Assembly (NCBI GenBank): GCA_035498395.1
Contig: DATKAF010000297.1
Coordinates: forward strand, 930-64,929
DNA length: 64,000 nucleotides
Direction: 5' to 3'
Source of the DNA: Anaerolineales bacterium
GTDB lineage: Bacteria; Chloroflexota; Anaerolineae; Anaerolineales; Villigracilaceae
Below are positions 1-64,000 of this stretch, in pieces. Within the stretch, counting starts at the first letter, position 1. Each line of letters opens with the position of its first letter. The translations under genes were made by a program, and so were the position numbers. The notes under the pieces were generated by a model. That model saw nothing but the letters and a program-made list of their open reading frames with translations. It made no database searches and had not been told where the DNA came from.

Positions 1-85
1 ATGATGGAGCACTCGCATGTTTCCCTCCGCTGCATTGGAAATCCGTGTGTGCGGGACTAATGAATCGGCGGAGACCGCCGGACAT
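1..85 (-). CDS. Hypothetical protein, N-terminal fragment; the gene continues beyond the left edge of the window
   Basis: ATG at 83-85 (minus) lies 5 nt downstream of a GGAGG Shine-Dalgarno. The frame stays open to the window edge (MSGGLRRFISPAHTDFQCSGGKHASAPS...). It sits downstream of and co-directional with the EPS locus. No recognisable domain in 28 aa. Confidence 0.3.
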   Translation of the reverse strand, partial: MSGGLRRFISPAHTDFQCSGGKHASAPS

Positions 86-222
86 TCCCACCTCCAGAGA
101 TCGATCGAACACCCAGTTCGACCGTATGGATCATGGGATGAATCTTGCCGTGCATTTCCCCCCGACGATGGAGCACATCTAATGCCGATCTGAAGATGCG
201 GGCCGCTTAGCTGCGGGCGGAC

Positions 223-2046
223 TCAGGAGGCGGGCGTTGATGTCTCGTCGATCAGGCCATTAGCCGCCGATGGCTCCTCCTTTCTGTGTTTGCTGACATT
301 TCTCCAGGATGAGACCTGTGAGCGAAGTGATTGGACATTCCGACCGTGGCACAGGACCGCCCCCAGCACCGTGGCGCCGGACGACTGCAAGCGCCGGAGA
401 GTGCTCTGCGCCGACTCCGTGGGGGTCTGCGCGGCCCGGATGACAAGGAGGACGGCGTCGACCTCGGAAGCCAGGGTCTGGGCATCTGCCGTCTCGGGTG
501 AAGCGGCATCGACGATGACCAGGCCCATCGGGCTTCGCAGCCTGGATAGCACCATCGACCATTTCTCGGCGTTCATCCAGCGCGTGGTCTGATCGGGAGC
601 CGTGCCGCTGGGAATGAGCGTCAGACCATCGATCTCTTCGATGCAATCGCCCACGCGCGGCAGCGCCTGGCTTTCATCGAGCATGTTGGCCAGCCCGGCC
701 TGGTTCGGCCTGCCGAACAATTCGTGCAGATGCGGATGCCGGATGTCTCCATCCACCAGGGCGACTTCCCTGCCCTGCTGGGCATACACAACCGCCAGGT
801 TGGCGGCGATACTGCTCCGGGCCTCTCCCTCAGCGGCGTTCACGATCATCAGGGTGGCGGGCTTTGTCTTGCCATGGCCCGTTTCGATGGCTGCTCCGAG
901 GGCGCGGAACGCTTCTGCCTCGGCAGACGATGGGCGCGCGATCGTCAGCAGGCCCTTCTTGCTGCGCCCAGTATCCGAAACATCGGCAAGTACGGGCAGC
1001 TTGAGAACTTCTTCCGCCTGGCGGGCATGCTTAACAGGGTTATTGACATGGTCCATCACCAGCAGAATGCCGGCCGCCAGTGCGAACCCGACAAGACCGC
1101 CGAACAGGACATACAGCACCGGGAGGGGCCGAACCGGGGCTTTCGGGGCCACTGCGGGATCGATCTGCAGGATGTTGGGGGTGTTCAGCGTGCGGTCTGA
1201 GCGGTTCGCTTCCAGACTGTTCTGCAGCGCCAGATAGATCTGCTGGTAGAGATTGATATTGGACTGGACGTTGGTGATGCTGGGGATCTCGCGGGTGGCT
1301 CCTCCGGTTCCGGGCTGCCCGGTGAAGGTCAGGTTGACCTGGATCTGCTGGTAGAGATTGAGCAGCGAGCGATCCTGCTCGAGCTGCGCCTGCTTGGCGG
1401 CCAGAGCGGCCTGGTCGGCGACGCTGAGCGTCAACGGGAAGTTGTTGATATCCTGCTCCAGGCTGGCGATGCTCGATTTCAGCAGATCCGTCTGTTGATT
1501 GACCAGTTTCAGTTGTTCCTGGATGCTGGCATCGTTCAGCTGCGTGTACTGCGATTGCAGGCTGTCGATCTGCTTCTGCACCTGATCGATCTGCCCGGTC
1601 AGCGCGGTCTCGCTCGCCGCGAAGCGGGAGGCCATGATGTCGTCGTTCTGCTGGATCAGGATCTTGACCAGCGTGTTTGCGATGGCGGCGGCCTGCTTCG
1701 GGTCCTGGTCCTGGACCTTGATCTGGATGATCAGCGTGTTGGGGATCACCGTGACGACGATGTTGTCCGGGTTGATCTTGGCACCCAGCTCATAGGACGC
1801 GTCGTCGAGCACAGGCTTGGTCTTGACCATCAGCGCGTTCGTGGACACAAGCTGGTCCTCGCTGAGCGGCAGCAGGTCCACGCTGGTCTGCTGGCGGGGC
1901 CGGCTGATCAGGACGCGTGTAACCGCCTCGTAATCGGGCGCCTGGATGACGGCCGCGGCCAGGCCGAGCATGACGCCCAGGATCAAACCCAGCGCCAGGA
2001 ATCGGGCTCCTCGCCACATCAACTGTGCAAATTCTTTTAGTTCCAT
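223..2046 (-). CDS. Polysaccharide co-polymerase (Wzz/PCP-2 type) fused to a BY-kinase-like P-loop domain
   Basis: N-terminal TM segment (FLALGLILGVMLGLAAAVI), Wzz-like periplasmic coiled-coil region and a second TM (LYVLFGGLVGFALAAGILLV). The cytoplasmic domain has Walker A'-like VALVDGDIRHP and Walker B-like LVIVDAASP. GAGGA SD lies 7 nt upstream of the ATG. Walker A is degenerate (see findings). Confidence 0.85.
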   Translation of the reverse strand: MELKEFAQLMWRGARFLALGLILGVMLGLAAAVIQAPDYEAVTRVLISRPRQQTSVDLLPLSEDQLVSTNALMVKTKPVLDDASYELGAKINPDNIVVTVIPNTLIIQIKVQDQDPKQAAAIANTLVKILIQQNDDIMASRFAASETALTGQIDQVQKQIDSLQSQYTQLNDASIQEQLKLVNQQTDLLKSSIASLEQDINNFPLTLSVADQAALAAKQAQLEQDRSLLNLYQQIQVNLTFTGQPGTGGATREIPSITNVQSNINLYQQIYLALQNSLEANRSDRTLNTPNILQIDPAVAPKAPVRPLPVLYVLFGGLVGFALAAGILLVMDHVNNPVKHARQAEEVLKLPVLADVSDTGRSKKGLLTIARPSSAEAEAFRALGAAIETGHGKTKPATLMIVNAAEGEARSSIAANLAVVYAQQGREVALVDGDIRHPHLHELFGRPNQAGLANMLDESQALPRVGDCIEEIDGLTLIPSGTAPDQTTRWMNAEKWSMVLSRLRSPMGLVIVDAASPETADAQTLASEVDAVLLVIRAAQTPTESAQSTLRRLQSSGATVLGAVLCHGRNVQSLRSQVSSWRNVSKHRKEEPSAANGLIDETSTPAS

Positions 2047-2102
2047 CGGTTGTTCCTCAATTCAGAATCCGGAAGCTGTTCTGCTGATGCGCCCTTTACA
2101 CT

Positions 2103-3236
2103 TCATTGCAGGGACTGGGCGACCGCCCGTGCAACGGTGAGCACGTCGTCGCTGCTCAGCGCCGGATAGAGAGGCAGTGTGACCTCACGCTCCGCAACCT
2201 CCTCGGTGAGCGGCAGGAAGCGTTCCATCCCGGTATCGCCATAGGCTGTAAAGGAGTGTACGGGCGGGTAGTGGACGCTGGTCTGGATGCCCTGCGCCTT
2301 CATGCTTTCCATGAAGTGCAGCCGGCTGAATCCGCTGGGGAGCAGAACGGGGAGCAGGTGAGCGGCGGAGACGCCCGGATGCTTCTCAAAGGGTACGACC
2401 ACGCGCGGCGCCAGCTCTTCGAGCGCCTCGCGATAGACTTCGGTGAGCTCGCGGCGGCGCTGGTTGTTCGCGTTCAGCTTGCGAAGCTGCATGCGTCCGA
2501 GCGCGGCCCGCATCTCGTCGATGCGGTAGTTATATCCAAGCTCGACGACATCGTAACTCCAGGCATGACCCTTGTGCCGGTCCCAGGTCAGGCTGGTCAT
2601 TCCGTGGGAACGCAGCAATTGCAGCTGCCTGGCATAGGCGTCGTCATTGGTTACGACCATGCCGCCCTCGCCAGTGGTCATATTCTTGTTGGAGAAGAAA
2701 CTGTAGCAGCCGATGTCACCCCAGGTCCCGAGACTGCGGCCGTTCAGCTCCGAGCCAACCGCGTGGGCTGCGTCCTCAATCACTTTCAGGTCACGGCGGC
2801 GGGCCAGCTCTAGGATGGCGGGCATGTCGCAGGCATAGCCGCCGTAGTGAACCACCAGTATGGCGCGCGTGCGCGGGGTGATCGCCCGTTCAATGGACTG
2901 GACCGATATGTTCAGATCGTTGTCGCTGACGATATCGGCGAAGATAGGGGTGGCGCCCGTGTAGCGTACCGCGTTGGCGGTCGCAACGAAGGTCAGGGAG
3001 GGGACGATCGCCTCCGCCCCGGCCGATAAGCCGGCGGCTACGCAGGCCATATGGAGCCCGGCGGTGGCGTTGGTCACTGCAATGGCATGCTTTGCGCCGA
3101 CATATTCGGCGAACGCCTGCTCAAACTCCTGTGTGACCGATCCCATCGTGAGCCATTTGCTGCGCAGGACACTATCCACGGCAGTCAGTTCTTCGGGTCC
3201 GAAATCGATATCAGCAAGAGGTATCTTCCATTCCAT
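2103..3236 (-). CDS. DegT/DnrJ/EryC1/StrS-family PLP-dependent sugar aminotransferase
   Basis: Typical family layout: AVTNATAGLHMA, then DAAHAVGS, then the PLP-lysine motif FFSNKNMTTGEGGMV. AGGAG SD upstream of the ATG. Confidence 0.9.
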   Translation of the reverse strand: MEWKIPLADIDFGPEELTAVDSVLRSKWLTMGSVTQEFEQAFAEYVGAKHAIAVTNATAGLHMACVAAGLSAGAEAIVPSLTFVATANAVRYTGATPIFADIVSDNDLNISVQSIERAITPRTRAILVVHYGGYACDMPAILELARRRDLKVIEDAAHAVGSELNGRSLGTWGDIGCYSFFSNKNMTTGEGGMVVTNDDAYARQLQLLRSHGMTSLTWDRHKGHAWSYDVVELGYNYRIDEMRAALGRMQLRKLNANNQRRRELTEVYREALEELAPRVVVPFEKHPGVSAAHLLPVLLPSGFSRLHFMESMKAQGIQTSVHYPPVHSFTAYGDTGMERFLPLTEEVAEREVTLPLYPALSSDDVLTVARAVAQSLQ

Positions 3237-3247
3237 GGCTGCTCTCC

Positions 3248-3958
3248 TTATAAACCGGGCAGGAACTGGGAGCGCATTGTTTCGAAGTCGCGCGCGGCCC
3301 GCTGGTAGTCATCCGGCCGTCCCAGGTCTTCCCAGTATCCGCTAAACTCGTAGGCGACAACTTTCTCGCCGGCTGCGATCATGTTCTTGACCAGGTCGGG
3401 GAAATCCAGGCGCTGGTTATAGGGGATATATTCGCGGACGCGCGGCTCGAATACGTAAATGCCCATGCTGACCATGAACTCGTACACCGGTTTCTCGATG
3501 TAGCCGGTGATGCGGCAATCGCCGTCCCGCTGGATCACCCCCAGATCGATCTTCGACTGGCGGTGGTGCGCGGCGATGGTAGCGACCGCCTTGTGATCCT
3601 TATGGAACTCGATCAGCTCGCGCAAATTCAGCGTGGTCAGCACGTCGCCGTTGGTCACCAGGAAGGTATCGTCCAGGCCGTCGACCAGCGAGATCGGGCC
3701 GGCTGTCCCCAGGGGAGCTTGCTCATAGCTGTAGCAGATCTCGATCCCATACTGGCTTCCATCCTTGAAAAAGGACCGCAGCAGCTCGGACAGGTGGCCC
3801 ACTGTCAGGATCATGTGATCGATGCCGGCCGCTTTCATCTGGAGCAGCATGACCTCCAGGATCGGCATGTCGCCGATTGGCATCAGAGGTTTTGGAAGGA
3901 TCTTTGTGTAGGGCTCGAGACGGGAACCTTTCCCGCCCGCCAGTATTACCGCTTTCAT
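3248..3958 (-). CDS. Sugar-1-phosphate nucleotidyltransferase (NDP-sugar pyrophosphorylase)
   Basis: MKAVILAGGKGSRLEPYTKILPKPL is the G-x-G-x-R-L signature. I moved the start to the internal ATG at 3956-3958, which is preceded by GGGGAGG. The 40-aa extension in the ORF track overlaps the upstream gene and is Arg/Gly-rich. Confidence 0.85.
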   Translation of the reverse strand: MKAVILAGGKGSRLEPYTKILPKPLMPIGDMPILEVMLLQMKAAGIDHMILTVGHLSELLRSFFKDGSQYGIEICYSYEQAPLGTAGPISLVDGLDDTFLVTNGDVLTTLNLRELIEFHKDHKAVATIAAHHRQSKIDLGVIQRDGDCRITGYIEKPVYEFMVSMGIYVFEPRVREYIPYNQRLDFPDLVKNMIAAGEKVVAYEFSGYWEDLGRPDDYQRAARDFETMRSQFLPGL

Positions 3959-3974
3959 TGTGTGCCTCCCCGCC

Positions 3975-4970
3975 TTAGAATTCGTAAATCCCAACCCGAT
4001 AATGATCGAGGTTTTCCTTGATCCATGCGATGGTCCGATCCAGGCCATCCTCAAAATCCACGCAGGGCTCCCAGCCAAGGCAGCGACGCGCCTGAGAGTT
4101 GTTGGAGAGCAGCCGTCGCACTTCGGAGGCCTGGGGCCGCAGGCGGGCCGGATCCAGGGAGATCATGGCTTGCGAGCCGGTCTTCTCCAGGATCTTCTCC
4201 GCCAGATCGCCGATGCTGATCTCCTGTCCAGTGCCCAGATTGAAAGCCTGACCTTCAATGCCCGGAGCCACCGCGGCGCACAGGAACCCATCGATCGTGT
4301 CGTCCACGTACGTGAAGTCACGCGTGGCATCCAGATTGCCGAGGCGGATGGTCTGATTGCCGAGCGCCTGCGTGATGATGGCCGGGATCACCGCGCGCGC
4401 CGACTGGCGCGGGCCGAACGTGTTGAAGGGGCGTACCGTGACGACGGGCAGTTCGTAGCTGCAATAGAAGCTCTCTGCCAGCTTGTCGGCGCCGATCTTG
4501 GATGCAGAATAGGGTGACTGCGCATGCAGGGGATGCCCCTCATCGATCGGGACACGCTGGGCCGTGCCGTAGACTTCACTGGTGGAGGTGTGAACCAAGC
4601 GCTCCACGCCCACGCTGCGGCAGGCCAGGAGCACATTGAGCGTGCCGATCAGGTTCGTCTCGGCCACTTCCGCCGGGTGTACATAGGAATACGGGATGGA
4701 GATCAGCGCGCCGAGATGGAATACAACCTGGCAGCCTTCGACCGCCTTCCGGACCGCGTCCTGATCCCTCAGGTCCCCGCCGAGCAGCTCCAGCCGGGAG
4801 ATCGTATCGTGTCCGGCCCAGCGGAGCATACCGGGATCGCCGCGTGAGTTATAGCGGACGAAGGCGCGCACCGAGGCGCCGCTCGCGACGAGCTTTTCGA
4901 CCAGGTGACTACCGATAAACCCGCCTGCACCTGTTACCAATACCTTCTTGCCTGACCACGAATTGTCCAT
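3975..4970 (-). CDS. NAD-dependent NDP-sugar epimerase/dehydratase (extended SDR)
   Basis: Rossmann motif VTGAGGFIGSHLV and catalytic YSASK. It abuts the stop of the upstream gene with no gap. Confidence 0.9.
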   Translation of the reverse strand: MDNSWSGKKVLVTGAGGFIGSHLVEKLVASGASVRAFVRYNSRGDPGMLRWAGHDTISRLELLGGDLRDQDAVRKAVEGCQVVFHLGALISIPYSYVHPAEVAETNLIGTLNVLLACRSVGVERLVHTSTSEVYGTAQRVPIDEGHPLHAQSPYSASKIGADKLAESFYCSYELPVVTVRPFNTFGPRQSARAVIPAIITQALGNQTIRLGNLDATRDFTYVDDTIDGFLCAAVAPGIEGQAFNLGTGQEISIGDLAEKILEKTGSQAMISLDPARLRPQASEVRRLLSNNSQARRCLGWEPCVDFEDGLDRTIAWIKENLDHYRVGIYEF

Positions 4971-6611
4971 TCAGTCCCCATCCACCGAGGTGCGTGATTT
5001 GCGAACCACCGCAGCGCGCCTGGTTGAAATGGTGTGCGCCCGCCAGGCTTTTCCGGGCGTGCGCGAGCGGCGGACCAGCCAGCGGAAGTCGTTCAGGTTG
5101 CCGTCCGCCTGATTCTCGGCGGATGAGGCATCCAGGCGAGCCAGGGCGCCGAACACGTCTGGCGCCACAACGACAGTGGCGCGGCCGCTCTTGGCGAGAT
5201 CGCGGAAGTCCTTGTATTTCCGCTCGGCCAGGCGGTTATCGGCCAGGACGATGAGCCGGATGTCGCGCTCCTTGAGCAGCCGGTCGATGTCTTGCACCTG
5301 CCCGATCACCTTCGAGCCGTAGATCTTCATGCCCTGGGAGAGCAGGTCATCGTCGATGAAGCCGGCCACCTGGTACTTGGCGGCATAGGTCGGATGGTCC
5401 ATCAGCCAGGCGATGTGCTCGGCGGTGCGGCCGGAGCCGACGATCAGGACGCGTTGGCGCGGCTGGCCGCGGTTCTCCTCGCGGGCCTTGAGCGAGGCGC
5501 GAAAGCCGCTGAGGAGGCGCTCGCGCGAGCGGCCCAGTGCAAAGCCGCCGATGGCGAACAGCGAGGCGAGAATCAGCATGCTGTACAGGCGGAGGTCCTG
5601 GACGCCCACGCGGTCATGCAGCCAGACCAGCATACCGGTCACGATGAACCAGGCCAGGCACAGGTTGGCCCATTCCCAAGGGGTGGCCTTGGGCCACTTG
5701 ACCTGGTTGGTATGCAGCAGGATGCCGATGGCGCTGAAGAGCACAGCGTATCCGAAGGACATGCCCAGGATACGCATTGCCGCCATGTCCTGCCCGACGA
5801 TGGCGCTTGCTCCGAGCATGGCGATCACCACCGCCACGAAGTCCCAGACGAACCAGCCTACGTAGCGCTGGATCAGGTGCGTGACGGGGCCGACGAACAG
5901 CAGTTGCTCCCGCGGCGTGTAGGCCTTGATGAGCGGGATGAGCAGGAAGAACGTCCACAGGATGACGTCGAGGTCGAGCCAAAACGACTGGTAGTGCACG
6001 TAGAGCTGGTCCAGCCGCATCTTATCGGGGCTGAGCTCGTGCAGGTACTTCTTCATCACCTCGCCGGCGTGCAGCATGCTTTCCTCATCCCGATACAGGA
6101 TGGAGGCGGGGCTGGTGATGCCGGGGCGCACCGAGAGCAGGTCGCGCGCAATGTCCAGCGGCCAGGTGCGGGAGATGGACGGGTCTTCGGGCCGCGGGCC
6201 CACCAGGCTCATGTCCCCGACGAGCACGTTCCAGAGCTGGGGCAGCTCGTTCAGCTTGGTGTCGCGCAGCCACTTGCCCAGCGGGGTGATGCGCTCATCT
6301 TCCTTGAACGTGACGCGCAGGCCCTGATAGCTCTTCTCGTTCTCGAACATGGTGCGGAACTTGAGCATCTTGAAGAAGACGCCACCGCGGCCGATGCGCG
6401 GCCCGCGGTAGAACACCGGGCCGGGCGTATCGCGCTTGATGAGGGCTGCGATCACCAGGAAGAACGGCGTCAACAGGATCAGCCCGAAGAACGCGGCGAC
6501 GATATCGAAGACGCGCTTGATGAGCCGGTTGATGATATTCGTCAGCGGAAACGTAGCCAATTGTTCAATTCCCATTCCCATGACTTTACCTGCCGGTAGA
6601 TCACGCTGCAT
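4971..6611 (-). CDS. Polyprenyl-phosphate phosphoglycosyltransferase-like protein (Bac_transf family) with atypical domain order
   Basis: N-terminal sugar-transferase domain: KRVFDIVAAFFGLILLTPFFLV ... FKMLKFRTM ... RITPLGKWLRDTKLNELPQLWNVLVGDMSLVGPRPE ... RPGITS. It is followed by about 4 TM segments and a C-terminal Rossmann-like region (RVLIVGSGRTAEHIAWL...). The start is uncertain: M1 overlaps the upstream gene by 11 nt, and alternatives exist at M11 and M13. Confidence 0.85.
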   Translation of the reverse strand: MQRDLPAGKVMGMGIEQLATFPLTNIINRLIKRVFDIVAAFFGLILLTPFFLVIAALIKRDTPGPVFYRGPRIGRGGVFFKMLKFRTMFENEKSYQGLRVTFKEDERITPLGKWLRDTKLNELPQLWNVLVGDMSLVGPRPEDPSISRTWPLDIARDLLSVRPGITSPASILYRDEESMLHAGEVMKKYLHELSPDKMRLDQLYVHYQSFWLDLDVILWTFFLLIPLIKAYTPREQLLFVGPVTHLIQRYVGWFVWDFVAVVIAMLGASAIVGQDMAAMRILGMSFGYAVLFSAIGILLHTNQVKWPKATPWEWANLCLAWFIVTGMLVWLHDRVGVQDLRLYSMLILASLFAIGGFALGRSRERLLSGFRASLKAREENRGQPRQRVLIVGSGRTAEHIAWLMDHPTYAAKYQVAGFIDDDLLSQGMKIYGSKVIGQVQDIDRLLKERDIRLIVLADNRLAERKYKDFRDLAKSGRATVVVAPDVFGALARLDASSAENQADGNLNDFRWLVRRSRTPGKAWRAHTISTRRAAVVRKSRTSVDGD

Positions 6612-7161
6612 CGGCTTGCGCCTCGACAGACGGGATCTTTTCCAGCCACTCCTCTCTCCAGAACAAAAGGCACGCGCGGTCGCACTCTCCGAAGGCCATA
6701 GTACCCTTACAGATCAGGTCCTCCAGCAGGATGACGCCTCGAACCCGTTTCATCTTCGAATCGCGCTCATCCATGAACTTCTGCATGACCCGGAAGACGC
6801 GCTGCTCGGTCCCGCAGTAGTCGAACATCTGCGGCAGGAAGGCGCAGCCTTTCAGCTCGCCGAACGGGTCGAGCGAGGCAATGATCTCCTCACGGGAGCG
6901 GACGCGCACGAGGTCGCCCCGGGCGAGGACCGGCGCATCGGCCACCGAGTCCCGGGAGGGCGACTGCGGCTGCGGCGCCGCTTTCAAGTCCAGCGAGGTG
7001 GAGTAGGCCTGCTTCAGCATGGGTTTGACGCGGGAATTCCACGGCGGCGCCAGGAAACGCTTGACCGCCAGCATCAGCGAGCCGAAGCGCGACTCGAGGT
7101 CGCCTTCCGCCATCTTGGGCACATTGGGTAACTGGCAATCCTTCAGATTCGGTTCGTTCAT
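6601..7161 (-). CDS. Hypothetical Cys-containing protein (187 aa)
   Basis: Start placed at the ATG at 7159-7161, which forms an ATGA overlap with the stop of the upstream acyltransferase-like gene. The C-terminal half has ordinary protein composition with 6 Cys (KGCAFLPQMFDYCG ... ICKGTMAFGECDRAC). I recognise no family. Confidence 0.55.
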   Translation of the reverse strand: MNEPNLKDCQLPNVPKMAEGDLESRFGSLMLAVKRFLAPPWNSRVKPMLKQAYSTSLDLKAAPQPQSPSRDSVADAPVLARGDLVRVRSREEIIASLDPFGELKGCAFLPQMFDYCGTEQRVFRVMQKFMDERDSKMKRVRGVILLEDLICKGTMAFGECDRACLLFWREEWLEKIPSVEAQADAA

Positions 7162-8147
7162 GGCAGCATTTTCCTCTCTAATGTTTGGGTGGCGGTGGGT
7201 TTCCGAACAACCGACTTGAGAAATGAGTCCTTCTGGGCACCGATGCAAGCGGGCCATTCCTGCTCGGAAGCCGGGTGCCTGCCTTCCAGGTGCATGCGCA
7301 GCATGCCTTCCGCTTTGGCCAGCCGAGGGTTGGCCGGATCGCGCTGGAGCGACTTGGAGACCCAGCCGTGCAGCGCCGGGGTGACAAACGGCCGCAGCGC
7401 CGGGTGGAAATCGACCCGCTGGCAAACGGCGGTGGGCTGCAGGCCCATGCGGAACTTGAACTCGTCCACGTTGGGCGGCGCGTCCAGCGACTGGACCGTG
7501 AAGAACACGCCCTTGACCCCGGACCGTCCCAGCATCTCGCGGCTGACCGAGTAGAACAGGGCGTTGTTGACGTGGTCCGCCAGGAACTTGCTGTGGCTCA
7601 TGGCATACGGGACGTTGAAGACGTCATCGATGCGGCAGATGATCACTGCTCCGGCCAGCTCGCCGCCGGCGATGGCAGCCCAGGCTTCGAAACCGGGCAG
7701 GCAGATGGCCGCCCGGCACAACTGCTCCCAGTACTCCTGCGTCATGCTGCGCAGGCGATCCTGCCGCGCCAGCGTATCCTGCTGCAAAGCCCAACCTTCG
7801 GTAGCCAGCCGCTCGAAGGGGATCTGCTCGATCTTGAAGTGGTCCAGCCCGTTCTTGATGCCGTTGCGGGTCTGCGACTTCAGCTTTTCCAGCTCGTAAG
7901 GGCGGCGGAGAACGACGTGATAGCTGACACGGCCCTTCCGGTTCCCCAGGGTCGTCGAATAGCGCAGTGCAATAACGCCGTGCTTCCACATCAGGAAGTC
8001 GGTTTCCCGTCTGGTTGGATTGATCAGCCAGTGAAAGGGGAACGCCTGCAAGACGCGCGGACCGGCGTTGTACCAGTAGCTGCTGCGCGTGCGGTACACC
8101 TTGCAGCCCTGGCCCTCGATCCATTGTGCAAAGACTTCGCCATTCAT
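7158..8147 (-). CDS. FemAB/CelD-like (GNAT-fold) acyl- or aminoacyl-transferase
   Basis: About 330 aa of GNAT-related architecture (WALQQDTL ... FEAWAAIAGGELAGAVIICRIDDVFNVPYAMS ... NNALFY) resembling FemAB-family EPS-associated proteins. Start set at the ATG at 8145-8147, preceded by GGAGGAGA. The family call is by resemblance only. Confidence 0.6.
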   Translation of the reverse strand: MNGEVFAQWIEGQGCKVYRTRSSYWYNAGPRVLQAFPFHWLINPTRRETDFLMWKHGVIALRYSTTLGNRKGRVSYHVVLRRPYELEKLKSQTRNGIKNGLDHFKIEQIPFERLATEGWALQQDTLARQDRLRSMTQEYWEQLCRAAICLPGFEAWAAIAGGELAGAVIICRIDDVFNVPYAMSHSKFLADHVNNALFYSVSREMLGRSGVKGVFFTVQSLDAPPNVDEFKFRMGLQPTAVCQRVDFHPALRPFVTPALHGWVSKSLQRDPANPRLAKAEGMLRMHLEGRHPASEQEWPACIGAQKDSFLKSVVRKPTATQTLERKMLP

Positions 8148-8169
8148 TTGAATCTCCTCCTGTATAAGA

Positions 8170-8868
8170 CTAGGCTGCCGGACGAATTCCCAATTCCCGC
8201 GGTAATTGCGGGTCGATATAGTGAAGGAAGAAAACGGTGTCGTTGGTTTCCAGCTCGGGCGTCTCGCTCCAGCCAACCTTCGTGAAGGCCTTGCGGCTCG
8301 GCTGGTTGAACTTGTACACGCCCGATTGGATGGCCCGGCTGCCGCGCTCCCGGCTGCGGGCCTGCACTGCGTCCACCAGCGCCGGGAAGATGCCCATGCC
8401 GCGGTTCGCCCCGTCAACCGCGATGATCGTGACCTGGGCGATCTCCTGCTCGGCAGCCAGCTTGCGGCTCACTTCCGTATCGGCGGACTGCCGGGTCAGG
8501 CGGCGCCACAGCCGTTTCTCAAGCGCCAGCCCCGGCGAGCGCAGGAAGCTGCGGCCCATTTCCGGCAGGCAGGCCATGAACATCGACAATGTGTACGGGC
8601 CATCGCAGACGCCTACCACCCCGATGATCCGGCCGTCCAGGTCCGCAACCAGGCTGTAACAGTCCTCGTCGTTCAGGAGCCACTGGTAGCTGGCCTTTAT
8701 ATAATCCCTGCCCAGCAGCACCGGCACGTGCTCATCCGGGCCGAAACATGCCAGATGCAAGTCTGTCAGAGCGGGAATATCATCTATACGCGGGGGGCGA
8801 ACTACAACAGCCGGGTTAGTCTCTTTGCTATTCACCAATAAGTCTCCATTCCACCAATAAACTTTCAT
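8170..8868 (-). CDS. GNAT-family N-acetyltransferase
   Basis: Acetyl-CoA binding motif region IIAVDGANRGMGIFPALVDAV. Size and layout are typical of GNAT enzymes. Confidence 0.8.
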   Translation of the reverse strand: MKVYWWNGDLLVNSKETNPAVVVRPPRIDDIPALTDLHLACFGPDEHVPVLLGRDYIKASYQWLLNDEDCYSLVADLDGRIIGVVGVCDGPYTLSMFMACLPEMGRSFLRSPGLALEKRLWRRLTRQSADTEVSRKLAAEQEIAQVTIIAVDGANRGMGIFPALVDAVQARSRERGSRAIQSGVYKFNQPSRKAFTKVGWSETPELETNDTVFFLHYIDPQLPRELGIRPAA

Positions 8869-8893
8869 TGTGTTGAGCTTGCCCGCTGGCTGG

Positions 8894-10132
8894 CTATGCG
8901 GTATTTTCGATGATCGCCACCATGCGGGGCAGAAGCGCGGAGCGGGTCATGTGTTGGAGGGCGAAGTTCCTGCCGTTGATCCCGCGGGTTCGTAGGTCGC
9001 CGGGATGCATGCGGGAAAGCTCACGGATGTGCCGGGTGATGGCCTCCGCATCGCCGGCTGGGACCACCCAGCCGCACGAAGAGTCACGGACCATCTCGGC
9101 CAACTCGCTGCCTTCTGCGGCGCAGCACAGCACGGGCCGCTCGGCCAGCATGTACGTGATCAGCTTGGAAGGCACCGAGACGAGCGCCTGGTTGCCATAA
9201 GTCGGCAGGATGAAGAGGCTGGCGGCGGCCAGCACGCCGGAGGTCTCCGATTCGAGCCACGGCGTGTGGAACAGCACGCGGGGGTTCCGGATGGCCTGTG
9301 CAAGGTTGCGCCATTCGTGCAACTTGCTGCCGCTGCCTGCCACCAGCAGATAGATATCCTGCTCGGCGTGCAGGTTCTGGAAAGCCCGGATGGCCGCGTC
9401 CAGCCCGGAGGCTGCACCGATGTTGCCCGCGTAGACCACGAGGAAGGCTCCCTCCGGGATGTCATGGCTGCGGCGCACGTGGTTCGAACGCGGTTCCAGC
9501 TCCACTTGCCCCTCATCGATCCAGTTCGGGATGACGTGGATCTTCTCAGCCGGGACACGGCGGTCCTGGATGTAGATGTCGCGGAAGCGCTCGGAGATGA
9601 CCACGACAGCCGCGCTGCTTTGCTTCACCTTCTGATCGATCCAGCGCAGGAGGCGGAAAAGCCGGCTTTGCTTGCCCTGGATGCGGCTCTGGATGGAGAG
9701 CGACTCGGGGTAGATGTCCTGCACCGTCACGACCAGGGGAATGCCGCGCAGGCGGCAGACGAGCGCCAGCAGGCCCTGGGCGAATATGGGCCAGGTATTG
9801 CCATACAGCACATCGGCTTTGGGGAGGAACAGCACGGCCAGCGCGCCGCTGATGCCGAACGAGATGTTCTCCATGAACCGGCTGATCAGGCCCGATTCGG
9901 AGGAGGTCAACGAGAAGACGCGCAGCACCTGGAACTTCTGGAAAGCCTTGTCGTGCATCCAGGGCATGCGCTTGTAACCCGCGAAGACCTTGCCGCCCGG
10001 CCGGTTGGGATAGGAGGCGATCACGCGCACCTGGTGCCCTTTGCGCGCGAGCTCCTCCGCCAGGTCGGTGCTGGTGCGCGCCGAGGTGACGGCTTCGGGG
10101 CTGAACAGGCAGGTAAGGATATCGATCTTCAT
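8894..10132 (-). CDS. Glycosyltransferase family 4 (WcaI-like)
   Basis: GT-B layout. The N-terminus MKIDILTCLFSPE...ELARKGHQVRVIASYPN is typical of the WcaI type. The C-terminal half has the EX7E-like region (PSKLITYMLAERPVL). Confidence 0.85.
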   Translation of the reverse strand: MKIDILTCLFSPEAVTSARTSTDLAEELARKGHQVRVIASYPNRPGGKVFAGYKRMPWMHDKAFQKFQVLRVFSLTSSESGLISRFMENISFGISGALAVLFLPKADVLYGNTWPIFAQGLLALVCRLRGIPLVVTVQDIYPESLSIQSRIQGKQSRLFRLLRWIDQKVKQSSAAVVVISERFRDIYIQDRRVPAEKIHVIPNWIDEGQVELEPRSNHVRRSHDIPEGAFLVVYAGNIGAASGLDAAIRAFQNLHAEQDIYLLVAGSGSKLHEWRNLAQAIRNPRVLFHTPWLESETSGVLAAASLFILPTYGNQALVSVPSKLITYMLAERPVLCCAAEGSELAEMVRDSSCGWVVPAGDAEAITRHIRELSRMHPGDLRTRGINGRNFALQHMTRSALLPRMVAIIENTA

Positions 10133-10158
10133 GGGGAGTCGAGTAAGGCCGTTTGGAA

Positions 10159-11313
10159 CTAGTGCGGGTCCTTGACCAGCAGGATATCAGGGAAGACGAT
10201 CCTCAGCATTTGCGAGACGACCACGTCGGCGCGGAACTCGCGGCTGCGGCGGTGGTTGGCCTCGCCCATCCTCTGCTGCAGGTCGGGGTCAACCGCCAGC
10301 TTGCAGATGGCCTCTGCCAGGGCCGCGCTATCCTGCGTCGGCACGATGAAGCCGTTGACGCCGTCGGCGACGAGCTCGGGCAGCGTGCGGATATTGGTGG
10401 TGATGACGGGGACGCCGGCCAGCATGGCCTCGATCAGCACGCCCGGATGCCCCTCGGTATCGTAGTAGGTGGGCAGCACCAGCAGGTCATACTGGGAGAT
10501 CAACTGCGGGCCGGTGCCGGCCTCTGCCACGCCGCAATAGCGCGCGCCGGGCGTGGCTGCCAGGCTCTGCATGAACTCGTCTTGGATCTCGTTGTGCAGC
10601 GGGCCGTAGAAGTCGCAAGCGACTTCGCGGTCGCACATCTGCTTGAGCAGGCGCAGGGCCTCCAGCAGGTAAAGCGGGCCTTTCAGCCGCGAGACATGCG
10701 CCAGGTAGATGATGCGCAGGGCGCCGGAGCGCTGCCGGGCCGTCTCGGTGACGGGGGTCAGTGGGCGGCAGCCGGGCAGGTAATGCACATTCGGAACGCC
10801 CATTTTGCTCAGGTCGTGCCGCAGCCGCTGGGTCTGGGCCAGGATGCCATCGGTGCCGCGCAATACCGCCAGCAGGTAGGCGCGCAGCGGTTTCTTCTGC
10901 GCGTCGATGAACATGTCAAGGCTGGCTGCCACGGGCTTGAGGAAGAAGGGCTTGCGGAAAAGCCGCGCCATGAAGAGCAGGACCGGCACCAGTGTTATGG
11001 CGAACAGGTCGTTGGCAAAGACCACCACCGCATCGCAGCGACGCACTTCCGCGAGGAACTGCGGCACGATCATGGCCGAGCGGAAGACCTTCTCGAAGTT
11101 GAAGCCGGTCATCTTCTTGCGCACGTCGCGCATGGGCGAGGTATTTATGAGAGTCACTTCGACGTCAGGATACTGGGCGAGCTCGGCCAGCATGGCCTGC
11201 ACCGTGAGAGGCGAGCCGCCGATGGGGGGCGGCTTGGGCCCCACCATGAGCAGGTGGAGAGGATGCACGGAGCTTTCCACTTTCAATTTTTGGGGCAAAG
11301 CAACGCTTTTCAT
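10159..11313 (-). CDS. Glycosyltransferase family 4
   Basis: LHLLMVGPKPPPIGGSPLTV N-terminus and C-terminal GHPGVLIEAMLAGVPVITT (GT1/GT4 motif). Start set to the ATG at 11311-11313 with AGGA upstream. The track extension overlaps the upstream gene. Confidence 0.85.
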   Translation of the reverse strand: MKSVALPQKLKVESSVHPLHLLMVGPKPPPIGGSPLTVQAMLAELAQYPDVEVTLINTSPMRDVRKKMTGFNFEKVFRSAMIVPQFLAEVRRCDAVVVFANDLFAITLVPVLLFMARLFRKPFFLKPVAASLDMFIDAQKKPLRAYLLAVLRGTDGILAQTQRLRHDLSKMGVPNVHYLPGCRPLTPVTETARQRSGALRIIYLAHVSRLKGPLYLLEALRLLKQMCDREVACDFYGPLHNEIQDEFMQSLAATPGARYCGVAEAGTGPQLISQYDLLVLPTYYDTEGHPGVLIEAMLAGVPVITTNIRTLPELVADGVNGFIVPTQDSAALAEAICKLAVDPDLQQRMGEANHRRSREFRADVVVSQMLRIVFPDILLVKDPH

Positions 11314-11332
11314 GCCGGTTTTCCTGATGGGT

Positions 11333-12829
11333 CTAAGGGGTTGGCCGTGTGCCGTTGAGGAACTCTTCGAGATTGGTGTATCCATCCGCATTGGCGTCCC
11401 GGGCGCCATCCGAGGGGTCGTTGGGGTTCAAGCCGTACTTCGCCTCCCAGGCATCGGGCATGCCGTCATGGTCGGCATCGGCGCAGGGCACGGCGGGCGG
11501 GATCGTCAGCCAGCCGCCGACCTGCGAGGGATCATCGATGATCTTGCCGGTCCCGTTGAGCACATCGGAGACGATGCGTGTGTCAATGGCGTCTCTGCGA
11601 GAGATAAATGCCCCGCTGCAATCCAGGCCCTTGTTGGCTCCCGCATCGGCAGTCACCTGCTGATACGCCTGCTGTGCGCTGGTGGTGGTGACCGGCGCGG
11701 CCGGGTACGGCGCGCTGACCACGAATTGCCTTGAGTCCGGGTTGACGACCTCGATGTCCGGCTGGTTGTCCTCCTGGCGCTGCGGCCCGAGGTTGCCTTT
11801 CACGTAGATGCCCGCTCCCGGCGTGCCCGGATTGAGCGCCCGGATGCTGTACTTCACTTCCGTGTCTGGGCCGGGCTTGTAGTAGTTGCCCACGTAATTG
11901 ACCTGATCCTGGGCCAACTGGTCGACCATATCGATGTGGCTGAAGGTGCCGGAGGGATTGTAGGCCACGTTGTTGACCACATCCACCACGCCCGCGGCCT
12001 CGATATACGGGTTGCGCTCGCCGTCGTGCGCCATCAGGTTGTGATGGAAGGAGAGGTTGTAGGCGCCCGGCTGGCTCTTGCTCTCATCACTGGCATAGCC
12101 GCCCAGCAGCACGCCCTTGGTGTGGCAGCCCTTGGGATTGATGCTGCAATTCAGCCCCTCCGAGAAGATATTCCACTGGATGCTGACATCGTGCACGTCG
12201 TACCAGGTGGACAGGTCCCGGTTCACACCCCAGCTCATGGAGTTGTGGTCGATGACGACGTTGTAGGTATCGTGGTTGGCGGAGGCCAGGACCTGCATGG
12301 CGTCGCCCGCGGAGGGAGGACCTGCGCGCAGTGTAAGATAGCGGATGACCACATCGTGCGTCTGCACCTCGACCAGGTTCTCCGCCGCGGCATTCACATC
12401 ACGGATTGTGATGCCGCCTCCCGGAGCCGTCTGCCCGGCGATGGTGATGAACGGGTTGCGGACCTTCAGGCCGGTCTGCAACTCGATGGTGCCCGCCACT
12501 CGGAAGACCACGGTACGGGGCCCGCTTGCATCGATGGCGGCTCGTAGGGAGCCGGGGCCGCTGTCGTCGAGGTTCGTTACTTCGATGACCTGCCCGCCGC
12601 GCCCGCCCTTGGACCTGGCCCCCATTCCCTCTGCCCCCGGAAAAGCAGGGATATCTGCCGGGGCCGGTTTCGCCGTAGCCGTTGCCGGGGACTGGGTGGG
12701 GATCGTCACGGACGAGACCGTGGCGGTCGCGGATGTGGGGTCCTGCGGTGCTGCCGAACAGCCAGCCAGCAGAACGGCAGTGGTCGCTATGAGCACGAGT
12801 CGAGAGGTGGTCGCTGCGGTGGATCTCAT
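11333..12829 (-). CDS. Secreted lipoprotein with pectate-lyase (PL1-like) right-handed beta-helix fold
   Basis: Lipobox signal MRSTAATTSRLVLIATTAVLLAGC. AFPGAEGMGARSKGGRGGQVIEVTNLDDSGPGSLR and VVIDHNS (vWiDH-like) are pectate-lyase hallmarks. The C-terminal Asp-rich Ca-binding tail is DADHDGMPDAWE...DANADGYTNLEEFL. Its start shares 1 nt with the stop of the Wzy-like gene (TGATG). Confidence 0.75.
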   Translation of the reverse strand: MRSTAATTSRLVLIATTAVLLAGCSAAPQDPTSATATVSSVTIPTQSPATATAKPAPADIPAFPGAEGMGARSKGGRGGQVIEVTNLDDSGPGSLRAAIDASGPRTVVFRVAGTIELQTGLKVRNPFITIAGQTAPGGGITIRDVNAAAENLVEVQTHDVVIRYLTLRAGPPSAGDAMQVLASANHDTYNVVIDHNSMSWGVNRDLSTWYDVHDVSIQWNIFSEGLNCSINPKGCHTKGVLLGGYASDESKSQPGAYNLSFHHNLMAHDGERNPYIEAAGVVDVVNNVAYNPSGTFSHIDMVDQLAQDQVNYVGNYYKPGPDTEVKYSIRALNPGTPGAGIYVKGNLGPQRQEDNQPDIEVVNPDSRQFVVSAPYPAAPVTTTSAQQAYQQVTADAGANKGLDCSGAFISRRDAIDTRIVSDVLNGTGKIIDDPSQVGGWLTIPPAVPCADADHDGMPDAWEAKYGLNPNDPSDGARDANADGYTNLEEFLNGTRPTP

Positions 12830-14055
12830 CACGCTTCTTCCGGGTTCGCCAGGGGTTGGGCGAGCTGCAAATCCGGGGCGCCGTCCTGTGGGGCAGGAAT
12901 GGCTTCCGTCTGCGGCGCAACCTCGATGCTGCCTGCCACGACAACCAGTGTCAGGATTAGCCACGTCAGCTTCCGGAACTCCCAGGAGAGGGAAAGCACG
13001 CCGATGGCCCACGTCGCCAGGACCGCGATCCACAACGCGGCGTGCTTTTCGGGGGAACGAATGGCCTGATACACTGCCACGGCAATGATCGAGAAGAACA
13101 ATATGAACCCGATGAAGCCGGTTTCCGTGGCGATCGATACGTAGGTGTTGTGCGCGGCTGAACCGATCAGGGGATCCAGCGTGCCGCCGCCGACGCCGAG
13201 GAGTGGATGCTGCGCCAGGATCTCGACGGCCTGGCGCCACAGTGCCACGCGACCGCCCAGATCCTCGCCTGCGATGGAGGCGCCGGTCGTGCCGAGCCGG
13301 CTGATGACAGCCTGCGGAATCAGGGGGAGAAACACCAGCATGACGACCAGCAGAATGACAAAGGTCAGGATGCGCCGCTGAAGCTTGATCTCGGGGGTCA
13401 GCGCGATGTATGCAAAGAAGGGGATGGCTGCCAGCAGCGAAGTGCGGCTGCCTGTAAGGAGCACGGCAAAGATCGCCATGGGCATGTAGGCAAGGTTCAC
13501 GAATCTCAGGATTGTGTTCCCGGCTCCGCGTCCATGGTTCAAAAACAGGTGCAGTGCCATCGGCAGTCCGAGGATCAAGGCCAGCGCCATATCGACCGCA
13601 TTGACGCCCGTGGCGCTGTAGCGGCTCTCGTAGGCGACCGCGACAGTGCCATTTGCATAGTTAATGAACGTGCTGATGATCAGGACATAGGCGCCCAGAA
13701 TAAACGCTTGAAGCCCACCCTTGAGCTCGCCGGGGCTTTGGAAAACCTCCCAGAACACCAGCACGAACAGGAAGATCTGGCTGTACGTGGTGATGCGCTG
13801 GATGGTGCCGGTCGCGTCCAGGCTCCAATAGACGCTCAGGAAGTTCCAGAGGAAAAACAATAGCACCAGGAAGTGGTAGATGTGAGGCTTGCGGAAGTGG
13901 CCCTGGATCAGGATCGTGATCAGCCAGCAGGCCGCCAGCACGAGGCCCATGACGCGCGCGAGCGAGCCCCACCCAGAGGTGGAGATCATGTCCTCCCACG
14001 GGATGAGGAAGATGAAGATCAGGGACAGGACGTATGTTACGCGGCGCACGCTCAA
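12829..14055 (-). CDS. O-antigen ligase/polymerase-like (Wzy-type) integral membrane protein
   Basis: About 10-12 predicted TM helices, with a Wzy_C-like loop and helix (LLTGSRTSLLAAIPFFAYIAL). Confidence 0.8.
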   Translation of the reverse strand: MSVRRVTYVLSLIFIFLIPWEDMISTSGWGSLARVMGLVLAACWLITILIQGHFRKPHIYHFLVLLFFLWNFLSVYWSLDATGTIQRITTYSQIFLFVLVFWEVFQSPGELKGGLQAFILGAYVLIISTFINYANGTVAVAYESRYSATGVNAVDMALALILGLPMALHLFLNHGRGAGNTILRFVNLAYMPMAIFAVLLTGSRTSLLAAIPFFAYIALTPEIKLQRRILTFVILLVVMLVFLPLIPQAVISRLGTTGASIAGEDLGGRVALWRQAVEILAQHPLLGVGGGTLDPLIGSAAHNTYVSIATETGFIGFILFFSIIAVAVYQAIRSPEKHAALWIAVLATWAIGVLSLSWEFRKLTWLILTLVVVAGSIEVAPQTEAIPAPQDGAPDLQLAQPLANPEEA

Positions 14056-15155
14056 GCTCCAAGCATCAATTGAAGGTAGCGATCAACGACAAAGCCAGAT
14101 TCATACGTATGCCAGCTTTCTTCCGGAGGGCGGCAAGCCGGCGTATCCAGTGAACCCGCAATTGCATCGGCCAAGGCACCGGGCGAATCAACCGGGACCA
14201 TACGGCCGTATTGACCGTTTCTCAGGATCTCGCGGGTGCCGCCGGGGCAATCCGTTGCAACGATCGGCGTCCCGAGACGGAGTGCCTCGATCAGGACGGT
14301 CGGCAGCCCCTCCCAGCGTGACGGCAGGACGAAGAGAGAAGCTCGCGCCATATAGGGATACGGGTTCTGCACAAAACCCTGGAGACATACATCGGCATCC
14401 AGGCCGAGCTCATGGATAAGCGCCTCCAGGCTCGGCCGTAGGTCGCCTTCTCCCAGGATCAACAGGCGCATGGGGCGATGCTGCCGGAGGACCGAAAAGG
14501 CCCGGATCAACACGTCGAAGCCCTTCTGCGGAGCCAGCCTTCCCACCGAGACGATCACGGGCGGCTCACCTGGCTGGAACCATGCATGTTGCAACGGCTC
14601 CGTGGATTTCTGCACCAGTTCCGCCGTGACAACCGGGTTGTACAAGACGTGAATGCGCTCACGCGGGATGGTGGTCGTACGCGCCAGGTCTTCGGCGATG
14701 CCGTTCGAGACAGCAATGATCTCCGTCGCCCACGGATAGAACCAGCCGGCAAGCCTCGGATACCACTTCCAGCGCATGTCTGCCTGATTCGTCACCACAG
14801 AGGAAAGCGTATTGTGCTCGCTGATGAGCAGCCTGTCGAGGACGCCGCTGAGGCGTTGCGCCCAAAGCGCCATCAGGTTCGCGAACATTGCCGATAGCAT
14901 GGCCACAGGGCGCTCTTGCCGTAGATACTGCGCCAGGGCAGGCACGCTGCCTAATACGCGAGCTGCCTTCAGGTCGATCAACCGCACACTAGCGGGCACC
15001 TGCGGCATGTAAGGGCCTTCCGCACGCGCCAGCACGAGATCCACCGGATAGCCGCGAGCCGCGATCCCATCCGCCAGGTTGAGGATGACGCGTTCCGCGC
15101 CGCCTTCATAGAGGCCGGGCAAAAAGAATGCAAGTCGGGCTTGAGATGTGCTCAT
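14052..15155 (-). CDS. Glycosyltransferase family 4
   Basis: FFLPGLYEGGAERVILNLA N-terminus and C-terminal WEGLPTVLIEALRLGTPIVATDCPGG motif. ATGA overlap with the downstream gene. Confidence 0.85.
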   Translation of the reverse strand: MSTSQARLAFFLPGLYEGGAERVILNLADGIAARGYPVDLVLARAEGPYMPQVPASVRLIDLKAARVLGSVPALAQYLRQERPVAMLSAMFANLMALWAQRLSGVLDRLLISEHNTLSSVVTNQADMRWKWYPRLAGWFYPWATEIIAVSNGIAEDLARTTTIPRERIHVLYNPVVTAELVQKSTEPLQHAWFQPGEPPVIVSVGRLAPQKGFDVLIRAFSVLRQHRPMRLLILGEGDLRPSLEALIHELGLDADVCLQGFVQNPYPYMARASLFVLPSRWEGLPTVLIEALRLGTPIVATDCPGGTREILRNGQYGRMVPVDSPGALADAIAGSLDTPACRPPEESWHTYESGFVVDRYLQLMLGA

Positions 15156-15199
15156 CTATGACGTTTCGGTCAGGCGTCCGGATGCGGGCGCCGTCATGT

Positions 15200-15928
15200 T
15201 CAAGGCTGAAGACCAAATTGGAGGAGTAGATCCGCTGCGATCTCATCCGGCGTGAGGCGTTCCGCACCGGCCAGCAGGATACGGATCTTGGGGTTTTCGT
15301 CGATCAGCGAAGAGAGCGTGCGTGCGTAGGCGGCTCGGAATTGATCCAGGAATGCAAAAGCCGTGCCTGCCGATGTATCCTTCACGATGTGCTCTTTGCC
15401 GCGTCCTCGAATGCGCCGGTCCAAGACGTCATTCGGTGCGTCGAGCCACACCACGGCTTCGAGCGTGGCAGCCCACCTTCTGTATAGGGATTGCAGCGGC
15501 CTTTCGGGCGGCCTGTTCCGGAGGCTGTACGGACCAAATGCGGAGAGTTCCGTCAGGAGGTAGACCGGACCCTGGTCCAGAATGATCGTCCGGGGATCGG
15601 CCTGCATTTGCTGCCGCAGAAGCTCCGGCCAGCCATTCAGAATGGAGAGCCATGCAAACTCCCGGCGGGTGATGCTCCGATCGTTATCAGCAGGCAGCCG
15701 GAGCAGGCCGGGTATGGTGCGCAGGCTGTTCCATGCAAAGAACGGGGCGCTGGTGATCTTCCGGACATCGGGGAAATTGCAGAGGTGGATCCGCTCGCTG
15801 GCTGCTGCGAGCGCCTCGCTGACGGTGCTCTTTCCCGCTCCGGCAGGCCCCACGAACTCGACGAGCCGGGGCAACCGGGATTGATCCTGGCCTGTCTCGA
15901 AGGCGTGTTCGATCAGTTCGGCGCTCAT
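15200..15928 (-). CDS. P-loop NTPase, nucleoside/nucleotide-kinase-like, function unknown
   Basis: Walker A FVGPAGAGKST, then LDQGPVY, then VVWLDAPNDVLDRRIRGRG (kinase-fold lid-like). No closer assignment possible by eye. Confidence 0.6.
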   Translation of the reverse strand: MSAELIEHAFETGQDQSRLPRLVEFVGPAGAGKSTVSEALAAASERIHLCNFPDVRKITSAPFFAWNSLRTIPGLLRLPADNDRSITRREFAWLSILNGWPELLRQQMQADPRTIILDQGPVYLLTELSAFGPYSLRNRPPERPLQSLYRRWAATLEAVVWLDAPNDVLDRRIRGRGKEHIVKDTSAGTAFAFLDQFRAAYARTLSSLIDENPKIRILLAGAERLTPDEIAADLLLQFGLQP

Positions 15929-15937
15929 CTCAGCGCG

Positions 15938-17527
15938 CTAGGAAGACTGCGCCACGCTCATCGCGGAGCGGATGCGGCGAACCATTCCGTCACGCTGTTC
16001 AGCCGAAAGGCCAGCGTAGAACGAGACGCCAAGCATCAGCAAACCAGTGATTCCCGCGGCTACGATGAAAAGGATCCAGCCGTGGATGACCGAACCCGCC
16101 GATGAAGACAAAACGCGATCCAAGCCCGCGGCGGCCGCGAAGAGCAACGCGGTCACAAGAGCAGGCCGGATGGCTCCTTTGAGCTGCACAGCAAGCGTGG
16201 TGCCGAGGAACTTGCCGATGAGCAGGGGATAGCCGATGCTGATGATCAACCGGCCTCCCATGATCCCGAGGCAGAGGCCGACGATGCCTGCATCAAAATA
16301 CCCGACCATGAGGCTGGCTGCCCCAACGGACACGACCACCGAAATCAGCCCGAGAAGCACTTTCTGGCTCATCCGTAGGGTCAGGTCAATGACATTACCA
16401 TCGCTCCGGATCAGGGCGAGCTGCAGCGCGGCGATGACGACCAGCAGGTTGGGGAGCGTGCCCGCGTAGTGGTCCACGCCGACCCACAGGCCGAGAAAGG
16501 TACGGTTCCACAGCACGATGGATGCGCCCAATGCCGTCCCGGCCAGCCAGATGAAGGAATTGATCTCGTTGCGCACGCGGATCGCCTTCCCGTGGTCCCC
16601 GGTGCCGACGATCTTGCCAAGCCCCGGGATGATGCCCATGACGACGATCACGATCACGCCAATGAGGTTCTCCGGCACATACTTGGTCAGTGTGTAGTTG
16701 GTTACAGATTCGACCGATTGAAGAACGCCCAGGACGACGACATCGCTGACCAGGAGCAGACTCGTGACCAGGTTCCAGCCCATGAACCACCAGCTCAGCC
16801 GAAGCATCTGGCGGGTCTCCTCCGGATAGGGCTTTTCCACGCCGAACCACGGCACATAGCTGCCGACCACCTTCAGGTAGAACAAGCCAGTCGCCAGGGT
16901 GGAGCAGAAGACGGCCGCCGAGATGCCGACCAGTCCCAGGTGCAGGGAGAGAGCCAGCCAGTAGAAGCCGCCGCCGACAAAGACCATGACGACCGACATG
17001 CCCATCCGCTTGTAGCCCAGGTTCTCGCCTTGCAGCGTCACCTGCGGCACGGATGACAGCGCATCGATCACAAGGTTGGCGGACAGGACTGCCGCGGCGA
17101 GCCGCACGATCCAGACATAGTTCGCCGGTGCGTGGACCCAGTACGGCACGTACCAGCTGACGACCGCTCCCACCCCGATGAGCAGCGGCAGGAAGATGAC
17201 CCAGATCAGGAGCGTGCTGCCGACATAGCGCCGCTTCTGCGCGTAATCGGTGGAGGCCTGCTGGTTTGCCAGCGTTGCCTTCAGCGCGAATCCTGGGCGG
17301 CCGCTGGCCGGCGTGATATACCCGACCATGCGGTTCAGGACCTGCCACATCCCGAACAGGTAATTGCCCAACCCTGCCAGCATGAGCGGCGTGATGAGGA
17401 ACGTGACCGCGACGCTGGCGCCATAATCGAGCATGACCGTCAGGGCGTTCAGATACGCCTTCTTGGTCAGTCCGTTATCGGACAAGAGACCGGAGATGAG
17501 CTTTATCGGGCGGCTGATGACAGACAT
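15938..17527 (-). CDS. Wzx-type oligosaccharide flippase (MOP superfamily)
   Basis: 529 aa with about 12-14 TM helices, and a position and composition typical of polysaccharide flippases. Confidence 0.8.
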   Translation of the reverse strand: MSVISRPIKLISGLLSDNGLTKKAYLNALTVMLDYGASVAVTFLITPLMLAGLGNYLFGMWQVLNRMVGYITPASGRPGFALKATLANQQASTDYAQKRRYVGSTLLIWVIFLPLLIGVGAVVSWYVPYWVHAPANYVWIVRLAAAVLSANLVIDALSSVPQVTLQGENLGYKRMGMSVVMVFVGGGFYWLALSLHLGLVGISAAVFCSTLATGLFYLKVVGSYVPWFGVEKPYPEETRQMLRLSWWFMGWNLVTSLLLVSDVVVLGVLQSVESVTNYTLTKYVPENLIGVIVIVVMGIIPGLGKIVGTGDHGKAIRVRNEINSFIWLAGTALGASIVLWNRTFLGLWVGVDHYAGTLPNLLVVIAALQLALIRSDGNVIDLTLRMSQKVLLGLISVVVSVGAASLMVGYFDAGIVGLCLGIMGGRLIISIGYPLLIGKFLGTTLAVQLKGAIRPALVTALLFAAAAGLDRVLSSSAGSVIHGWILFIVAAGITGLLMLGVSFYAGLSAEQRDGMVRRIRSAMSVAQSS

Positions 17528-17599
17528 TACGGATCGATTTCTTTCTGAGTCGTTCCTGTTTATAAGGGCATGCCTGGGAGCGTTGCTGCGAGTGCGAGC

Positions 17600-19108
17600 T
17601 TAGATGTGATCCCAGACGATCTTCCTGATCTGGGAGCTGATCATTTCCCTGGTTTGGCCGGCGTCGATCACATGTGCCGGAAGCTTGTTCCAATCTGCTT
17701 CGAAGACCTGCGTCGAGCGCGCCCGGACCGATTCCCCGGTCTCGTCCACTTTACGCTGGACGGCGATCTCGGGATCCACCTTGAGGACGATCAGCAGGTC
17801 GGGCAGGTGTATCCGGCTGTAGTAAGCTGCCTCGCGGCCGGCGAGGAAATCCAGGAGCCCGCTGCTCCGCCCTCTAACCTCCAGGGCCTGCGGGCACTGA
17901 GGACCATCCATCTCGATGAAGCCGGGGAGCGTGTACCGGTCGCACAGGACGAGCTGCCCGTTGGCCGAGACCCGCCGCGCACCCGCATAGGTCAGGAAGC
18001 GGTCACGCGCCGTACAGGCCGCCCGAATGAACCATGGATAACCATGCGCACGGGGAGAGCTCTCATAGACGTCGCCCTCAAAGGGATAGATGCGCAGCAG
18101 CGTACCGATCTTCAGAATTGCCCGGACGACAGTAGTCGTCCTGGACCATTCCGGCTTGCCCATGTGCAGGCGGGTAACGCTGAAAACACCCGAGAGCCAC
18201 GCGGAGAGATCATCCAGCATGGTGGTCTTGCCTGCGCCATCGCCGCCCACGATGGCAATGAACAAGCCGCCGTGGGCCGGGCGGTTCTTCGCAACATACC
18301 GGAAGAGGCGTCGCTGGATGGGCTGCCATACCCGGTGTGAGAGCTTCAGCATCACGTCGACGGAATGTGGGCGCCGGGCACATGCCAACAGGGCCTTCTG
18401 AAGTTGCTCTCCGGCCCTGACCTTCAACAGGAGCGGGCAATGGGGCTGTACCGCCCGCAGGCACAGGTCGAATAGCTTGCGATCCACCAGTTGCAGGGCT
18501 GCAAGCGCCACATCGACCTTTGACAGCACATCCGGCGCCGTGAGGCATTCGAGTTCATACTTCTCGGATTTGGAGAGCCGTCCATGCCGCATGAGCAGCG
18601 AGTCCCAGGTCGAGTGCTTCAGCACCATGCGGATGACGAGGACCACCAGCTCAAACTCGGGCGCCGGAACCCGAAACAATGCCTGCTGGCAGGCCGATGT
18701 CAGGTACGCACGCTCGACGGGCAGTACATAGTTCTTGGAAAGATCGTTTCCGAGGACCAGTTGATAATGTGCGTGCACATGTACCAGCCGCCCGCTGGAT
18801 TCATCGTGGCCGTAATAGTTCTCGACGCCCGGCAGTTCGTCCTCTTCCGGTGCGAAAACTTCCTTGAACCCCAGCTCGCAAAGGATCTCCGTGAACGCCT
18901 GGGCATCCACGCGGCTGACCAGCAGGTCAAGATCATTCTCGCCGCTCGCGGAGCGGTGCAGGAACGGGTTGCTCTTCCAGTGGCAATAGTCGATCCCCTC
19001 GGCGGAGAGCGCCGCGCACAGGCGGGCAACCAGATCCAGTATCGGACCGTCTCCCGTCGATTTTTCTGAAGCCGTTCGGCTGTGGTATTCCAGTTCAGAT
19101 TGAAGCAC
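17600..19108 (-). CDS. Fusion protein: nucleotidyltransferase-fold N-terminal domain plus thymidylate/deoxynucleoside-kinase-like P-loop C-terminal domain
   Basis: N-terminal domain: SASGENDLDLLVSR (G/S ... DxD pol-beta NTase motif). C-terminal domain: Walker A IVGGDGAGKTT and a DRY-like motif (LCDRYTL). The start is a GTG 6 nt after the upstream stop. Confidence 0.6.
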   Translation of the reverse strand: MLQSELEYHSRTASEKSTGDGPILDLVARLCAALSAEGIDYCHWKSNPFLHRSASGENDLDLLVSRVDAQAFTEILCELGFKEVFAPEEDELPGVENYYGHDESSGRLVHVHAHYQLVLGNDLSKNYVLPVERAYLTSACQQALFRVPAPEFELVVLVIRMVLKHSTWDSLLMRHGRLSKSEKYELECLTAPDVLSKVDVALAALQLVDRKLFDLCLRAVQPHCPLLLKVRAGEQLQKALLACARRPHSVDVMLKLSHRVWQPIQRRLFRYVAKNRPAHGGLFIAIVGGDGAGKTTMLDDLSAWLSGVFSVTRLHMGKPEWSRTTTVVRAILKIGTLLRIYPFEGDVYESSPRAHGYPWFIRAACTARDRFLTYAGARRVSANGQLVLCDRYTLPGFIEMDGPQCPQALEVRGRSSGLLDFLAGREAAYYSRIHLPDLLIVLKVDPEIAVQRKVDETGESVRARSTQVFEADWNKLPAHVIDAGQTREMISSQIRKIVWDHI

Positions 19109-19114
19109 AGAGGT

Positions 19115-20779
19115 TTATCCGATCCGTCGAACACGCCGGAAGGCGTCTATCACGGTCAGGCCGTCCTGGCTTGCGAAGGTGTGTGTGGCAAGCACCTCCG
19201 GGTCCCAGTCCGGTCTTATCTGAATGATCGGTCTTTCGCAGTATTCTGTCTCGGAGAGCGTCTCGATCTCGTTCAGGTCGATGCCGTAGCCGTACATCCT
19301 GGAGCAGTCCTGGGAGGGGCGGAAGAGCTTCCCATCCCGTTGGATGATCGCTCCGGCAGGCCTGGCCCGCTTCACATCGGATATGACCGGGTTCTGCGGG
19401 TGTGCCGTCCACTGGCCGCCCAGGAGTTGTTCCGAGTAGAAGAGGAAGAGCTCAACGTTGGGCGCTGCGGCCGGGTTCTCTGCCATCCCTGTAAAGAGCC
19501 ACCACTTGCCGGAGTGGAAAACGAGGCTCGTATCAACGGCCCGCACATCCTGCATTAGTGTCTGCTTGAACTGCCACTTGTGCGGGAACTCCACACACTC
19601 GTACAGGTCGATGCTGTGGTTGCCGCCCGTTTCGGGCACCATGTAGTACTTGCCGTCGCATTGGAAGACGGACGGGTAGGAAAGGTGGTAGCTCTTCTCC
19701 AGGATCTTGACGGGCGCTTGCCACTTCCGCATGGCATCCTGCCCGATCACCGATAAGTGCCCCTTGCCCGTGCCGTGAAGTAACTCCTCCACGAAGATGT
19801 AGTACCTGCCATCCTGCTGGACGATGTGCGGATCAGCCCAGAACCGATCTTTGGGTGGCCGCAGGACTTCGAACCCCCGAATGTCATTCGAGAGGCCCTT
19901 GTCCTGGCTGAAGAGCAGAAACCACTGGTCCAGGTAGAATACCCGCCGCCACAGCTCCTTGAGGAGCCCGCGGACGATCGTTCCAATGGCCCGCAGGGCT
20001 TTCAGCCCCGACGGTGCCTCGTAATGTCTCACGACGTGTGAGAGCTGCCAATTGAACTCCTCCGTGCTCTGCCAGAATTTCCGCTCGCCGAAGCGGTGCA
20101 GGTATTCCAATTGGCGCGGCAGGAAAGAGGCTGCGGCCCAGAAGTAGTAGCTCCGCTGGCGGGCAGGCGATAATGGATACGTGAAGAAGAAAGACCGGTA
20201 GAGCACACGGGTGTCGAACTGCTCACCGCCGGCTGCCAACAATGCCGCACCGGTCTCGGGCCTGCCTTCCACAACCTCCCAGAACCCGGCAGGCCCGCCG
20301 GTCATCCGGGTGTCGTCACCGTGGTAGTAATACCAGACGCCGTACTTTGCCAGTTGCAGGTTTTCCCATGCGAGGGATTCGAAACAGATGCTGACGACCA
20401 CATCCAGCTCGTGTTCCCGGATGGCGGATATATCGGAAGCTCTGAGGGTTAGCCCTCCTGCGCCGTGGACAGGCATAACGCCGATCTCCGGCACATTCGG
20501 TAACAGGCTCTGGATGCCCGTCGGGGCAAATGGGTCAGGTTGTCTGCCAAACAGCCGCCGATCCAGCCAGTCGAAGGTCGAGTAGATGAACGGCTGGTGC
20601 TGATCCGCCTTGCTGCCGGCGTTGAGAGCGAGGAGCACGAACTCTGCCGAGTCGCCAGTCTGGATGCGCTGTATTGCGCGGGCCGCCCAGGCAGGCACTT
20701 CAGGAGATTCGAGGAGTATGCCGAGTCGGAGTTTCTGAGGTTGCATGCGTGGTTGGGGTGCGCTCCGCCCCTTCGACAT
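19115..20779 (-). CDS. Two-domain protein: formyltransferase-N-like domain plus a C-terminal domain of unknown fold (resembles the bacterial family named glucosamine inositolphosphorylceramide transferase-like)
   Basis: The N-terminal half (LRLGILLESPEVP ... DVVVSICFE ... YYHGDDTRMTGGPAGFWEV) resembles the formyl-transferase N domain. The C-terminal half is DRFWADPHIVQQDGRYYIFVEE ... YPSVFQCDGKYYMVPE. Start uncertain (M1 at 20779 or M12 at 20746). Confidence 0.55.
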   Translation of the reverse strand: MSKGRSAPQPRMQPQKLRLGILLESPEVPAWAARAIQRIQTGDSAEFVLLALNAGSKADQHQPFIYSTFDWLDRRLFGRQPDPFAPTGIQSLLPNVPEIGVMPVHGAGGLTLRASDISAIREHELDVVVSICFESLAWENLQLAKYGVWYYYHGDDTRMTGGPAGFWEVVEGRPETGAALLAAGGEQFDTRVLYRSFFFTYPLSPARQRSYYFWAAASFLPRQLEYLHRFGERKFWQSTEEFNWQLSHVVRHYEAPSGLKALRAIGTIVRGLLKELWRRVFYLDQWFLLFSQDKGLSNDIRGFEVLRPPKDRFWADPHIVQQDGRYYIFVEELLHGTGKGHLSVIGQDAMRKWQAPVKILEKSYHLSYPSVFQCDGKYYMVPETGGNHSIDLYECVEFPHKWQFKQTLMQDVRAVDTSLVFHSGKWWLFTGMAENPAAAPNVELFLFYSEQLLGGQWTAHPQNPVISDVKRARPAGAIIQRDGKLFRPSQDCSRMYGYGIDLNEIETLSETEYCERPIIQIRPDWDPEVLATHTFASQDGLTVIDAFRRVRRIG

Positions 20780-20800
20780 CGCGGAGGTGTCGAAGGGGCG
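20766..20800 (-). promoter_or_regulatory. Perfect 13-bp inverted repeat (9-nt spacer) overlapping the first start codon of the EPS operon
   Basis: CGCCCCTTCGACA-N9-TGTCGAAGGGGCG read directly from the sequence. On the minus-strand mRNA the ATG at 20777-20779 lies at the loop/stem junction. Confidence 0.5.
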
Positions 20801-20966
20801 CTACTGGTTATGACACCTTGCCGGAGTTCGTTTCTTCGGCCATCCACTGCCCGATGCGCAGGGTGGATACAGCCGGAAACTTCGCTCCACAAGGATTTAC
20901 AAGCTAAACAATAAGACCGCTAAGATCTAGTACCGCTCACAATAAGGAATAAGGCCGAACGCTTGC

Positions 20967-21212
20967 TCAGGACTCCTGTTGCCCCAGAGAACCACTTTGC
21001 TGCACGGCGGTCAGCTCCGTCTTTTCGCGGATCCACTCGTCGATGTTTCGCTTGTTAAACCGCCAGGTCTTTCCAATCCGAAATGCGGGGAGGCCACCGG
21101 TTCTTGCCATCCTGTATATTTTTGCCTCACTGAGGCGCAGATATTTGGCCACGTTGTGGACGGTCATGATCGTCCCTGCCGGGTCACCCCAGTAGCTGCT
21201 GTCTACGTTCAT
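20967..21212 (-). CDS. Excisionase/MerR-type helix-turn-helix DNA-binding protein (81 aa)
   Basis: MTVHNVAKYLRLSEAKIYRMARTGGLPAFRIGKTWRFNKRNIDEWI is the classic excisionase-family HTH pattern. Start chosen at the ATG at 21210-21212, preceded by GGAGGA. Confidence 0.8.
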   Translation of the reverse strand: MNVDSSYWGDPAGTIMTVHNVAKYLRLSEAKIYRMARTGGLPAFRIGKTWRFNKRNIDEWIREKTELTAVQQSGSLGQQES

Positions 21213-21461
21213 CGGTTCCTCCGTGTCGGTGGTGGAGTTCTGTGGGGAGCGCATGATGAGTCCTCGTAGATCTAATGGAATAAGCGTTCGAATTACTGTT
21301 CTTCAGTCGCGGAGACTTGTCAAAGGCCTGGCTGGAGCTCTCCTCTTTCAGGCTGAGCGGCCCGCCTTCTTCTGCCGCCGGCACGCACGGCTTCGACCGC
21401 AACCGCTAAACCTGGCCCACCGAATAAGGCTTGTCTTGACAAATGAAGACTTTCACGAGCC

Positions 21462-21489
21462 TTGCACTTTTGTAATTTGCTTCTACAAT
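21462..21489 (+). promoter_or_regulatory. Sigma70-like promoter candidate (TTGCAC-N16-TACAAT) inside the AT-rich gap
   Basis: Hexamers read directly. No ORF of 60 aa or more lies downstream on the plus strand, so the target, if any, would be non-coding. Confidence 0.3.
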
Positions 21490-21512
21490 TCTATTAGACG
21501 TCGGTCACATAA

Positions 21513-21566
21513 CGGTCTCAATCCCGCTTTATCTTGTCGCAAATCCTGCTAAGTCGGTCTCAGTCC
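21513..21566. repeat. Direct repeat CGGTCTCA(A/G)TCC, two copies 42 nt apart
   Basis: Copies at 21513-21524 and 21555-21566 with one mismatch. A related GTCGGTC occurs at 21500-21506. Confidence 0.5.
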
Positions 21567-21950
21567 TAGCAAAATTGGATAGAATAAAACTAGTTTTGTG
21601 CTGGATAGTGACATTCAGTACTGCCAATATCAAAGTCGTCCTGAAAAATGCTAACAGTACCTAATATGAACGCTTTGAATGGTTCCAAGGAGTCACGGTT
21701 TGTGACCCATTTGGTCAACAACTACCAGATTTGGACATTTTCATGGCAATACCCCCATGCATGGTGGTAGCTAATCTTGATCCAAAGACTCAGTATTCGA
21801 AGATGCGCAAGAACCGGCTCAGTTGCGCAGATTTACCAATTCGCCACGGTTCGATCACAATATCCCCCCTTTGATTCGAGTTTCTGAAAGACAAGCAACA
21901 AGCACACGATCGGGGATACACAGACATCCACGAATCCCACGAATGACCTG

Positions 21951-22259
21951 CTAACCCCGAATTGTCCCTTGCCGGCAGGCGAACAGTTTTCGCAGCGAAA
22001 CGATGGCGACCGTGGTCATGCCGACGATCAACAGGTTTTCGAGAAGCCCGAACATTCCGCTGAGCAAGCCCGAGCCGCCGTCGAGGCTGTGCTCACCGCC
22101 AAGGCCTTCGTGGACGCGGCCCGCCACATCGATGGATGTTCCGAGCGACGCGGCGTTAGCCGGTTGGTTGAGGCAATAGATCAGCGCTCCAAGCGCGATG
22201 GCTGCCAGGGCAATCACGATATAGCGAAAGATGATCTTCTTCATGGTATGTATCCACAC
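21951..22259 (-). CDS. Small membrane protein, hypothetical
   Basis: N-terminal TM (IIFRYIVIALAAIALGALIY), a Gly-rich middle and a second TM (LLIVGMTTVAIVSL). It follows the upstream membrane-protein gene with a 2-nt gap. Start is either the GTG at 22259 or the ATG at 22244. Confidence 0.5.
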   Translation of the reverse strand: MWIHTMKKIIFRYIVIALAAIALGALIYCLNQPANAASLGTSIDVAGRVHEGLGGEHSLDGGSGLLSGMFGLLENLLIVGMTTVAIVSLRKLFACRQGTIRG

Positions 22260-22261
22260 AT

Positions 22262-22783
22262 CTAGAGGGCTTTGGCAGTCTTTCCAGGAACGGTACGGGA
22301 TTCACGCCCGGTTCGAATGGCAGACACGCGGCTTTGCAACGGCGTTATTACAATGCGGCGGAAGCTGTTCTTCACCCATGACCAGTGCAGCGCAAAATGC
22401 GTGGCAATCAGGAAAAGTGTGATGTTGGCCGACGTGCTGTGGATTTCACGCCACGTTCCGCCGGATAGCATCTGCACGCCGAGCGCCGGCATAACGACCC
22501 GGGAAATCACCAGGCCGCTGACGACGGTAATCGTGAACGCGACGAAGAGCAGAGCGTCCACGAGATAGTCCAGCCGCGATACGTGCATGAGATTTCGGAA
22601 GAAGCTCCGCGTGACACCGATAACCCAATCCCCGTGCAGGGCGACGTGCAGCACGAGCGTCGCTGCTGTTGCAAGAGCAAGCCATTCATGAATGGTCGAG
22701 CCGGTCAGGCGAGGTTGCAGCGCCGCCATGGCGCCTGCGAAGATGAACGCGTCGATCCAAAAACTTGTTTTCAATGATCTCAT
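22262..22783 (-). CDS. Multi-His integral membrane protein (four-helix, cytochrome-b-like; possibly DUF4405 family)
   Basis: Four TM helices with conserved-looking His residues (IHEWLA ... HVALHGDW ... REIHSTSAN ... ATHFALHW). GGAGA SD lies 6 nt upstream of the ATG. Confidence 0.6.
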   Translation of the reverse strand: MRSLKTSFWIDAFIFAGAMAALQPRLTGSTIHEWLALATAATLVLHVALHGDWVIGVTRSFFRNLMHVSRLDYLVDALLFVAFTITVVSGLVISRVVMPALGVQMLSGGTWREIHSTSANITLFLIATHFALHWSWVKNSFRRIVITPLQSRVSAIRTGRESRTVPGKTAKAL

Positions 22784-22918
22784 TGGTTTTCTCCGATCCG
22801 TCGGTTTGATAAGGCTATTCTAGAGGTGCATCGTGAACACTTCGTTACGCATTTGTGTAGTAAGTGTCTAGATCGCAGCCATTGGATGTCACGCCTCACC
22901 CGGGAGTCGCAGCCAGCC

Positions 22919-22962
22919 AAAAAAACAGCCCGTTGGACGACAGTGCATCATCCAGCGGGCTG
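22919..22962 (-). terminator. Rho-independent terminator (12-bp stem, U7 tail on the minus strand)
   Basis: CAGCCCGTTGGA / TCCAGCGGGCTG stem with one G-U pair and a 13-nt loop. Seven A on the plus strand (22919-22925) give UUUUUUU on the minus transcript. Confidence 0.7.
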
Positions 22963-22983
22963 GAAACGAGAGGGCGTTGCGGC

Positions 22984-23106
22984 TCAGGACCGGCTGGCGA
23001 CGCCCATATCGGTCAGCTCGTCAGGGTTCAGGCTCTCGACGAGTGCCCCTGTCGTGGAAAGGGCGAGTAAGAGCGGTATGCTGAGGAGTATCATTAATAC
23101 AGTCAT
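22984..23106 (-). CDS. Candidate small protein (40 aa) with a hydrophobic N-terminus
   Basis: MTVLMILLSIPLLLALSTTGALVESLNPDELTDMGVASRS. GGAGA lies 8 nt upstream of the ATG, and the terminator begins about 20 nt after the stop. Confidence 0.4.
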   Translation of the reverse strand: MTVLMILLSIPLLLALSTTGALVESLNPDELTDMGVASRS

Positions 23107-23270
23107 GTGGAAGTCTCCGTGCCGTGTTGCCCAAATTCTAGTTCGGCAGGATTTCAGCAGAATGAACGAGATGTGTAGGAACTGTGAGCTTCTGCGGTTC
23201 CAGTGCGGCTGTCTGCCCGTCTTATTCCCAGCTCCAGATTCGAGCACCCCATCTTAGATAGACCTGCCTC

Positions 23271-24323
23271 ATGACATTTCTCTGGCCTGGCTTCCTGTAC
23301 CTGCTGGCTTTGGTACCGGTCACCGTCGGTTTTTACGTGTGGATCCTCCACCGGCGCCGCCCATACGCGGTGCGGTACTCCAGCCTCAGCCTGGTGCGCA
23401 ATGCTCTGCCGCCTCACTCCGGCATCCGCAGGCACCTGCCGTTCGCACTTTTCACGGTTGCACTGGCCGGTCTGTTGATTGCGCTGGCGCGGCCCGTGAC
23501 CGTTGTAGCAGTGCCGACGGCTCAGGCGACGATCATACTGGCCATCGACGTCTCGCGTAGCATGTGCTCGACGGATATTGCGCCGACGCGCTTACAAGCG
23601 GCCGAGTCCGCTGCTACGACCTTTATCCGCCACCAGAGCGCGCATACCCAGATCGGCATCGTGGCCTTCGCGGGCTTTGCCGAACTGATCCAGCCTCCTA
23701 CGACCGACGCGGACGCCCTGCAGGCCGCCATCGAGAGCCTGCTGACCGGGCGGCGGACGGGCATTGGCAACGCCATCTTGAAATCGCTGGATTCGATCGC
23801 CGAGGTGGACAAGGCTGTCGCTCCGAGTGTGGTCGACCCGTCGGATGAGCCGCCGCCCGTTGCGAAAGGGGCCTACGCTCCCGACATCATCGTGGTCCTG
23901 ACCGACGGCGCGAGCAACACGGGAACTTCGCCACTCGACGCCGCACAGCAGGCCGCCGATCGGGGCGTCCGGGTCTACACCATTGGCTTTGGCACACCAA
24001 ACGGCAGCGAGACCGCCAGTTGCCAGACCAGCGACCCTTCCGGTATCGGCGGGTTCGGCGGCTTCGGCGGCGGGTTTGGCGGAGGAGGTCTCTTTCGAAG
24101 GGGGATCGATGAGCTGACGCTAAAGAATGTAGCCAGCCTGACGGGCGGCGCATACTACCCCGCTTCGAGCGCCGCAGAGCTGCAGCATGTTTTCCAGAAC
24201 CTGCCGACTTACCTGATCATCAAGCACGAGACGTCGGAAGTGAGCGCATTCTTTACCGCTGCGGCTGCGATACTGGCGGTTGCTGCGATTGCGCTGTCAC
24301 TTTTGTGGCATCCGCTGCTCTGA
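23271..24323 (+). CDS. VWA-domain membrane protein (BatA-like)
   Basis: N-terminal TMs, MIDAS motif ILAIDVSRSM, VVLTDGASNTG and a C-terminal TM anchor. Contains a GIGGFGGFGGGFGGGG insert. Confidence 0.85.
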   Translation: MTFLWPGFLYLLALVPVTVGFYVWILHRRRPYAVRYSSLSLVRNALPPHSGIRRHLPFALFTVALAGLLIALARPVTVVAVPTAQATIILAIDVSRSMCSTDIAPTRLQAAESAATTFIRHQSAHTQIGIVAFAGFAELIQPPTTDADALQAAIESLLTGRRTGIGNAILKSLDSIAEVDKAVAPSVVDPSDEPPPVAKGAYAPDIIVVLTDGASNTGTSPLDAAQQAADRGVRVYTIGFGTPNGSETASCQTSDPSGIGGFGGFGGGFGGGGLFRRGIDELTLKNVASLTGGAYYPASSAAELQHVFQNLPTYLIIKHETSEVSAFFTAAAAILAVAAIALSLLWHPLL

Positions 24324-24329
24324 CCCGGC

Positions 24330-27203
24330 CTATTTGTCCTTCTTCAATTGATTCTTGCGCTTCAATAGTGCTTGCGTGAGCGCTGGCTGCGATTCCGGCG
24401 TTGCAGGCGGGATCCTGCCGGGTTCTCGCGGAGCTGTGATACGCTCGGCAGTGAGCGTATCCGGCGGCAGCGGCTGCGGGCTGCTCCCCGCTGCTGGCTT
24501 CTTCCCCTGCCAGGCATCGATGCGCTGCACCCTCTCTTTTGAGCGCATGAGCGCGCTCATGCGCTCGTCTGGTAAGGCCGGAGCCTCGCCTTGCTGCGCC
24601 GGGCCGGCGATGCGTGAAACGAGCCTGTCGCGCCATCGCAGGAGGTCCGTGCGTGAGAGGGCAAGTCGCCGGCTCGCCACGTCCAGTGGCAGCAACAGGG
24701 CTGCCAGCACGATCAACCATGGTGCGACCGGGCGCGTGGCTCGCGACCCGAGAAGGGTGTGCTCGAATGACGCCGAGGGGTTGGGTGGAGCGACCTTTCC
24801 GCCGGTGATGGTCGCCAGGCGCACCAGCAGGTCGGGGTTGGGCGGTGTGTCGCCGTACTCGGGGGAATAGCTCATCGTCCATCCCTGCGTTTCGGAGAAC
24901 GACGCGCCGCCTTCATCCACGCCGGTAAACCGCATGATGTAATTGCCCTGCTGGGCAGGCTCGAACACGCCCTCATACCGGCCCGGAGCGACCTGTTGCA
25001 GTGTGATGGTCTGCGCATCGCCCGCTGGAGAGACGATGTTGGCCTTCACCTGATAACCATTGAGGAAATCCCCCACCCGCGTCAGCGCGTCCAGGGTAAT
25101 GGTCGAGGAAGCCTCGTCGTTCTTCACGCTCATGTTGAGTGCCGCGTTCTGCGTGCCACCCATCGTTGACTGCACCACCTGCGCCCAGAACGCAGGGAAG
25201 TTCTTCCAGTTCACCCAATCCCGTGCCCAGTGACCGGTGGCATCCGACGTGAACGCGACCGACCGCCCAAGACCATACTGCCAGGTTGCCAGGATGGGGT
25301 CTTTCTGATCCGATTGCAGGATCACCTGTGCCAGCGGCTTCGGGCTCGAGGCGACATATCCATACAGCTCGGGCACGCTACCGATGCCTGACAAAACCGG
25401 TGAGGGGCTTGCCAGCTTCGGATGGAAGGGCTCCTCAACGAGGTACGCTCGCATAGCCATGGTCGTCTCTTCGGTGAAGATGGACGGGATGCTCCCTGCA
25501 TCGCTGGTGAAGTGATAGCGCCCGCCCCCGATGCTTGCCAGATCCTTCAGGAAGGGCGCGGCGTCGTTGCCGATGCCTACCGTCGAGAGCGTGATGCCCT
25601 GCTCATGCAGTTGTTGCACCAGTTCCGGGATACCCGTGGGGTCTGCGCCTCCGTCGGTCAGCAGGATGACATGCTTGACCTTGGCCGGGTCGCCTGGAAG
25701 CACCCGTGCCATGGCATGCACGCCGCCCAGGATGTCCGTGCCGCCTCCGACCTGGATGCTCCCGATGGCGCGTGTGACGGCGAGGGCATCCGATAGCGGA
25801 GTCATGGGGACCACCCAGCTTGCCACGTCGTCGAAAGCGATCACGCCCACGCGGTCCGTCGGGAAGAGCATACGGACGGAACGCGCCGCGGCTTCCTTGG
25901 CAAGCTCGAGCTTGACCGCGCTGCCGCTGGTCTCGCCCATGGAGCCGGAGTGATCGATGATGAAGACAATGCCGAGCGAAGGCCTGCGCTTCTCATCCTT
26001 GATCTGCATGTCGACTGGCAATGCGGATTCCAGCGGGGTGTCGTAGTAGCCGCCCACGCCGTAGCTCGCCGGTCCTCCCACGACAACCAGCCCGCCTCCG
26101 ACATCCCGCACGTAGCTTTGCAGCGCCTCCATCTGGTTCACGCCCAACTCCGTTGCAGGGACATCCACCAGCACGATGGAATCATAGCGCGCCAGACCGG
26201 GCAGGTCCGAGGGCAGCAGTTGCGGAGGTACACGGTCCACGCGGAAGCCTGCCGCTTTCAACGCCGCCATGAGCGCGGAGTATTCTTCGGGCCGCGACTC
26301 GCTGCCTTGCGATGCGACCATCAGGATGCCGGGCGGCCCTTCGACGCGTGAGAATGCATCCAGTGTGTTGTTCTGATAGTACAGGTCCTGCCCGGGCGTG
26401 ATCTGTACGCGGTAATCAATGAAGCCCGGGTCGCCGGCCGTGAGCGGCAGGCTGAAGGTCTGCGTACCGCGTCGCAGTTCGCGTGGCTGGTCGTAGACGA
26501 CCTGGTCACCGGCGATGACCCGGATGTTGGCCTGCATCGGCGCGCTGGCTTGCACGTTCATGTTCAGATCGAACTTCTCTCCCGGTCGCAAGTGCGTAGG
26601 CGCGTCCACGCCGGTTACCATGGCGTCGGCGCCAGGCTGCGAGACGAACGGGACGGAGAAGATCTGCACACCCGAGGCCGCTGCGATCTGCGCTGCCGAC
26701 TGCGCGTTGCCGCCGGTCTCGGCGCCGTCGGAGAGGATCACCATGCGGCGCGCCGGCCCGGATGGATACAGCGCCATGCCGAGCTGGATCGCCTTCGCGA
26801 GGTCCGTCTGGGTCGTGATGGGTACGGACGTGACCGTGGAAAGCTCCCGGCCTGCCAGCATCGGGCGCTCGACGAGCGCATCGGCGCCGAACAGGATCAC
26901 CGCGGCCTGGTCGTTCGGTCCCATGCCCGCCAGCGCCTCGCGGACATATCCGATCTCGCCCGAGACAGCCTGTTGCGGCATCGAGTCGGAGACATCCACG
27001 AGGAAGACGAGGGCGAGGTCATTGCCGCCCCGAACGAGCTGCAAGCCGGCGAGCGCCAGGATCAGGCACGCCGCGATCACCAGCCGCAGCACCAGCGAGA
27101 CGAATTCGCGCCTGTGCCAGCGACCGGCCGAGGGCCAGCCCATCCACGCCAGGAGCGGGAGCAGCAACAGGAGTAGCAGGAAGAACGGCGACCCAAACCT
27201 CAT
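24330..27203 (-). CDS. Large membrane-anchored protein with two VWA domains and a GATase1-like (ThuA/DUF4159-like) domain
   Basis: MIDAS motifs VFLVDVSDSM and VFIIDHSGSM. Between them lies GILMVASQG...GGGLVVVGGPASYG. There is a C-terminal TM and an Ala/Pro-rich tail. Start at the ATG at 27201-27203, in ATGA overlap with the upstream stop. Confidence 0.85.
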   Translation of the reverse strand: MRFGSPFFLLLLLLLPLLAWMGWPSAGRWHRREFVSLVLRLVIAACLILALAGLQLVRGGNDLALVFLVDVSDSMPQQAVSGEIGYVREALAGMGPNDQAAVILFGADALVERPMLAGRELSTVTSVPITTQTDLAKAIQLGMALYPSGPARRMVILSDGAETGGNAQSAAQIAAASGVQIFSVPFVSQPGADAMVTGVDAPTHLRPGEKFDLNMNVQASAPMQANIRVIAGDQVVYDQPRELRRGTQTFSLPLTAGDPGFIDYRVQITPGQDLYYQNNTLDAFSRVEGPPGILMVASQGSESRPEEYSALMAALKAAGFRVDRVPPQLLPSDLPGLARYDSIVLVDVPATELGVNQMEALQSYVRDVGGGLVVVGGPASYGVGGYYDTPLESALPVDMQIKDEKRRPSLGIVFIIDHSGSMGETSGSAVKLELAKEAAARSVRMLFPTDRVGVIAFDDVASWVVPMTPLSDALAVTRAIGSIQVGGGTDILGGVHAMARVLPGDPAKVKHVILLTDGGADPTGIPELVQQLHEQGITLSTVGIGNDAAPFLKDLASIGGGRYHFTSDAGSIPSIFTEETTMAMRAYLVEEPFHPKLASPSPVLSGIGSVPELYGYVASSPKPLAQVILQSDQKDPILATWQYGLGRSVAFTSDATGHWARDWVNWKNFPAFWAQVVQSTMGGTQNAALNMSVKNDEASSTITLDALTRVGDFLNGYQVKANIVSPAGDAQTITLQQVAPGRYEGVFEPAQQGNYIMRFTGVDEGGASFSETQGWTMSYSPEYGDTPPNPDLLVRLATITGGKVAPPNPSASFEHTLLGSRATRPVAPWLIVLAALLLPLDVASRRLALSRTDLLRWRDRLVSRIAGPAQQGEAPALPDERMSALMRSKERVQRIDAWQGKKPAAGSSPQPLPPDTLTAERITAPREPGRIPPATPESQPALTQALLKRKNQLKKDK

Positions 27204-29101
27204 GTCGGCGAGGGGCTTCCCTTCCGGCGGAGGGACGGCAGGCGTAACGGCTTGCGATGGGATGCCTGCCATTCGACCAGCAGCAGGACGAGACCCACCG
27301 CGGCGGGCCACTGCCACAGTTCGCGCTCACCCACCTGTCTCGAGGCGGTCGGGTTGATGATCGTGCGGCCCACCTGGATGCCGGGCCGCGGGCGGATATC
27401 CGACTCCGACGGGTCGAACAGGTTGACCGCGAAGTAATCGGCCGTGGTGCTGCCGTCATTGGCGATAAAGTTCACGGCGTAGTATCCAAGCTCAGCGGTG
27501 CCGTCATAGACCAGCTTGCCGACGCCGGGCGTGTAAGAGACCGCCTGTCCGGACGGCGAGACGATGGCTATCTGCTTGATGCCCGAGGGCGGAACGATGG
27601 AGAGGCTCCCGCCCGGGCGAAGCGATTGCGTCGCGTCGAACGGGGTGGGCGGGACAAGATAGTTGATCAAGTTCGAGAAGAGGATCGGGTACGCGACCTG
27701 AAGAGGCAGGTCGCTCTGCCGCAGATCAAACGTCACAGCCGCGATGCGCCGCCCAAGCGTCTCACCGGCGAACACCAATGGGCCGCCGTCTGCCTGCACC
27801 AGCACATCCGCCCAATCCGGCGGCTTCACGCTCTCGGCTTGCATCACGTGGATGTTTCCCCAGTCCACGTAGCGTGTCAGGTCGGACGGGTTGACTTTCA
27901 CGCTGCTCATCTGCTGGAAAGGTTCGCCAACCACAAACAGCGGATTGGCCGGCGGGTCGATCATCAGCAGGTTGCCCCTGGTCAGCCCGTCTTCGTAGAC
28001 GCCGTCCAGCACGTATAGATCGAATGGCTCCGCCGGTATTTGAACGCTGCCAGCCTGGTTCGCGAGCGCCTTGAACGGCTTGATGCCCGGCAGGGAGGCC
28101 AATAGCTGCTCGAGGAAGAGGTTGCCCTTTGATATCAGCAGCACCCTCCGTGCCGACGATGCCTGGTACACCGCGAACGCCGTGTCGTCGAGGGACAGGG
28201 CGTCCAATGCGCCGCCATGTGGATCACTGATGCGCGCCTTGTACACGCCCGAGGCACCGGGGAGTTGGTCCAATGTGAGCCCCTTGTGCTCTCGAGGCGC
28301 CAGTTTGAGCTGGTAGGCCGTCAGAAGCTGCTCGCCGAGATAGAAGGACAGCAGGACCGTCCGATCCGCCTGGCTGTAATTCGTCACCTCCGCGAACAGC
28401 TCCGGGGCCCCGGCGGTAGGACGAAGGGCCAGCGCGGTGATGGCGATGTTGTTATCCAGGTTGCCAACCGGCACGTAGCGGACATCACCCGGCAGTGCAG
28501 GCAAGCCGGAATCGGGCAGGCCTCCATCGGAGACGATGACCGTCACGCTCCCCTGGCTGCCGTGCGCAGCCCCCGCGGCGAGGGCGAATGCCGCCTGCCA
28601 ATCTGCGCTGCCCTGAGTCGAAGTCGCTCCTGCCAGCGCAGCCCGCAGTGCGTTCTTGTCGGACTCTGAGGCAGCCAGCACCTTCGGCGTTGTGCCCACC
28701 AGGATCAGCGTCATCGATGAGCCCGATGGCATCCCATCGATCAGCGATGCGACTGCCTGGCGCGCCTCATCGAAGCGGGATCTGTTCCCGTCCACCGCAT
28801 TCATGGAGGCCGAGGCATCGAGCAGTCCGATGACCGAGCCCGATGCGACGACAGGCGTTCGGATCGCCGGTCGGGCTGCGGCCAGCACCAGCGCTGCTAG
28901 TATCAACAGTTGCAGGAGCAGGAGCAGATTCCGTCTCAACTTTTGCCACGGGGCATTGGCCTCGCGGTCCAGCAGCAACTGGGTCCACAACAGCGTCGAG
29001 GAGACGCGGACCGGCTTGCGGCGCATCTTCAGCATGTACAACACGATGATGGGCAAGGCCGCAGCCAGCAGCCAGAGGGCGGATGGACTCAAGAAGGTCA
29101 T
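27200..29101 (-). CDS. BatA-N-terminal-type membrane protein with a VWA domain
   Basis: MTFLSPSALWLLAALPIIVLYMLKMRRKPVRVSSTLLW is the aerotolerance-operon BatA N-terminal pattern. MIDAS motif VIGLLDASASM. ATGA overlap with the DUF58 gene stop. Confidence 0.8.
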   Translation of the reverse strand: MTFLSPSALWLLAAALPIIVLYMLKMRRKPVRVSSTLLWTQLLLDREANAPWQKLRRNLLLLLQLLILAALVLAAARPAIRTPVVASGSVIGLLDASASMNAVDGNRSRFDEARQAVASLIDGMPSGSSMTLILVGTTPKVLAASESDKNALRAALAGATSTQGSADWQAAFALAAGAAHGSQGSVTVIVSDGGLPDSGLPALPGDVRYVPVGNLDNNIAITALALRPTAGAPELFAEVTNYSQADRTVLLSFYLGEQLLTAYQLKLAPREHKGLTLDQLPGASGVYKARISDPHGGALDALSLDDTAFAVYQASSARRVLLISKGNLFLEQLLASLPGIKPFKALANQAGSVQIPAEPFDLYVLDGVYEDGLTRGNLLMIDPPANPLFVVGEPFQQMSSVKVNPSDLTRYVDWGNIHVMQAESVKPPDWADVLVQADGGPLVFAGETLGRRIAAVTFDLRQSDLPLQVAYPILFSNLINYLVPPTPFDATQSLRPGGSLSIVPPSGIKQIAIVSPSGQAVSYTPGVGKLVYDGTAELGYYAVNFIANDGSTTADYFAVNLFDPSESDIRPRPGIQVGRTIINPTASRQVGERELWQWPAAVGLVLLLVEWQASHRKPLRLPSLRRKGSPSPT

Positions 29102-29979
29102 TTCAAGATCCCGCTGCGCCGCAGCTCCAGCAGCACCAACTGGTCCCAAGGCCGCGCGGTGCTGAATTGGACGTATCCGACGCCGTGCTTTCTACATTCA
29201 CCCCGGGTGTCCCGAATCCAGGAGCGCACGCGGTCCTGGTAGAGCGTCCGCAATCTGCCATCTAGCGAGACAACCTGCTGCGCGCCGGTTTCCACATCGA
29301 CCAACTGCAGGTCTCCGCTCAATGGCGGGTCAAGCTCATCGGGCGAGAGCAAGTGCAGGATCGCCGCTTCGCTTCCGCGCGCCAGCAACGGCCGCAGCCC
29401 GAGCTCCGGCTGGTCCGCGGAGAGGAGGTCGGAAATGAGGATGACCAGCCCGGGGCGCCGCGGCGTCACCGCGAACTGATGAAGGGACTCATTCAGTTGT
29501 GTACTACCGCCCGGCTGGAGTCCCTCCAGCACATCGAACATCCGCGAGAGCGAGGCCTCGCCTCGCATCGGACCGAAGCCTGCCCTTATTCCGCCGCTTT
29601 GCAGCAAGGCGAAGGATAACGCGTCACCGGATGCCAGAGCGATGGCTCCCAGCCCGGCGCAAAGCCGGAGGGCATACAGGAACTTGTGTTGCTCGCCCTC
29701 GCCCCAATCCATAGAGCGCGAGCCGTCGAGCAGGATATAAACGGCGAGGTCCTCTTCCTCTTCGAACATCTTGATAAAGGGCCGCTCCAGCCGCGCATAG
29801 ATGTTCCAGTCGAGGCGCCGCAGATCGTCGCCGGGCGTGTAATCGCGGTAGTCGGCGAACTCTACGCTGCTGCCGCGCCGGGACGAGCGCCGGTCGCCCT
29901 TGATTGCCCCCGTACGGACGCGCGAGGCAACCAGCGTGAGCTGCTTCAGCTTGCGGAGGGTGGTCTCATCGAAGAGCAT
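29098..29979 (-). CDS. DUF58-family protein (MoxR-associated, VWA-like)
   Basis: RRGSSVEFADYRDYTPGDDLRRLDWN and ILLDGSRSM are the canonical DUF58 motifs. Confidence 0.85.
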   Translation of the reverse strand: MLFDETTLRKLKQLTLVASRVRTGAIKGDRRSSRRGSSVEFADYRDYTPGDDLRRLDWNIYARLERPFIKMFEEEEDLAVYILLDGSRSMDWGEGEQHKFLYALRLCAGLGAIALASGDALSFALLQSGGIRAGFGPMRGEASLSRMFDVLEGLQPGGSTQLNESLHQFAVTPRRPGLVILISDLLSADQPELGLRPLLARGSEAAILHLLSPDELDPPLSGDLQLVDVETGAQQVVSLDGRLRTLYQDRVRSWIRDTRGECRKHGVGYVQFSTARPWDQLVLLELRRSGILK

Positions 29980-29995
29980 GGGAAAATTGGGAGTA

Positions 29996-30095
29996 CACGG
30001 ATGTCACGGATTGCACAGACTCACACGGATACGGATATAGCTTGGGATTTAATGAAATGCTCCCGTGAAAATCCGTTTCGTCCGCGTAATCCGTG
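29996..30095. repeat. Cluster of CACGGAT / ATCCGTG heptamers in the MoxR-DUF58 intergenic spacer
   Basis: CACGGAT at 29996, 30005 and 30024. ACGGAT at 30031. Inverted ATCCGT at 30071 and ATCCGTG at 30089. Confidence 0.6.
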
Positions 30096-30105
30096 TTCCA
30101 TGTAC

Positions 30106-31089
30106 CTACGCGTTCCCCTGCGGAACATGCTCAACGAGTTCCGCGATCACGTCGTCGGGGCGGATCCCCTCTGCGAGGCCGTCGAAGTTGAGAATGAGGC
30201 GGTGGCGGAGGGCTGCGGGCGCGACGGCATGGACGTCATCAAAGGCGACGTTGTAGCGCCCCTCCAGCAGCGCGGTCACTTTCGCGCCCAGCATAAGCGC
30301 CTGACCGCCGCGCGGCGATACGCCATAGCGTACGTACTTCTTCACCAGCGGCGTCGCCTCCTCCTGTTCCGGGTGCGTCGCCAGCACAAGCTCCGCGATG
30401 TACTCGCGCACATGGGATGCGACGGGTACGCCGCGCGCCAGGTCGCGCATCTGCATGATCTCCGCGCCGGAGATTACACAGCCCGCAGACGGCACGCTCT
30501 TGCCGGTGGTGCGGTCGAGGATCTCGACCATGTCGGCGACCTGCGGCATATCGACGTTGACCTTAAAGAAGAAGCGGTCGACCTGCGCCTCAGGGAGAGG
30601 ATACGTGCCCTCCATCTCGAGGGGGTTCTGGGTGGCGAGCACGAAGAACGGCTCGTCCAGCCGATAGGTCTTCTGCGCGACCGTCACGGAGCCCTCCTGC
30701 ATGGCCTCCAGCAGCGCAGACTGCGTCTTAGGCGTGGCGCGGTTGATCTCGTCGGCGAGGACCAAATTGGCGAAGATGGGGCCCGACCGGAAGCGGAACT
30801 CGCGGCGCCCGCCCTCGTCGCTCAAGATCTCGGTGCCGAGGATGTCGGCGGGCATTAGGTCGGGAGTGAACTGGATGCGCGAGAACTTGAGGTCGAGCGC
30901 CTGGCCCAGGGTGCGGATCAGCATGGTCTTGCCGAGGCCGGGCACGCCTTCCAGGAGCACATGCCCGCCAGCGAGGATGCTGACCAGAACATGGCGCACC
31001 ACGTCCACCTGCCCGACGATGACCTTGCCGACCTCTTCTTCCACTCGGGCGGCACCGAGGCGGAATTGCTCGACGGTGAGTTCGCTCAT
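30106..31089 (-). CDS. moxR: MoxR-family AAA+ ATPase
   Basis: Walker A GVPGLGKT, Walker B LVLADEINRATPKTQSALLEAMQE, and typical MoxR length. Start set at the ATG at 31087-31089, 5 nt after GAGG. Confidence 0.95.
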   Translation of the reverse strand: MSELTVEQFRLGAARVEEEVGKVIVGQVDVVRHVLVSILAGGHVLLEGVPGLGKTMLIRTLGQALDLKFSRIQFTPDLMPADILGTEILSDEGGRREFRFRSGPIFANLVLADEINRATPKTQSALLEAMQEGSVTVAQKTYRLDEPFFVLATQNPLEMEGTYPLPEAQVDRFFFKVNVDMPQVADMVEILDRTTGKSVPSAGCVISGAEIMQMRDLARGVPVASHVREYIAELVLATHPEQEEATPLVKKYVRYGVSPRGGQALMLGAKVTALLEGRYNVAFDDVHAVAPAALRHRLILNFDGLAEGIRPDDVIAELVEHVPQGNA

Positions 31090-31096
31090 AAGCACC

Positions 31097-32728
31097 TCAG
31101 GGTTTGAGTGAGTCGAAGTAGCTGCGGACGACCTGCATGAACTCGAACGGCACGGCGCCGTTATCGATGGCCTGCTGGTTCACCTGTTCATACTGGCCGA
31201 GCACCTGCTGGTAGGGAACCATGCTCTGGTTGTTCTCTCCGGGTGTAATGGGGCCCTGCCCGATGGTCGTCCCGTCCTGACCTGAATCGGGGAGTTGAAC
31301 ATTCGAGCCGCCGCTGCCGCCCAGCAGGCTGGGCGCGTAGATCTGCTCATACGTGGCTTCCGCGCCGCTGCCCGGACCATTGTTCTGATCGATGGGAGAA
31401 TCCGGCGCTTCCTGGCCGCCGGCCTGGCCCTGCCCGGCTCCATGCCCGCTGCCCGAGTTGCTTTGTCCCTCCTGGGAGCCGCCCGGCTGACTCCCGCCGG
31501 GTTGCGCGCCGGCCTGCCCCTGACCCTGCCCGGGGATCTGGCCTGCGCCAGGCTGGTCTGCCTGCTGACCGCCACCCGCGGCCAGCACCTGCCCGGCCCC
31601 CTGCTGCATTACCTGCCCCGCCTGGCCTGCCACCTGGGAGAACGCCAACTGCTGCCCTGCTTGTGCCAGCGACTGAGCCGCGCTTTGCAAGGCCTGCTGC
31701 GCGGCGGCCGTGTCCCCGCTCTGAAGCGCATGAGCGGCCTGCTGTAACTGCGAGGCCAGAGCCGGGTTGCTGGAACCGAGCGCCTGCGCCAAGGACTGGA
31801 GCTGGCCCGCCAACTGCTGCGCCTGTGCGGGGCTGAGCTTGCCGGGATCGATCTGCGCGAGCTGCGCGGCCGCACCGACCGCGTTGCCCTGCTCCAATGC
31901 CTGACCCACCGATTGCAACGGGCTGCCCGCCTGGCTGCTCAACTGGCCACCCGCCTGTTGCAGCGCCTGGCCCATCTGCTGCGCCTGCGGGTCGGAAAGC
32001 GACTGGAGCTTCTCGCCGGTACTGGTCAGCACGGAGACGGAACTTTCCTGCGAGGGATTCTTTTGGAGATCTTGCAGAGCCTGCTCCAGAGGCTGCGAGA
32101 GCGCCTGCTTCTGCGCCTCGGTCAGTGTATTGTTCTTGTCGATCTGGCTCAGGATCTTCTCGATGTTCTCCTGCTGTTGCGTGACGGCCTGCTTCACCGA
32201 AGCGGCGCGGCGAGCAGCCTGGAACAAGGACTCGCCGCGCACCCAGAGCAGTGCGATCAACAGCAGGCAGAGCAGGGCGGGAGCGGCTTCCACCGGGCGC
32301 AGCCGCAGAGGCAGGTCGTGGGCAGGCCTCACGTCGCGCGCGAGGCGGCGGGTGTCCTCCAACTGCTGCCGGAGCAGCGGGTTGGCGGCACGCTCGGCCT
32401 CGCTGATCTCGAGGGCGGTGCTGAGGCGTTCCTGCAAGCCCAGCACGCGGTCGAGCCGACGGACCGCGTGCAAACGGGGCAGCGGCCACAGATAGGCGAC
32501 CAGAGCCGAGAGGAGGGGCAGCAGCAATGCAAGCGCCGCCACCAACGCAAGGAACTGCGGCCTCACGAGCCGCGCCTGCAACAAGCCGGCTCCGCCAAGC
32601 AGCAGCGCCAATAGCAAGCCAAGGTCCAGTCCGAGCAGGCACCAGCGCAGGGCACGCTGCAGGCGCATACGCCGGAGGCAGCCAGCGATGATCGCGGATA
32701 AGGCGTCGAGATCGGAGGCGGCGTCCAT
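31097..32728 (-). CDS. Membrane protein with a long Gln/Ala/Gly-rich low-complexity region (possibly DUF4175-like)
   Basis: Three N-terminal TM segments, then about 300 aa of Q/A/G/L/S repeats (AQQLAGQLQSLAQALG ... GQGQGQAGAQPGGSQPGGSQ). The ordered C-terminus is YFDSLKP. TGATG overlap with the upstream permease gene. Confidence 0.6.
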   Translation of the reverse strand: MDAASDLDALSAIIAGCLRRMRLQRALRWCLLGLDLGLLLALLLGGAGLLQARLVRPQFLALVAALALLLPLLSALVAYLWPLPRLHAVRRLDRVLGLQERLSTALEISEAERAANPLLRQQLEDTRRLARDVRPAHDLPLRLRPVEAAPALLCLLLIALLWVRGESLFQAARRAASVKQAVTQQQENIEKILSQIDKNNTLTEAQKQALSQPLEQALQDLQKNPSQESSVSVLTSTGEKLQSLSDPQAQQMGQALQQAGGQLSSQAGSPLQSVGQALEQGNAVGAAAQLAQIDPGKLSPAQAQQLAGQLQSLAQALGSSNPALASQLQQAAHALQSGDTAAAQQALQSAAQSLAQAGQQLAFSQVAGQAGQVMQQGAGQVLAAGGGQQADQPGAGQIPGQGQGQAGAQPGGSQPGGSQEGQSNSGSGHGAGQGQAGGQEAPDSPIDQNNGPGSGAEATYEQIYAPSLLGGSGGSNVQLPDSGQDGTTIGQGPITPGENNQSMVPYQQVLGQYEQVNQQAIDNGAVPFEFMQVVRSYFDSLKP

Positions 32729-33684
32729 CAGCGGTCTCGCCTGCGCACGAGGCGGATGCTGACGGCGATCATCAACAACGCCAGGCCAACATAGATGACA
32801 ATGAACGGTATCCACGGAGACGGAAGCCACACGGTATGACCGCCGAACAAGGATTGGTTGGTGTAGAACAGGTTCTGACTATCCACGAGGATCACCTCGC
32901 TCATCACGGCTGCGAGCATGGGGTTGGTGCATACCAGCACCCACAGCATCACGTTCAGCAGCGTGGCGATCCAGAGCTGGCTGCCGGAGCCGGGCGTCCA
33001 CACCGGGCTGATGGCCGCCAGTATGAAGAAGGCCAACCCCAGCAGGATATTGGACAGGATGATAGCGGCATAGGAGGCGACGGTTGCCGCCAGCGTGCGC
33101 CTCAGCAGGCTCGAGAGCAACATGCCGAGCGTGCAGAAGAACACGGCCGTGACGACCATCAGCACGGTCGAGATGACGATCTCTTCCAAACCCACGCCGC
33201 CCAGCAGGAATGCGATGCTCTCAATCGGAAGGGCGGCGAAGACCAGCAGGAGGAGATAGATCATGGACGAGCCGAGCTTGCCCAATACCAGAGACCGGGC
33301 GGGCAGCGTAGTGGTGCGAAGCAGGTCGAAGGTCTGATGCTCGCGCTCGGAGGTAATGGCGCCGGAGGTCAGCGCCGGCGCGATGAAGCAGATCAGGAAG
33401 AGCTCCAGCAGCACGACCGTTCCGAAGATGGCTTTGCCCGAGGTCTGCCGTATCTGCAGGCTCCCGCCCGTGTAGGACTGGGTGGTTGCCAGCCCCGCAT
33501 AGACGACGCCTGTCACGACTGCCAGCATCAGCAGGTAGAGCGTGAGCAGAAGGAAGGCCTGCCGGCCGCGCATACGCCCGCGCAGTTCCTTGCGTATAAC
33601 AGGGTTCTCCAGCGCCCGGCGGATCAGATCAGGGTGCTTGCTGCGGGCTGGGGATGGGACAGGGGCGGTGGCTTCGTTTTCCAT
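32728..33684 (-). CDS. ABC-2-type transporter permease
   Basis: Six TM helices and an N-terminal IRKELRGRMRGRQAFLLL motif typical of ABC-2 permeases. It lies directly downstream of the ABC ATPase. Confidence 0.7.
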   Translation of the reverse strand: MENEATAPVPSPARSKHPDLIRRALENPVIRKELRGRMRGRQAFLLLTLYLLMLAVVTGVVYAGLATTQSYTGGSLQIRQTSGKAIFGTVVLLELFLICFIAPALTSGAITSEREHQTFDLLRTTTLPARSLVLGKLGSSMIYLLLLVFAALPIESIAFLLGGVGLEEIVISTVLMVVTAVFFCTLGMLLSSLLRRTLAATVASYAAIILSNILLGLAFFILAAISPVWTPGSGSQLWIATLLNVMLWVLVCTNPMLAAVMSEVILVDSQNLFYTNQSLFGGHTVWLPSPWIPFIVIYVGLALLMIAVSIRLVRRRDR

Positions 33685-33705
33685 GAGAGCTATTCTCTCC
33701 GCAGC

Positions 33706-34668
33706 TTACGAAACGATCCCGCGCGTGGTGCGCATGAAGACCTCTTCCAAATCCTGCGTTTGTTCGCTGAAATGGACGACAGGCAGACCGCGATCGAGCG
33801 CCTGCCTGAGCAGGGATTGCAGGGCATCGTCATCGCCGTCGAATTCCGCTTTGAACGCCAGCCAATCGGTGCGGACAAAGCCCTCTTGAGGCCGCACGTT
33901 CGAGAGACCCGGCAAAGATGCAAGGGCAGCCTGGGCCTCGGCCGCATCCGGATGGTTCAGAAGCGCGAACTGCACGAGCCGGTGCGGCACGGCCTCCCGG
34001 CTGAGCTCATCCAACGAGCCCACGGCAACCAGCCTGCCGCTCTCCATAATGGCGACACGCGAGCACAACTCGGCAACATCGGCCAGGATGTGGCTGGAAA
34101 ACAGGATGGTCTTGCCGAGCCGCGCGATCTCCAGCAACAGCTCACGGATCTCGACGCGGGCACGCGGGTCCAGCCCGGAGGCGGGCTCGTCGAGAACGAG
34201 CACGCCCGGGTCGTGCATGAGCACGCGGGCCAGGCCAAGCCGCTGTTTGAGGCCGCGTGACAGGGTATCCACCATGTCGTCGCGGCGGTGACCGATGTCC
34301 ACCAATTCGAGCAGGTCCTTGATGAGGCTGACACGCTGTGCCGGCGGGATGCCGTAGCAGGCGCCGAAGAAGTCCAGGTATTCGCTGACGGTCATCTGGT
34401 CATACACGCCGAACGCGTCGGGCATGTAGCCGATGAGGGCGCGCACCCGGCTCGGATCATGGCTGACGGAATGGCCGCCCACGAGAATCTCCCCGCTATC
34501 GGGCTCGAGCAGCGTGACAAGCATGCGCATGGTGGTGGTCTTGCCGGCGCCGTTCGGCCCGACGAGTCCGAAGATCTCGCCGGCCTCAATCGCCATGCTG
34601 ACGTGATCGACTGCAACCCGCCCGCCGAAGTGCTTGTTCAGGTCACGGATCTCGACAATGGCGCTCAC
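33706..34668 (-). CDS. ABC transporter ATP-binding protein
   Basis: Walker A GPNGAGKTT, signature LSRGLKQRL and Walker B LVLDEPASGLD. GTG start in GTGA overlap with the upstream stop. Confidence 0.95.
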   Translation of the reverse strand: MSAIVEIRDLNKHFGGRVAVDHVSMAIEAGEIFGLVGPNGAGKTTTMRMLVTLLEPDSGEILVGGHSVSHDPSRVRALIGYMPDAFGVYDQMTVSEYLDFFGACYGIPPAQRVSLIKDLLELVDIGHRRDDMVDTLSRGLKQRLGLARVLMHDPGVLVLDEPASGLDPRARVEIRELLLEIARLGKTILFSSHILADVAELCSRVAIMESGRLVAVGSLDELSREAVPHRLVQFALLNHPDAAEAQAALASLPGLSNVRPQEGFVRTDWLAFKAEFDGDDDALQSLLRQALDRGLPVVHFSEQTQDLEEVFMRTTRGIVS

Positions 34669-37013
34669 CGGTCCACCTCTAGCGAAACCGTCGATCGGCT
34701 GACGCTGAGATACGAGTTTGCCAAAGGTTCGATGCGCAATCTCACTTCGCCGCCGGGCCCGACGTAGCGGGACGGGGCCGGGATGTCATTCAGGCCGCCC
34801 CACGTCAGGTTGTCCACCTTGAACCACTGCCCGTCCTCATAATCCCAGAGCCAGGCAGCCACCTGATTGGAGACTTGTGATGGTAAAGCGCCCGCATTGA
34901 CATCCAGATCCAGATCCAGCCGCGCCACGGACTTGTACGTGATGGGGATGGCCGGATGGAAGCGCAGCACATAACTGCCGCCTGAACCCTGCCCATAGTA
35001 ATTGGGGGAAAAGGGCCCAGACCCATCGGCGGAGGCCTCCCACGCCATGAGGCCCGGCGTGATGCCCACAGCGCCGGACTTGTACTGCACGGATGGGTCC
35101 AGCAGGTCCACGTACAGAGCGGTATCGATGGCCCCAAATTGGCGGCCCTGCACGCGAACAGGCAGCATTTGGTTATCGAGCCAGCCCATCAGGAAGATGC
35201 CCCAATTGCCACGATACCGCTGGCTCAACAGCGCCTGGAGCATGGCGAGCTTGCGAGCCATGTCCTGGTCGGAGACGCCATTGTACGGGAAGTAATTGAG
35301 AATGTTCATTGGTTCTTGCGCGTAGAACTGCGGGCCGCTGCTGGATGAGGCGAGGGATACATTGACCCTGATATAACCGCTCGGCGGCAGATCACCCAGG
35401 CTTTTCCAATCGCCCGCCGTCACCAGCATCGCGCCGCGCAACGTGTAGGGGCTGGCGTTGGTGATCCGGCCACGCAGAATGGCGGTTGTCTTGTCTACAG
35501 TGAGCACAAGATCATGCCGGATGGGCAGCGCCTGCAGGCTGCCATCCACGGCGACGGCCTTCATGCCGCCGATCTCCACAGGCAGGTCGGACACGGCGGT
35601 CGTCCCCCCGCTTTGGATCGATGCAGAGGCGGCGTTATCGAACGGATATAAGATGAAGGGATCGTCCGCTTCGAGGGAGTACTTTGCCCGGCCGGGAGAG
35701 TAGACGCCAACCAGCCCATGCACCTGCGCCTGGTCGGAGCCATCCCAGGCCTGGACCACGGCGATGCGGTTGAGGATCGGGCGGCTGCCGCGAAAGACAT
35801 TCCCATACAGGTATGCGAGCAGGCTGAAGAGTACGACGAGGGCGGGGATGGTGATCCAGGCCAGCTCGCCCTTCTTCCTGCGCCTCAGGATGATGAAATT
35901 CAGGGGGCCAATGATGGCGATATAGAGGCCCATCCAGCCGCAGACGTAGAGCGTGGAAGGCAGCCCAAGCTCACGCAGGGCGGAGAGGGCCTGGTTGGCG
36001 GAGGACGGGTCCCACGGCGTTTTCATCCACTCAGGCCGCGCCGGTTTCGTCCCGAGGAGACCGGAATATAGTTCCTTCATCCCGTCCCAGCGGCTCAACG
36101 GCTGGAGTGAGGGATCGGCGGAGATGTAGAGCACCTCCCCGAAGCCGAGCAGCTTGCGGACGACGAGCGGCAAACCGTCCGCCTCGACGAGGGTAGTTGC
36201 GCCGATCCGCGGCGTCGCCACGGACACGATGGCGGGCCCATCCGGCGCATTGGACTGCCGGAAATAATCCTGGAGAGCCGAAAGGTTGGCGACCGTGTGT
36301 GTGGATCGGATGTCCACCGGCAGGAGATCGCGCAAGCCGGCCGCCGCGGCCTGCCATTGCGGCCCGCCGATGACGACGAGCTTGCCACCACTGGCGACCC
36401 AGCTCTTCATGGCGGCGCGCTGCGCGTCGGTCAGCACAGCGGTGTCCACGCCCGAGATGACGAGCCCATCCAGGGTTTCCCAGCCCTGGGCCTGCGGGGG
36501 CAGGTCATTCAAGTGAACCTGGGCTGTAAACACATGGCCCTGAGAGAGATCGATCTGCTTGAGGAGGTCGTATGAACCGGGCTGGTCTGCCGCGACGCCG
36601 ATGATCATGTCGTTCGATAGCACGCATTGGCGCGTCACCTTGCTCCCGGCGACGGCCTTCCCGTTCATCAGCAGAGAGACGGTCAGCGTGTAACTGCTCT
36701 GAGGCGGGTAAGCGTAGAGCGTCAATTCCTTCCGGGAGGTGGTCGGGAGCTGGAGCTCGCCGCTCTGGATCCGGTCGTTAATGCCGTAGCGTGTCTCATA
36801 GGCGAGCTGTACCCGCCCGGCAAGGTCCGGCCCATCGTTGGCGAGGGTGACGCGGACAGGCATCCAAGCGCCTTCCTTGCAATAGCCGTCAAAGCCAGCC
36901 TCGACCGCCATCGTCACGCCGCCTCCGCTTTGCGCGCGGGCGGGGGCTGCCAGAAAAGCTGCGAGAGCCACGGCGACCACGATCAGGAGCGTGCCTTGCC
37001 TGTACTGCTTCAA
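34665..37013 (-). CDS. Large secreted/membrane protein of unknown function (GATase1-like platform domain, two internal TM segments)
   Basis: Signal peptide (LLIVVAVALAAFLAAPARA). LVISGVDTAVLTDAQRAAMKSWVASGGKLVVIGGPQW resembles GldG/DUF4350-type domains. Central TMs (LYVCGWMGLYIAIIGPLNFII and ITIPALVVLFSLLAYLY). TTG start 7 nt after GGGAGA. Confidence 0.6.
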   Translation of the reverse strand: MKQYRQGTLLIVVAVALAAFLAAPARAQSGGGVTMAVEAGFDGYCKEGAWMPVRVTLANDGPDLAGRVQLAYETRYGINDRIQSGELQLPTTSRKELTLYAYPPQSSYTLTVSLLMNGKAVAGSKVTRQCVLSNDMIIGVAADQPGSYDLLKQIDLSQGHVFTAQVHLNDLPPQAQGWETLDGLVISGVDTAVLTDAQRAAMKSWVASGGKLVVIGGPQWQAAAAGLRDLLPVDIRSTHTVANLSALQDYFRQSNAPDGPAIVSVATPRIGATTLVEADGLPLVVRKLLGFGEVLYISADPSLQPLSRWDGMKELYSGLLGTKPARPEWMKTPWDPSSANQALSALRELGLPSTLYVCGWMGLYIAIIGPLNFIILRRRKKGELAWITIPALVVLFSLLAYLYGNVFRGSRPILNRIAVVQAWDGSDQAQVHGLVGVYSPGRAKYSLEADDPFILYPFDNAASASIQSGGTTAVSDLPVEIGGMKAVAVDGSLQALPIRHDLVLTVDKTTAILRGRITNASPYTLRGAMLVTAGDWKSLGDLPPSGYIRVNVSLASSSSGPQFYAQEPMNILNYFPYNGVSDQDMARKLAMLQALLSQRYRGNWGIFLMGWLDNQMLPVRVQGRQFGAIDTALYVDLLDPSVQYKSGAVGITPGLMAWEASADGSGPFSPNYYGQGSGGSYVLRFHPAIPITYKSVARLDLDLDVNAGALPSQVSNQVAAWLWDYEDGQWFKVDNLTWGGLNDIPAPSRYVGPGGEVRLRIEPLANSYLSVSRSTVSLEVDR

Positions 37014-37280
37014 CTTTTTCTCTCCCTTTACGAGGCGGCTGAGAGGGCCAACCTGCCAGGCTGCGCAGATGCGGACGGCCTGCTCCAGACGGTGATCATT
37101 CAGCGTTCGTTCCCGCGGACCCAGCCAACTGCCACTCCAGACCGCAAGCAGCCTGACTTGCCGGCAATCTTATCACGGCGGCAACTCTCAATCTCCATCG
37201 GATTGTTCTCAAAACTGGCAGGTAGAAGGCACAGAATGCGCGTAGGTGATGTCCCGAGGCGTGCGCAGCGCATCTCTTGC

Positions 37281-37325
37281 CAAAATGCAGACTTCCGAAG
37301 TCTTGTGGACTTCGGAAGTCTGCAT
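37281..37325 (-). terminator. Rho-independent terminator (perfect 18-bp stem, 5-nt loop, U4 tail) ending the catabolic operon
   Basis: ATGCAGACTTCCGAAGTC-TTGTG-GACTTCGGAAGTCTGCAT. The minus transcript continues with UUUU. It lies 20 nt downstream of the SDR stop. Confidence 0.8.
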
Positions 37326-37345
37326 ACGCTGCGCGATCGGGCGGA

Positions 37346-38083
37346 TCAATCGAAGAGGGTCTCGTTCATCGGCCTCATGCCGAGCATGAACAACCGCGAT
37401 TTCTCGGGCTGAGTGACGGCGAAGACGACCGCCTCCGCCACATCTTGAGGATCCATGTATTCCGGCAATTTCGCATCCTGCGGCGTGCGACCCGTTCCGA
37501 AGGCGTGGCGCGTGTTGACGCTGCCGGGCACGATCAGGCTGACCTTGACGCCGACCTTGATGGCCTCGTGGTCCAGCGCGCGGGCGAAGCCGACCTGGGC
37601 GTGCTTGGAAGGGGCGTACCCCGTCTCGTTCGGCAGGCCCATCAGCCCGGAAACCGAGGCCACGATCACCACCCAGCCCTGCCTGCGCTCCGCCATGCCC
37701 GGGAAAAAGGCCTTGGTAAAGAGGAATGTGGAGCGCATGTTGGTATCCATCATCCAGTCATAGTCCTCGATGGTCATCTCGGAGAACGGGGCATACTTGG
37801 CGATGCCGACATTGTTCACGAGGATGTCCACTTCATCATACAGCGCGAGGGTGGCGTCCCGGACGCGGGCTACGTCTTCATCCAGCCGCGCGTCGCCGGG
37901 CACAGCCAGGCCCTTTCCACCTTGCGACTCGATCTCGCCCACGAGCTGCTTCAGCGCATCGGCGTTGCGAGCAGTCACCACCACAGCGGCTCCTTCACGC
38001 GCCAGGGCCAGCGCGGTAGCGCGGCCGATGCCCTCACTGGCGCCGGTTACCAGCGCGATCCTGCCATCCAAACGTCCGCTCAT
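37346..38083 (-). CDS. SDR-family oxidoreductase
   Basis: VTGASEGIGRA cofactor motif and catalytic YAPSK. Start at M8, 5 nt after AAGGAGG. Confidence 0.9.
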   Translation of the reverse strand: MSGRLDGRIALVTGASEGIGRATALALAREGAAVVVTARNADALKQLVGEIESQGGKGLAVPGDARLDEDVARVRDATLALYDEVDILVNNVGIAKYAPFSEMTIEDYDWMMDTNMRSTFLFTKAFFPGMAERRQGWVVIVASVSGLMGLPNETGYAPSKHAQVGFARALDHEAIKVGVKVSLIVPGSVNTRHAFGTGRTPQDAKLPEYMDPQDVAEAVVFAVTQPEKSRLFMLGMRPMNETLFD

Positions 38084-38113
38084 CTCATCCTCCTTTGACC
38101 GCATTAACGAGAC

Positions 38114-39553
38114 TCAAGCACCCGGCTGCGCGCCCTTCCATACTTTGGCCCACAGGTCTTCCCGATCCCAGTTCAGGAAGATGAACATATCGCCGACCGT
38201 GAGCCGCTTGCGCATGAGCGGAGCGCTCAGGAACGCGAACAGGGCCTGCTCCTTCGATTTCGGCGGCACCAGCCCCCTGAACGTTAGCGGTCCTCCGGTG
38301 GCCTGGATAATGTCGAGGATGTCTTTTGGCGTGCGTGTCCATGCCGCGAGCTTCGGCTGTATCTCGGGCCAGGTCTTGAGGAACTGCTCGAAGCGAGGGC
38401 GCTGCGCGTGCCAGGCCTCCAGCTTCAGGCGATAGTCTGCCCAGCATTCCTCGCCGGCCTTGCCGCTCGGGTCGACCTGGAGGAACACCTGCCGGATGCG
38501 GGCGCTCATGGCGGCGGGGTCGGGATAGCAGGCGTCCACATTGACCTCGCTCGCGTCGAACTCCTGCATGAAGCGCTGGTACGCCTCGGCTGCCAGCAGC
38601 GTGGTGAGGGCCACCTGGGACCCGTGCTGGGCCAGCGGCTGAGCCGCGGCCTCCGCCAGCAGGTCGAGAATGTGAGACATGACATGCTCGTAGCCGGACA
38701 TGGGCGTGGTGGCGTGGGAGAGGGACATCGCCAGCCCGCCCAGCGCGATCATCTTGGCGAGGACAGCCATGCCTTCCGGCGAGCGGTCTCGGATGCTCTG
38801 AGCCGATTCGCGGAAGATCGTATCGAGCGGTCCCATGAGGTCCTGCGCCAGCTCGCTGTAGCTGTCGTCCATGCCGAGTTGGTTCGCAAGGTACCAGTCC
38901 GGCAGGCTGACGAAGGCGGCGAGCAGATCGCCGACACCGGCGGCGGTCATCTCGTAGGGCGCATCGGCGAGCGTTTCCATGTCGCAGACCAGCGCATCGG
39001 GGTAGCGCGAGGCGAGGGTGCGCTTGACGCCGTCGACGAAGGTAGGCGCCATATTGGACGTGAAAGCGCTGACGCTATTCGCCGTCTGGAAGACGACGAG
39101 ATTGGAGCGCGTGCCCGTTTCTTTTTCACAGAGATAGCTGGCGTGCTTGGTGATGTCGCAGACCGTGCCCGACCCAACTGCCAGCAGGGTCATGCCCTCC
39201 CGGATATGCTGCTTGACCGCCTCGATGTGCGGCATGTCGGTGTGGACCTGGCCGGTGGTGTCCGGCTGCATGACGACCGGCTCGACGCGCCAACCCGCGG
39301 AAGCCAGGACCTGCTGTACGAGCTCCTTCAAATCCTTGCCTTGGCGCGACATCGGTGTGTTATCCATGACCATGAGCACGGGCTTGGCCGGGTCGCCTTT
39401 CGCCCGCTTCAGCACGTCGGGCAATTTGTACACGGCATCCGACTCAAAGAGCATGATAGGAATGGGCATGTGCTCGCCCGCCGGATAGCCGGGCAGTCTC
39501 TCGATAGCCTGCCAAAAGGCGGGTCCCTCCGCGGGGTCGTATTGAAGCTTCAT
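38114..39553 (-). CDS. Iron-containing alcohol dehydrogenase superfamily, sn-glycerol-1-phosphate dehydrogenase (AraM/EgsA)-like
   Basis: LLAVGSGTVCDITKHASY, VVFQTANSVSAFTS, AAGVGDLLA and HVMSHILD follow the G1PDH/Fe-ADH pattern, with about 100 extra C-terminal residues. AAGGAG SD upstream. Confidence 0.7.
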   Translation of the reverse strand: MKLQYDPAEGPAFWQAIERLPGYPAGEHMPIPIMLFESDAVYKLPDVLKRAKGDPAKPVLMVMDNTPMSRQGKDLKELVQQVLASAGWRVEPVVMQPDTTGQVHTDMPHIEAVKQHIREGMTLLAVGSGTVCDITKHASYLCEKETGTRSNLVVFQTANSVSAFTSNMAPTFVDGVKRTLASRYPDALVCDMETLADAPYEMTAAGVGDLLAAFVSLPDWYLANQLGMDDSYSELAQDLMGPLDTIFRESAQSIRDRSPEGMAVLAKMIALGGLAMSLSHATTPMSGYEHVMSHILDLLAEAAAQPLAQHGSQVALTTLLAAEAYQRFMQEFDASEVNVDACYPDPAAMSARIRQVFLQVDPSGKAGEECWADYRLKLEAWHAQRPRFEQFLKTWPEIQPKLAAWTRTPKDILDIIQATGGPLTFRGLVPPKSKEQALFAFLSAPLMRKRLTVGDMFIFLNWDREDLWAKVWKGAQPGA

Positions 39554-39567
39554 AGGGATGCTCCTTG

Positions 39568-39924
39568 CTAGTATTGGATGACCTGACAGGTGAGCTGCAG
39601 GCCGTAGAGTACGGTCAGGATGCCAACGATCCACAGAATCACATCGACCGCGAGTTGCGACCGGGGCGAAAGCCCCAGGTCACTGAAGATGGCGCGGAGG
39701 CCGAGGAGCGCATGCGCGGCAACCACGACCAGAAAAGAAAGCTCGAGCGCGAGGGCGACCGGCTGGCGCAGGTATGCCACGACTTCGTTAAAGTCCCGCA
39801 AGCCCCCGGCCGCAAGGAAATGCTGCGCGATGAGGTGCACACCGACCAGCACGACCAGCGCCGCGCCGGAAACCGCCTGCAAGAACCAAACCCAACGCGA
39901 CCGGTCCGCCTGCATAGAACCCAT
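39568..39924 (-). CDS. Succinate dehydrogenase/fumarate reductase membrane anchor subunit-like (SdhD-like)
   Basis: 118 aa with three TM helices and a His in helix 1/2 (GVHLIAQHF). The ATG directly abuts the upstream stop. Confidence 0.65.
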   Translation of the reverse strand: MGSMQADRSRWVWFLQAVSGAALVVLVGVHLIAQHFLAAGGLRDFNEVVAYLRQPVALALELSFLVVVAAHALLGLRAIFSDLGLSPRSQLAVDVILWIVGILTVLYGLQLTCQVIQY

Positions 39925-40290
39925 CTACTTCATCGCCATGGCTGCGAGGCCAAGAGCAGTGAGGGCCAACGCGATCAGCAGGCAAGCCCAGAAGATGTGC
40001 TTTTGGTATGGCAGCAAGAGGCCGAGCCCAACGAGAATAAGCCGTAGACCATTCAGGCCGTGGATGAGGACGCCGAAGAACAGCAGGGCGTCGAGGAGGA
40101 GCACCAGCGGCGAGCGCATCAGCTCCAGGAAGCCATTCCAGGCCTGCGGCCCCTGCCGGAGCTGGTTCAGCAGGGCGAGGTGCAGAAACAGATAGGCCAC
40201 CAGCCCGATGCCCGAGAGGCGGTGCAGCATGAAGGCTAGCATGCTCGGCGCTTTGACGCGCAGTGTGAACCAGCGACTGTGCGTTTGCAA
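39925..40290 (-). CDS. Succinate dehydrogenase cytochrome b subunit-like (SdhC-like)
   Basis: HRLSGIGLVAYLFLH (the HR-SG motif of SdhC) and three TM helices. TTG start directly after the upstream stop. Confidence 0.7.
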   Translation of the reverse strand: MQTHSRWFTLRVKAPSMLAFMLHRLSGIGLVAYLFLHLALLNQLRQGPQAWNGFLELMRSPLVLLLDALLFFGVLIHGLNGLRLILVGLGLLLPYQKHIFWACLLIALALTALGLAAMAMK

Positions 40291-41028
40291 CTAGGTGCGC
40301 TCCCGAGCCGAGGCGCCGAGCAGACGCGCGCGCAGCTTCATGATCTCGCGGGCAGGGTCCACGTTCGCCGGGCAGACCTCCGAGCACTCGAAGACGCCAT
40401 GGCAGCGCCACAGCCCTTGCTCGTGGTCCACGCGAGCGAGGACGTCGGCCAATAGCCGCCCACGCGGCTCGGTCGCGAGGCGTCCTGCAGCAGCCAGCAT
40501 GGCGGGGCCGGCATATTGGGCATCCTGCCCTGCCACCGGGCAGGCGCTCACGCACAGCCCGCACTCGATGCAGTTCTCGAAGCGATTGAAGGCGGCGGCG
40601 AGGTCCGGTGCGGTGTGCTCCTCGATGCGCTCGAGGTTAGGGCGGCTGCCGAGGGGATCGACGCGGCGGCGCAGCGGCATATCGAGTGAGTCAAGCTTGT
40701 GCATGAACGGGTTAAATTCCACGAGCAGGTCACCGATGACCGGGAAATTACGCAGCGGCTCGAGCTGCACGAGTCGATGCCCGCGGAGCACGTCACGGAG
40801 AGGGGTGACGCAGGCGAGCTTTTCCCGCCCATTGACGCGCAGGCCGCAACTGCCGCAGGAGGCATGATGGCACGAATGCCGGAAGAGCAGGCTGCCATCC
40901 TGAGCGCCGGCTGCCTCGAGGGCGTCCAGCACGTAGGCGCCCGGTGAGACCTGAACGTCGTATTCCTGCCAGCCGGAGGTTCGCTTGATACGCAGCCGCA
41001 ATGGGGTCAACTCCATGCGCCGATCCAT
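40291..41028 (-). CDS. Succinate dehydrogenase/fumarate reductase iron-sulfur subunit-like (SdhB/FrdB-like)
   Basis: 2Fe-2S motif CHHASCGSCGLRVNGREKLAC, 4Fe-4S motif CIECGLCVSACP and third-cluster motif CHGVFECSEVCP. Start at M57 (41028) or M61 (41016); both overlap the end of the flavoprotein gene. Confidence 0.85.
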   Translation of the reverse strand: MDRRMELTPLRLRIKRTSGWQEYDVQVSPGAYVLDALEAAGAQDGSLLFRHSCHHASCGSCGLRVNGREKLACVTPLRDVLRGHRLVQLEPLRNFPVIGDLLVEFNPFMHKLDSLDMPLRRRVDPLGSRPNLERIEEHTAPDLAAAFNRFENCIECGLCVSACPVAGQDAQYAGPAMLAAAGRLATEPRGRLLADVLARVDHEQGLWRCHGVFECSEVCPANVDPAREIMKLRARLLGASARERT

Positions 41029-42167
41029 TTCCGGTGCGAGAGCAATGGCAGATCGCGTGTGCGGCAGGCGGACTGGATGTCCAGGAACTCGCAGACCTGA
41101 TCGGCGGTTTTTTCGGCCATGAGCCGGGCGGTGGTCGTCTTGCCGCCCACGACGGAGAAAAAGCCCGGGGCGCCACCGGCCGCATGGTCGATGCACTTGA
41201 ATGCTCTTGTTGTGGCCCGCCCGCCCGCCCCCTCCACGAGGAGAAGCGGCCGCGCCGCTGCCATCGCGCCGCGCTGGCGCGCCTGCCGGATGGCGGGGAT
41301 CATGGCGCCCGCGACCTCCAGAATGGATTCGATCTGCTCTGGCGAGATGGGGATGTCATCGGGATCATCCACCTTCCAGGAGGTTGTTCCGAGGATGCTG
41401 GTCTGCCGCTGCGGAACGATGATGTCGCCATCTCCGGGCGGGGCAAGCAGGTTGATAACCATGTTGCAGACGCGCCGGTCGATCGTTAGCATGGCGCCCG
41501 CGGACGGCTCCAGAGGCACATGCGATCCGGCGAGGGCTGCGACCGAGCCAGCCCACGGTCCTGCGGCGTTGATCACCACGTCCGCGTGAAGGCTCTCTGT
41601 TGCGTTCGTCCGCCGGGAGCGAATCACTACCGTCCGGTTGGCGGTATCGAGCTGCACGACCTCGCAGAAGGTGCGCACCTCAGCGCCGTTCCGGCAGGCT
41701 GTGGCGAGGAAGCTGAGGCACAGGCGGTAGGGGTCGAAGACGCCATCGGGAACCTGGATGGCGGCGAGGATACGCTGGTCGAGCAGAGGCTCCAACTGCA
41801 AGGCCTCTTCGACGGGAAGCTCGCGCACCGGAATGCCCGAGTCCGAACAGCCTTCCAGGAACGCACGGCGGTATGCCATGCCCGGCTCATCCAACGCCAC
41901 GAAAAGCCCGTCGTTGAGCTCCAGCCCTTCGGGGAGGATGCGCCTGAGGATCCAGTTTTCCTGGATGCACTCCCGCGCCGATTCGGGGTCATTGACCGCG
42001 TAACGCGCCCCGGAGTGAAGCTGTGCCTGATTGTGCCCGGTGGCACCGCTTGCCACACCTGCCCGGTCAACCACCGTGACCTGCAGGCCACGCAGGCTCA
42101 GGTCATGCGCCAGCGCCGAGCCGGTGGAACCCGCTCCGATCACCACGGCGCGCGCTGGCGCAGCCAT
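41007..42167 (-). CDS. FAD-dependent glycerol-3-phosphate dehydrogenase-like flavoprotein (GlpA/GlpD family, short form)
   Basis: Dinucleotide fold VVIGAGSTGSALAHDL, SGATGHNQAQLHSGARYA (GlpD/GlpA signature region) and C-terminal GGKTTTARLMAE. At 386 aa it has no SdhA-like covalent-FAD or capping-domain features. Confidence 0.8.
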   Translation of the reverse strand: MAAPARAVVIGAGSTGSALAHDLSLRGLQVTVVDRAGVASGATGHNQAQLHSGARYAVNDPESARECIQENWILRRILPEGLELNDGLFVALDEPGMAYRRAFLEGCSDSGIPVRELPVEEALQLEPLLDQRILAAIQVPDGVFDPYRLCLSFLATACRNGAEVRTFCEVVQLDTANRTVVIRSRRTNATESLHADVVINAAGPWAGSVAALAGSHVPLEPSAGAMLTIDRRVCNMVINLLAPPGDGDIIVPQRQTSILGTTSWKVDDPDDIPISPEQIESILEVAGAMIPAIRQARQRGAMAAARPLLLVEGAGGRATTRAFKCIDHAAGGAPGFFSVVGGKTTTARLMAEKTADQVCEFLDIQSACRTRDLPLLSHRKWIGAWS

Positions 42168-43018
42168 CAGCCGGCCTTCTCCAGCCAGTCTGCGACACCC
42201 CCCAGGTTCTCAAAGATGTAGTCCGGTTTGTGCGGCGAGCCTGCGACGTCCTCCGGCTTGGTCTCGCCGCTCAGGACGAGTACGGTGGTGATGCCGCTCG
42301 AAGCGCCGAGAGCAATATCGGTGTACAGCCGGTCGCCGATCATGCCGAGTTGCTCCACCTTGAGCCCCATCTTGGAGGCGGCGGCTTCGACGATCATCCG
42401 GTTCGGCTTCCCAACGATCAGGTCCGGCTCGCGGCCGGTGGCGGCCTTGACGAAGGCGATCATGGCGCCAACATCGGGCATCCAGCCGGTCTCTGTCGGA
42501 CAGTTGAAGTCGGCATGGGTGGCAATATAGGGGACGCCGGCGCGCACGAGATCGCACAGCTTCCACAACTTCTTGTAAGTCAGGGTCTGGTCAAAGCCCA
42601 GGACGATGAACTGGGGGTTCTCCTCCGTCAGCTCGAAGCCGTGCTGGCGAAATTCCTCTTCGAGCGGCGGCGTGCCAACCACGAAGAGGCGCGCCGCGGG
42701 GTTGTGATCCTTCAAATACACGGCGGTGGCTTCACCGGAGGTGAGCACAAGCTCCTCCGGCAGCGGCAGCCCGAGGCGCGTGATCTTCTCCGCGTATTGC
42801 CGCCCCTGCTTGGAGGAGTTGTTGGTCAGGAAGAGGAACTGCTTGCCCTGTGCGCGCAGCAGGTCGATGAAACGAAGCGCTCCTTCGAGCAGCCGGTCGC
42901 CCAGGTAGAAGGTGCCGTCCATGTCCAGCAGGAAGCAGCGCACCGCGCCGAGCTTTGGGTCATCGTTCAGGATGCCGGCATGTGACGGATTGGAAGAGTG
43001 CCACGGATCTGTAGTCAA
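42167..43018 (-). CDS. HAD-IIA family phosphatase (NagD-like)
   Basis: Nucleophile motif FLLDMDGTFY, LFLTNNS and MIGDRLYTDI. A TTG start at 43016-43018, downstream of GAGG, is proposed because the track ORF extends over the upstream kinase gene. Confidence 0.75.
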   Translation of the reverse strand: MTTDPWHSSNPSHAGILNDDPKLGAVRCFLLDMDGTFYLGDRLLEGALRFIDLLRAQGKQFLFLTNNSSKQGRQYAEKITRLGLPLPEELVLTSGEATAVYLKDHNPAARLFVVGTPPLEEEFRQHGFELTEENPQFIVLGFDQTLTYKKLWKLCDLVRAGVPYIATHADFNCPTETGWMPDVGAMIAFVKAATGREPDLIVGKPNRMIVEAAASKMGLKVEQLGMIGDRLYTDIALGASSGITTVLVLSGETKPEDVAGSPHKPDYIFENLGGVADWLEKAG

Positions 43019-43029
43019 TGGTGTGAGCC

Positions 43030-44571
43030 TCAATTTGCCTGCAAGCCCGCGAGCTGATCGAAGACGGGCAGCAGGGAATGGTAAGTGGAGCGGTAGAGCT
43101 GATAGTAATCCTCGTAGATTCGCTGGGTGTGCGGGTCGGGATCGAGCACATCCACGATCTGAACCGTCTGGCTGGCGGCTTCCTGAAGAGAGGGCACCAG
43201 CCCGGCGCCGACGAGCGCCAGCATGCCCGCGCCGAGGGCGGTCGTCTCGGTGGTCTGCGGGAGTGCCACGGGCAGGCCGGTGACATCGGCCTTGATCTGC
43301 CGCCACAGCCGACTCTGCGCGCCGCCTCCGACGACCCGGATCTGCTCGGGCTGCAGTCCCATCTTGCGCATCTGGTCGGTGTTATCGCGCACGGCATAGG
43401 CAGAGCCTTCCAGCAGGGCGCGGACGAAGTGTGCGCGCGTGTGCGAGAGGGAAAAGCCAAAGTACGTGCCGCGCGCGGCCGCATTCCAGGTGGGGGCCAG
43501 CGCGCCCATCAGACATGGCAGAAAGATCAGCCCATTCGAGCCGGGCGGCGCCTGCGCGGCAAGCTCATTCAGGAGATCGTATGGATTCCCGCCGCTCGCC
43601 GAAGCGGACTGGACCTCCTGGGCCGAGAACTCGTCGCGGAACCAGCGATAGTTCGCCCCGGATGCGAAGCCCGGGTTTTCGATGAGCCAAAGCTCGGGGT
43701 CGGCGTGACAGTGCGTCTCCACCAGGCCGATCGGGTCGAAGAGCGGCGCGGTGCTGGAGACGCAGACCGGCTCGGCGGTCCCGGCGATATCGCAGATGAG
43801 GCCGGATCGCATCACGCCCGCGCCGAGGCAGGCGGCGTGCTCATCGCCGCTGCCGAGGATCACGCGGGTGGAAGGCTTGAGTCCCAGATCCTCGGCGATG
43901 CGCGGACGCAGCGTGCCGATCTCGGTAAGGGATGACAGGATGGGAGCGAGCCGCTCGATATCGATCTCGAAGCTGGCGCACATCTCCGGCGACCATGACC
44001 GGGTGCGCACGTCCATCAACATCGTGGAGGAGGCGTTCGAGGCGTCGACGCCCAACTCACCGGTCAGGTAGTAGGCTGCGTAGCTGCCAGGCAGCAGGAA
44101 GTGGGCGGCCTTGTGATAGACCTCGGGCTCGCGATCCGCCAGCCAGCGGATCTTGGGAGCGACGTGCGATGGGTCGATATTGAGGCCGGTGATCTGGAAC
44201 ACTTCCTCAGAAGTACGGCTCTGCATGACCGCATTGCATTGGTCGACCGCGCGACGGTCCATCCAGATGATGGCAGGCATGAGGGGCGTACCCGCCTTGT
44301 TGACCGGCACGACGCCGTCCACCTGCGCGTCGAGGCCGATGGCCTTGACCTGCTCCGCCGGGACGCCGGCCTCGGCAAGGAGCTGACGGACCGCGCTGCA
44401 CAGCGCGTCTGTCCAGCGGTTGACCGGCTGATCGGCCCAGGTGGGATGCGGATAATCGATGCCGTAGCCAGAGGTGGCAGAGCCCGCCAGCCTGCCCTCC
44501 GCCGTCAACAAAATGACCTTGACCCCCTGCGAGCCAAGGTCGCAACCGATCACATATTCCATGTGAGTCAT
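43030..44571 (-). CDS. FGGY-family carbohydrate kinase (xylulokinase/glycerol-kinase-like)
   Basis: YVIGCDLGSQGVK phosphate-1 motif, GSGDEHAACLGAG, and C-terminal GGGAQSRLWRQIKADV. Confidence 0.9.
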   Translation of the reverse strand: MTHMEYVIGCDLGSQGVKVILLTAEGRLAGSATSGYGIDYPHPTWADQPVNRWTDALCSAVRQLLAEAGVPAEQVKAIGLDAQVDGVVPVNKAGTPLMPAIIWMDRRAVDQCNAVMQSRTSEEVFQITGLNIDPSHVAPKIRWLADREPEVYHKAAHFLLPGSYAAYYLTGELGVDASNASSTMLMDVRTRSWSPEMCASFEIDIERLAPILSSLTEIGTLRPRIAEDLGLKPSTRVILGSGDEHAACLGAGVMRSGLICDIAGTAEPVCVSSTAPLFDPIGLVETHCHADPELWLIENPGFASGANYRWFRDEFSAQEVQSASASGGNPYDLLNELAAQAPPGSNGLIFLPCLMGALAPTWNAAARGTYFGFSLSHTRAHFVRALLEGSAYAVRDNTDQMRKMGLQPEQIRVVGGGAQSRLWRQIKADVTGLPVALPQTTETTALGAGMLALVGAGLVPSLQEAASQTVQIVDVLDPDPHTQRIYEDYYQLYRSTYHSLLPVFDQLAGLQAN

Positions 44572-44580
44572 GAGACTTGT

Positions 44581-45366
44581 TTAAAGATCTCCCAGATGCT
44601 CGGCGCGCTCCACTTCGTCCACATCGTTGTACCACTTGACCCGTGGGCCGACCTGCGCGCGCGCCCGCCATGACAGCGACTTGGGCGCCTCTTCGATCAT
44701 CTGGCCCAGCGTGTCGATGCGGTCATTGATGTTCCGGACATCCTGGTCACTGAACAGCTGCCGGTAGGTCTCTGATCCCTTGCGAATCTTCTCCAGGCTT
44801 AGGGAGTTCGTGTAATAGAAGCCCCAATCCTTGCTGAGCAAACCGGCGATGTGCTTGCCGTTGATCGTTTCATTATCGTTGTCGCCCACGGGGTGCGCTG
44901 CGAGGAGGATCAGCATATCCTTGATATCCTTCGGGTTGAGCGTCACGATCTGCGTCTTTTCCAGCACCAGCTCCGCCAGCGGGATGGTGGGCGAATCGAT
45001 CTCGAGCCGGTTCTTGAATGGAATCTTGTGGCAGAAGCTCAGCTCGTCAAGGAACACGTCAATGTGGATACCGTTGCTCGGGTGAGTGAAGATGCGCCGA
45101 GTGGCGAATAACTCGGGCGTGAGGGCTGCCACCGTGAGAACGTAACCCTCGCTCTTCAGGAAGGCCTCCATGGCCCGGTCCTGCTTGCTGTAGCCTACAA
45201 AGTCAATGTCCGTCAGGGGGCGATCCATGGCCTCGTGAACGGATACATACTCCGGGCTGTGGATCCGGAAGGCCGTCGAGCCGAGGATACGCAGGTATAC
45301 GCCCCTGGCTTGGGCCCGCTCTACGAGTCCGAGCGCCTCACTGACGAAATGACTGTTGGCCGCCAT
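44581..45366 (-). CDS. Hypothetical protein with a pol-beta-type nucleotidyltransferase fold motif
   Basis: ILGSTAFRIH...PLTDIDFVG (GS ... DxD). Start at the ATG at 45364-45366, 5 nt after GGAGG. Confidence 0.5.
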   Translation of the reverse strand: MAANSHFVSEALGLVERAQARGVYLRILGSTAFRIHSPEYVSVHEAMDRPLTDIDFVGYSKQDRAMEAFLKSEGYVLTVAALTPELFATRRIFTHPSNGIHIDVFLDELSFCHKIPFKNRLEIDSPTIPLAELVLEKTQIVTLNPKDIKDMLILLAAHPVGDNDNETINGKHIAGLLSKDWGFYYTNSLSLEKIRKGSETYRQLFSDQDVRNINDRIDTLGQMIEEAPKSLSWRARAQVGPRVKWYNDVDEVERAEHLGDL

Positions 45367-45403
45367 CCATACCTCCGCTTGCTTAAAGATGCACCGTATT
45401 TTA

Positions 45404-46393
45404 CTAGCCCATTGTAAACGTGTAGTTCTCGAGTTTCTGCTTCGACAACTCGATGACGACGCCGCGGAGCACACCCTCGCCGTACTCGCTGCCCGGGTTG
45501 ATGCACATGGTCCGGCCCAGCTTCTGCGCGGAGCGGCTTTCATGGATATGCCCATGCAGACCCAGCAACGGCTGGTATTTCTCGATGGCGGCGCGCACGG
45601 CGGTGCTGCCCACCGGAATCATCTTGAAGCCGCCGGAGAGCGAGAGCTTCGGTGTTAAGTTGGGATCCAGCTCCGGGGCAACATCCAGGTTCGTGTCATA
45701 GGGCGGCACATGCAGGTTGAAAACCGCGTTCGCTGGGTTCTTTACCTTGCCTGCCACACCCTCGATCCGCCGCGTGAGCTCCTCTTCCGGCAGGTCGCGC
45801 GGACACTGCCAGGGCGTCTGGTTCGCGGCGCCCACGCTGATCATCTGATGATCGTCATCCAAGTCTACAACGGTCTCGTCCACATTCATCACGCACTCGG
45901 ACTGCTTCAAGGCTTCGTCGATCTCGTAGGGATCGTCGTTGCCGGGCTGGACGTAGCACTTGATGCCCGTGCCGCGCAGCCGCTCATCCGCAATCTGGAG
46001 CCAGGTGGTGATGCGCTGCTTGGCCAGCTGCGCGAAATGCTGCTCTACGAGGCTCTTGTCCTCGCCAAATGCCCGAACTTCATCCGGGGATACACGGATA
46101 GGGTACAAGCCCGAATCCTCGAGCGTCTGCTCAAGGTGCTTGAGCTCGTCGCCGTCGGCGACATCGTACACTTTGCCAAGATAATTGGCACGAAAGCTGT
46201 GGTTGGCCTGTTCCACGAGCGGAACGATCATTTTGCCAACCATATCGCCCCCCAGGATGATGACCTGCGCCTCGTAAAACTTGCCGGAGTTGATGAACTT
46301 CTTAAAGACTCTGGTCGAGCCGTGCACGTCGGTGGTAAAGAAAAGGCGGATCTTCTTTGAACTTCCAAAAGGACTCATGGGACCTCCGGACAA
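45404..46393 (-). CDS. Metallophosphoesterase (calcineurin-like)
   Basis: Motifs FTTDVHGS (DxH), LGGDMVG (GD), QPGNDD (GNHD-like) and GLHGHIHES (GHxH). Confidence 0.8.
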   Translation of the reverse strand: MSGGPMSPFGSSKKIRLFFTTDVHGSTRVFKKFINSGKFYEAQVIILGGDMVGKMIVPLVEQANHSFRANYLGKVYDVADGDELKHLEQTLEDSGLYPIRVSPDEVRAFGEDKSLVEQHFAQLAKQRITTWLQIADERLRGTGIKCYVQPGNDDPYEIDEALKQSECVMNVDETVVDLDDDHQMISVGAANQTPWQCPRDLPEEELTRRIEGVAGKVKNPANAVFNLHVPPYDTNLDVAPELDPNLTPKLSLSGGFKMIPVGSTAVRAAIEKYQPLLGLHGHIHESRSAQKLGRTMCINPGSEYGEGVLRGVVIELSKQKLENYTFTMG

Positions 46394-46402
46394 TTCCAGT
46401 AT

Positions 46403-46443
46403 GTAACCCGCAGGCCGCGGTTCAGGTTCGGCCTGCGGGTTAC
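46403..46443. other. Perfect 15-bp GC-rich hairpin between the permease and phosphoesterase genes
   Basis: GTAACCCGCAGGCCG-N11-CGGCCTGCGGGTTAC. No U-tract on either strand. Confidence 0.6.
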
Positions 46444-46473
46444 TTCACGCTTGAAACACTATATGGAGGGCTG

Positions 46474-48117
46474 CTAATCTGGCGGGACCTCGCGGAAGCG
46501 CTTGTCGAGCGACACGCCGCGCCGCTTATTCATGTAGATCGCGACGAAGTACAAGATGATCGGCAAGATCATGTAGAAGCCGAACGAGACACCAAGCGCA
46601 GGCAACTGGGCGTAGACCGAGGCACCCTGGAAAAATGGTAGGAGGGTGGCATACATCACGAAAATGCTGATGATGAAGCCCACCACACCCCACACCACGA
46701 TGGCGGGGGCACCCAAGAGCTTCTGGCGCGTGACCTCAGGAGCCTTATCCCAGATGTCCTTGCGCCGCCACGGGAAGACGATCGCAGCGATGCTCAGGAA
46801 CATCCACCCGAAGAACCAAATGGTGATGGTATAGACCTGGTAGGCCGAAAGGAGCGGCGTAATGCAGTTGACGGTGAACTGGAACCAGGCGATCACGAAG
46901 CCCAACAGCACGGCATAAACCGGCGAGCCGCGGCGGTTGACTTCATTGAACTTGGGCGGCAGCATGCCGTCGAATGAATAGGCGAACAGGTTGCGCACCG
47001 GTGCGAACGCCAGGCCCATCGCGCCTACCCAGTTGATCAGGCCCCAAGCAAATGGGCCGCCAATGAGCAGCAGGAACGGATTCTGAGTGGCGTACACCAT
47101 CAGGTACGGGATCTGCGGGAAGGCCTTGAAGATCGGCACGTCCGCGCCCTGCGAGTTCAACTTGGAGATGGCTTGCAACAGGTCCACACCAACGCCGTGG
47201 TAGGTCACATACGTGAAGATCTCGTAGTAGACGATGAACAGGATGATCGACCCGTACTGCGCCAGCGGCTGAGCCTTATCGACGCGCTTGATCTCGCCCG
47301 CGATGTTAGCCGAGTATGTAGAGCCAAGGCAGGTGAGGTTCATGAAGGTCATACCGGCCAGGACGGTGGGCAGGAGGGCGTAAAGGCCGGGCTGCCACCC
47401 CAGAGACCTCGCCTGGGCCAGGACATTCTGGTAGTCGATGTTCTGCACGGCCTTCATGCCGGCTGCCACAACGGTGGGGTTCACGCTCAGCATGACGATG
47501 GCGTAGACGGCCAGCATGACCCAGGTAAGTATCATGGCTGCCCACACGAAGCGCATGAACAGCTTGATGCCGCGATAGATCACGTAGAAGGAGAGCATCA
47601 GGGAGATGGTGCCCATGATCCAGACCAACCACGAGCCCTGAGTCTTGGCCATCTCGGTGCCGAGGCTGAACATGGCCTGGTTCTTGTAGACAAGACCCAA
47701 CTGCATGAACGTGTGGCCGAAGCCCCAGTTGATCACGTAGTTGGTGTTGTTACCCTGCCAGTTCAACCCGACGATGGTCAGCGTCCAGGAGGCGATGAAG
47801 CCGAGGAAGGGAGTCAGCACTCGGCTGATGTAGATGTACTCGCCGCCGGAGCGGGGCATGCTCGCCGAGAAGTAGACATAGATCGCAGCGAAGGGTAACA
47901 GGGAGATCATGAACAGGATGGCAATCTGCATGTTAGCGCCCGCGAACAGGGTCACGGACCACAGCAGGTAGAAGCTCGCCTGCGTGATGTTGGGCGCCAC
48001 AAATGAGTACGCCAGGGCTGTCCATGGACTGACCACACGCGTCAGGCCGGACGCTTTGCGGGAGAAGACATCGCCCGCTTGTTGTGCAGCCATTTGGGCT
48101 GCATCTTGTACAGTCAT
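46474..48117 (-). CDS. APC-superfamily permease
   Basis: 547 aa with about 12-13 TM helices. The N-terminal region contains ...SMPRSGGEYIYISR, the typical APC signature. Confidence 0.85.
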   Translation of the reverse strand: MTVQDAAQMAAQQAGDVFSRKASGLTRVVSPWTALAYSFVAPNITQASFYLLWSVTLFAGANMQIAILFMISLLPFAAIYVYFSASMPRSGGEYIYISRVLTPFLGFIASWTLTIVGLNWQGNNTNYVINWGFGHTFMQLGLVYKNQAMFSLGTEMAKTQGSWLVWIMGTISLMLSFYVIYRGIKLFMRFVWAAMILTWVMLAVYAIVMLSVNPTVVAAGMKAVQNIDYQNVLAQARSLGWQPGLYALLPTVLAGMTFMNLTCLGSTYSANIAGEIKRVDKAQPLAQYGSIILFIVYYEIFTYVTYHGVGVDLLQAISKLNSQGADVPIFKAFPQIPYLMVYATQNPFLLLIGGPFAWGLINWVGAMGLAFAPVRNLFAYSFDGMLPPKFNEVNRRGSPVYAVLLGFVIAWFQFTVNCITPLLSAYQVYTITIWFFGWMFLSIAAIVFPWRRKDIWDKAPEVTRQKLLGAPAIVVWGVVGFIISIFVMYATLLPFFQGASVYAQLPALGVSFGFYMILPIILYFVAIYMNKRRGVSLDKRFREVPPD

Positions 48118-48262
48118 ATGCGGTCTCCTTTCAGGATCAGTTTACGAAACATACTGCAAACTTTCCTTGCTTGCGTGCCTTCGGCCCTTCTCAAGTCTTT
48201 CCGCTCCTCCTTTCGTGAATGCCTGCAACTGGAAGAATGAAAACCTGTCGGTCCTGACTGCG

Positions 48263-49072
48263 CTAGTAGTGAGGACCCTTCCTCTGGATGACAAACGTGA
48301 TCTTGTCCGTCAGGTGATATTCCTCTGAGAAGATGATCGGGTGACGCGCTTCATCGCTATCCGTCTGGCTGATCAGCAGCAATGTGCTGTGGCGCGGAAC
48401 CTGCAGTTTCTCGGCCACATCCTTGGGCGCCGCAATGGGCAGCAACACCGCGGTACCCTGGTAGATGCGGATGCCGTGGTGCTTCTCGAGGTAGTCGTAC
48501 AGCGACTGGTCTTTCAACTCACTCTCGTTGGGAGATCGGCCGTCGAGGATGGAGGCCGGCAGGCGCTCGTCCGACCAAACGATGGGCGTATCATTTGCCA
48601 GCCGGAGGCGCCGAACGACATAAATGGGATCGCCCTCGGCAAGCTGGAGATGCTCGGCGACCCTCGCACTGGCAGGCTCGCGGTGTACGTCACACTGGAT
48701 GGTCTTGGGAGTGAAGCCGGCCTGCCGAATCATCTCGGTGATGCCGAAGTTGATGCTCAGGTCTTTTACGATGGAACGCTCGGAGACAAATGTGCCCAGG
48801 CCGCGCCGGCGGGTGATGCGCCCCTGCTCTTCCAGCGTTCGCAGAGCCTCGCGCAGTGTTGTGCGCGATACCCCGAGAATCTGCATGAGCTCCAGCTCCG
48901 ATGGCAGCTGGCTTCCCTGTGGAAACCGGTTGCTACGGATAGCGTCCCCGATGGCGCTCACGGTCGCGTCCGTCAGAGTCCGGCGCTTCGGCCGTACGAT
49001 GGTTGGCTGAAACTCGGTCACTTTATCCACGCTAGCTGCTATCCTTCTCTCTCTTTCGAGAACAGAGGACAA
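48263..49072 (-). CDS. GntR-family transcriptional regulator, HutC subfamily (UTRA effector domain)
   Basis: wHTH QLPSELELMQILGVSRTTLREALRTLEEQGRITRRRGLGTFV, followed by a UTRA-like C-terminal domain. The track start is a TTG overlapping the kinase by 34 nt. An alternative GTG lies at 49030. Confidence 0.85.
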   Translation of the reverse strand: MSSVLERERRIAASVDKVTEFQPTIVRPKRRTLTDATVSAIGDAIRSNRFPQGSQLPSELELMQILGVSRTTLREALRTLEEQGRITRRRGLGTFVSERSIVKDLSINFGITEMIRQAGFTPKTIQCDVHREPASARVAEHLQLAEGDPIYVVRRLRLANDTPIVWSDERLPASILDGRSPNESELKDQSLYDYLEKHHGIRIYQGTAVLLPIAAPKDVAEKLQVPRHSTLLLISQTDSDEARHPIIFSEEYHLTDKITFVIQRKGPHY

Positions 49073-50571
49073 AGCGCGTTATAGAGGTCGACGTACGTTC
49101 GGAAAGCGGCGTCATAGATGGATGCGTTCGCGGCGGTAGGCTCGAAGCGGTCCTTGATCTGGACCATCTGCCCGACCGCTTCCTCGACGCTGGAGTACAG
49201 CCCGACGGCCTTGCCTGCCAGGATGGCAGCGCCCAGCGTAGCCGCTTCTTCATTGGAGGTGGTCAGAACCGGACGGCCGGTGATATCGGCCTCGATCTGT
49301 TTCCAGACGCGGCTGCGCGCGCCGCCGCCCAGGGCCCGGATCTCCCTGACCGGGACTCCCATGCCCTCGATGACCTCGATATTGCGGCGCACGATAAAGC
49401 AGACAGACTCCATGATGGCGCGCGTGAAGTGATTCCGGCCATGCCGCAGCGTGAAGCCGTAGAAGACGCCTCTGGCGTCGGGGTTCGCCTCGGGGGCCAT
49501 GGCTCCCTGCAAGTGGGGCAGCATGACAAGGCCCTCGCACCCGGCAGGGACCTTTTCCGCCTCCCGCCCAAGCAGATCGTAGGCGTCCATGCCGCTAAAC
49601 TTGCCCACCGACATTTCCAACTGGGCGAATTCATCCCGGAACCAGCGCAGGACGATTCCGCCGCTGGTAAACGTATGGAGCATGTATAGTCCGGGGAGGC
49701 CGTGGTAATGACAGGGCATCTGGTCCGCCGGATCGAGCGTGGCATGCTCGACGCTGGCGCAGATGGCAAGCGCCGCGCCGGTATTCTCGCTAAAGACGCC
49801 GGGCTTGATGTTCCCCACGCCGATCGCGCCGCACGCCTGGTCCAGCGCGCCTGTGCAGACCCGCGTCGCGGGAGAGAGGCCGAGCTCCGCGGCGACATCG
49901 CTGCGAAGCGTGCCGACCACCTCGCCGGACTCACAGTAGGGGGGCAGCTGCCCGGCGCGGACACCAAGCGCATCCAACATTTCGGGCCACCACTGGCGTG
50001 TGCGGAAATTCCAGTAGCAGGTGGATGTAACCAGCGAACCCTCGCAGGCGTATTCCCCGGTCAGCCGGTGGAGGAAGTAGTCTTCGATCAATAAGAACTT
50101 GTCCACCTGCTCATAGGTCTTCGGTTCGTGGTTGCGGACCCACAGGATCTTGGAGGCCGGCCACGTCGGCACGAGCTTGACCTGACCAGTGATCTCGTAG
50201 GCGTGGCGATGGCCAAACTTCTCGCCCAGCTCGGCGGCTTCCTGCTGTGCACGGTTATCCAGCCAGACGATAGCGCGGCGCAGGGGACGACCACTCTTGT
50301 CGGCCAGGATCAACGTTTCGCCCTGGGCGGAGACTCCCAAGGCTTTAATGCTGGCAGGGTCGGCCGCCGACTCTTTGACGACGCTTCCGAGGGCGGATTT
50401 GAAGGCCTCCCAGTAGGTCTCCACATCCACTTCCACGGAGTCCGGATCGGGAGTGATCAATTCGTATTCAACCGAGGCTTTTGCCAGCACATTGCCGCGC
50501 AGGTCGTGCAGTGCGCATTTGAGCGCCGTGGTGCCCAGATCGAAAGCGAGGATCGTATCCATGCTGGTCAC
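49039..50571 (-). CDS. FGGY-family carbohydrate kinase
   Basis: ILAFDLGTTALK, CTGALDQACGAIGVG and GGGARSRVWKQIEADI. ATGA overlap with the cupin stop. Confidence 0.9.
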   Translation of the reverse strand: MTSMDTILAFDLGTTALKCALHDLRGNVLAKASVEYELITPDPDSVEVDVETYWEAFKSALGSVVKESAADPASIKALGVSAQGETLILADKSGRPLRRAIVWLDNRAQQEAAELGEKFGHRHAYEITGQVKLVPTWPASKILWVRNHEPKTYEQVDKFLLIEDYFLHRLTGEYACEGSLVTSTCYWNFRTRQWWPEMLDALGVRAGQLPPYCESGEVVGTLRSDVAAELGLSPATRVCTGALDQACGAIGVGNIKPGVFSENTGAALAICASVEHATLDPADQMPCHYHGLPGLYMLHTFTSGGIVLRWFRDEFAQLEMSVGKFSGMDAYDLLGREAEKVPAGCEGLVMLPHLQGAMAPEANPDARGVFYGFTLRHGRNHFTRAIMESVCFIVRRNIEVIEGMGVPVREIRALGGGARSRVWKQIEADITGRPVLTTSNEEAATLGAAILAGKAVGLYSSVEEAVGQMVQIKDRFEPTAANASIYDAAFRTYVDLYNALCPLFSKEREG

Positions 50572-50903
50572 TCGCCGGGAGCGCCGGCCCAGACGAGCAC
50601 GGCTGTTTCTTGTCCTATGTTGATGAGCGTATGAGGTAGAGTTTCCGGAATGAAGATCGAATCCCCCGCGAACAATTCATAGTAGCAGGCTTCGTCGAAC
50701 AGCAGGACGTGGCCCGCGCAAACGTAGAAGACCTCGACGGAGGCTTTGTGCCCCACGTCGATGTTGCCGCGCTGCCCCGGCGGCAGGGTGGATGTGCCCA
50801 GCCACATCTTCGGCTTCTTGACATATTCCCGGCACAACTCGGGGCCTTCCATGAAGACCCGGGCATCCGTTGCTCGCACAACGGTTGCTTTGGACTCGCT
50901 CAT
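50568..50903 (-). CDS. Cupin-domain protein
   Basis: Cupin motifs GHKASVEVFYVCAGH and GDSIFIPETLPHTLIN. Start at the ATG at 50901-50903, 4 nt after GGAGG. Confidence 0.8.
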   Translation of the reverse strand: MSESKATVVRATDARVFMEGPELCREYVKKPKMWLGTSTLPPGQRGNIDVGHKASVEVFYVCAGHVLLFDEACYYELFAGDSIFIPETLPHTLINIGQETAVLVWAGAPGE

Positions 50904-51002
50904 GGTTCCTCCATATTTGCGGACCGGCGATTCACGAAACAAGGAAGTTCGGTTTTGGCGGGGCGGCGGACGGTATGGTTTTCAGGAAAAATGGGGTTCG
51001 GT

Positions 51003-51031
51003 TTGACAAATGGCGAAACGGTCGTTATAAT
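51003..51031 (+). promoter_or_regulatory. Consensus sigma70 promoter (TTGACA-N17-TATAAT)
   Basis: Exact hexamers at 51003-51008 and 51026-51031, about 100 nt upstream of the plus-strand gene at 51134. Confidence 0.7.
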
Positions 51032-51043
51032 ATGTACTACGTC

Positions 51044-51060
51044 ACGATGTCAGACATCGT
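51044..51060. promoter_or_regulatory. Perfect palindrome ACGATGTC-A-GACATCGT, candidate GntR/HutC-type operator
   Basis: 17-bp dyad 13 nt downstream of the -10 box. A related half-site ATGACAGAC lies at about 51065. Confidence 0.5.
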
Positions 51061-51133
51061 TACATATGACAGACTATAGCAAATTTCACATGCGCTGTCA
51101 AGTACCTTTCACCATGACGAAGGGACCACGATC

Positions 51134-51835
51134 ATGAAACCAGCCTTCATCCTCATGCTCACCTACAATGACCAGACCGTCAAGAACGCGCTGGAGCTGT
51201 TCCGTGAATGCAAGAACCTGCCCGTCACCCACTGGGGCTTCAAGGATGTCGGGCTGCCCGTCGATCAGATGAAGCAGCTCGTGCGCGAGATGAAGCAGGC
51301 GGGCAAGACCACGTACCTGGAGGTCGTGAGCCTGTCCGAGGAAGAAGGGCTGGCGGGCGCAAAACTGGCGGTCGAGGCCGGGTTCGATATCCTGATGGGG
51401 ACGGTATTCTTCGACTCCATTCTGGACTATCTGAAGGACAAGCCGATCAAGTACTATCCGTTCCCAGGGCACGTATACAGCCATCCGAGCATCCTGGACG
51501 GCACCATCGAGGAGATCGTCAAGCACGCGAAGTTCCTCGAGGGCCGCGGCGTGCAGGGAATGGACCTGCTGTCGTACCGCTACGTGGGCGACGCCCCGGC
51601 CCTGCTGTGGGCGGTCGTAGCCGCCACCAGTGTACCGATCGTCTCGGCAGGTTCCATTGAATCGTATAAGCGCCTGGGAGAAGTGTGGGAGGCCGGGGCG
51701 TGGGGCTTCACGATCGGAAGCGCATTGTTCGACAAGAAGTTCGTGCCGGATGGCTCCTTCCAGGACAACACGCTGGCGGTGTGCGATTGGCTCGAGAAGA
51801 GGGCGGAAGCGGAGGGCATGAAATCCGGCTCGTAG
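51134..51835 (+). CDS. Hypothetical protein, probably a (beta/alpha)8-barrel phosphate-binding enzyme
   Basis: Ordinary protein composition, unlike the antisense ORF 51098-51868. The alternating pattern and C-terminal SVPIVSAGSIES ... FTIGSALF resemble ribulose-phosphate-binding-barrel enzymes. No specific family recognised. Confidence 0.55.
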   Translation: MKPAFILMLTYNDQTVKNALELFRECKNLPVTHWGFKDVGLPVDQMKQLVREMKQAGKTTYLEVVSLSEEEGLAGAKLAVEAGFDILMGTVFFDSILDYLKDKPIKYYPFPGHVYSHPSILDGTIEEIVKHAKFLEGRGVQGMDLLSYRYVGDAPALLWAVVAATSVPIVSAGSIESYKRLGEVWEAGAWGFTIGSALFDKKFVPDGSFQDNTLAVCDWLEKRAEAEGMKSGS

Positions 51836-51919
51836 GCTCAATGCCGCGCCGGGATCTTTTCCAAGCATAATAGCCGTTCACGGCTGACTGATGGCATCTT
51901 CCCCTTGAGATGCCACGAA

Positions 51920-51944
51920 GGCCCTGACATTGTCAGGGCCTTTT
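51920..51944. terminator. Terminator hairpin between convergent genes (9-bp stem GGCCCTGAC/GTCAGGGCC, then TTTT)
   Basis: Read directly. The T-run follows on the plus strand. Confidence 0.7.
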
Positions 51945-51995
51945 GGATTCTGGTCGCGAGGGGTGAATACGCCGGTGACGCGGCTGCGAACGGCG

Positions 51996-52958
51996 TTATT
52001 CGTCTTCGTCGGGGTCGATGGAGAGGAGGTCGAAGCGACTTAGCTCATCGGTGAATTCGATATTATCCAGGGCCTCTTCGAGGAAGTCGATGTCCTCCTC
52101 TTCCTCGGCCAGGTCGAGCAGGTTCTCGATGTAGACGCGGGCATCCTCGCCGCCGACCTGGGAAAGGGACCAGATGGCGGCGCTGGTGATCTCATCCTCG
52201 TCCTCATCCTCCAGCACCTTGAACAGCATGGTGCGTGCGGAAGCCAGGCGCAGCTCCCCTGCCGCCTCCACGGCTGCCAGGCGGATGAGCGGGTTCTCGT
52301 CGAGCATGCGCGACAGCACCGGCTCCTCCCAACGCTCGTCGAAGGAACGACCCATGGCGAACAAGGCGCTCGCCTGCCAATCGGGGTTCTCGCGGCGGTA
52401 GGCCGATTCGATCAGGGTGGCTACTTCCGGGCGGGAGGAGAAACCGAGCGACTCCAGCGCATTGCGGCGGACCAGCAACTGATCTTCGCCGTTTGCCTTC
52501 TCCAGTAAGGCGTCTTCCACCTGGCGGCGCGCGTCATCGGGGATCTCTTCGAGCTCGCCCAACTCCACGTATTTGCCAAGCGCACTCGCCGCCTCAGCGC
52601 GGGCCGAGGCGTCGGCATCGTCCGTCAGAATCTTGATCAGGGGCGGAATCAGCTTGGTGTCGTCCGACTCATCCAGCAGGCGGATGGCGCGCATACGGAC
52701 CTCGGGATCGGTATCGGTCAGGAGCGAGCGGGCAAGCGCATCGAAGGAGACGAGGGTATCCTGCTCCGCGAGCGATTGAATGCCTTCAAGCAGGGTGCGC
52801 TTTCGTTCCGGCGCGATGCTCGGCCATACCTCGCCCAGGGCTTGAATGGAAGCAGGGTCGAGGTCGGAGAATTCCTGCAGCGAGCGGCGGGATAAATCCT
52901 GTATGCCCTCGGCCAGCTCGTCGATCGCTTTGTGGAAGGAAGTCTTGGACTCGGTCAT
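51996..52958 (-). CDS. HEAT-repeat protein
   Basis: Repeated DPEVRMRAIRLL, ASARAEAASALG and LIRLAAVEAAGEL type helices with an acidic C-terminus. ATGA overlap with the RseP-like stop. Confidence 0.8.
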   Translation of the reverse strand: MTESKTSFHKAIDELAEGIQDLSRRSLQEFSDLDPASIQALGEVWPSIAPERKRTLLEGIQSLAEQDTLVSFDALARSLLTDTDPEVRMRAIRLLDESDDTKLIPPLIKILTDDADASARAEAASALGKYVELGELEEIPDDARRQVEDALLEKANGEDQLLVRRNALESLGFSSRPEVATLIESAYRRENPDWQASALFAMGRSFDERWEEPVLSRMLDENPLIRLAAVEAAGELRLASARTMLFKVLEDEDEDEITSAAIWSLSQVGGEDARVYIENLLDLAEEEEDIDFLEEALDNIEFTDELSRFDLLSIDPDEDE

Positions 52959-54400
52959 TTCGGCAAGGTCACAATAGCGGGATTCACAAAGTCCATCACG
53001 TTCACGTAGACCATGAAGGCGAGCAGCAGCGCCATGCCCACCGCGTTGATGCGGTTCTCCCATTCGGGCGGAACGCGCTTGCGGAGGATGAGCTCGGGCA
53101 ATACAAACATGATGCGGCCGCCGTCCAGCGCGGGAAACGGGAAGAGGTTCAGCACGCCGAGGCTGATGGTCAGGACGCCGATCAGTTGCAGCGTAAAGTA
53201 GGTCGGGCCGGTGGAAGAGGCGGGAGGCGCGGAGGCGGGCTGGGGCTCGCGGCTCTGGACGTCGCGCGAAACAGCCTGCCCGAACAGGTCATAGATGCCC
53301 TTGAGGCCGACAAAGCGGCTGTCCTGAGAACTGACCTGGCCGCGGAGCATCTGAGCAGGCAGCAGCACGAGCAGGCGAACCTGCTCATACACGGCGAGCG
53401 ATCCGTAGCGGACGGAGTCGATCACGGACCCGCTCGGGATGAGAGCCGGACCCATGGAAATGCCCAGCGCACCCTGCCCCTGCGGACGCGTGCTGGAGGG
53501 GACGGCGGTGACATTCACGGTCTGGGAGCCGCGGCGGAGGGCAAGCTGGATGGGCTTATCGATGTTGTTATAGATGATGTCGTGAAGTTGCGTCGAATCT
53601 GTTACGGCCGTGCCGTTGGCAGCAACGATGACGTCATTGCTCTTCAGCCCGGCCTGGGCGGCTGGAGACCCGGGCATGACCTCGGCGACCTGAACCTTGG
53701 TGTAATCGGGCACACCGATCTGGAAGAAGAGGATGCTGAAGACGGCGACACCCAGTAGCAGGTTCATGGTCGGGCCGGCAAACAGGACTGCCAGCCGCGT
53801 CCACGGGCTGGCCGCGGCGAGCCCGCCGGGGATGGAGGGATCGTTCTCGCCCTTCGGGCGGACGAAGCCGCCGATGGGGAGCCAGTTCAAGGTGAATTGC
53901 GTGCCCGGATGGATCTCGGTGATGACGTCGTCGAAGCGCTGCTGGCCTTCCTGCCCGCCGAGCTTGACCTCGCGGCGGGAGGGGCCGGTACTCATCGTAT
54001 CCACGACCTTTCCCGTGGGATCCACGTACATCTCAGGCTGCTTGGTCGGATCTGTCCAGGTCTGCCGCCGGGCGGGCATCTCGTCGCTGAATGCGAGGGT
54101 GCGAAGGACGAGGCGGGAGCCGACCGGGTCGGCGGTGAGCGTCACGTCGCGATCGAGGACAGTGGACCAGCCGAAGGGCAGGTCGAAATTCGACGGGATC
54201 TCGAGGCGCCTGCCGCTGCGGAGAAGCAGATAGCCCTTCTGCCGCCAGAAGGTGGCGAGGCGCGGCGGGAGGCCAAAGCCGAATTCCTCGACCTCGACCT
54301 TGAGCAGGCGGGCTACGATAAAGTGTCCGAACTCGTGGATGAAGACCACGCCGGCGAACACGGCGATAAAGATCAGGAGCGATAGGATGGGTAGATTCAT
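52955..54400 (-). CDS. rseP: Site-2 protease, RseP-type M50 zinc metalloprotease with a PDZ region
   Basis: HEFGH zinc motif in TM1, a PDZ-like PGSPAAQAGLKSNDVIVAANG, and NLFPFPALDGGRI (NxxPxxxLDG). Confidence 0.9.
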   Translation of the reverse strand: MNLPILSLLIFIAVFAGVVFIHEFGHFIVARLLKVEVEEFGFGLPPRLATFWRQKGYLLLRSGRRLEIPSNFDLPFGWSTVLDRDVTLTADPVGSRLVLRTLAFSDEMPARRQTWTDPTKQPEMYVDPTGKVVDTMSTGPSRREVKLGGQEGQQRFDDVITEIHPGTQFTLNWLPIGGFVRPKGENDPSIPGGLAAASPWTRLAVLFAGPTMNLLLGVAVFSILFFQIGVPDYTKVQVAEVMPGSPAAQAGLKSNDVIVAANGTAVTDSTQLHDIIYNNIDKPIQLALRRGSQTVNVTAVPSSTRPQGQGALGISMGPALIPSGSVIDSVRYGSLAVYEQVRLLVLLPAQMLRGQVSSQDSRFVGLKGIYDLFGQAVSRDVQSREPQPASAPPASSTGPTYFTLQLIGVLTISLGVLNLFPFPALDGGRIMFVLPELILRKRVPPEWENRINAVGMALLLAFMVYVNVMDFVNPAIVTLPK

Positions 54401-54499
54401 GCTTTACTCGTCCGATTATTATATACGCGAGGCGTTAATGCAAGATGAACAAGCGTATAGATGGATTTGTAAGGGGGGGCCTTACGAGGGGGCGAATGG

Positions 54500-54730
54500 T
54501 CTCGATACGGCCCGGCAAGGCACCGGGCCTACTCGACCAACGCGATCCTCCATAACCACTGACCCTTCCCCCACAGGGGAGGGAGAACGGCTGAGGCCGT
54601 TACTACAGGCCGCAGCTCTCCCCTGCTCTTCGCTTCGGGGACCCTCGGGCTGGGGAGGGCGCACGATCGTGTGCCCCTACACGCGGCGGGGGGATCTCGA
54701 TACGCCAGAAGAACTCTGGCTACTCGACCA
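54500..54730. repeat. Two copies of a composite motif TCTCGATACG-[hairpin]-CTACTCGACCA
   Basis: Copy A is 54500-54539 (hairpin GGCCCGG/CCGGGCC). Copy B is 54695-54730 (hairpin GCCAGA/TCTGGC) and overlaps the stop codon of the decarboxylase gene. Confidence 0.5.
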
Positions 54731-55709
54731 GCGGGGCCTCCTCCAGGAGGCGTGTAGGGCCGCCAGCGGAGGCCACCAGCACCTGTTTAACGCCGGGAAG
54801 GCCGCGGAGGCGCGATGCTGCTTCCGGGGCATGTGCGGCGGGGCACAAGACATGGACGTTTGGCCCGGCATCGAGTGTGTAGCAGGCCGGGAGGCCTTCC
54901 TGCCGCCAGGCGCGAACAGCCTGCATGATGGCGAGGCTGGCGGGAAGCCAGTAGTGGAGAGGCGGGGTGGAGGTCATCATGACCGCGTGCATCATGTCGG
55001 AGTCGAGCTCGACGACCGAGGCCAGCAGGTCGAAATCGCAATCGGCGATGGCGCGGCGGCAAAGGTCGAGGCGGCGCGAGGCATCGGCGAGGCGGGCGGT
55101 TTGCAGGGGGCTGGTCGAAGCGAGGGCATGCCCCTCGGTGGAGCCGGTCTGCTTGTGGACATCGCTGACGATGGCGATGCAATCGACGAGCGGCCAATGA
55201 TCGGGCGGGGCGATGGAGGCGGCGTAGGAGTCGTCTTCCCTTACGCCCACAAACCATTCCACAAAGCCAGAGGGGATGGAACGGCAGGCAGAGCCGGAGC
55301 CGCGGCGTGCCAGGCGGGAGAGGTCCGCTTCATTTAAGTCCAGGCCAGCGGCGCGGCTGGCAGCCAGGGCGAGGGCCGCGAAGGCCGACGCAGAGGAGGC
55401 GATGCCAGCGCCGGAGGGAAAGTTGTTCTCGCTGACGACCTCGGCGTGTTCCGCGGTGGTGGCCCGCTGCCGGATGAGGTCGAGGAAGCAGGAGACGCGC
55501 TCGAGGGCGGCCCCGACGATCTCTTTGCCGTTGATGATCAGCTCGTCGTACGGGAGAGAGCGCTGGAAGCTTACCGTGGTGCGCGTGTAGAGACCGTCCA
55601 GGTTCATGGAGATGGAGCCGTTGGCGGGAAGGCGAAGCGCGCGGTCGCGATTGCCCCAGTATTTAATGAAGGCGATATTGGCTGATGCTTGAGCGGTGGC
55701 GGTGCTCAT
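54720..55709 (-). CDS. mvaD: GHMP-family mevalonate-pathway decarboxylase (diphosphomevalonate or phosphomevalonate decarboxylase)
   Basis: ANIAFIKYWGNRD, and NNFPSGAGIASSASAFAALA (GHMP ATP-binding motif). Confidence 0.9.
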   Translation of the reverse strand: MSTATAQASANIAFIKYWGNRDRALRLPANGSISMNLDGLYTRTTVSFQRSLPYDELIINGKEIVGAALERVSCFLDLIRQRATTAEHAEVVSENNFPSGAGIASSASAFAALALAASRAAGLDLNEADLSRLARRGSGSACRSIPSGFVEWFVGVREDDSYAASIAPPDHWPLVDCIAIVSDVHKQTGSTEGHALASTSPLQTARLADASRRLDLCRRAIADCDFDLLASVVELDSDMMHAVMMTSTPPLHYWLPASLAIMQAVRAWRQEGLPACYTLDAGPNVHVLCPAAHAPEAASRLRGLPGVKQVLVASAGGPTRLLEEAPLVE

Positions 55710-55781
55710 AAGTGAACGTACGATCTGTCCAGTGTATCACACGTGTCTTCGCCTTTCCGGGACGGTAGGCTCATACTTGGG

Positions 55782-57635
55782 TTACACCAGCAAATACCAA
55801 TCCAGGAATCTCTCAATGCGTGCATAGACATCCAACTGGTTCTTGCGGCGTAAGAAGCCATGCGGCTCATCAGCATAGGTCTTGTATTCAAACGTCTTAC
55901 CGTGCCGCCGCAGCGCCCCCACCCACTCTTCTGAGGCCTCGGGCGGCACGATATCGTCCAGGAGGCCGTGCAGGATCAGTACCGGCTTGCGGACGTTCTC
56001 CACTTCGCGGATGGGCGAGCCGTCCAGATAGGCCTGGCGATTCCGGGCGGGGTGGCCGAGGAAGATCTCGGTATAGAGCCGCAGCTCACGGCTGCACTGT
56101 GCCCAGGACGAGATCAGGTTCGAGTCGCCGTACTTGGCGACGCCGCAGGCGAACATGTAGTCGGGGTCACGTGAAAGAGCGCAGGCGGTCATGTATCCGC
56201 CGTAGCTACCGCCGAAGATCGCCAGCCGCTCAGGGTCGATGCCGGGCAGGCCGCGCAGGAAGCGCGCTCCATACAGGCAGTCTTGCAGATCGCCCCTGCC
56301 CCAGTCGTTGTAGTTGGCGTGCTCGAACGGCAGGCCGTAGCCTGTGGAACCGCGGTAGTTCGGTGCGAGGAAGGTATAACCCTTTGCGACCAGGTACTGC
56401 GCCAACGCGTCAAATTCGGCGGCATAGAGCGAGGACGGGCCGCCATGAGGATGCAGGATGGCGGCCTGGTTCGAGTGCTGCGGCCTGAACAGGAAGGCGG
56501 GGATCTCCAGCCCGTCTGCGCTGCGGTAGCTGACACACTCAGGCATTACCAGCCGGTTGCATGCCATTGCAGGCGGATTGGAGAAGGTTAGCTGCGTGAT
56601 GTGATGGTTGTGCAGGTCCATGCGGTAGAGGTCGGGCGGCTGCACTGGCGACTCGAACTCAAAGGTCAGCGCGCCGCCATCAGGCGTCCACTGCGGGCGC
56701 GAGTGAGTTCCCATTTCGGTGCGCAGGTCAAACACGTCTCCCGATTCGACCTCCACCAATGCCAGGTTGAATGAGCCGTTGCGGTCGACAGTGCAGGCGA
56801 TCTGCCGACCAGCCGGTGACCATTCGACATCGGAGATGTCGGCTCCAACGCTTGTGATCTGATGGAGGCCATTGCCATCCGGCCGGATCAGCCAGAGGTC
56901 GTTCCAGCCCGCCTCCTGTGAGATGAACGCCAGCCAGGTCCCGTCCGGTGACCAGCGCGGCAACCAGGCGCGCACGCCGGCCTTTCCATAGAGCGTGCAC
57001 GGCGCGCCGCTTGCCACGTCGATCAGACAGATATCCGTCCGGTTGAGGTTGTCGAACGGGCGATAGACGAATGCGATCGTCTTGCCATCCGGCGCAGGCT
57101 GCGGATCCCAATGATCGCCTTTCGCATCCGTGGTCAGGGCACGGGGCCAGGAGCCGTCGCGGTCGGTGAGCAGCAGTTGATCCGCTTCATGCCGCGTCAC
57201 GCCGACGATCAGGCCGATGGCGTCGGGCATCCAATGCGGGGCAAAGGCGGACTCGGTGAAATCGCTGATCTTCTTGGGCAGCCCGCCTGCCGCCGGGACG
57301 ACATGCACATGCCCCTCGATGCAGAACGCCAGCATGCTGCTATCGGGCGACCATTGCGGCACTTCGTCGTCCCAGAAGGCCACCAGCCCGCGTTCGGTGC
57401 TAAGGCGTGCGGGCCAGCCTCCGCCGGCAGGCAGCACGTAGACATCCGAGAGAGTCTCGCCATCCTTGATGTAAGCAATCGTCCTGCCGTCCGGCGAGAG
57501 GCGATGATTGCGTATCCGCTCAAGCGAGGTGATGAGCGAAAGACACCACCCCTCCGGCGGCTTAACATCCGGCCTGGCAATGGATGGCCAGCCGTTGCAC
57601 TCGTACTTCTCGGTGATGTGGATGGGCTTTTCCAA
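55782..57635 (-). CDS. S9-family serine peptidase (prolyl oligopeptidase/acylaminoacyl-peptidase type) with an N-terminal beta-propeller
   Basis: Repeated SPDG...IAF propeller blades. Nucleophile elbow GGSYGGYM, Asp in HGLLDDIVP and His in DEPHGF. TTG start 5 nt after GGGAGGA. Confidence 0.9.
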   Translation of the reverse strand: MEKPIHITEKYECNGWPSIARPDVKPPEGWCLSLITSLERIRNHRLSPDGRTIAYIKDGETLSDVYVLPAGGGWPARLSTERGLVAFWDDEVPQWSPDSSMLAFCIEGHVHVVPAAGGLPKKISDFTESAFAPHWMPDAIGLIVGVTRHEADQLLLTDRDGSWPRALTTDAKGDHWDPQPAPDGKTIAFVYRPFDNLNRTDICLIDVASGAPCTLYGKAGVRAWLPRWSPDGTWLAFISQEAGWNDLWLIRPDGNGLHQITSVGADISDVEWSPAGRQIACTVDRNGSFNLALVEVESGDVFDLRTEMGTHSRPQWTPDGGALTFEFESPVQPPDLYRMDLHNHHITQLTFSNPPAMACNRLVMPECVSYRSADGLEIPAFLFRPQHSNQAAILHPHGGPSSLYAAEFDALAQYLVAKGYTFLAPNYRGSTGYGLPFEHANYNDWGRGDLQDCLYGARFLRGLPGIDPERLAIFGGSYGGYMTACALSRDPDYMFACGVAKYGDSNLISSWAQCSRELRLYTEIFLGHPARNRQAYLDGSPIREVENVRKPVLILHGLLDDIVPPEASEEWVGALRRHGKTFEYKTYADEPHGFLRRKNQLDVYARIERFLDWYLLV

Positions 57636-57961
57636 GAGGTTCCTCCCGCCGCACGTTATTACCGTATGCGGACACTACGGATTTCACGGAGCATATCGCG
57701 GTCTCATGTCCTTCAACGCCCACCTGTTTCCTCCAATTGCGTCGGATGGAGAGTGGCCAACCAGGGCTTTGTCGACGCCTTTGGAGGAGGTTTCCCGGAA
57801 GGGGGGAGGGGTAGGATTGTCAGATGTTCTTAGCCTTCCGATTGCACAGCGAACCGCACTGATCCGTGTACCTGCCATCACAAGTATAGCAAAATGCCCC
57901 GTTTCATTGTACAATGACTATGAGGGTTCCTTGCTGAAGAAGCCTAGCTAATTCCACTTCG

Positions 57962-57996
57962 GCACCAGGGTCGCCAGTCCGGCCTGGTGCTTTTTT
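57962..57996 (+). terminator. Terminator-like hairpin (8-bp stem GCACCAGG/CCTGGTGC, T6) 20 nt upstream of the SBP start codon
   Basis: Read directly. It is followed by the GAGGAGA SD and the ATG at 58016. Confidence 0.6.
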
Positions 57997-58015
57997 GTTC
58001 CCAGAGGAGAATGCC

Positions 58016-59704
58016 ATGAAACGAAGACTGCTTTGTGCGATCCTGCTGGCCGCTGGACTCCTGGCGGCTTGTAGCAGGCAGAGGGCATCGCCCACCACGA
58101 CTTCCTCGTCAACCCAGGCAGCGGTTGCGCCGACACAAGCTCCAGCGCCGAGCGGTCCAGCGGTGCTGCACGAAGGCTGGACCGAGAACCCGGACACGCT
58201 CAACCCGGCGTATGCATACCTTACGCAGTCCTATACCATCTTCGACCTGATTTACAACGGGTTGACAACGGAATCGCCGGATGGCAAGTACGTGGGGGCG
58301 CTTGCCAAGGATTGGTCTGTGGCGGCGGACAATGTGACGTGGACGATCCACCTCAAGGAGGGCATTAAGTGGCACAACGGCGAGGACTTAAAGGCAAGCG
58401 ACATCGCCTGGGCCATCAACGCCGTGATGGAGCATCCCGATTGGTGGTCGTCCACCTCCAACTACGCCAACGGCTTCAAGGAGGTGACCGCTCCCGACGA
58501 CCATATGGTGCAGATCGTCACCGAGTACCCGATCGCAAACATGGAGTACCGGCTCTCGTTCCTCTACGCGGTCTATCCGCCGGACTTCAACAAATTCACG
58601 AGCGCTGAGGAGCTCCAGAACTTCAATAACTTCAACGCCATCGGCACGGGGCCGTTCAAGATCAATGTGTTCGACAAGGACAAGGGCATCCTGATCCTGG
58701 ATGCCAACCAGGACTACTTTGACGGCGGGCCGCACATCGACCAGATGATCTTCCAGAAGTTCGACAACGCAGATGCGCTGATCCAGGCGCTCAAAGTCGG
58801 CGACATCGATCTGATCAGCGAAGTGCCTGCCACCGCCTTCGAGACGATCAAGAGCTATGCTGGCGTCCAGGCGGTCAAGGAGGATGGGCGCTACTTTAAT
58901 GAGCTGATCCTGAACTCGGTAGCTGAGACCAACGACCCAGCGCCGAAACGCAACCCGGCCATCCTCGATCCGGCAGTCCGCCTGGCGATCGCGTCTGCCA
59001 TCAACAAGCAGGACCTGGTGGATGTGGTCCTGCAAGGCATCGGCTCTCCGGGCGACACCATCGTCCCGCCGACGCTCGGAGGCGGCTTCTGGCATAACCC
59101 CAACATCCAGGAAGTGAAATTCGATATCGCGGCTGCCAACAAAATCCTCGACGACGCGGGCTACAAGGCGGGCGCCGACGGCGTGCGCACGGACGGCAAG
59201 GACCGGCTCGAGTTCCGCCTCCAGTTCCCCACCCAGAATCCCGTGTATCCGCGCATCGCCGATATGCTGGCCAGCAACTTCCAACAGATTGGGATCAAGG
59301 CCGACGTGGAAGCCGTTGACACCGACAGCCTGACAGCGGCCGTCACACCCACTGGCGATTACGACATGGTCATCTGGGGCTGGGGCCCGGACCCCGACCC
59401 GGATTTCATCCTGAGCGTGCTGACGACCGACCAGTTCATTTCTGGCGGGTGGAGTGACAGCGGCTACCATAGTCCCGAGTACGACCAGCTCTACCTCGAC
59501 CAGCAGGAGGCTATTGATAAGAGCCAGCGCCAGCAGATCGTGTGGAAGATGCAGGACATGGTATTTAATGACCGGCCCTACATTGTGCTGTACTACGAGA
59601 AGCTGCTCCAAGCCTACCGCTCCGACCGCTTCACCGGCTTCATCGAGTCGCCGCTGGGGATCGATATCGCCCAGTCGCTGCTGAACGTGACAGCAGTAAA
59701 GTAG
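58016..59704 (+). CDS. ABC transporter substrate-binding lipoprotein, family 5 (Opp/Dpp/Nik type)
   Basis: Lipobox MKRRLLCAILLAAGLLAAC. Family-5 SBP length and motifs (LNPAY..., GTGPFK). Start at the internal ATG after GAGGAGA. Confidence 0.9.
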   Translation: MKRRLLCAILLAAGLLAACSRQRASPTTTSSSTQAAVAPTQAPAPSGPAVLHEGWTENPDTLNPAYAYLTQSYTIFDLIYNGLTTESPDGKYVGALAKDWSVAADNVTWTIHLKEGIKWHNGEDLKASDIAWAINAVMEHPDWWSSTSNYANGFKEVTAPDDHMVQIVTEYPIANMEYRLSFLYAVYPPDFNKFTSAEELQNFNNFNAIGTGPFKINVFDKDKGILILDANQDYFDGGPHIDQMIFQKFDNADALIQALKVGDIDLISEVPATAFETIKSYAGVQAVKEDGRYFNELILNSVAETNDPAPKRNPAILDPAVRLAIASAINKQDLVDVVLQGIGSPGDTIVPPTLGGGFWHNPNIQEVKFDIAAANKILDDAGYKAGADGVRTDGKDRLEFRLQFPTQNPVYPRIADMLASNFQQIGIKADVEAVDTDSLTAAVTPTGDYDMVIWGWGPDPDPDFILSVLTTDQFISGGWSDSGYHSPEYDQLYLDQQEAIDKSQRQQIVWKMQDMVFNDRPYIVLYYEKLLQAYRSDRFTGFIESPLGIDIAQSLLNVTAVK

Positions 59705-59723
59705 CGTTCTTGAAGGCGTACAA

Positions 59724-59759
59724 CGCCTGCCCCTGTCCCAGACTGGAAAGGGGCAGGCG
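59724..59759 (+). other. Intercistronic hairpin (perfect 11-bp stem) between the SBP and permease genes
   Basis: CGCCTGCCCCT-N14-AGGGGCAGGCG. No T-tract follows. Confidence 0.5.
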
Positions 59760-59771
59760 ACGCGAGTCCAC

Positions 59772-60749
59772 ATGAGCCGCCGGGATTACCTGCTACGCAA
59801 GCTAGGATTCTCTTTGATGACCGTAGTGATCGTGTTGGTCATCAATTTCGTGCTGTTCCGCATCCTGCCCGGCGACCCGGTGCGGGCGGTCATCGGACGA
59901 AACGTCCGCATCTCGCCGGAGGTGCAGCAGGCGCTGCGCGTGCAATTCGGCCTGGACAAGCCTGTCTTTCCCGACCAGTTCCTGGACACTGTAGGCCAGT
60001 GGGCGCGGGGCAACCTCGGCATCTCCTGGTCGCTGCGACGGCCCGTGAAGGATATCCTGCTGGCAAAGCTTGTCAATACCGTGATCCTGATCGGGCTGGG
60101 GCAGATCTTCGCCATCGTGCTGGGCGTGGTGCTGGGCCTGCTGGCCGGCTGGAAACGCAAGTCAGCCGTGGACGTCAGCGCGCTGACTTTTTCGCTCATC
60201 GCCTGGGCGGTGCCAACCTTCTGGCTCGGCATCATCCTGCTGGCGGCAGGCAGCTCCTGGCTTGGACTCCCGACCGGCGGCATCGTCAGCCCTGCCAACG
60301 TGAGCAAGCCGCTGTATGCTGTCCTGCCAGACCTGGGCCGCCATTTGATCCTGCCAACCTTAACGCTTACCATCCTGTACCTTGGCGAATACATGCTCAT
60401 CATGCGCTCTTCCATCCTGGAGGTATTAGGCGAAGACTACATCCTGACCGCCAAGGCCAAGGGCATGAGCCAGTGGCAGGTGCTGATGCGCCATGGACTG
60501 AAGAATGCGATGCTGCCCATCGTCACGTTGATCGCGCTGAACCTTGGCTTTACGGTCTCCGGCGCGATCTACATCGAGACGGTTTTCTCGTACGACGGCC
60601 TAGGCAAACTATTCCAGGACGCACTGACCAAGCAGGACTACCCGCTGCTCCAGGGCGCATTCCTGCTGCTGGCGGTCAGCGTGATCCTGGCAAACATGAG
60701 CGCCGATGTGCTGTACACGTACCTGGACCCGCGCGTGAAGGCGAACTGA
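59772..60749 (+). CDS. ABC transporter permease (OppB/DppB-like)
   Basis: N-terminal YLLRKLGFSLMTVVIVLVINFVLFRILPGDP and an EAA-loop region (MRSSILEVLGEDYILTAKAKG). Confidence 0.9.
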   Translation: MSRRDYLLRKLGFSLMTVVIVLVINFVLFRILPGDPVRAVIGRNVRISPEVQQALRVQFGLDKPVFPDQFLDTVGQWARGNLGISWSLRRPVKDILLAKLVNTVILIGLGQIFAIVLGVVLGLLAGWKRKSAVDVSALTFSLIAWAVPTFWLGIILLAAGSSWLGLPTGGIVSPANVSKPLYAVLPDLGRHLILPTLTLTILYLGEYMLIMRSSILEVLGEDYILTAKAKGMSQWQVLMRHGLKNAMLPIVTLIALNLGFTVSGAIYIETVFSYDGLGKLFQDALTKQDYPLLQGAFLLLAVSVILANMSADVLYTYLDPRVKAN

Positions 60750-60753
60750 GGGC

Positions 60754-61728
60754 ATGGGCGAAGGCTCGACGCGCTTCAAACGGAGCCTGCTGGAGTTCTG
60801 GCGCACCTTCCGGGCGAACAAGCTCGGGCTGCTGGGCGCATTCCTGGTGATGACTACGGTGATCGCCGCCATCCTGGCCCCGGCGCTGACGCCATATCAG
60901 CCGACCGATATCATGCGGGATGCGGCGGGCCACCCCCTGACCTTTGCCTCACCAGCCGTGCATGGCCCGCTCGGTACCGATGACGCCGGCCGCGACGTAT
61001 GGACCGAGCTGATCTACGGCGCGCGCATCTCCCTGACCGTAGGCTTCCTGGCCGGTTTCATTGCGATGGTGGTCGGCAGTCTGTTCGGGATCACGGCAGG
61101 CTACTACGGCGGCGGCATCGACAACGCGCTCATGCGAACCACCGATGTGCTGCTGGTCATCCCAGACCTGCCGTTGATATTGGTGCTGGTGGCAACCTTG
61201 CGGCAGATGCAGCTTCACGTCTCGCCGCTGGTAGTGCTGATCTTCGTCATCGGGCTATTGTATTGGACGAGCACTGCGCGGTTGATCCGCTCGCAGGTGC
61301 TGACCATCAAGGAGCGCCAGTTCGTGGCGCGGGCACGCGCCATCGGGGCAGGCGACAACTACATCATCCGAAAGCACATCCTGCCGCAGATCATGCCTCT
61401 GATCGTGGCAAACACCGTCTTGATCATTTCGACCGCCATCCTGGTCGAATCGGGGCTGGCATTCCTCGGATTGGGCGACCCAACCCAGCCATCCTGGGGA
61501 ACCATCCTCAATTTCGCTTTTGACCGAAACGCCATCACGAACGGCGCCTGGTGGTTCTATCTCCCGCCGGGGCTGGCGATTGTCTGGGTATCGCTGGGAT
61601 GTGTGCTGCTGGGCAATGTACTGGAGGAAATGCTGAACCCGCGACTCACCGGGCATCACCTGGAGGGCGGAGAGAAGATGGTGGCAGTCCAGAAGCAGGA
61701 CAGAGAGCATGAGCGAGCCTCTGCTTAG
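60754..61728 (+). CDS. ABC transporter permease (OppC/DppC-like)
   Basis: Typical OppC layout, including the EAA-like region ARLIRSQVLTIKERQFVARARAIGA. Confidence 0.9.
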   Translation: MGEGSTRFKRSLLEFWRTFRANKLGLLGAFLVMTTVIAAILAPALTPYQPTDIMRDAAGHPLTFASPAVHGPLGTDDAGRDVWTELIYGARISLTVGFLAGFIAMVVGSLFGITAGYYGGGIDNALMRTTDVLLVIPDLPLILVLVATLRQMQLHVSPLVVLIFVIGLLYWTSTARLIRSQVLTIKERQFVARARAIGAGDNYIIRKHILPQIMPLIVANTVLIISTAILVESGLAFLGLGDPTQPSWGTILNFAFDRNAITNGAWWFYLPPGLAIVWVSLGCVLLGNVLEEMLNPRLTGHHLEGGEKMVAVQKQDREHERASA

Positions 61729-62704
61729 CATCCGCCGCCTGACGGCGGAGTTCACCCTGCAACAACGCGGCGCGCCAGACCGAGTCGCACGCGCACTGGA
61801 AGACGTTTCGTTCGACATGCTGCCGGGGCAGACGGTTGGATTGGTGGGCGAATCAGGCTGCGGCAAGACCACGACGCTGCTGGCGGCCATGCGGCTGCTG
61901 CCTGCCAACGGGCGCATCACCAGCGGCGAGGTCCGTTACAAGGGCAAGGACCTGCTAACCCTGAGCGAGCGCGAGATGCGCGAATACCGCTGGAAGGAGA
62001 TGTCCATCGTTTTCCAGGGGGCTATGAATGCGCTGAACCCGGTCATGAAGGTTGGCGACCAAATCGCCGAAGCGATCACGCTGCACCACCTGATGGACCG
62101 CCAGCAAGTGGAAGCACGCGTGATCGAGTTGCTGGAGCTGGTCGGCATCCCGCGCTCCCGCCGTGACCAGTATCCGCACCAGTATTCGGGCGGGATGAGG
62201 CAACGCGCCATGATCGCCATGGCACTGGCCTGCAAGCCCTCGCTGCTGTTCGCAGACGAGCCGACCACCGCGCTGGATGTCATGATCCAGGCGCAGGTAC
62301 TCGAACTGCTGCGGCACATTCAGCAAACGCTCGGACTTGCGATCGTGCTCGTCACGCACGACCTGGGCGTGGTAGCCGAAGTGTGCGATTCAGTGGTCGT
62401 CATGTACGGCGGCAAGGTTGCCGAGTGCGGCACAGCGGACCAGATCTACAACCATGCGCAGCATCCGTACACCCAGCGCCTGCTCGCCTCCTTTCCGGAC
62501 CTTGAACGGCCAGGGATGCAGCTAGCATCCATCCCCGGTACTCCGCCACGCCTCACGGAGCTGCCAAGTGGGTGCCGCTTCAGCCCGCGCTGTGATGTGA
62601 AACTGGACCTTTGCATGGAGGTAGACCCTCCAGCGGTAAAACTGGAGGAAGGGCACGTTGCCGCCTGCCACCTGCGCCGCGGGAAGGAGGCCCGCTCCGC
62701 ATGA
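61709..62704 (+). CDS. ABC transporter ATP-binding protein (OppD/DppD-like)
   Basis: Walker A GESGCGKTT, signature YSGGMRQR, Walker B LFADEPTTALD and the C-terminal oligopeptide-transporter Cys motif (GCRFSPRC). Confidence 0.95.
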   Translation: MSEPLLSIRRLTAEFTLQQRGAPDRVARALEDVSFDMLPGQTVGLVGESGCGKTTTLLAAMRLLPANGRITSGEVRYKGKDLLTLSEREMREYRWKEMSIVFQGAMNALNPVMKVGDQIAEAITLHHLMDRQQVEARVIELLELVGIPRSRRDQYPHQYSGGMRQRAMIAMALACKPSLLFADEPTTALDVMIQAQVLELLRHIQQTLGLAIVLVTHDLGVVAEVCDSVVVMYGGKVAECGTADQIYNHAQHPYTQRLLASFPDLERPGMQLASIPGTPPRLTELPSGCRFSPRCDVKLDLCMEVDPPAVKLEEGHVAACHLRRGKEARSA

Positions 62705-63699
62705 GCCAGCCGCCCATCCTGGAAGTCCGCGACCTCCATAAGTATTTCCCGGTTAGGCAGTCGCTGCTTCAGCGCAGCCCGTCCTTCGTGAAGGCGGTGG
62801 ACGGCGTTTCGTTCACGCTGGAGCGCGGCGAAGTGCTGGCAATCGTCGGCGAATCCGGCTGCGGAAAAACCACCATTGCCCGCACGTTGATCGGCCTGGA
62901 GGCGCCCACCAGCGGCAAGATGATCTTCGACAGCCGAAGCATCGGCGACGAGATCCCGCTCAAGGAGCTGCGCCGCCGAGCGCAGATGGTGTTCCAGGAC
63001 CCGTACGAGTCGCTCGACCCGCGGGCGACGATCGCAGAGACCATGGAGGAGCCGCTAATCGTCCACGGCATCGGCAGGTCTTCTGCCGAGCGAACCGAAT
63101 GCGCCTGCGCCGCTCTGGATGACGCCGGGCTGCGGCCCGCGACGGATTTCCTGCTACGCTATCCGCATGAGCTTTCCGGCGGCCAGCGCCAGCGCGTGGT
63201 GATCGCCGGCGCGATGGTGCTCGAGCCCGATTTGCTGATCGCCGATGAGCCGGTCTCGATGCTGGATGTCTCGATCCGCGCCGAGATCCTGAATCTACTG
63301 AACGAGCTGCGGCAGAAGCGCGGCGTGAGCATCGTCTTCATCACGCATGACCTTGGAACGGTGGGTTACTTCGCCGACCGCATCGCGGTCATGTATCTTG
63401 GCCGCATCGTGGAAACCGGCCCGACCGCGGAACTGCTCAAGAACCCGCAGCACCCGTACACGAAAGCACTGCTGTCCGTGGTGCCAGTGCCGAACCCGAG
63501 GCTGCGGCGCGAGCGAGTGATCCTGCAAGGCGAAACACCCAACGCCGCCAGTATCCCGCCGGGCTGCCGATTTCATCCGCGGTGTCCCATCGCCGGGGAG
63601 TCTTGCCGGATCACCGATCCACCTTATGTTCAGGTAGGGCCGAACCATTCGACTGCCTGTTTGCTGGTCGAGGAGCAAGCTTCTGACCTCCAAGCATAG
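62701..63699 (+). CDS. ABC transporter ATP-binding protein (OppF/DppF-like)
   Basis: Walker A GESGCGKTT, signature LSGGQRQR, Walker B LIADEPVSMLD and GCRFHPRC. ATGA overlap with the upstream stop. Confidence 0.95.
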   Translation: MSQPPILEVRDLHKYFPVRQSLLQRSPSFVKAVDGVSFTLERGEVLAIVGESGCGKTTIARTLIGLEAPTSGKMIFDSRSIGDEIPLKELRRRAQMVFQDPYESLDPRATIAETMEEPLIVHGIGRSSAERTECACAALDDAGLRPATDFLLRYPHELSGGQRQRVVIAGAMVLEPDLLIADEPVSMLDVSIRAEILNLLNELRQKRGVSIVFITHDLGTVGYFADRIAVMYLGRIVETGPTAELLKNPQHPYTKALLSVVPVPNPRLRRERVILQGETPNAASIPPGCRFHPRCPIAGESCRITDPPYVQVGPNHSTACLLVEEQASDLQA

Positions 63700-63718
63700 T
63701 GCCAGAAGGGTAAACACT

Positions 63719-63742
63719 TCGAGTCGGCTCGTCCCGGCTCGA
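63719..63742. terminator. Weak hairpin between convergent stops (9-bp stem with one mismatch)
   Basis: TCGAGTCGG-N6-CCGGCTCGA. No clear T-tract. Confidence 0.3.
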
Positions 63743-63743
63743 C

Positions 63744-64000
63744 CTATAAACCACCAAGCCAAGCGGCACTGACGGCAACCCTTGCTGTCAGTTCGATCTG
63801 ATTTCCGTCATGGTTATTTAATGAAGGCGATATTTGCATGGGCAAGCGCGGTGGCTGTTCCGGAGGATCGATCAGGCATTTTAGGTACAACACTTTCTGG
63901 CCGTTCTCGTAGGCGAACCTCCCACGGACATCGAGCAGCTCGATGATTTGTCGCCTAGCATTGAAATCAGCTTGATCCAGACCTTTTCTGATTTTAGCGC
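63744..64000 (-). CDS. C-terminal fragment of a possible large serine recombinase; the 5' end lies outside the window
   Basis: Frame open from the window edge to the TAG at 63744-63746: AKIRKGLDQADFNARRQIIELLDVRGRFAYENGQKVLYLKCLIDPP... The R-x-I-I-E-L-L-D-V-R ... G-Q-K-V pattern resembles C-terminal tails of large serine recombinases. Local GC is lower than the window average. Confidence 0.35.
   Translation of the reverse strand, partial: AKIRKGLDQADFNARRQIIELLDVRGRFAYENGQKVLYLKCLIDPPEQPPRLPMQISPSLNNHDGNQIELTARVAVSAAWLGGL

Follow-up and report, generated by a model that had tools for sequence, protein, structure and literature searches.

Few bacterial gene sets that still lack a known function are as widespread as MoxR-DUF58-VWA ("Bat") modules. 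The Bat operon of Bacteroides, which has homologs in spirochaetes and Francisella, comprises genes for MoxR, DUF58 and BatA-E proteins, while actinobacterial MoxR1-DUF58-VWA triads (Rv1479-Rv1481 type, with PRK13685 VWA proteins) consist of three genes only, encode small VWA proteins, and include neither a transporter nor platform proteins. Experiment has placed the VWA domain of a BatA-type protein in the periplasm (PMC5700661), and a Leptospira mutant lacking all bat genes displayed no oxidative-stress phenotype (PMC3557215). MoxR-vWA couples have been described as assembly chaperones that act through MIDAS-peptide binding (PMC7159879). In archaea, proteins of arCOG01314 (DUF4350), together with MoxR and vWA proteins, were predicted to form a secretion or membrane-remodeling complex (Makarova, Galperin, Koonin 2015, PMC5898192).

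The GldA/GldF/GldG proteins of Bacteroidota gliding combine an ABC ATPase and a PF12679-type permease with a large extracytoplasmic accessory protein containing a GATase1-like (GIFT) platform, and are not coupled to MoxR, DUF58, or VWA genes. In NosDFY, a PF12679-type permease and its ATPase are likewise coupled to a large extracytoplasmic partner, the ABC-2 module transmitting force and not exporting.

The 64,000-nt stretch of DNA analyzed here (the window) contains a cassette of eight tightly packed minus-strand genes, g1-g8, spanning 24330-37013 (Table 1). The preliminary description suggested that this architecture could be an uncharacterized machine, and no paper or database name was found to describe it; given that the archaeal DUF4350, MoxR and vWA idea already exists (PMC5898192), the concept is a variant and not wholly new. 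ORF coordinates and Pfam confirmed the chain of eight genes with the domains and overlaps initially ascribed to it. Start and stop codons overlap at g1/g2 (GTGA), g3/g4 (TGATG), g6/g7 and g7/g8 (ATGA each), and the remaining junctions are gaps of 21 nt (g2/g3), 1 nt (g4/g5), and 126 nt (g5/g6). The hairpin upstream of g1 (dG -35.2 kcal/mol, z -6.3; 0/200 shuffles fold equally well) is the predicted 5' boundary of the g1-g8 unit. Promoters and terminators belonging to the ABC genes and g1 themselves had been named as evidence that would count against a single unit; a scan within the cluster gave no excess of promoter-like or terminator-like sites. The g5-g6 spacer is filled by a long hairpin (dG -51.5 kcal/mol, z -5.75) that has no second copy in the window.

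Table 1. Positions of the cassette genes, the adjoining gene g9, and further features in the window.
Feature	Position	Strand	Description
Terminator-like hairpin	37287..37323	-	Stem of 16-18 bp with UUUU after it; lies between g1 and the SDR gene upstream
g1	34665-37013	-	782 aa; TTG start, AGGGAGAG upstream of start
g1 platform domain (aa 133-305)	36099..36617	-	Non-catalytic GATase1-like fold; AF2 model and fold matches
g1 TM hairpin (aa 354-408)	35790..35954	-	AF2 model, hydropathy, alignment
g2	33706-34668	-	ABC ATPase, DrrA/GldA-like; Pfam ABC_tran with DrrA-type C-terminus, NCBIfam
g3	32728-33684	-	ABC-2 permease, PF12679, weakly GldF-like; about 6 TM helices
g4	31097-32728	-	543 aa counted from internal ATG; family-less membrane protein
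g5	30106-31095	-	MoxR-proper AAA+ ATPase; AAA_3 and AAA_lid_2
Long imperfect hairpin	29990..30107	-	Fills g5-g6 spacer; six ATCCGT/ACGGAT hexamers
g6	29098-29979	-	DUF58, vWA-like, MIDAS DGSRS (Pfam, motif scan)
g7	27200-29101	-	633 aa; Pfam BatA_N and VWA_2
g8	24330-27203	-	957 aa; Pfam two VWA and GATase1_like
g9	23271-24323	+	Convergent BatA-type VWA gene; BatA_N, VWA, C-terminal TM helix

Genes g5-g8 make up a MoxR-DUF58-VWA (Bat-like) module. The g5 product belongs to the MoxR-proper (MRP) AAA+ ATPases (AAA_3 214 bits, AAA_lid_2 63 bits, and a weak bpMoxR match of 37 bits), carries Walker A and B, sensor 1 and 2, and Arg finger motifs, and has 2R44 as its closest solved structure (E 5e-78). 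The g6 protein has no TM helix and no signal peptide and is therefore predicted to be cytoplasmic. With the Bat operon, the cassette shares the MoxR-proper ATPase, the DUF58 protein, and membrane proteins in which a BatA_N double TM precedes an extracytoplasmic VWA-MIDAS domain; the MoxR, DUF58, membrane-VWA order is also that of the actinobacterial triads. However, its VWA proteins reach two to three times the size of those of the Bat operon and carry GATase1-like platforms and Ig-like domains, and the cassette adds a conserved ABC-2 transporter, the 782-aa g1 protein, and the family-less g4.

A motif scan bore out the count of five MIDAS-type DxSxS motifs in four proteins, all of them beta1-type (g6 D85, g7 D95, g8 D70 and D417, g9 D93). 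In g7, the BatA_N double TM is followed by an extracytoplasmic VWA domain bearing the MIDAS, an approximately 400-residue region, and, toward the C-terminus, a TM helix and short basic tail. Its TIGR02226 score is 23.7 against an NCBIfam cut-off of 23.05, and the nearest solved domains to its VWA are those of Bacteroides BatA/BatB (4jdu and 3ibs). Residues 1-378 of g7 are paralogous to residues 1-353 of g8 (96%). The g8 protein comprises a double TM, VWA1 (D70), a GATase1-like platform into which VWA2 (D417) is inserted, an Ig-like domain, a TM helix at about residues 826-846, and a cytoplasmic basic tail of approximately 110 residues with a conserved RMxALxxAKxR motif, also present in Bacillales. 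Alignment of the g1 platform with the split g8 platform (hhalign 93%, E 2.5e-7) establishes that the two proteins have a non-catalytic GATase1-like platform in common. The approximately 400-residue region of g7 may contain another, as suggested by an hhalign match (36%, E 4e-4) and weak DUF7408 matches in 3/35 orthologs. Of the three GATase1-like platforms originally proposed, those of g1 (by fold) and g8 (by Pfam and by alignment to g1) thus stand, and that of g7 is only suggestive.

The preliminary description also counted a ninth, convergent VWA gene. This gene, g9, is present, its stop codon lying 6 bp from that of g8, but conservation does not extend to it: it adjoins the cassette in this genome only, and no g9-like gene was found downstream of g8 in the Bacillales cassettes or in 14 metagenome loci. 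Its PRK13685 score is 196 bits, below the cut-off of 432. Assignment to the classical Bat operon through the BatA/BatB equivalogs (NF047508, NF047506) was rejected, the best scores being 72 bits (g9, cut-off 380) and 16-31 bits (cut-off 350).

The AF2 model of g1 (pLDDT 92, pTM 0.90) displays, in order, a signal peptide (residues 1-27), a β-sandwich (33-130), a GATase1-like/GIFT-type platform (133-305), a TM hairpin (354-408), and C-terminal β-sandwich domains (413-782). Foldseek searches highlight STM1381 (3soz) and STM3548 (2gk3) as the best matches, which cover the platform only. The TM hairpin, whose cytoplasmic loop is LRRRKKGELAWITIP, is the most conserved stretch of g1 across 130 homologs. 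The protein thus has the features of the membrane-anchored DUF7408/DUF4350 proteins with an extracytoplasmic GATase1-like/flavodoxin-like platform. It passes the Pfam threshold for DUF7408 (34.6 bits, cut-off 27) but, unlike arCOG01314, not that for DUF4350 (18 bits, cut-off 30.4), and no GldG or ABC_transp_aux match was found for it in Pfam or NCBIfam. The family comprises no fewer than 5,643 clusters (50% identity), and the database names of g1 relatives are all "hypothetical" or DUF7408; named homologs also occur in Rossellomorea and Rummeliibacillus.

The cassette and the archaeal arCOG01314 system both encode a membrane-anchored, extracellular GldG-like/flavodoxin-like platform protein alongside a vWA protein and a MoxR ATPase, both have Ig-like extracellular partners, and the components of both are mostly predicted to be membrane-bound or extracellular. 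The archaeal system, in contrast, lacks an ABC transporter, BatA_N-type double-VWA proteins, and a g4-type protein, and its partners are S-layer-like, whereas the carriers of the cassette are bacteria. Membership of the arCOG01314 system, which is archaeal and has a single C-terminal TM anchor and pfam07760 partners, was rejected: the TM hairpin of g1 lies mid-protein and no pfam07760 match was obtained.

The g2 ATPase (ABC_tran 103 bits in Pfam), in which all catalytic motifs are intact, and the adjoining g3 permease (ABC2_membrane_2 42.4 bits, cut-off 27.2) form an ABC-2 type transporter of the PF12679 branch. Such modules can also be mechanical transducers instead of exporters, making g2/g3 a putative exporter or transducer. 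The pair and g1 reproduce the GldA/GldF/GldG combination of ATPase, permease, and platform-bearing accessory protein. Compared to GldG, however, g1 has a mid-protein TM hairpin and another domain order, and the GldAFG identity was rejected on equivalog scores (GldA 235 vs. 403, GldF 23.5 vs. 288.5, no GldG match for g1). The resemblance to NosDFY is one of analogy only, as g1 has no sequence relation to NosD and no nos genes are present. The N-terminal part of g4 consists of two TM helices, a conserved R-rich loop (FDRxFxLxERVSTALEL), and a third TM helix; next come a helical region rich in Q and A, a low-complexity stretch of G, S, and Q, and a C-terminal segment of approximately 100 residues that is conserved and ends in YFDSLxP. 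Searches of Pfam and NCBIfam with g4 and 19 orthologs gave no match, even at E <= 1. Identification as the DUF4175/TIGR02302 low-complexity membrane protein of proteobacterial MoxR operons was accordingly dismissed.

The cassette is conserved in two bacterial phyla. Anaerolineae genomes show the same g1-g8 order down to a g1 identity of 29%. Walking outward from g1 over 80 genome loci, the next gene was present in 75/75 (g2), 69/70 (g3), 57/63 (g4), 46/48 (g5), 39/43 (g6), 35/37 (g7), and 26/29 (g8) cases, and five further complete chains were recovered starting from g8. All eight genes occur in identical architecture, with unrelated flanks, in the Bacillales genera Bhargavaea, Sporosarcina, and Lysinibacillus, where the position-4 protein is homologous to g4 (hhalign 99.3%, E 2e-20). 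Median intergenic distances among relatives are 1, 20, 6, 64, 73, and 7 nt. The survey of gene order advised at the outset thus found order and tight spacing kept across Anaerolineae and Bacillales, and the objection that the ABC genes and g1 might not be syntenic with the MoxR part therefore fails: the ABC-2 genes, g1, and g4 belong with the MoxR-DUF58-VWA genes. No conserved neighbor was found upstream or downstream of the cassette in relatives; as the flanking genes differ everywhere, g1-g8 constitute one self-contained unit. No substrate or cargo gene is encoded within it. Breaks in the cassette occur in a minority of genomes, after g3 (L024, L030, L048, L072), g5 (L013, L019, L035, L037), or g6 (L040, L041), so that its modules can be encoded apart.

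We give an even chance to the proposal that g1-g8 are one conserved operon encoding a single envelope machine that sits in the membrane and has two ATPase motors on its cytoplasmic side. Most likely, the cassette builds a large protein complex at the outer face of the membrane. A crude hydropathy scan combined with the positive-inside rule, which yields a prediction only, places g1, g7, g8, and the long helical/disordered part of g4, and with them most of the protein mass, outside the membrane, and MoxR (g5), DUF58 (g6), and the ABC ATPase (g2) inside. DUF58, the vWA partner in the cytoplasm, and the MoxR hexamer would act as a usual MoxR-vWA chaperone couple on cytoplasmic loops or tails of the membrane proteins, such as the R-rich loop in g4 or the RMxALxxAKxR tail in g8. 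In this way they would drive or gate how g7 and g8 assemble into a MIDAS/platform scaffold outside the membrane. The g2/g3 pair would work with g1 via its conserved TM hairpin, either exporting a substrate to the scaffold or passing ATP-driven movement to the outer domains of g1 in a NosDFY-like manner. Through their shared platform domains, g1 and g8 (perhaps also g7) could associate with one another, and g4 could serve as a long tether or spacer; the output could be surface assembly, secretion, or envelope remodeling. It is a more tentative proposal that the cassette represents a previously unrecognized two-motor (ABC and AAA+) surface-assembly/secretion apparatus of single-membrane bacteria, in which MoxR-DUF58 and ABC-2 would jointly build or drive the VWA/platform scaffold, and thereby a bacterial counterpart of the predicted archaeal DUF4350-MoxR system.

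Complex assembly is the general service of MoxR-vWA proteins (PMC7159879), and the same components, a MoxR ATPase and MIDAS-bearing vWA proteins, could form a maturation machine delivering a metal or cofactor to an extracytoplasmic metalloprotein encoded elsewhere. The placement of g3 in PF12679 would also suit such a function. The couples CoxD/CoxE, NorQ/NorD, and CbbQ/CbbO insert or repair metal centers, and copper loading into N2O reductase by periplasmic NosD is powered by the PF12679-type ABC module NosFY. This is nevertheless unlikely, given that neither the cassette nor its immediate surroundings show a conserved metalloenzyme, metallochaperone, or metal-binding motif and that such systems seldom need four large adhesive and platform proteins. 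It is quite improbable that the cassette is a stress-tolerance ("aerotolerance") system with the classical Bat role, to whose operon an unrelated ABC exporter was merely recruited. Although g7 and g9 have BatA_N domains and the g7 VWA is nearest to the Bacteroides structures, Pfam and NCBIfam searches of g1-g9 and flanking ORFs found no BatC (TPR), BatD (oxygen-tolerance domain), or BatE. The phenotype of the Leptospira mutant (PMC3557215) argues against this role, as do the habits of the carriers, many being strict anaerobes (Anaerolineae) and others aerobes (Planococcaceae), and a positional conservation of g1-g4 equal to that of g5-g8.

The locus might merely join two independent neighbors: g1-g3 as an ABC-2 exporter plus accessory protein, and g4/g5-g8 as a Bat-like module. 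Clusters ending after g3 or g5, a distant g1 homolog accompanied only by an ABC ATPase (L081), and a classical MoxR-DUF58-VWA set without the ABC part (L108) speak for separate systems; such independence is very doubtful in view of an order held across two phyla despite different flanks, start and stop codons that overlap or lie 1 nt apart across the supposed g3/g4/g5 boundary, and the platform domain common to g1 and g8. It is barely credible that the cassette is a MoxR-vWA ternary system for anti-phage defense or conflict. Such systems are enriched in multicellular bacteria, including Chloroflexota (PMC7159879), and g5 has its bpMoxR match, but at 37 bits against 214 for AAA_3. PADLOC identified no system, yielding generic P-loop matches only; no effector, protease, FtsH, β-propeller, or hypervariable component accompanies the genes, and the cassette is stably inherited in conserved order, not in variable islands.

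Because the MoxR-DUF58-VWA module is joined here by a GldG-like platform protein, an ABC-2 transporter, and a membrane protein of a new family, the roles open to it narrow to the outer face of the membrane. Since the full cassette occurs in the cultivable and genetically approachable Sporosarcina, Lysinibacillus, and Bhargavaea, and the g1 family is large, the question is directly testable. If the more tentative proposal of a two-motor apparatus of single-membrane bacteria is true, it would provide the first concrete cellular role for a Bat-type MoxR-DUF58-VWA module.

The cassette comprises eight co-oriented minus-strand genes (g1–g8), an arrangement borne out by the ORF table and translations, and its 3′ side adjoins a convergent VWA gene, g9. 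The domains that the preliminary description had assigned to the nine products were recovered by Pfam and NCBIfam, and its five β1-type DxSxS motifs are indeed distributed across four proteins. Overlapping start and stop codons are present as described (GTGA, g1/g2; TGATG, g3/g4; ATGA, g6/g7 and g7/g8), the remaining spacers are 21 nt (g2/g3), 1 nt (g4/g5), and 126 nt (g5/g6), and the g8 and g9 stop codons lie 6 bp apart. Every catalytic motif is kept in the g2 and g5 ATPases.

Features of the cassette and the adjoining gene g9 (family assignments from Pfam/NCBIfam)
Feature	Position	Strand	Description
g1	34665–37013	−	782 aa, TTG start; DUF7408, weak DUF4350
g2	33706–34668	−	ABC ATPase, DrrA/GldA-like
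g3	32728–33684	−	ABC-2 permease, PF12679
g4	31097–32728	−	543 aa; membrane protein, no Pfam/NCBIfam family
g5	30106–31095	−	MoxR ATPase: AAA_3 + AAA_lid_2
g6	29098–29979	−	DUF58
g7	27200–29101	−	633 aa; BatA_N + VWA
g8	24330–27203	−	957 aa; two VWA + GATase1_like
g9	23271–24323	+	Convergent to g8; BatA_N + VWA
g8 predicted cytoplasmic tail	24333–24665	−	aa 847–957, basic, ~110 aa
Long imperfect hairpin	29990–30107	−	g5–g6 spacer; dG −51.5 kcal/mol, z −5.75

Promoter- and terminator-like sequences within the cluster are no more numerous than in shuffled sequence. On the 5′ side, the cassette is separated by 332 nt from an SDR gene, beyond which lie other redox genes. This gap holds a strong terminator-like hairpin (37287–37323, minus strand; dG −35 kcal/mol, z −6.3), which has a near-perfect 16–18 bp stem and a trailing UUUU, immediately follows the SDR gene, and lies 270 nt ahead of g1. 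It was overlooked by a simple terminator scan because its T-run is only four T long. The TTG start of g1 is preceded by a good ribosome-binding site. Upstream of g9, a 143-residue ORF (22826–23257, plus strand) was rejected as a gene, its Cys/Arg/Ser-rich translation being implausible and matching no family. It is probably non-coding; g9 would then be monocistronic, with a DUF4405 gene (22262–22783, minus strand) diverging from it. Further along the window, G+C content falls to 0.546 at 20001–22000, compared with about 0.62–0.65 elsewhere, and few long ORFs are found; this stretch adjoins a gene for a 554-residue protein (19115–20779, minus strand) that contains GINT1_N and shows a GH43-like match, weak and below threshold. 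Scans of the whole window gave zero Rfam matches, no tRNAs, and no meaningful tandem repeats. The sequencing runs matching the locus are DNA metagenomes from wetland and peat, with no RNA runs among them. Together with the homologues, these runs assign the window to a genome of Anaerolineales (Chloroflexota) recovered from a wetland metagenome.

A g1-anchored search, taking one genome per species, yielded 80 Anaerolineae loci, in which synteny was counted by tblastn with the nine window proteins, using loci with at least 1.5 kb left after the preceding gene. The expected next gene was found in 75/75 loci for g1 to g2, 69/70 for g2 to g3, 57/63 for g3 to g4, 46/48 for g4 to g5, 39/43 for g5 to g6, 35/37 for g6 to g7, and 26/29 for g7 to g8. 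Complete g1–g8 chains number 26, with g1 identities as low as 29%, and a g8-anchored scan of metagenome contigs added five more. Median intergenic distances among these relatives are 1, 20, 6, 64, 73, and 7 nt. In a few genomes the cluster stops after g3, g5, or g6 and is followed by unrelated housekeeping genes. No widely conserved neighbor was found upstream (6 kb, 48 loci) or downstream (5 kb, 15 loci), and g9, previously listed as a ninth member, has no counterpart beside the cassette in any other locus examined.

Several loci depart from this arrangement. Seven (L020, L033, L052, L062, L071, L074, and L099) carry two tandem ABC-2 permease genes in place of one; both are g3 paralogues, about 40–49% identical to the window protein, which suggests that the permease is heterodimeric rather than homodimeric. 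Two Chloroflexota genomes have tandem g1 paralogues before the ABC genes (L018, 7367–9580 and 10103–12301; L026, 2222–4435 and 4925–7183). At L081 (10001–17017), the only cassette gene behind a remote g1 homologue (25% identity) is an ABC ATPase; xanthine-dehydrogenase-type genes come next, the permease and MoxR part being absent.

The hairpin in the g5–g6 spacer is unique in the window and concentrates 6 of the 39 ATCCGT/ACGGAT hexamers present there into ~100 nt. Equally stable hairpins occur in related cassettes, in about half of the spacers that reach 50 nt or more at g2–g3, g4–g5, g5–g6, and g6–g7, and in only 2 of 10 such spacers at g1–g2. A junction-specific regulator was rejected given how frequent similar hairpins are at all but one of the five junctions examined. 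They look like a recurrent trait of spacers in these Anaerolineae operons, not specific to g5–g6, and could be palindromic insertions or else hairpins acting in attenuation or mRNA stability.

The strongest result of the analysis is the recovery of the cassette in Bacillales. A 25% identical g1 relative in Bhargavaea gave entry to this second phylum, and the same eight genes, in unchanged order between unrelated flanking sequences, were found in Bhargavaea, Sporosarcina psychrophila, and Lysinibacillus yapensis. They encode a g1-like protein (~800 aa), an ABC ATPase, an ABC-2 permease, a protein lacking any Pfam family (~470 aa), MoxR, DUF58, a BatA_N-VWA protein (~586 aa), and a double-VWA/GATase1_like protein (~860 aa). 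Profile comparison establishes genuine homology between the fourth and g4 (hhalign 99.3%, E 2e-20). Its layout is that of g4, with a pair of TM helices, a conserved loop, another TM helix, and a coiled coil, after which it runs through low-complexity G/Q/S sequence to a conserved C-terminus that finishes in YFSS[IL]. An assignment of g4 to DUF4175/TIGR02302 was rejected by Pfam and NCBIfam searches. In S. psychrophila the g8 orthologue (L084, 19291–21888) is divided into two genes (596 and 258 aa) where the C-terminal half of the platform begins; either a genuine split or a frameshift could account for this. An exhaustive profile search places 5,643 cluster representatives (50% identity) in the g1 family at E ≤ 1e-30; full-length members at E < 1e-160 exceed 150. 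Among the named members are species of Rummeliibacillus, Rossellomorea, and Bacillus, and database labels of g1 relatives are without exception hypothetical or DUF7408.

The predicted fold of g1 (pLDDT 92, pTM 0.90) comprises a signal peptide, a β-sandwich, a GATase1-like α/β platform (aa 133–305), a TM hairpin (aa 354–408), and several C-terminal β-sandwich domains. Foldseek identified no whole-chain structural analogue, and matches are restricted to domains: the platform resembles the GATase1-like proteins STM1381 and STM3548, and the remainder Ig-like or MG-like sandwiches. Conservation across the family peaks in the TM hairpin with its predicted cytoplasmic loop LRRRKKGELAWITIP, which suggests a conserved contact in or under the membrane.

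The g1 platform recurs in g8, where it is interrupted by an inserted second VWA domain (hhalign 93%, E 2.5e-7, for g8 without VWA2). Three such platforms had been proposed; those of g1 and g8 stand, on fold and hhalign respectively, and one in g7 is suggested by a lower-scoring alignment (hhalign 36%, E 4e-4) and a weak Pfam signal. The g7 protein aligns to residues 1–353 of g8 (96%), its VWA domain is closest to Bacteroides BatA/BatB among solved domains and was the sole match of the g7 profile in the PDB, and its single-sequence structure model has a pLDDT of 37. No solved relatives of g3 or g6 were found in the PDB. From hydropathy and charge distribution, g7, g8, and g9 are predicted to have their VWA and platform regions on the outer side of the membrane, in agreement with experiments that located the VWA domain of BB0173, a BatA-like protein, in the periplasm (PMC5700661). 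The g6 protein should be cytoplasmic, alongside MoxR, since it has neither TM helix nor signal peptide. The g8 tail is variable save for the motif RMxALxxAKxR, common to Bacillales too (window; L083, L085, L087–L106), and in Anaerolineae it also carries a basic C-terminal LLxRKKxxRKK. RMxALxxAKxR is a candidate docking peptide for DUF58/MoxR.

That g1–g8 form a single functional unit is held with high confidence. A chance juxtaposition of two unrelated systems, an ABC part with g1 and a MoxR part, is contradicted by the gene order kept in the 26 Anaerolineae chains and across phyla in Bacillales, by overlaps spanning the g3/g4/g5 boundary, and by the platform domain common to both halves. The cassette belongs to the class of MoxR–DUF58–VWA modules, and is distinct from the classical Bat operon, GldAFG, the archaeal arCOG01314 system, and conflict-type ternary systems. 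An anti-phage role was rejected: PADLOC returned nothing specific, effectors are absent, and g5 falls with the AAA_3-type MoxR proteins, not with bpMoxR.

Several points speak against classical aerotolerance: BatC, BatD, and BatE are absent from the cassette, its carriers comprise anaerobes as well as aerobes, and a Leptospira mutant lacking every bat gene has no oxidative-stress phenotype (PMC3557215). Maturation of a metal center may be envisaged by analogy with NosDFY or CoxDE, although the neighborhood conserves no gene for a target or for metal handling.

MoxR–vWA couples serve as assembly chaperones, the MIDAS site binding an extended peptide (PMC7159879), and Bat proteins are thought to make up a membrane complex (PMC3557215). 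An archaeal set of DUF4350, MoxR, and vWA proteins is predicted to form a secretion or membrane-remodelling complex, and its GldG-like platform has been likened to a trimerisation domain (PMC5898192). With moderate to low confidence, it is proposed that the cassette encodes one envelope machine. Working on the cytoplasmic side, MoxR and DUF58 would engage loops or tails of g4, g7, and g8 and thereby assemble or gate a VWA/platform scaffold outside the membrane. As an exporter or force transducer, the ABC-2 pair may partner g1, the common platforms could mediate contacts between g1 and g8, and perhaps g7, and g4 might serve as a tether.

Literature searches found no description of an ABC-coupled form of the MoxR–DUF58–VWA module. 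The cassette is uncharacterised, widespread, and conserved across phyla. It offers less a surprise of principle than a comparative-genomics lead, through which the long-open role of Bat-type modules becomes testable in cultivable Bacillales.

Follow-up and report, generated by a model that had tools for sequence, protein, structure and literature searches.

The 'GlpA-SdhBCD' type was named from the gene order in the archaeon Thermofilum pendens, in which Tpen_1127, coding for a GlpA almost entirely without C-terminal extension, is followed by genes for homologues of the sdh subunits b, c, and d, and membrane anchoring and electron transfer were proposed for the arrangement (Schmerling et al., Commun Biol 2025, PMC11962113). 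Bacterial glpA, according to the same authors, always goes with glpBC (PMC11962113). No biochemically characterised example of the GlpA-SdhBCD type was found in the literature searched, and G3P:quinone activity is shown there for no member. In this study, a stretch of 64,000 nucleotides from an Anaerolineales bacterium (GCA_035498395.1, in the following called the window) was analysed, the minus strand of which carries four tightly packed genes at 39568-42167 in the order GlpA', SdhB', SdhC', and SdhD'. An earlier, sequence-only reading had pointed out these four consecutive genes, which are confirmed here from their ORFs and junctions, and had stated that no characterised example was known. 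The latter statement holds for biochemistry but not for the gene order, which had been described in T. pendens (PMC11962113). The idea is already known in archaea, and what is added here is that the module extends to bacteria, has a dihaem-type anchor, and exists in variants. As in Thermofilum, the head belongs to the GlpA clade and has almost no C-terminal extension (386 aa, ending at profile position 378 of 530), and glpA is directly followed by sdhB, sdhC, and sdhD homologues. Compared by published description, the Thermofilum system is archaeal, whereas the module studied here occurs in Chloroflexota, Bacillota, and Spirochaetota.

The first gene, GlpA' (41007..42167, minus strand, as are all four), is an ORF of 386 aa for a GlpA-type FAD flavoprotein of the DAO fold, and it contains both motifs quoted for it earlier. 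It is followed by SdhB' (40291..41016, 241 aa), coding for an SdhB/FrdB-type iron-sulfur subunit, and by the genes of two three-helix anchors, SdhC' (39925..40290, 121 aa) and SdhD' (39568..39924, 118 aa, or 115 to 118 aa by the start chosen). Alternative ATG codons are found at 41028 for SdhB' and at 39915 for SdhD', the latter being the start used by the gene caller in the identical contig L001. A 301-aa ORF with a GTG start, called mechanically for SdhB', was rejected as an over-extension. The junctions were read directly: the GlpA' stop TGA (41009-41007) lies inside the SdhB' gene, with an overlap of 10 or 22 nt depending on the SdhB' start, the TAG of SdhB' is directly abutted by the TTG start of SdhC', and the TAG of SdhC' by the ATG of SdhD'. 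The overlap and the start of each anchor gene right at the preceding stop thus agree with the sequence-only reading, and profile searches gave matches to DAO, Fer2_3, Fer4_8, and Sdh_cyt across the four proteins.

GlpA' matches Pfam DAO (6.5e-51) and the GlpA model TIGR03377 (1.4e-119), the latter with 400.1 bits, below the equivalog cutoff of 552.8 bits, and only over profile positions 2-378 of 530. Its C terminus falls just short of the point at which canonical GlpA enters its BFD-like [2Fe-2S] domain, profile positions 379-530 being absent, and a Pfam search for Fer2_BFD in GlpA' gave no match, whereas canonical GlpA representatives have the domain. In the alignment, all family members end where canonical GlpA runs on into the BFD domain, GlpA' itself about 10 aa past the last shared motif, and in an AlphaFold2 model (pLDDT 87.9, pTM 0.87) the terminus consists of no more than a short helix (378-384). 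The motifs LHSGARY, AARPL, GR..TR, and GGKTTT.R.MAE show no variation and recur at the aligned positions in G3P dehydrogenases and oxidases of solved structure. The closest structural matches of the model, for both the FAD and the substrate domain, are GlpD (E. coli, PDB 2QCU) and GlpO with TM 0.80-0.84, at a sequence identity of only ~21%. E. coli GlpD, unlike the system considered here, passes electrons straight to quinone as a monotopic homodimer, has a C-terminal domain of ~120 aa, and needs no FeS partner. The previous assignment as 'GlpA/GlpD-type' stands for its GlpA part (400 bits), with the GlpA C-terminal domain missing, but not for its GlpD part (88 bits).

GlpA' has its clade and its FAD and substrate motifs in common with the flavoprotein of E. 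coli GlpABC, and is 37-43% identical to canonical BFD-containing GlpA. In contrast to that enzyme, it scores under the TIGR03377 equivalog level and is without the BFD-like domain, there is no adjacent glpB or glpC and an SdhB-like subunit takes their place, and attachment to the membrane would be by predicted integral haem-b anchors, not via GlpC. A truncated GlpA head, the loss of GlpB and GlpC, and another membrane partner are also features of the biochemically characterised GlpA-CoxG of Sulfolobus acidocaldarius (Saci_2032/2031). There, however, the partner is a small CoxG-like protein with neither FeS cluster nor haem, whereas the module studied here has a full complex-II electron wire, predicted from its genes.

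SdhB' matches Fer2_3 (5.6e-23) and Fer4_8 (2.2e-12) in Pfam and reaches 188 bits with TIGR00384 (dhsB) against a cutoff of 88. It stays below every equivalog SdhB/FrdB cutoff, the best scores being 183 vs 344, 175 vs 228, and 146 vs 333. Its best PDB matches are 6lum_B (2.2e-34) and E. coli FrdB (3.9e-34), and it was aligned with 6lum_B and 1kf6_B. All three cluster motifs, [2Fe-2S], [4Fe-4S], and [3Fe-4S], are present as had been read from the sequence, and the 11 cluster cysteines (49, 54, 57, 69, 149, 152, 155, 159, 205, 211, and 215) are invariant in 16/16 SdhB' proteins from three phyla. The match of GlpC models to SdhB' is confined to the 4Fe-4S motif region (39.5 bits vs 278).

SdhC' matches Sdh_cyt (5.4e-11), TIGR02970 (54.1 bits, cutoff 52.3), and the PDB chain 6lum_C (6.3e-14), and SdhD' matches Sdh_cyt (7.7e-12) and the chains 6lum_C and 6lum_D. 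A Kyte-Doolittle scan found three hydrophobic segments in each, and SdhC' contains HRLSG, so that the earlier description of two small three-helix anchors, one of them with the HR-SG motif of SdhC, was borne out. The invariant histidines of SdhC' align with 6LUM His C47 and His C87, and those of SdhD' with His D65 and His D107, which are the haem axial histidines of Mycobacterium smegmatis Sdh2 (PMC7447783). By this alignment, SdhC' and SdhD' appear to form a type-A anchor that keeps all four haem-ligand histidines of a dihaem complex II and would bind haem accordingly. Among solved structures, Sdh2 (PDB 6LUM) comes closest to SdhB', SdhC', and SdhD' alike, with the 11 cluster cysteines, the 4 haem histidines, and the two three-helix anchors in common. 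Unlike in Sdh2, a DAO-fold head replaces SdhA/FrdA, no SdhF is seen, and SdhB' misses the equivalog cutoffs. A dihaem anchor is usually explained by the uphill step from succinate to menaquinone; G3P brings no such need, and this counts against G3P oxidation by such a complex.

A flavoprotein of complex II, with FAD_binding_2 and Succ_DH_flav_C, is absent from the window and from the 32 related loci searched. A six-frame regular-expression search of the window for the hallmark motifs of SdhA, FrdA, and NadB gave no match, no FAD_binding_2 domain was found by Pfam in ten window ORFs (529-995 aa) other than the cluster genes scanned before, and tblastn of the window with an approximate E. coli SdhA query returned nothing better than E=5. 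The previous statement that the window has no SdhA-like ORF is thereby upheld. As these searches cover the window and the related loci, SdhB', SdhC', and SdhD' could in principle be ordinary complex II subunits serving an SdhA encoded elsewhere, with GlpA' an independent soluble oxidase or monotopic dehydrogenase. We consider this highly improbable. SdhB' is above the general SdhB/FrdB subfamily cutoff, and SdhC' barely above that of TIGR02970, but SdhB' fails all equivalog-level models. It is also closer to mycobacterial Sdh2 (2e-34) than to 9lay_B (1.5e-11), a chain with the PDB label '4Fe-4S ferredoxin iron-sulfur binding domain protein' that we presume to come from the succinate dehydrogenase of Chloroflexus aurantiacus described in PMC12663545, as its FeS subunit. 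Relatives are labelled succinate dehydrogenase iron-sulfur subunits by JGI, yet all SdhB' relatives checked, down to 52% identity, are situated directly after a DAO gene and never beside sdhA. Short GlpA-like proteins at <=40% identity are stand-alone. In the module itself, on the other hand, the pairwise identities of GlpA' correlate with those of SdhB' (r=0.91, 120 pairs), with largely congruent nearest neighbours, and the overlapping co-directional genes are kept across three phyla and several neighbourhoods.

SdhB' follows GlpA' in 16/16 Chloroflexota loci having downstream DNA, at identities of 52-76%, and the pair is present in every related locus examined, whether from Anaerolineae, from Spirochaetota, or from the single MAG of Bacillota; the adjacency in question is thus strongly conserved. 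The two genes overlap by 4-11 nt in most loci, and the four-gene core is found in at least four different neighbourhoods. In L017 the order is glpF-dhaK-dhaL-glpK-dhaM-GlpA'-SdhB'C'D', and glpF, dhaKLM, and glpK right upstream provide an independent functional linkage. A true GlpK stands beside the module in two genomes, L017 (763 bits) and L021 (698 bits; cutoff 590), and this placement inside glycerol operons likewise argues against a role in ordinary complex II. SdhB, SdhC, and SdhD are fused as one 571-aa protein in L021, downstream of GlpK and GlpA', and SdhB is fused to SdhC in P0316; a natural GlpA'-SdhB' fusion was not seen among the ~360 homologues listed.

Anchor genes are missing nearby in L008 and in Spirochaetota, among them cultured species of Sediminispirochaeta and Alkalispirochaeta, so the GlpA'-SdhB' pair is evidently workable without such an anchor. 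From these relatives it might be argued that the functional unit is a soluble GlpA'-SdhB' heterodimer only, passing electrons to a non-quinone acceptor, with the anchors as an optional add-on. This is improbable, as in the window the anchors follow at once with abutting start and stop codons, in most Chloroflexota loci they also follow at once, all four haem ligands are kept, and the fusions in L021 and P0316 join anchors to SdhB.

The four genes therefore probably encode one membrane-bound oxidoreductase of four subunits that would transfer electrons from G3P, or from a closely related polyol phosphate, to menaquinone. The sequence-only reading had likewise predicted a quinone-reducing dehydrogenase with complex II wiring and another head, and the conserved adjacency, the fusion, and the linkage to glycerol genes support it; neither of the two contrary outcomes that it had named was encountered in the window and the related loci. 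In the proposed complex, the truncated GlpA-type head would oxidise a phosphorylated polyol at its FAD, most likely sn-glycerol-3-phosphate to DHAP. Being without its own [2Fe-2S] domain, GlpB, and GlpC, GlpA' would dock on the SdhB-like subunit, in which electrons would pass from the [2Fe-2S] to the [4Fe-4S] and on to the [3Fe-4S] cluster. From there they would be delivered via the haem(s) b of the type-A dihaem SdhC/SdhD-like anchor to menaquinone, the presumed acceptor. Menaquinone (about -74 mV) lies above G3P/DHAP (about -190 mV) in redox potential, so that electron transfer to it is exergonic.

The four genes lie within a co-directional array of 13 genes (50571..37346, minus strand), the first of which codes for an FGGY kinase (49039..50571) with 369 bits for XylB (cutoff 380) and 197 bits for GlpK (cutoff 590). 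It is followed, by gene calls from the identical contig L001, by a GntR/UTRA regulator (49072..48263) and an AA_permease_2 transporter (48117..46474), both assigned by Pfam there, a 324-aa protein with metallophosphoesterase-like motifs (46393..45404), and a 261-aa protein of no assigned family (45366..44581). Neither of the last two has an NCBIfam or PDB-sequence match, or a precomputed Pfam match in the L001 table. A second FGGY kinase (43030..44571) yields 364 bits for XylB and 229 bits for GlpK against the same cutoffs, and its best PDB match is the autoinducer-2 kinase LsrK (3.5e-72). By their scores, both kinases are XylB-like, the second XylB/LsrK-like, and not GlpK; the association with glycerol kinase, present in L017 and L021, is in this respect absent from the window, unlike in Thermofilum. 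Next is an HAD-IIA (NagD/AraL-type) phosphatase (42167..43018, L001 gene call; Hydrolase_6 and Hydrolase_like; TIGR01460 148.8 bits, cutoff 100; PDB match 1vjr, 5.4e-85), the stop of which shares 1 nt with the start of GlpA'. On the other side, 14 nt downstream of SdhD', is the gene of a 479-aa glycerol-1-phosphate-dehydrogenase-like protein (38114..39553), with Fe-ADH_2 at 6.7e-16, NF002022 at 2.9e-35, below cutoff, and the G1P dehydrogenase 9h4x as best PDB match (4e-29). In the three loci L011-L013 this gene is placed between SdhB' and SdhC'.

Because of the XylB/LsrK-like kinases and a TGHNQ(A/G)Q loop found in GlpA' of the window clade, G3P is not secure as the substrate here. The same four-subunit quinone reductase may instead act in this clade on another phosphorylated polyol or ketol supplied by the two kinases, a possibility of lower probability than G3P. 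The loop co-occurs with XylB-like kinases in neighbourhood types I and II, whereas GlpK-linked members and canonical GlpA have TGRNHGL; however, it aligns with an FAD-contacting stretch just before HGGxRY and may tune the flavin and not the substrate. Kinase scores far under the GlpK cutoff and just under that of XylB, the LsrK match, and the DeoC/LsrF-like aldolase and amidohydrolase added in type II neighbourhoods point away from G3P. Yet GlpA' keeps all phosphate- and substrate-associated motifs common to solved G3P enzymes and still shares 52% identity with its GlpK-linked counterpart in L017. Moreover, a G1P-dehydrogenase homologue is found in or next to the module and relatives of the HAD phosphatase include G3P phosphatases, both of which would fit a chemistry centred on glycerol phosphate and DHAP. 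In Brucella, the FGGY kinase EryA reportedly feeds erythritol-4-phosphate to the GlpD-family flavoprotein EryB, a precedent for a substrate other than G3P. Unlike GlpA', EryB is long and GlpD-like and has no SdhB partner. The window clade stands out by the TGHNQ(A/G)Q loop in GlpA' and by neighbours that comprise a pair of XylB/LsrK-like kinases, an AraL-like phosphatase, and a G1P-dehydrogenase homologue beside or within the module. More tentatively still, it could represent not a G3P dehydrogenase but a polyol-phosphate:menaquinone oxidoreductase not described before, or an enzyme of this kind that is specific for a glycerol-phosphate stereoisomer. With dihaem complex II as its chassis, the enzyme would belong to an unrecognised catabolic pathway of Anaerolineae. 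Such a pathway might serve, for example, glycerophosphodiesters, sn-glycerol-1-phosphate, or a C4-C5 polyol.

A sigma-70-like promoter match (TTGACA-17-TATAGT with TG, 51073..51101, minus strand, 11/12 positions) is located ~500 nt upstream of the array's first gene; this is a match by pattern only, from a consensus scan without a Chloroflexota promoter type. The array ends with a short-chain dehydrogenase (SDR) gene (37346..38104, minus strand; adh_short in L001), beyond which there is a gap of 332 nt, and an SDR is also present in L014. The order of the upstream array genes is kept in L003, L004, L006, L011-L014, L018, and L020.

Exactly four consecutive minus-strand open reading frames fill the interval 39568-42167, as the sequence-only reading had claimed, and the proposed Pfam and HMM searches returned the assignments it expected. 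The first (42167..41007) encodes the flavoprotein GlpA', with 386 residues and a DAO match (6.5e-51), and the second (41016..40291) encodes the iron-sulfur subunit SdhB', with 241 residues and Fer2_3 and Fer4_8 domains. They are followed on the same strand by the genes of the claimed membrane anchors SdhC' (121 residues) and SdhD' (115-118 residues), which have Sdh_cyt matches and three hydrophobic segments each, SdhC' also carrying an HRLSG motif. Direct reading of the junctions placed the GlpA' stop inside the SdhB' gene, with an overlap of 10 nt, or 22 nt if an earlier ATG is used, and the starts of SdhC' and SdhD' each abut the stop of the preceding gene, which bears out the claimed coupling. 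Each detail that was checked agreed with the sequence-only reading, and the four-gene feature is real and non-random.

In profile searches GlpA' matched the NCBIfam GlpA equivalog TIGR03377 with 400 bits (1.4e-119) and the GlpD models with 88 bits; of the earlier GlpA/GlpD-type assignment, the GlpA part thus stood and the GlpD part did not. The score stays below the TIGR03377 cutoff of 553 because the match comprises only profile positions 2-378 of 530. In the alignment, all GlpA' members (the protein of the window and its counterparts in related loci) end about 10 residues past the final motif that they have in common with canonical GlpA, the GlpA of GlpABC, precisely where the latter runs on into its BFD-like [2Fe-2S] domain. 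An AlphaFold2 model of GlpA' (pLDDT 87.9, pTM 0.87) gave its best superpositions with GlpD and GlpO (TM 0.80-0.84), ahead of glycine or sarcosine oxidases (TM 0.6-0.75). The motifs LHSGARY, AARPL, GR..(T/S)R and GGKTTT.R.MAE are invariant in GlpA' and align with their counterparts in solved G3P dehydrogenases and oxidases. Presumably they include the positions at which E. coli GlpD contacts substrate and phosphate: Arg54, Arg317, Arg332 and Lys354. Because the BFD domain and glpBC are absent and the score is under the cutoff, the module is not GlpABC. Nor is it complex II, since SdhA is absent: no SdhA-like gene was found in the window by a six-frame search for hallmark motifs or by tblastn with an E. 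coli SdhA query, nor by Pfam on ten large open reading frames outside the cluster, in agreement with the sequence-only reading.

SdhB' keeps the full set of 11 cysteines that serve SdhB/FrdB as ligands of the [2Fe-2S], [4Fe-4S] and [3Fe-4S] clusters, confirming the three cluster motifs reported before, and these are invariant in 16 of 16 aligned family members from three phyla. It scores above the cutoff of the SdhB/FrdB subfamily model TIGR00384 (188 versus 88 bits) and reaches the cutoff of no equivalog-level NCBIfam profile. The closest solved relatives of SdhB' (2.2e-34), SdhC' (6.3e-14) and SdhD' (which matches chains C and D) are subunits of Mycobacterium smegmatis Sdh2 (PDB ID: 6LUM), and the next best are E. 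coli FrdB and FrdC. 6LUM is a dihaem complex II with the axial ligands His C87/D107 and His C47/D65 (PMC7447783). The positions of all four ligands correspond to invariant histidines in the SdhC'/SdhD' family alignment, and therefore the anchor is predicted to be of type A, with two subunits and two haems, a feature that the sequence-only reading does not mention.

The proposed gene-neighbourhood comparison was performed by a pattern scan that took one genome from each species and yielded 17 GlpA' loci, all in Chloroflexota. SdhB' follows GlpA' in all 16 loci that have downstream DNA, and in most loci the two genes share 4-11 nt where GlpA' ends and SdhB' starts. The closest genome records were MAGs of Chloroflexota/Anaerolineae at 52-76% identity. 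SdhC' and SdhD' come next in all but two loci: L009 ends too early, and in L008 (4011-7302), an Anaerolineae-type locus whose G+C is lower (54%) and which has GlpA', SdhB' and G1PDH-like genes, neither anchor was found within about 6 kb downstream. The G1PDH-like gene, encoding a glycerol-1-phosphate-dehydrogenase-like protein, is inserted between SdhB' and SdhC' in three further loci (L011-L013). The four-gene core was seen in at least four distinct neighbourhoods. A search with SdhB' gave at least 120 relatives at 52% identity or more, and on the three of their contigs that were inspected the gene lies directly after a DAO gene and in no case near sdhA. Across 120 pairs the pairwise identities of GlpA' and SdhB' are correlated (r=0.91), and the nearest neighbours largely agree; this is read as co-inheritance and not as contact, because shared descent gives co-variation too.

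Fused genes were also found. In a Bacillota MAG (GCA_014896355.1; L021:7220-8935) SdhB, SdhC and SdhD are fused into one protein of 571 residues, encoded downstream of GlpK and a 409-residue GlpA' and retaining all four haem histidines, and another relative (P0316) is an SdhB-SdhC fusion. A natural GlpA'-SdhB' fusion was not among the homologues listed: the candidates of 580-950 residues were canonical GlpA with BFD, GlpA-GlpB-like fusions or a cytidylyltransferase fusion, and none contained Fer2_3. Spirochaetota, among them cultured species of Sediminispirochaeta and Alkalispirochaeta, have an overlapping GlpA'-SdhB' pair without anchors. At three such loci (L023, L024 and L033, for example in Sediminispirochaeta bajacaliforniensis), where anchor genes are likewise missing, a 461-residue protein that carries a CxxxCxxC / GGDP signature and by eye resembles lysine-2,3-aminomutase is encoded upstream and oxaloacetate decarboxylase Na+ pump genes lie downstream. 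The idea that every short GlpA-like protein pairs with SdhB was ruled out by three proteins at 34-40% identity that stand alone; since GlpA-like proteins at or below 40% identity are stand-alone, the pairing marks one clade and not all truncated GlpA. In five MAG contigs (L005, L014, L016, L018 and L029), many belonging to the MFD series, the GlpA' frame is interrupted or shortened and SdhB' is intact, a picture more suggestive of assembly frameshifts than of pseudogenes.

Schmerling et al. (bioRxiv 2024; Commun Biol 2025, PMC11962113) sorted G3P dehydrogenases into types and, judging from gene order, recognised a 'GlpA-SdhBCD' type among Thermofilum-related archaea in which GlpA is almost without a C-terminal extension; according to these authors, glpB and glpC consistently accompany glpA in Bacteria. 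This was the one precedent in the literature searched. A literature search returned no paper on the bacterial module and none with a biochemical characterisation of any member. The earlier statement that no characterised example is known therefore agrees with the literature searched as to biochemistry and has to be toned down for gene order, for which the archaeal precedent exists. Given that precedent and the lack of a paper on the bacterial form, the module is a bacterial, widespread member of an already proposed kind. No direct link to Thermofilum emerged: when 20 short representatives were looked up by cluster, the names obtained belonged to Chloroflexota or Bacillota, none being archaeal, or no name was given, and a search that started from the most divergent member linked to SdhB ended in Spirochaetota and not in Archaea. 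New here are the prediction of a type A dihaem anchor, the SdhB-C-D fusion, the anchor-less form of Spirochaetota and the subclade with non-GlpK kinases.

The conserved linkage, the fusions and the cofactor-binding residues support the sequence-only reading, in which complex II wiring serves a different head, and the four proteins probably constitute one quinone-reducing dehydrogenase. In the proposed mechanism the substrate would be oxidised at the FAD of GlpA', whose DAO-fold head would dock on SdhB'. The [2Fe-2S] cluster of SdhB' would take the electrons, replacing the lost BFD cluster of GlpA as well as GlpB/GlpC, and pass them via [4Fe-4S], [3Fe-4S] and haem b to menaquinone, the likely acceptor, in SdhC'D'. 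DAO-fold subunits are paired with separate 2Fe-2S proteins in HcnABC and heterotetrameric sarcosine oxidase, and with these precedents the first transfer is chemically unremarkable. Electron transfer from G3P/DHAP to menaquinone is downhill by textbook potentials. Such an exergonic donor would have no need of a dihaem anchor, a design usually rationalised for uphill transfer from succinate to menaquinone, yet the predicted one is retained.

On gene content, G3P would be the obvious substrate of two members: in L017 the module closes a glpF-dhaK-dhaL-glpK-dhaM operon, in L021 it follows glpK, and both kinases score above the equivalog cutoff of GlpK (763 and 698 versus 590 bits). The window presents another setting, and there another polyol phosphate has to be taken seriously as an alternative. 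In the window and its close relatives the FGGY kinases are not GlpK; the window's two score 197 and 229 bits (versus 590) and fall just under the xylulokinase cutoff (369 and 364 versus 380 bits), and the best solved relative of the second is the autoinducer-2 kinase LsrK. Kinase type also co-occurs with a loop signature in GlpA'. TGHNQ(A/G)QLHSGARY (residues 43-56; window ~42000-42041) is found in window-type and DeoC-aldolase-type neighbourhoods, TGHNQ(A/G)Q going with XylB-like kinases; TGRNHGL(L/F)HSGxRY appears in the alignment in GlpK-linked members, L015, L019 and canonical GlpA, TGRNHGL going with GlpK. This loop is a possible determinant of specificity or flavin tuning. It aligns with the FAD-contacting stretch preceding HGGxRY of GlpD and may tune the flavin and not the substrate pocket. 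The flanking G1PDH-like protein (4e-29 to 9h4x) and a NagD/AraL-type phosphatase, a type with G3P phosphatases among its relatives, place the chemistry near glycerol phosphate/DHAP. If the four proteins do form the dehydrogenase, we lean slightly towards G3P as the substrate of the window's module. In L015 and L019, two Anaerolineae MAGs, the module is flanked by genes for MttB-family methyltransferases, a Cys/Met PLP enzyme and ABC transporters, with no kinase genes in its flanks.

Should the complex form as predicted, the iron-sulfur and haem 'wire' of complex II would be a reusable module that accepts a flavoprotein head of unrelated fold, DAO instead of the SdhA fold, which bears on the evolution of respiratory dehydrogenases through subunit exchange. 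In addition to GlpD, GlpABC and GlpO, bacteria would have a fourth route for G3P electrons to the quinone pool, and the archaeal observation would extend to three bacterial phyla. Annotations routinely label the iron-sulfur subunit 'succinate dehydrogenase / fumarate reductase iron-sulfur subunit', and models of succinate dehydrogenase also match the anchors; a step of the TCA cycle or of fumarate respiration could therefore be mis-scored in reconstructions from Anaerolineae and Spirochaetota MAGs.

The module forms the centre of a conserved, tightly spaced, co-directional array of 13 genes (50571..37346, minus strand), called in part from L001, an identical contig in an ENA metagenome assembly. 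In order, it encodes an FGGY kinase, a GntR/UTRA regulator, an AA_permease-type transporter, a 324-residue protein, a 261-residue protein, the second FGGY kinase, a HAD-IIA phosphatase, GlpA', SdhB', SdhC', SdhD', the G1PDH-like Fe-ADH_2 protein and an SDR. The 324-residue protein (45404-46393, minus strand; metallophosphoesterase-like DVHGS, GGDMVGK, GNDD and HGHIH motifs by eye) and the 261-residue protein (44581-45366, minus strand; nucleotidyltransferase-like GS...DIDF motif by eye) are conserved within the array and had no match in NCBIfam or PDB sequences and no precomputed Pfam entry in the L001 gene table. The combination of an FGGY kinase, an AraL-like phosphatase and an AraM-like G1PDH is reminiscent of the ara operon of B. 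subtilis. In the terminator and promoter scan, nothing stood out except a near-consensus sigma-70-type promoter upstream of the whole array, a pattern match only. There, at 51003-51101, back-to-back near-perfect matches (12/12 on the plus strand; on the minus strand 11/12, with TG) are found between the array and a divergently oriented gene for a 233-residue protein (51134-51835). Rfam and tRNA scans found no RNA families or tRNAs in the window. Elsewhere, positions 200-20800 and 24300-29200 hold an exopolysaccharide-type cluster with a GNVR chain-length protein, Bac_transf, Polysacc_synt, pectate-lyase-like and GH43-like proteins, together with BatA/VWA-domain genes.
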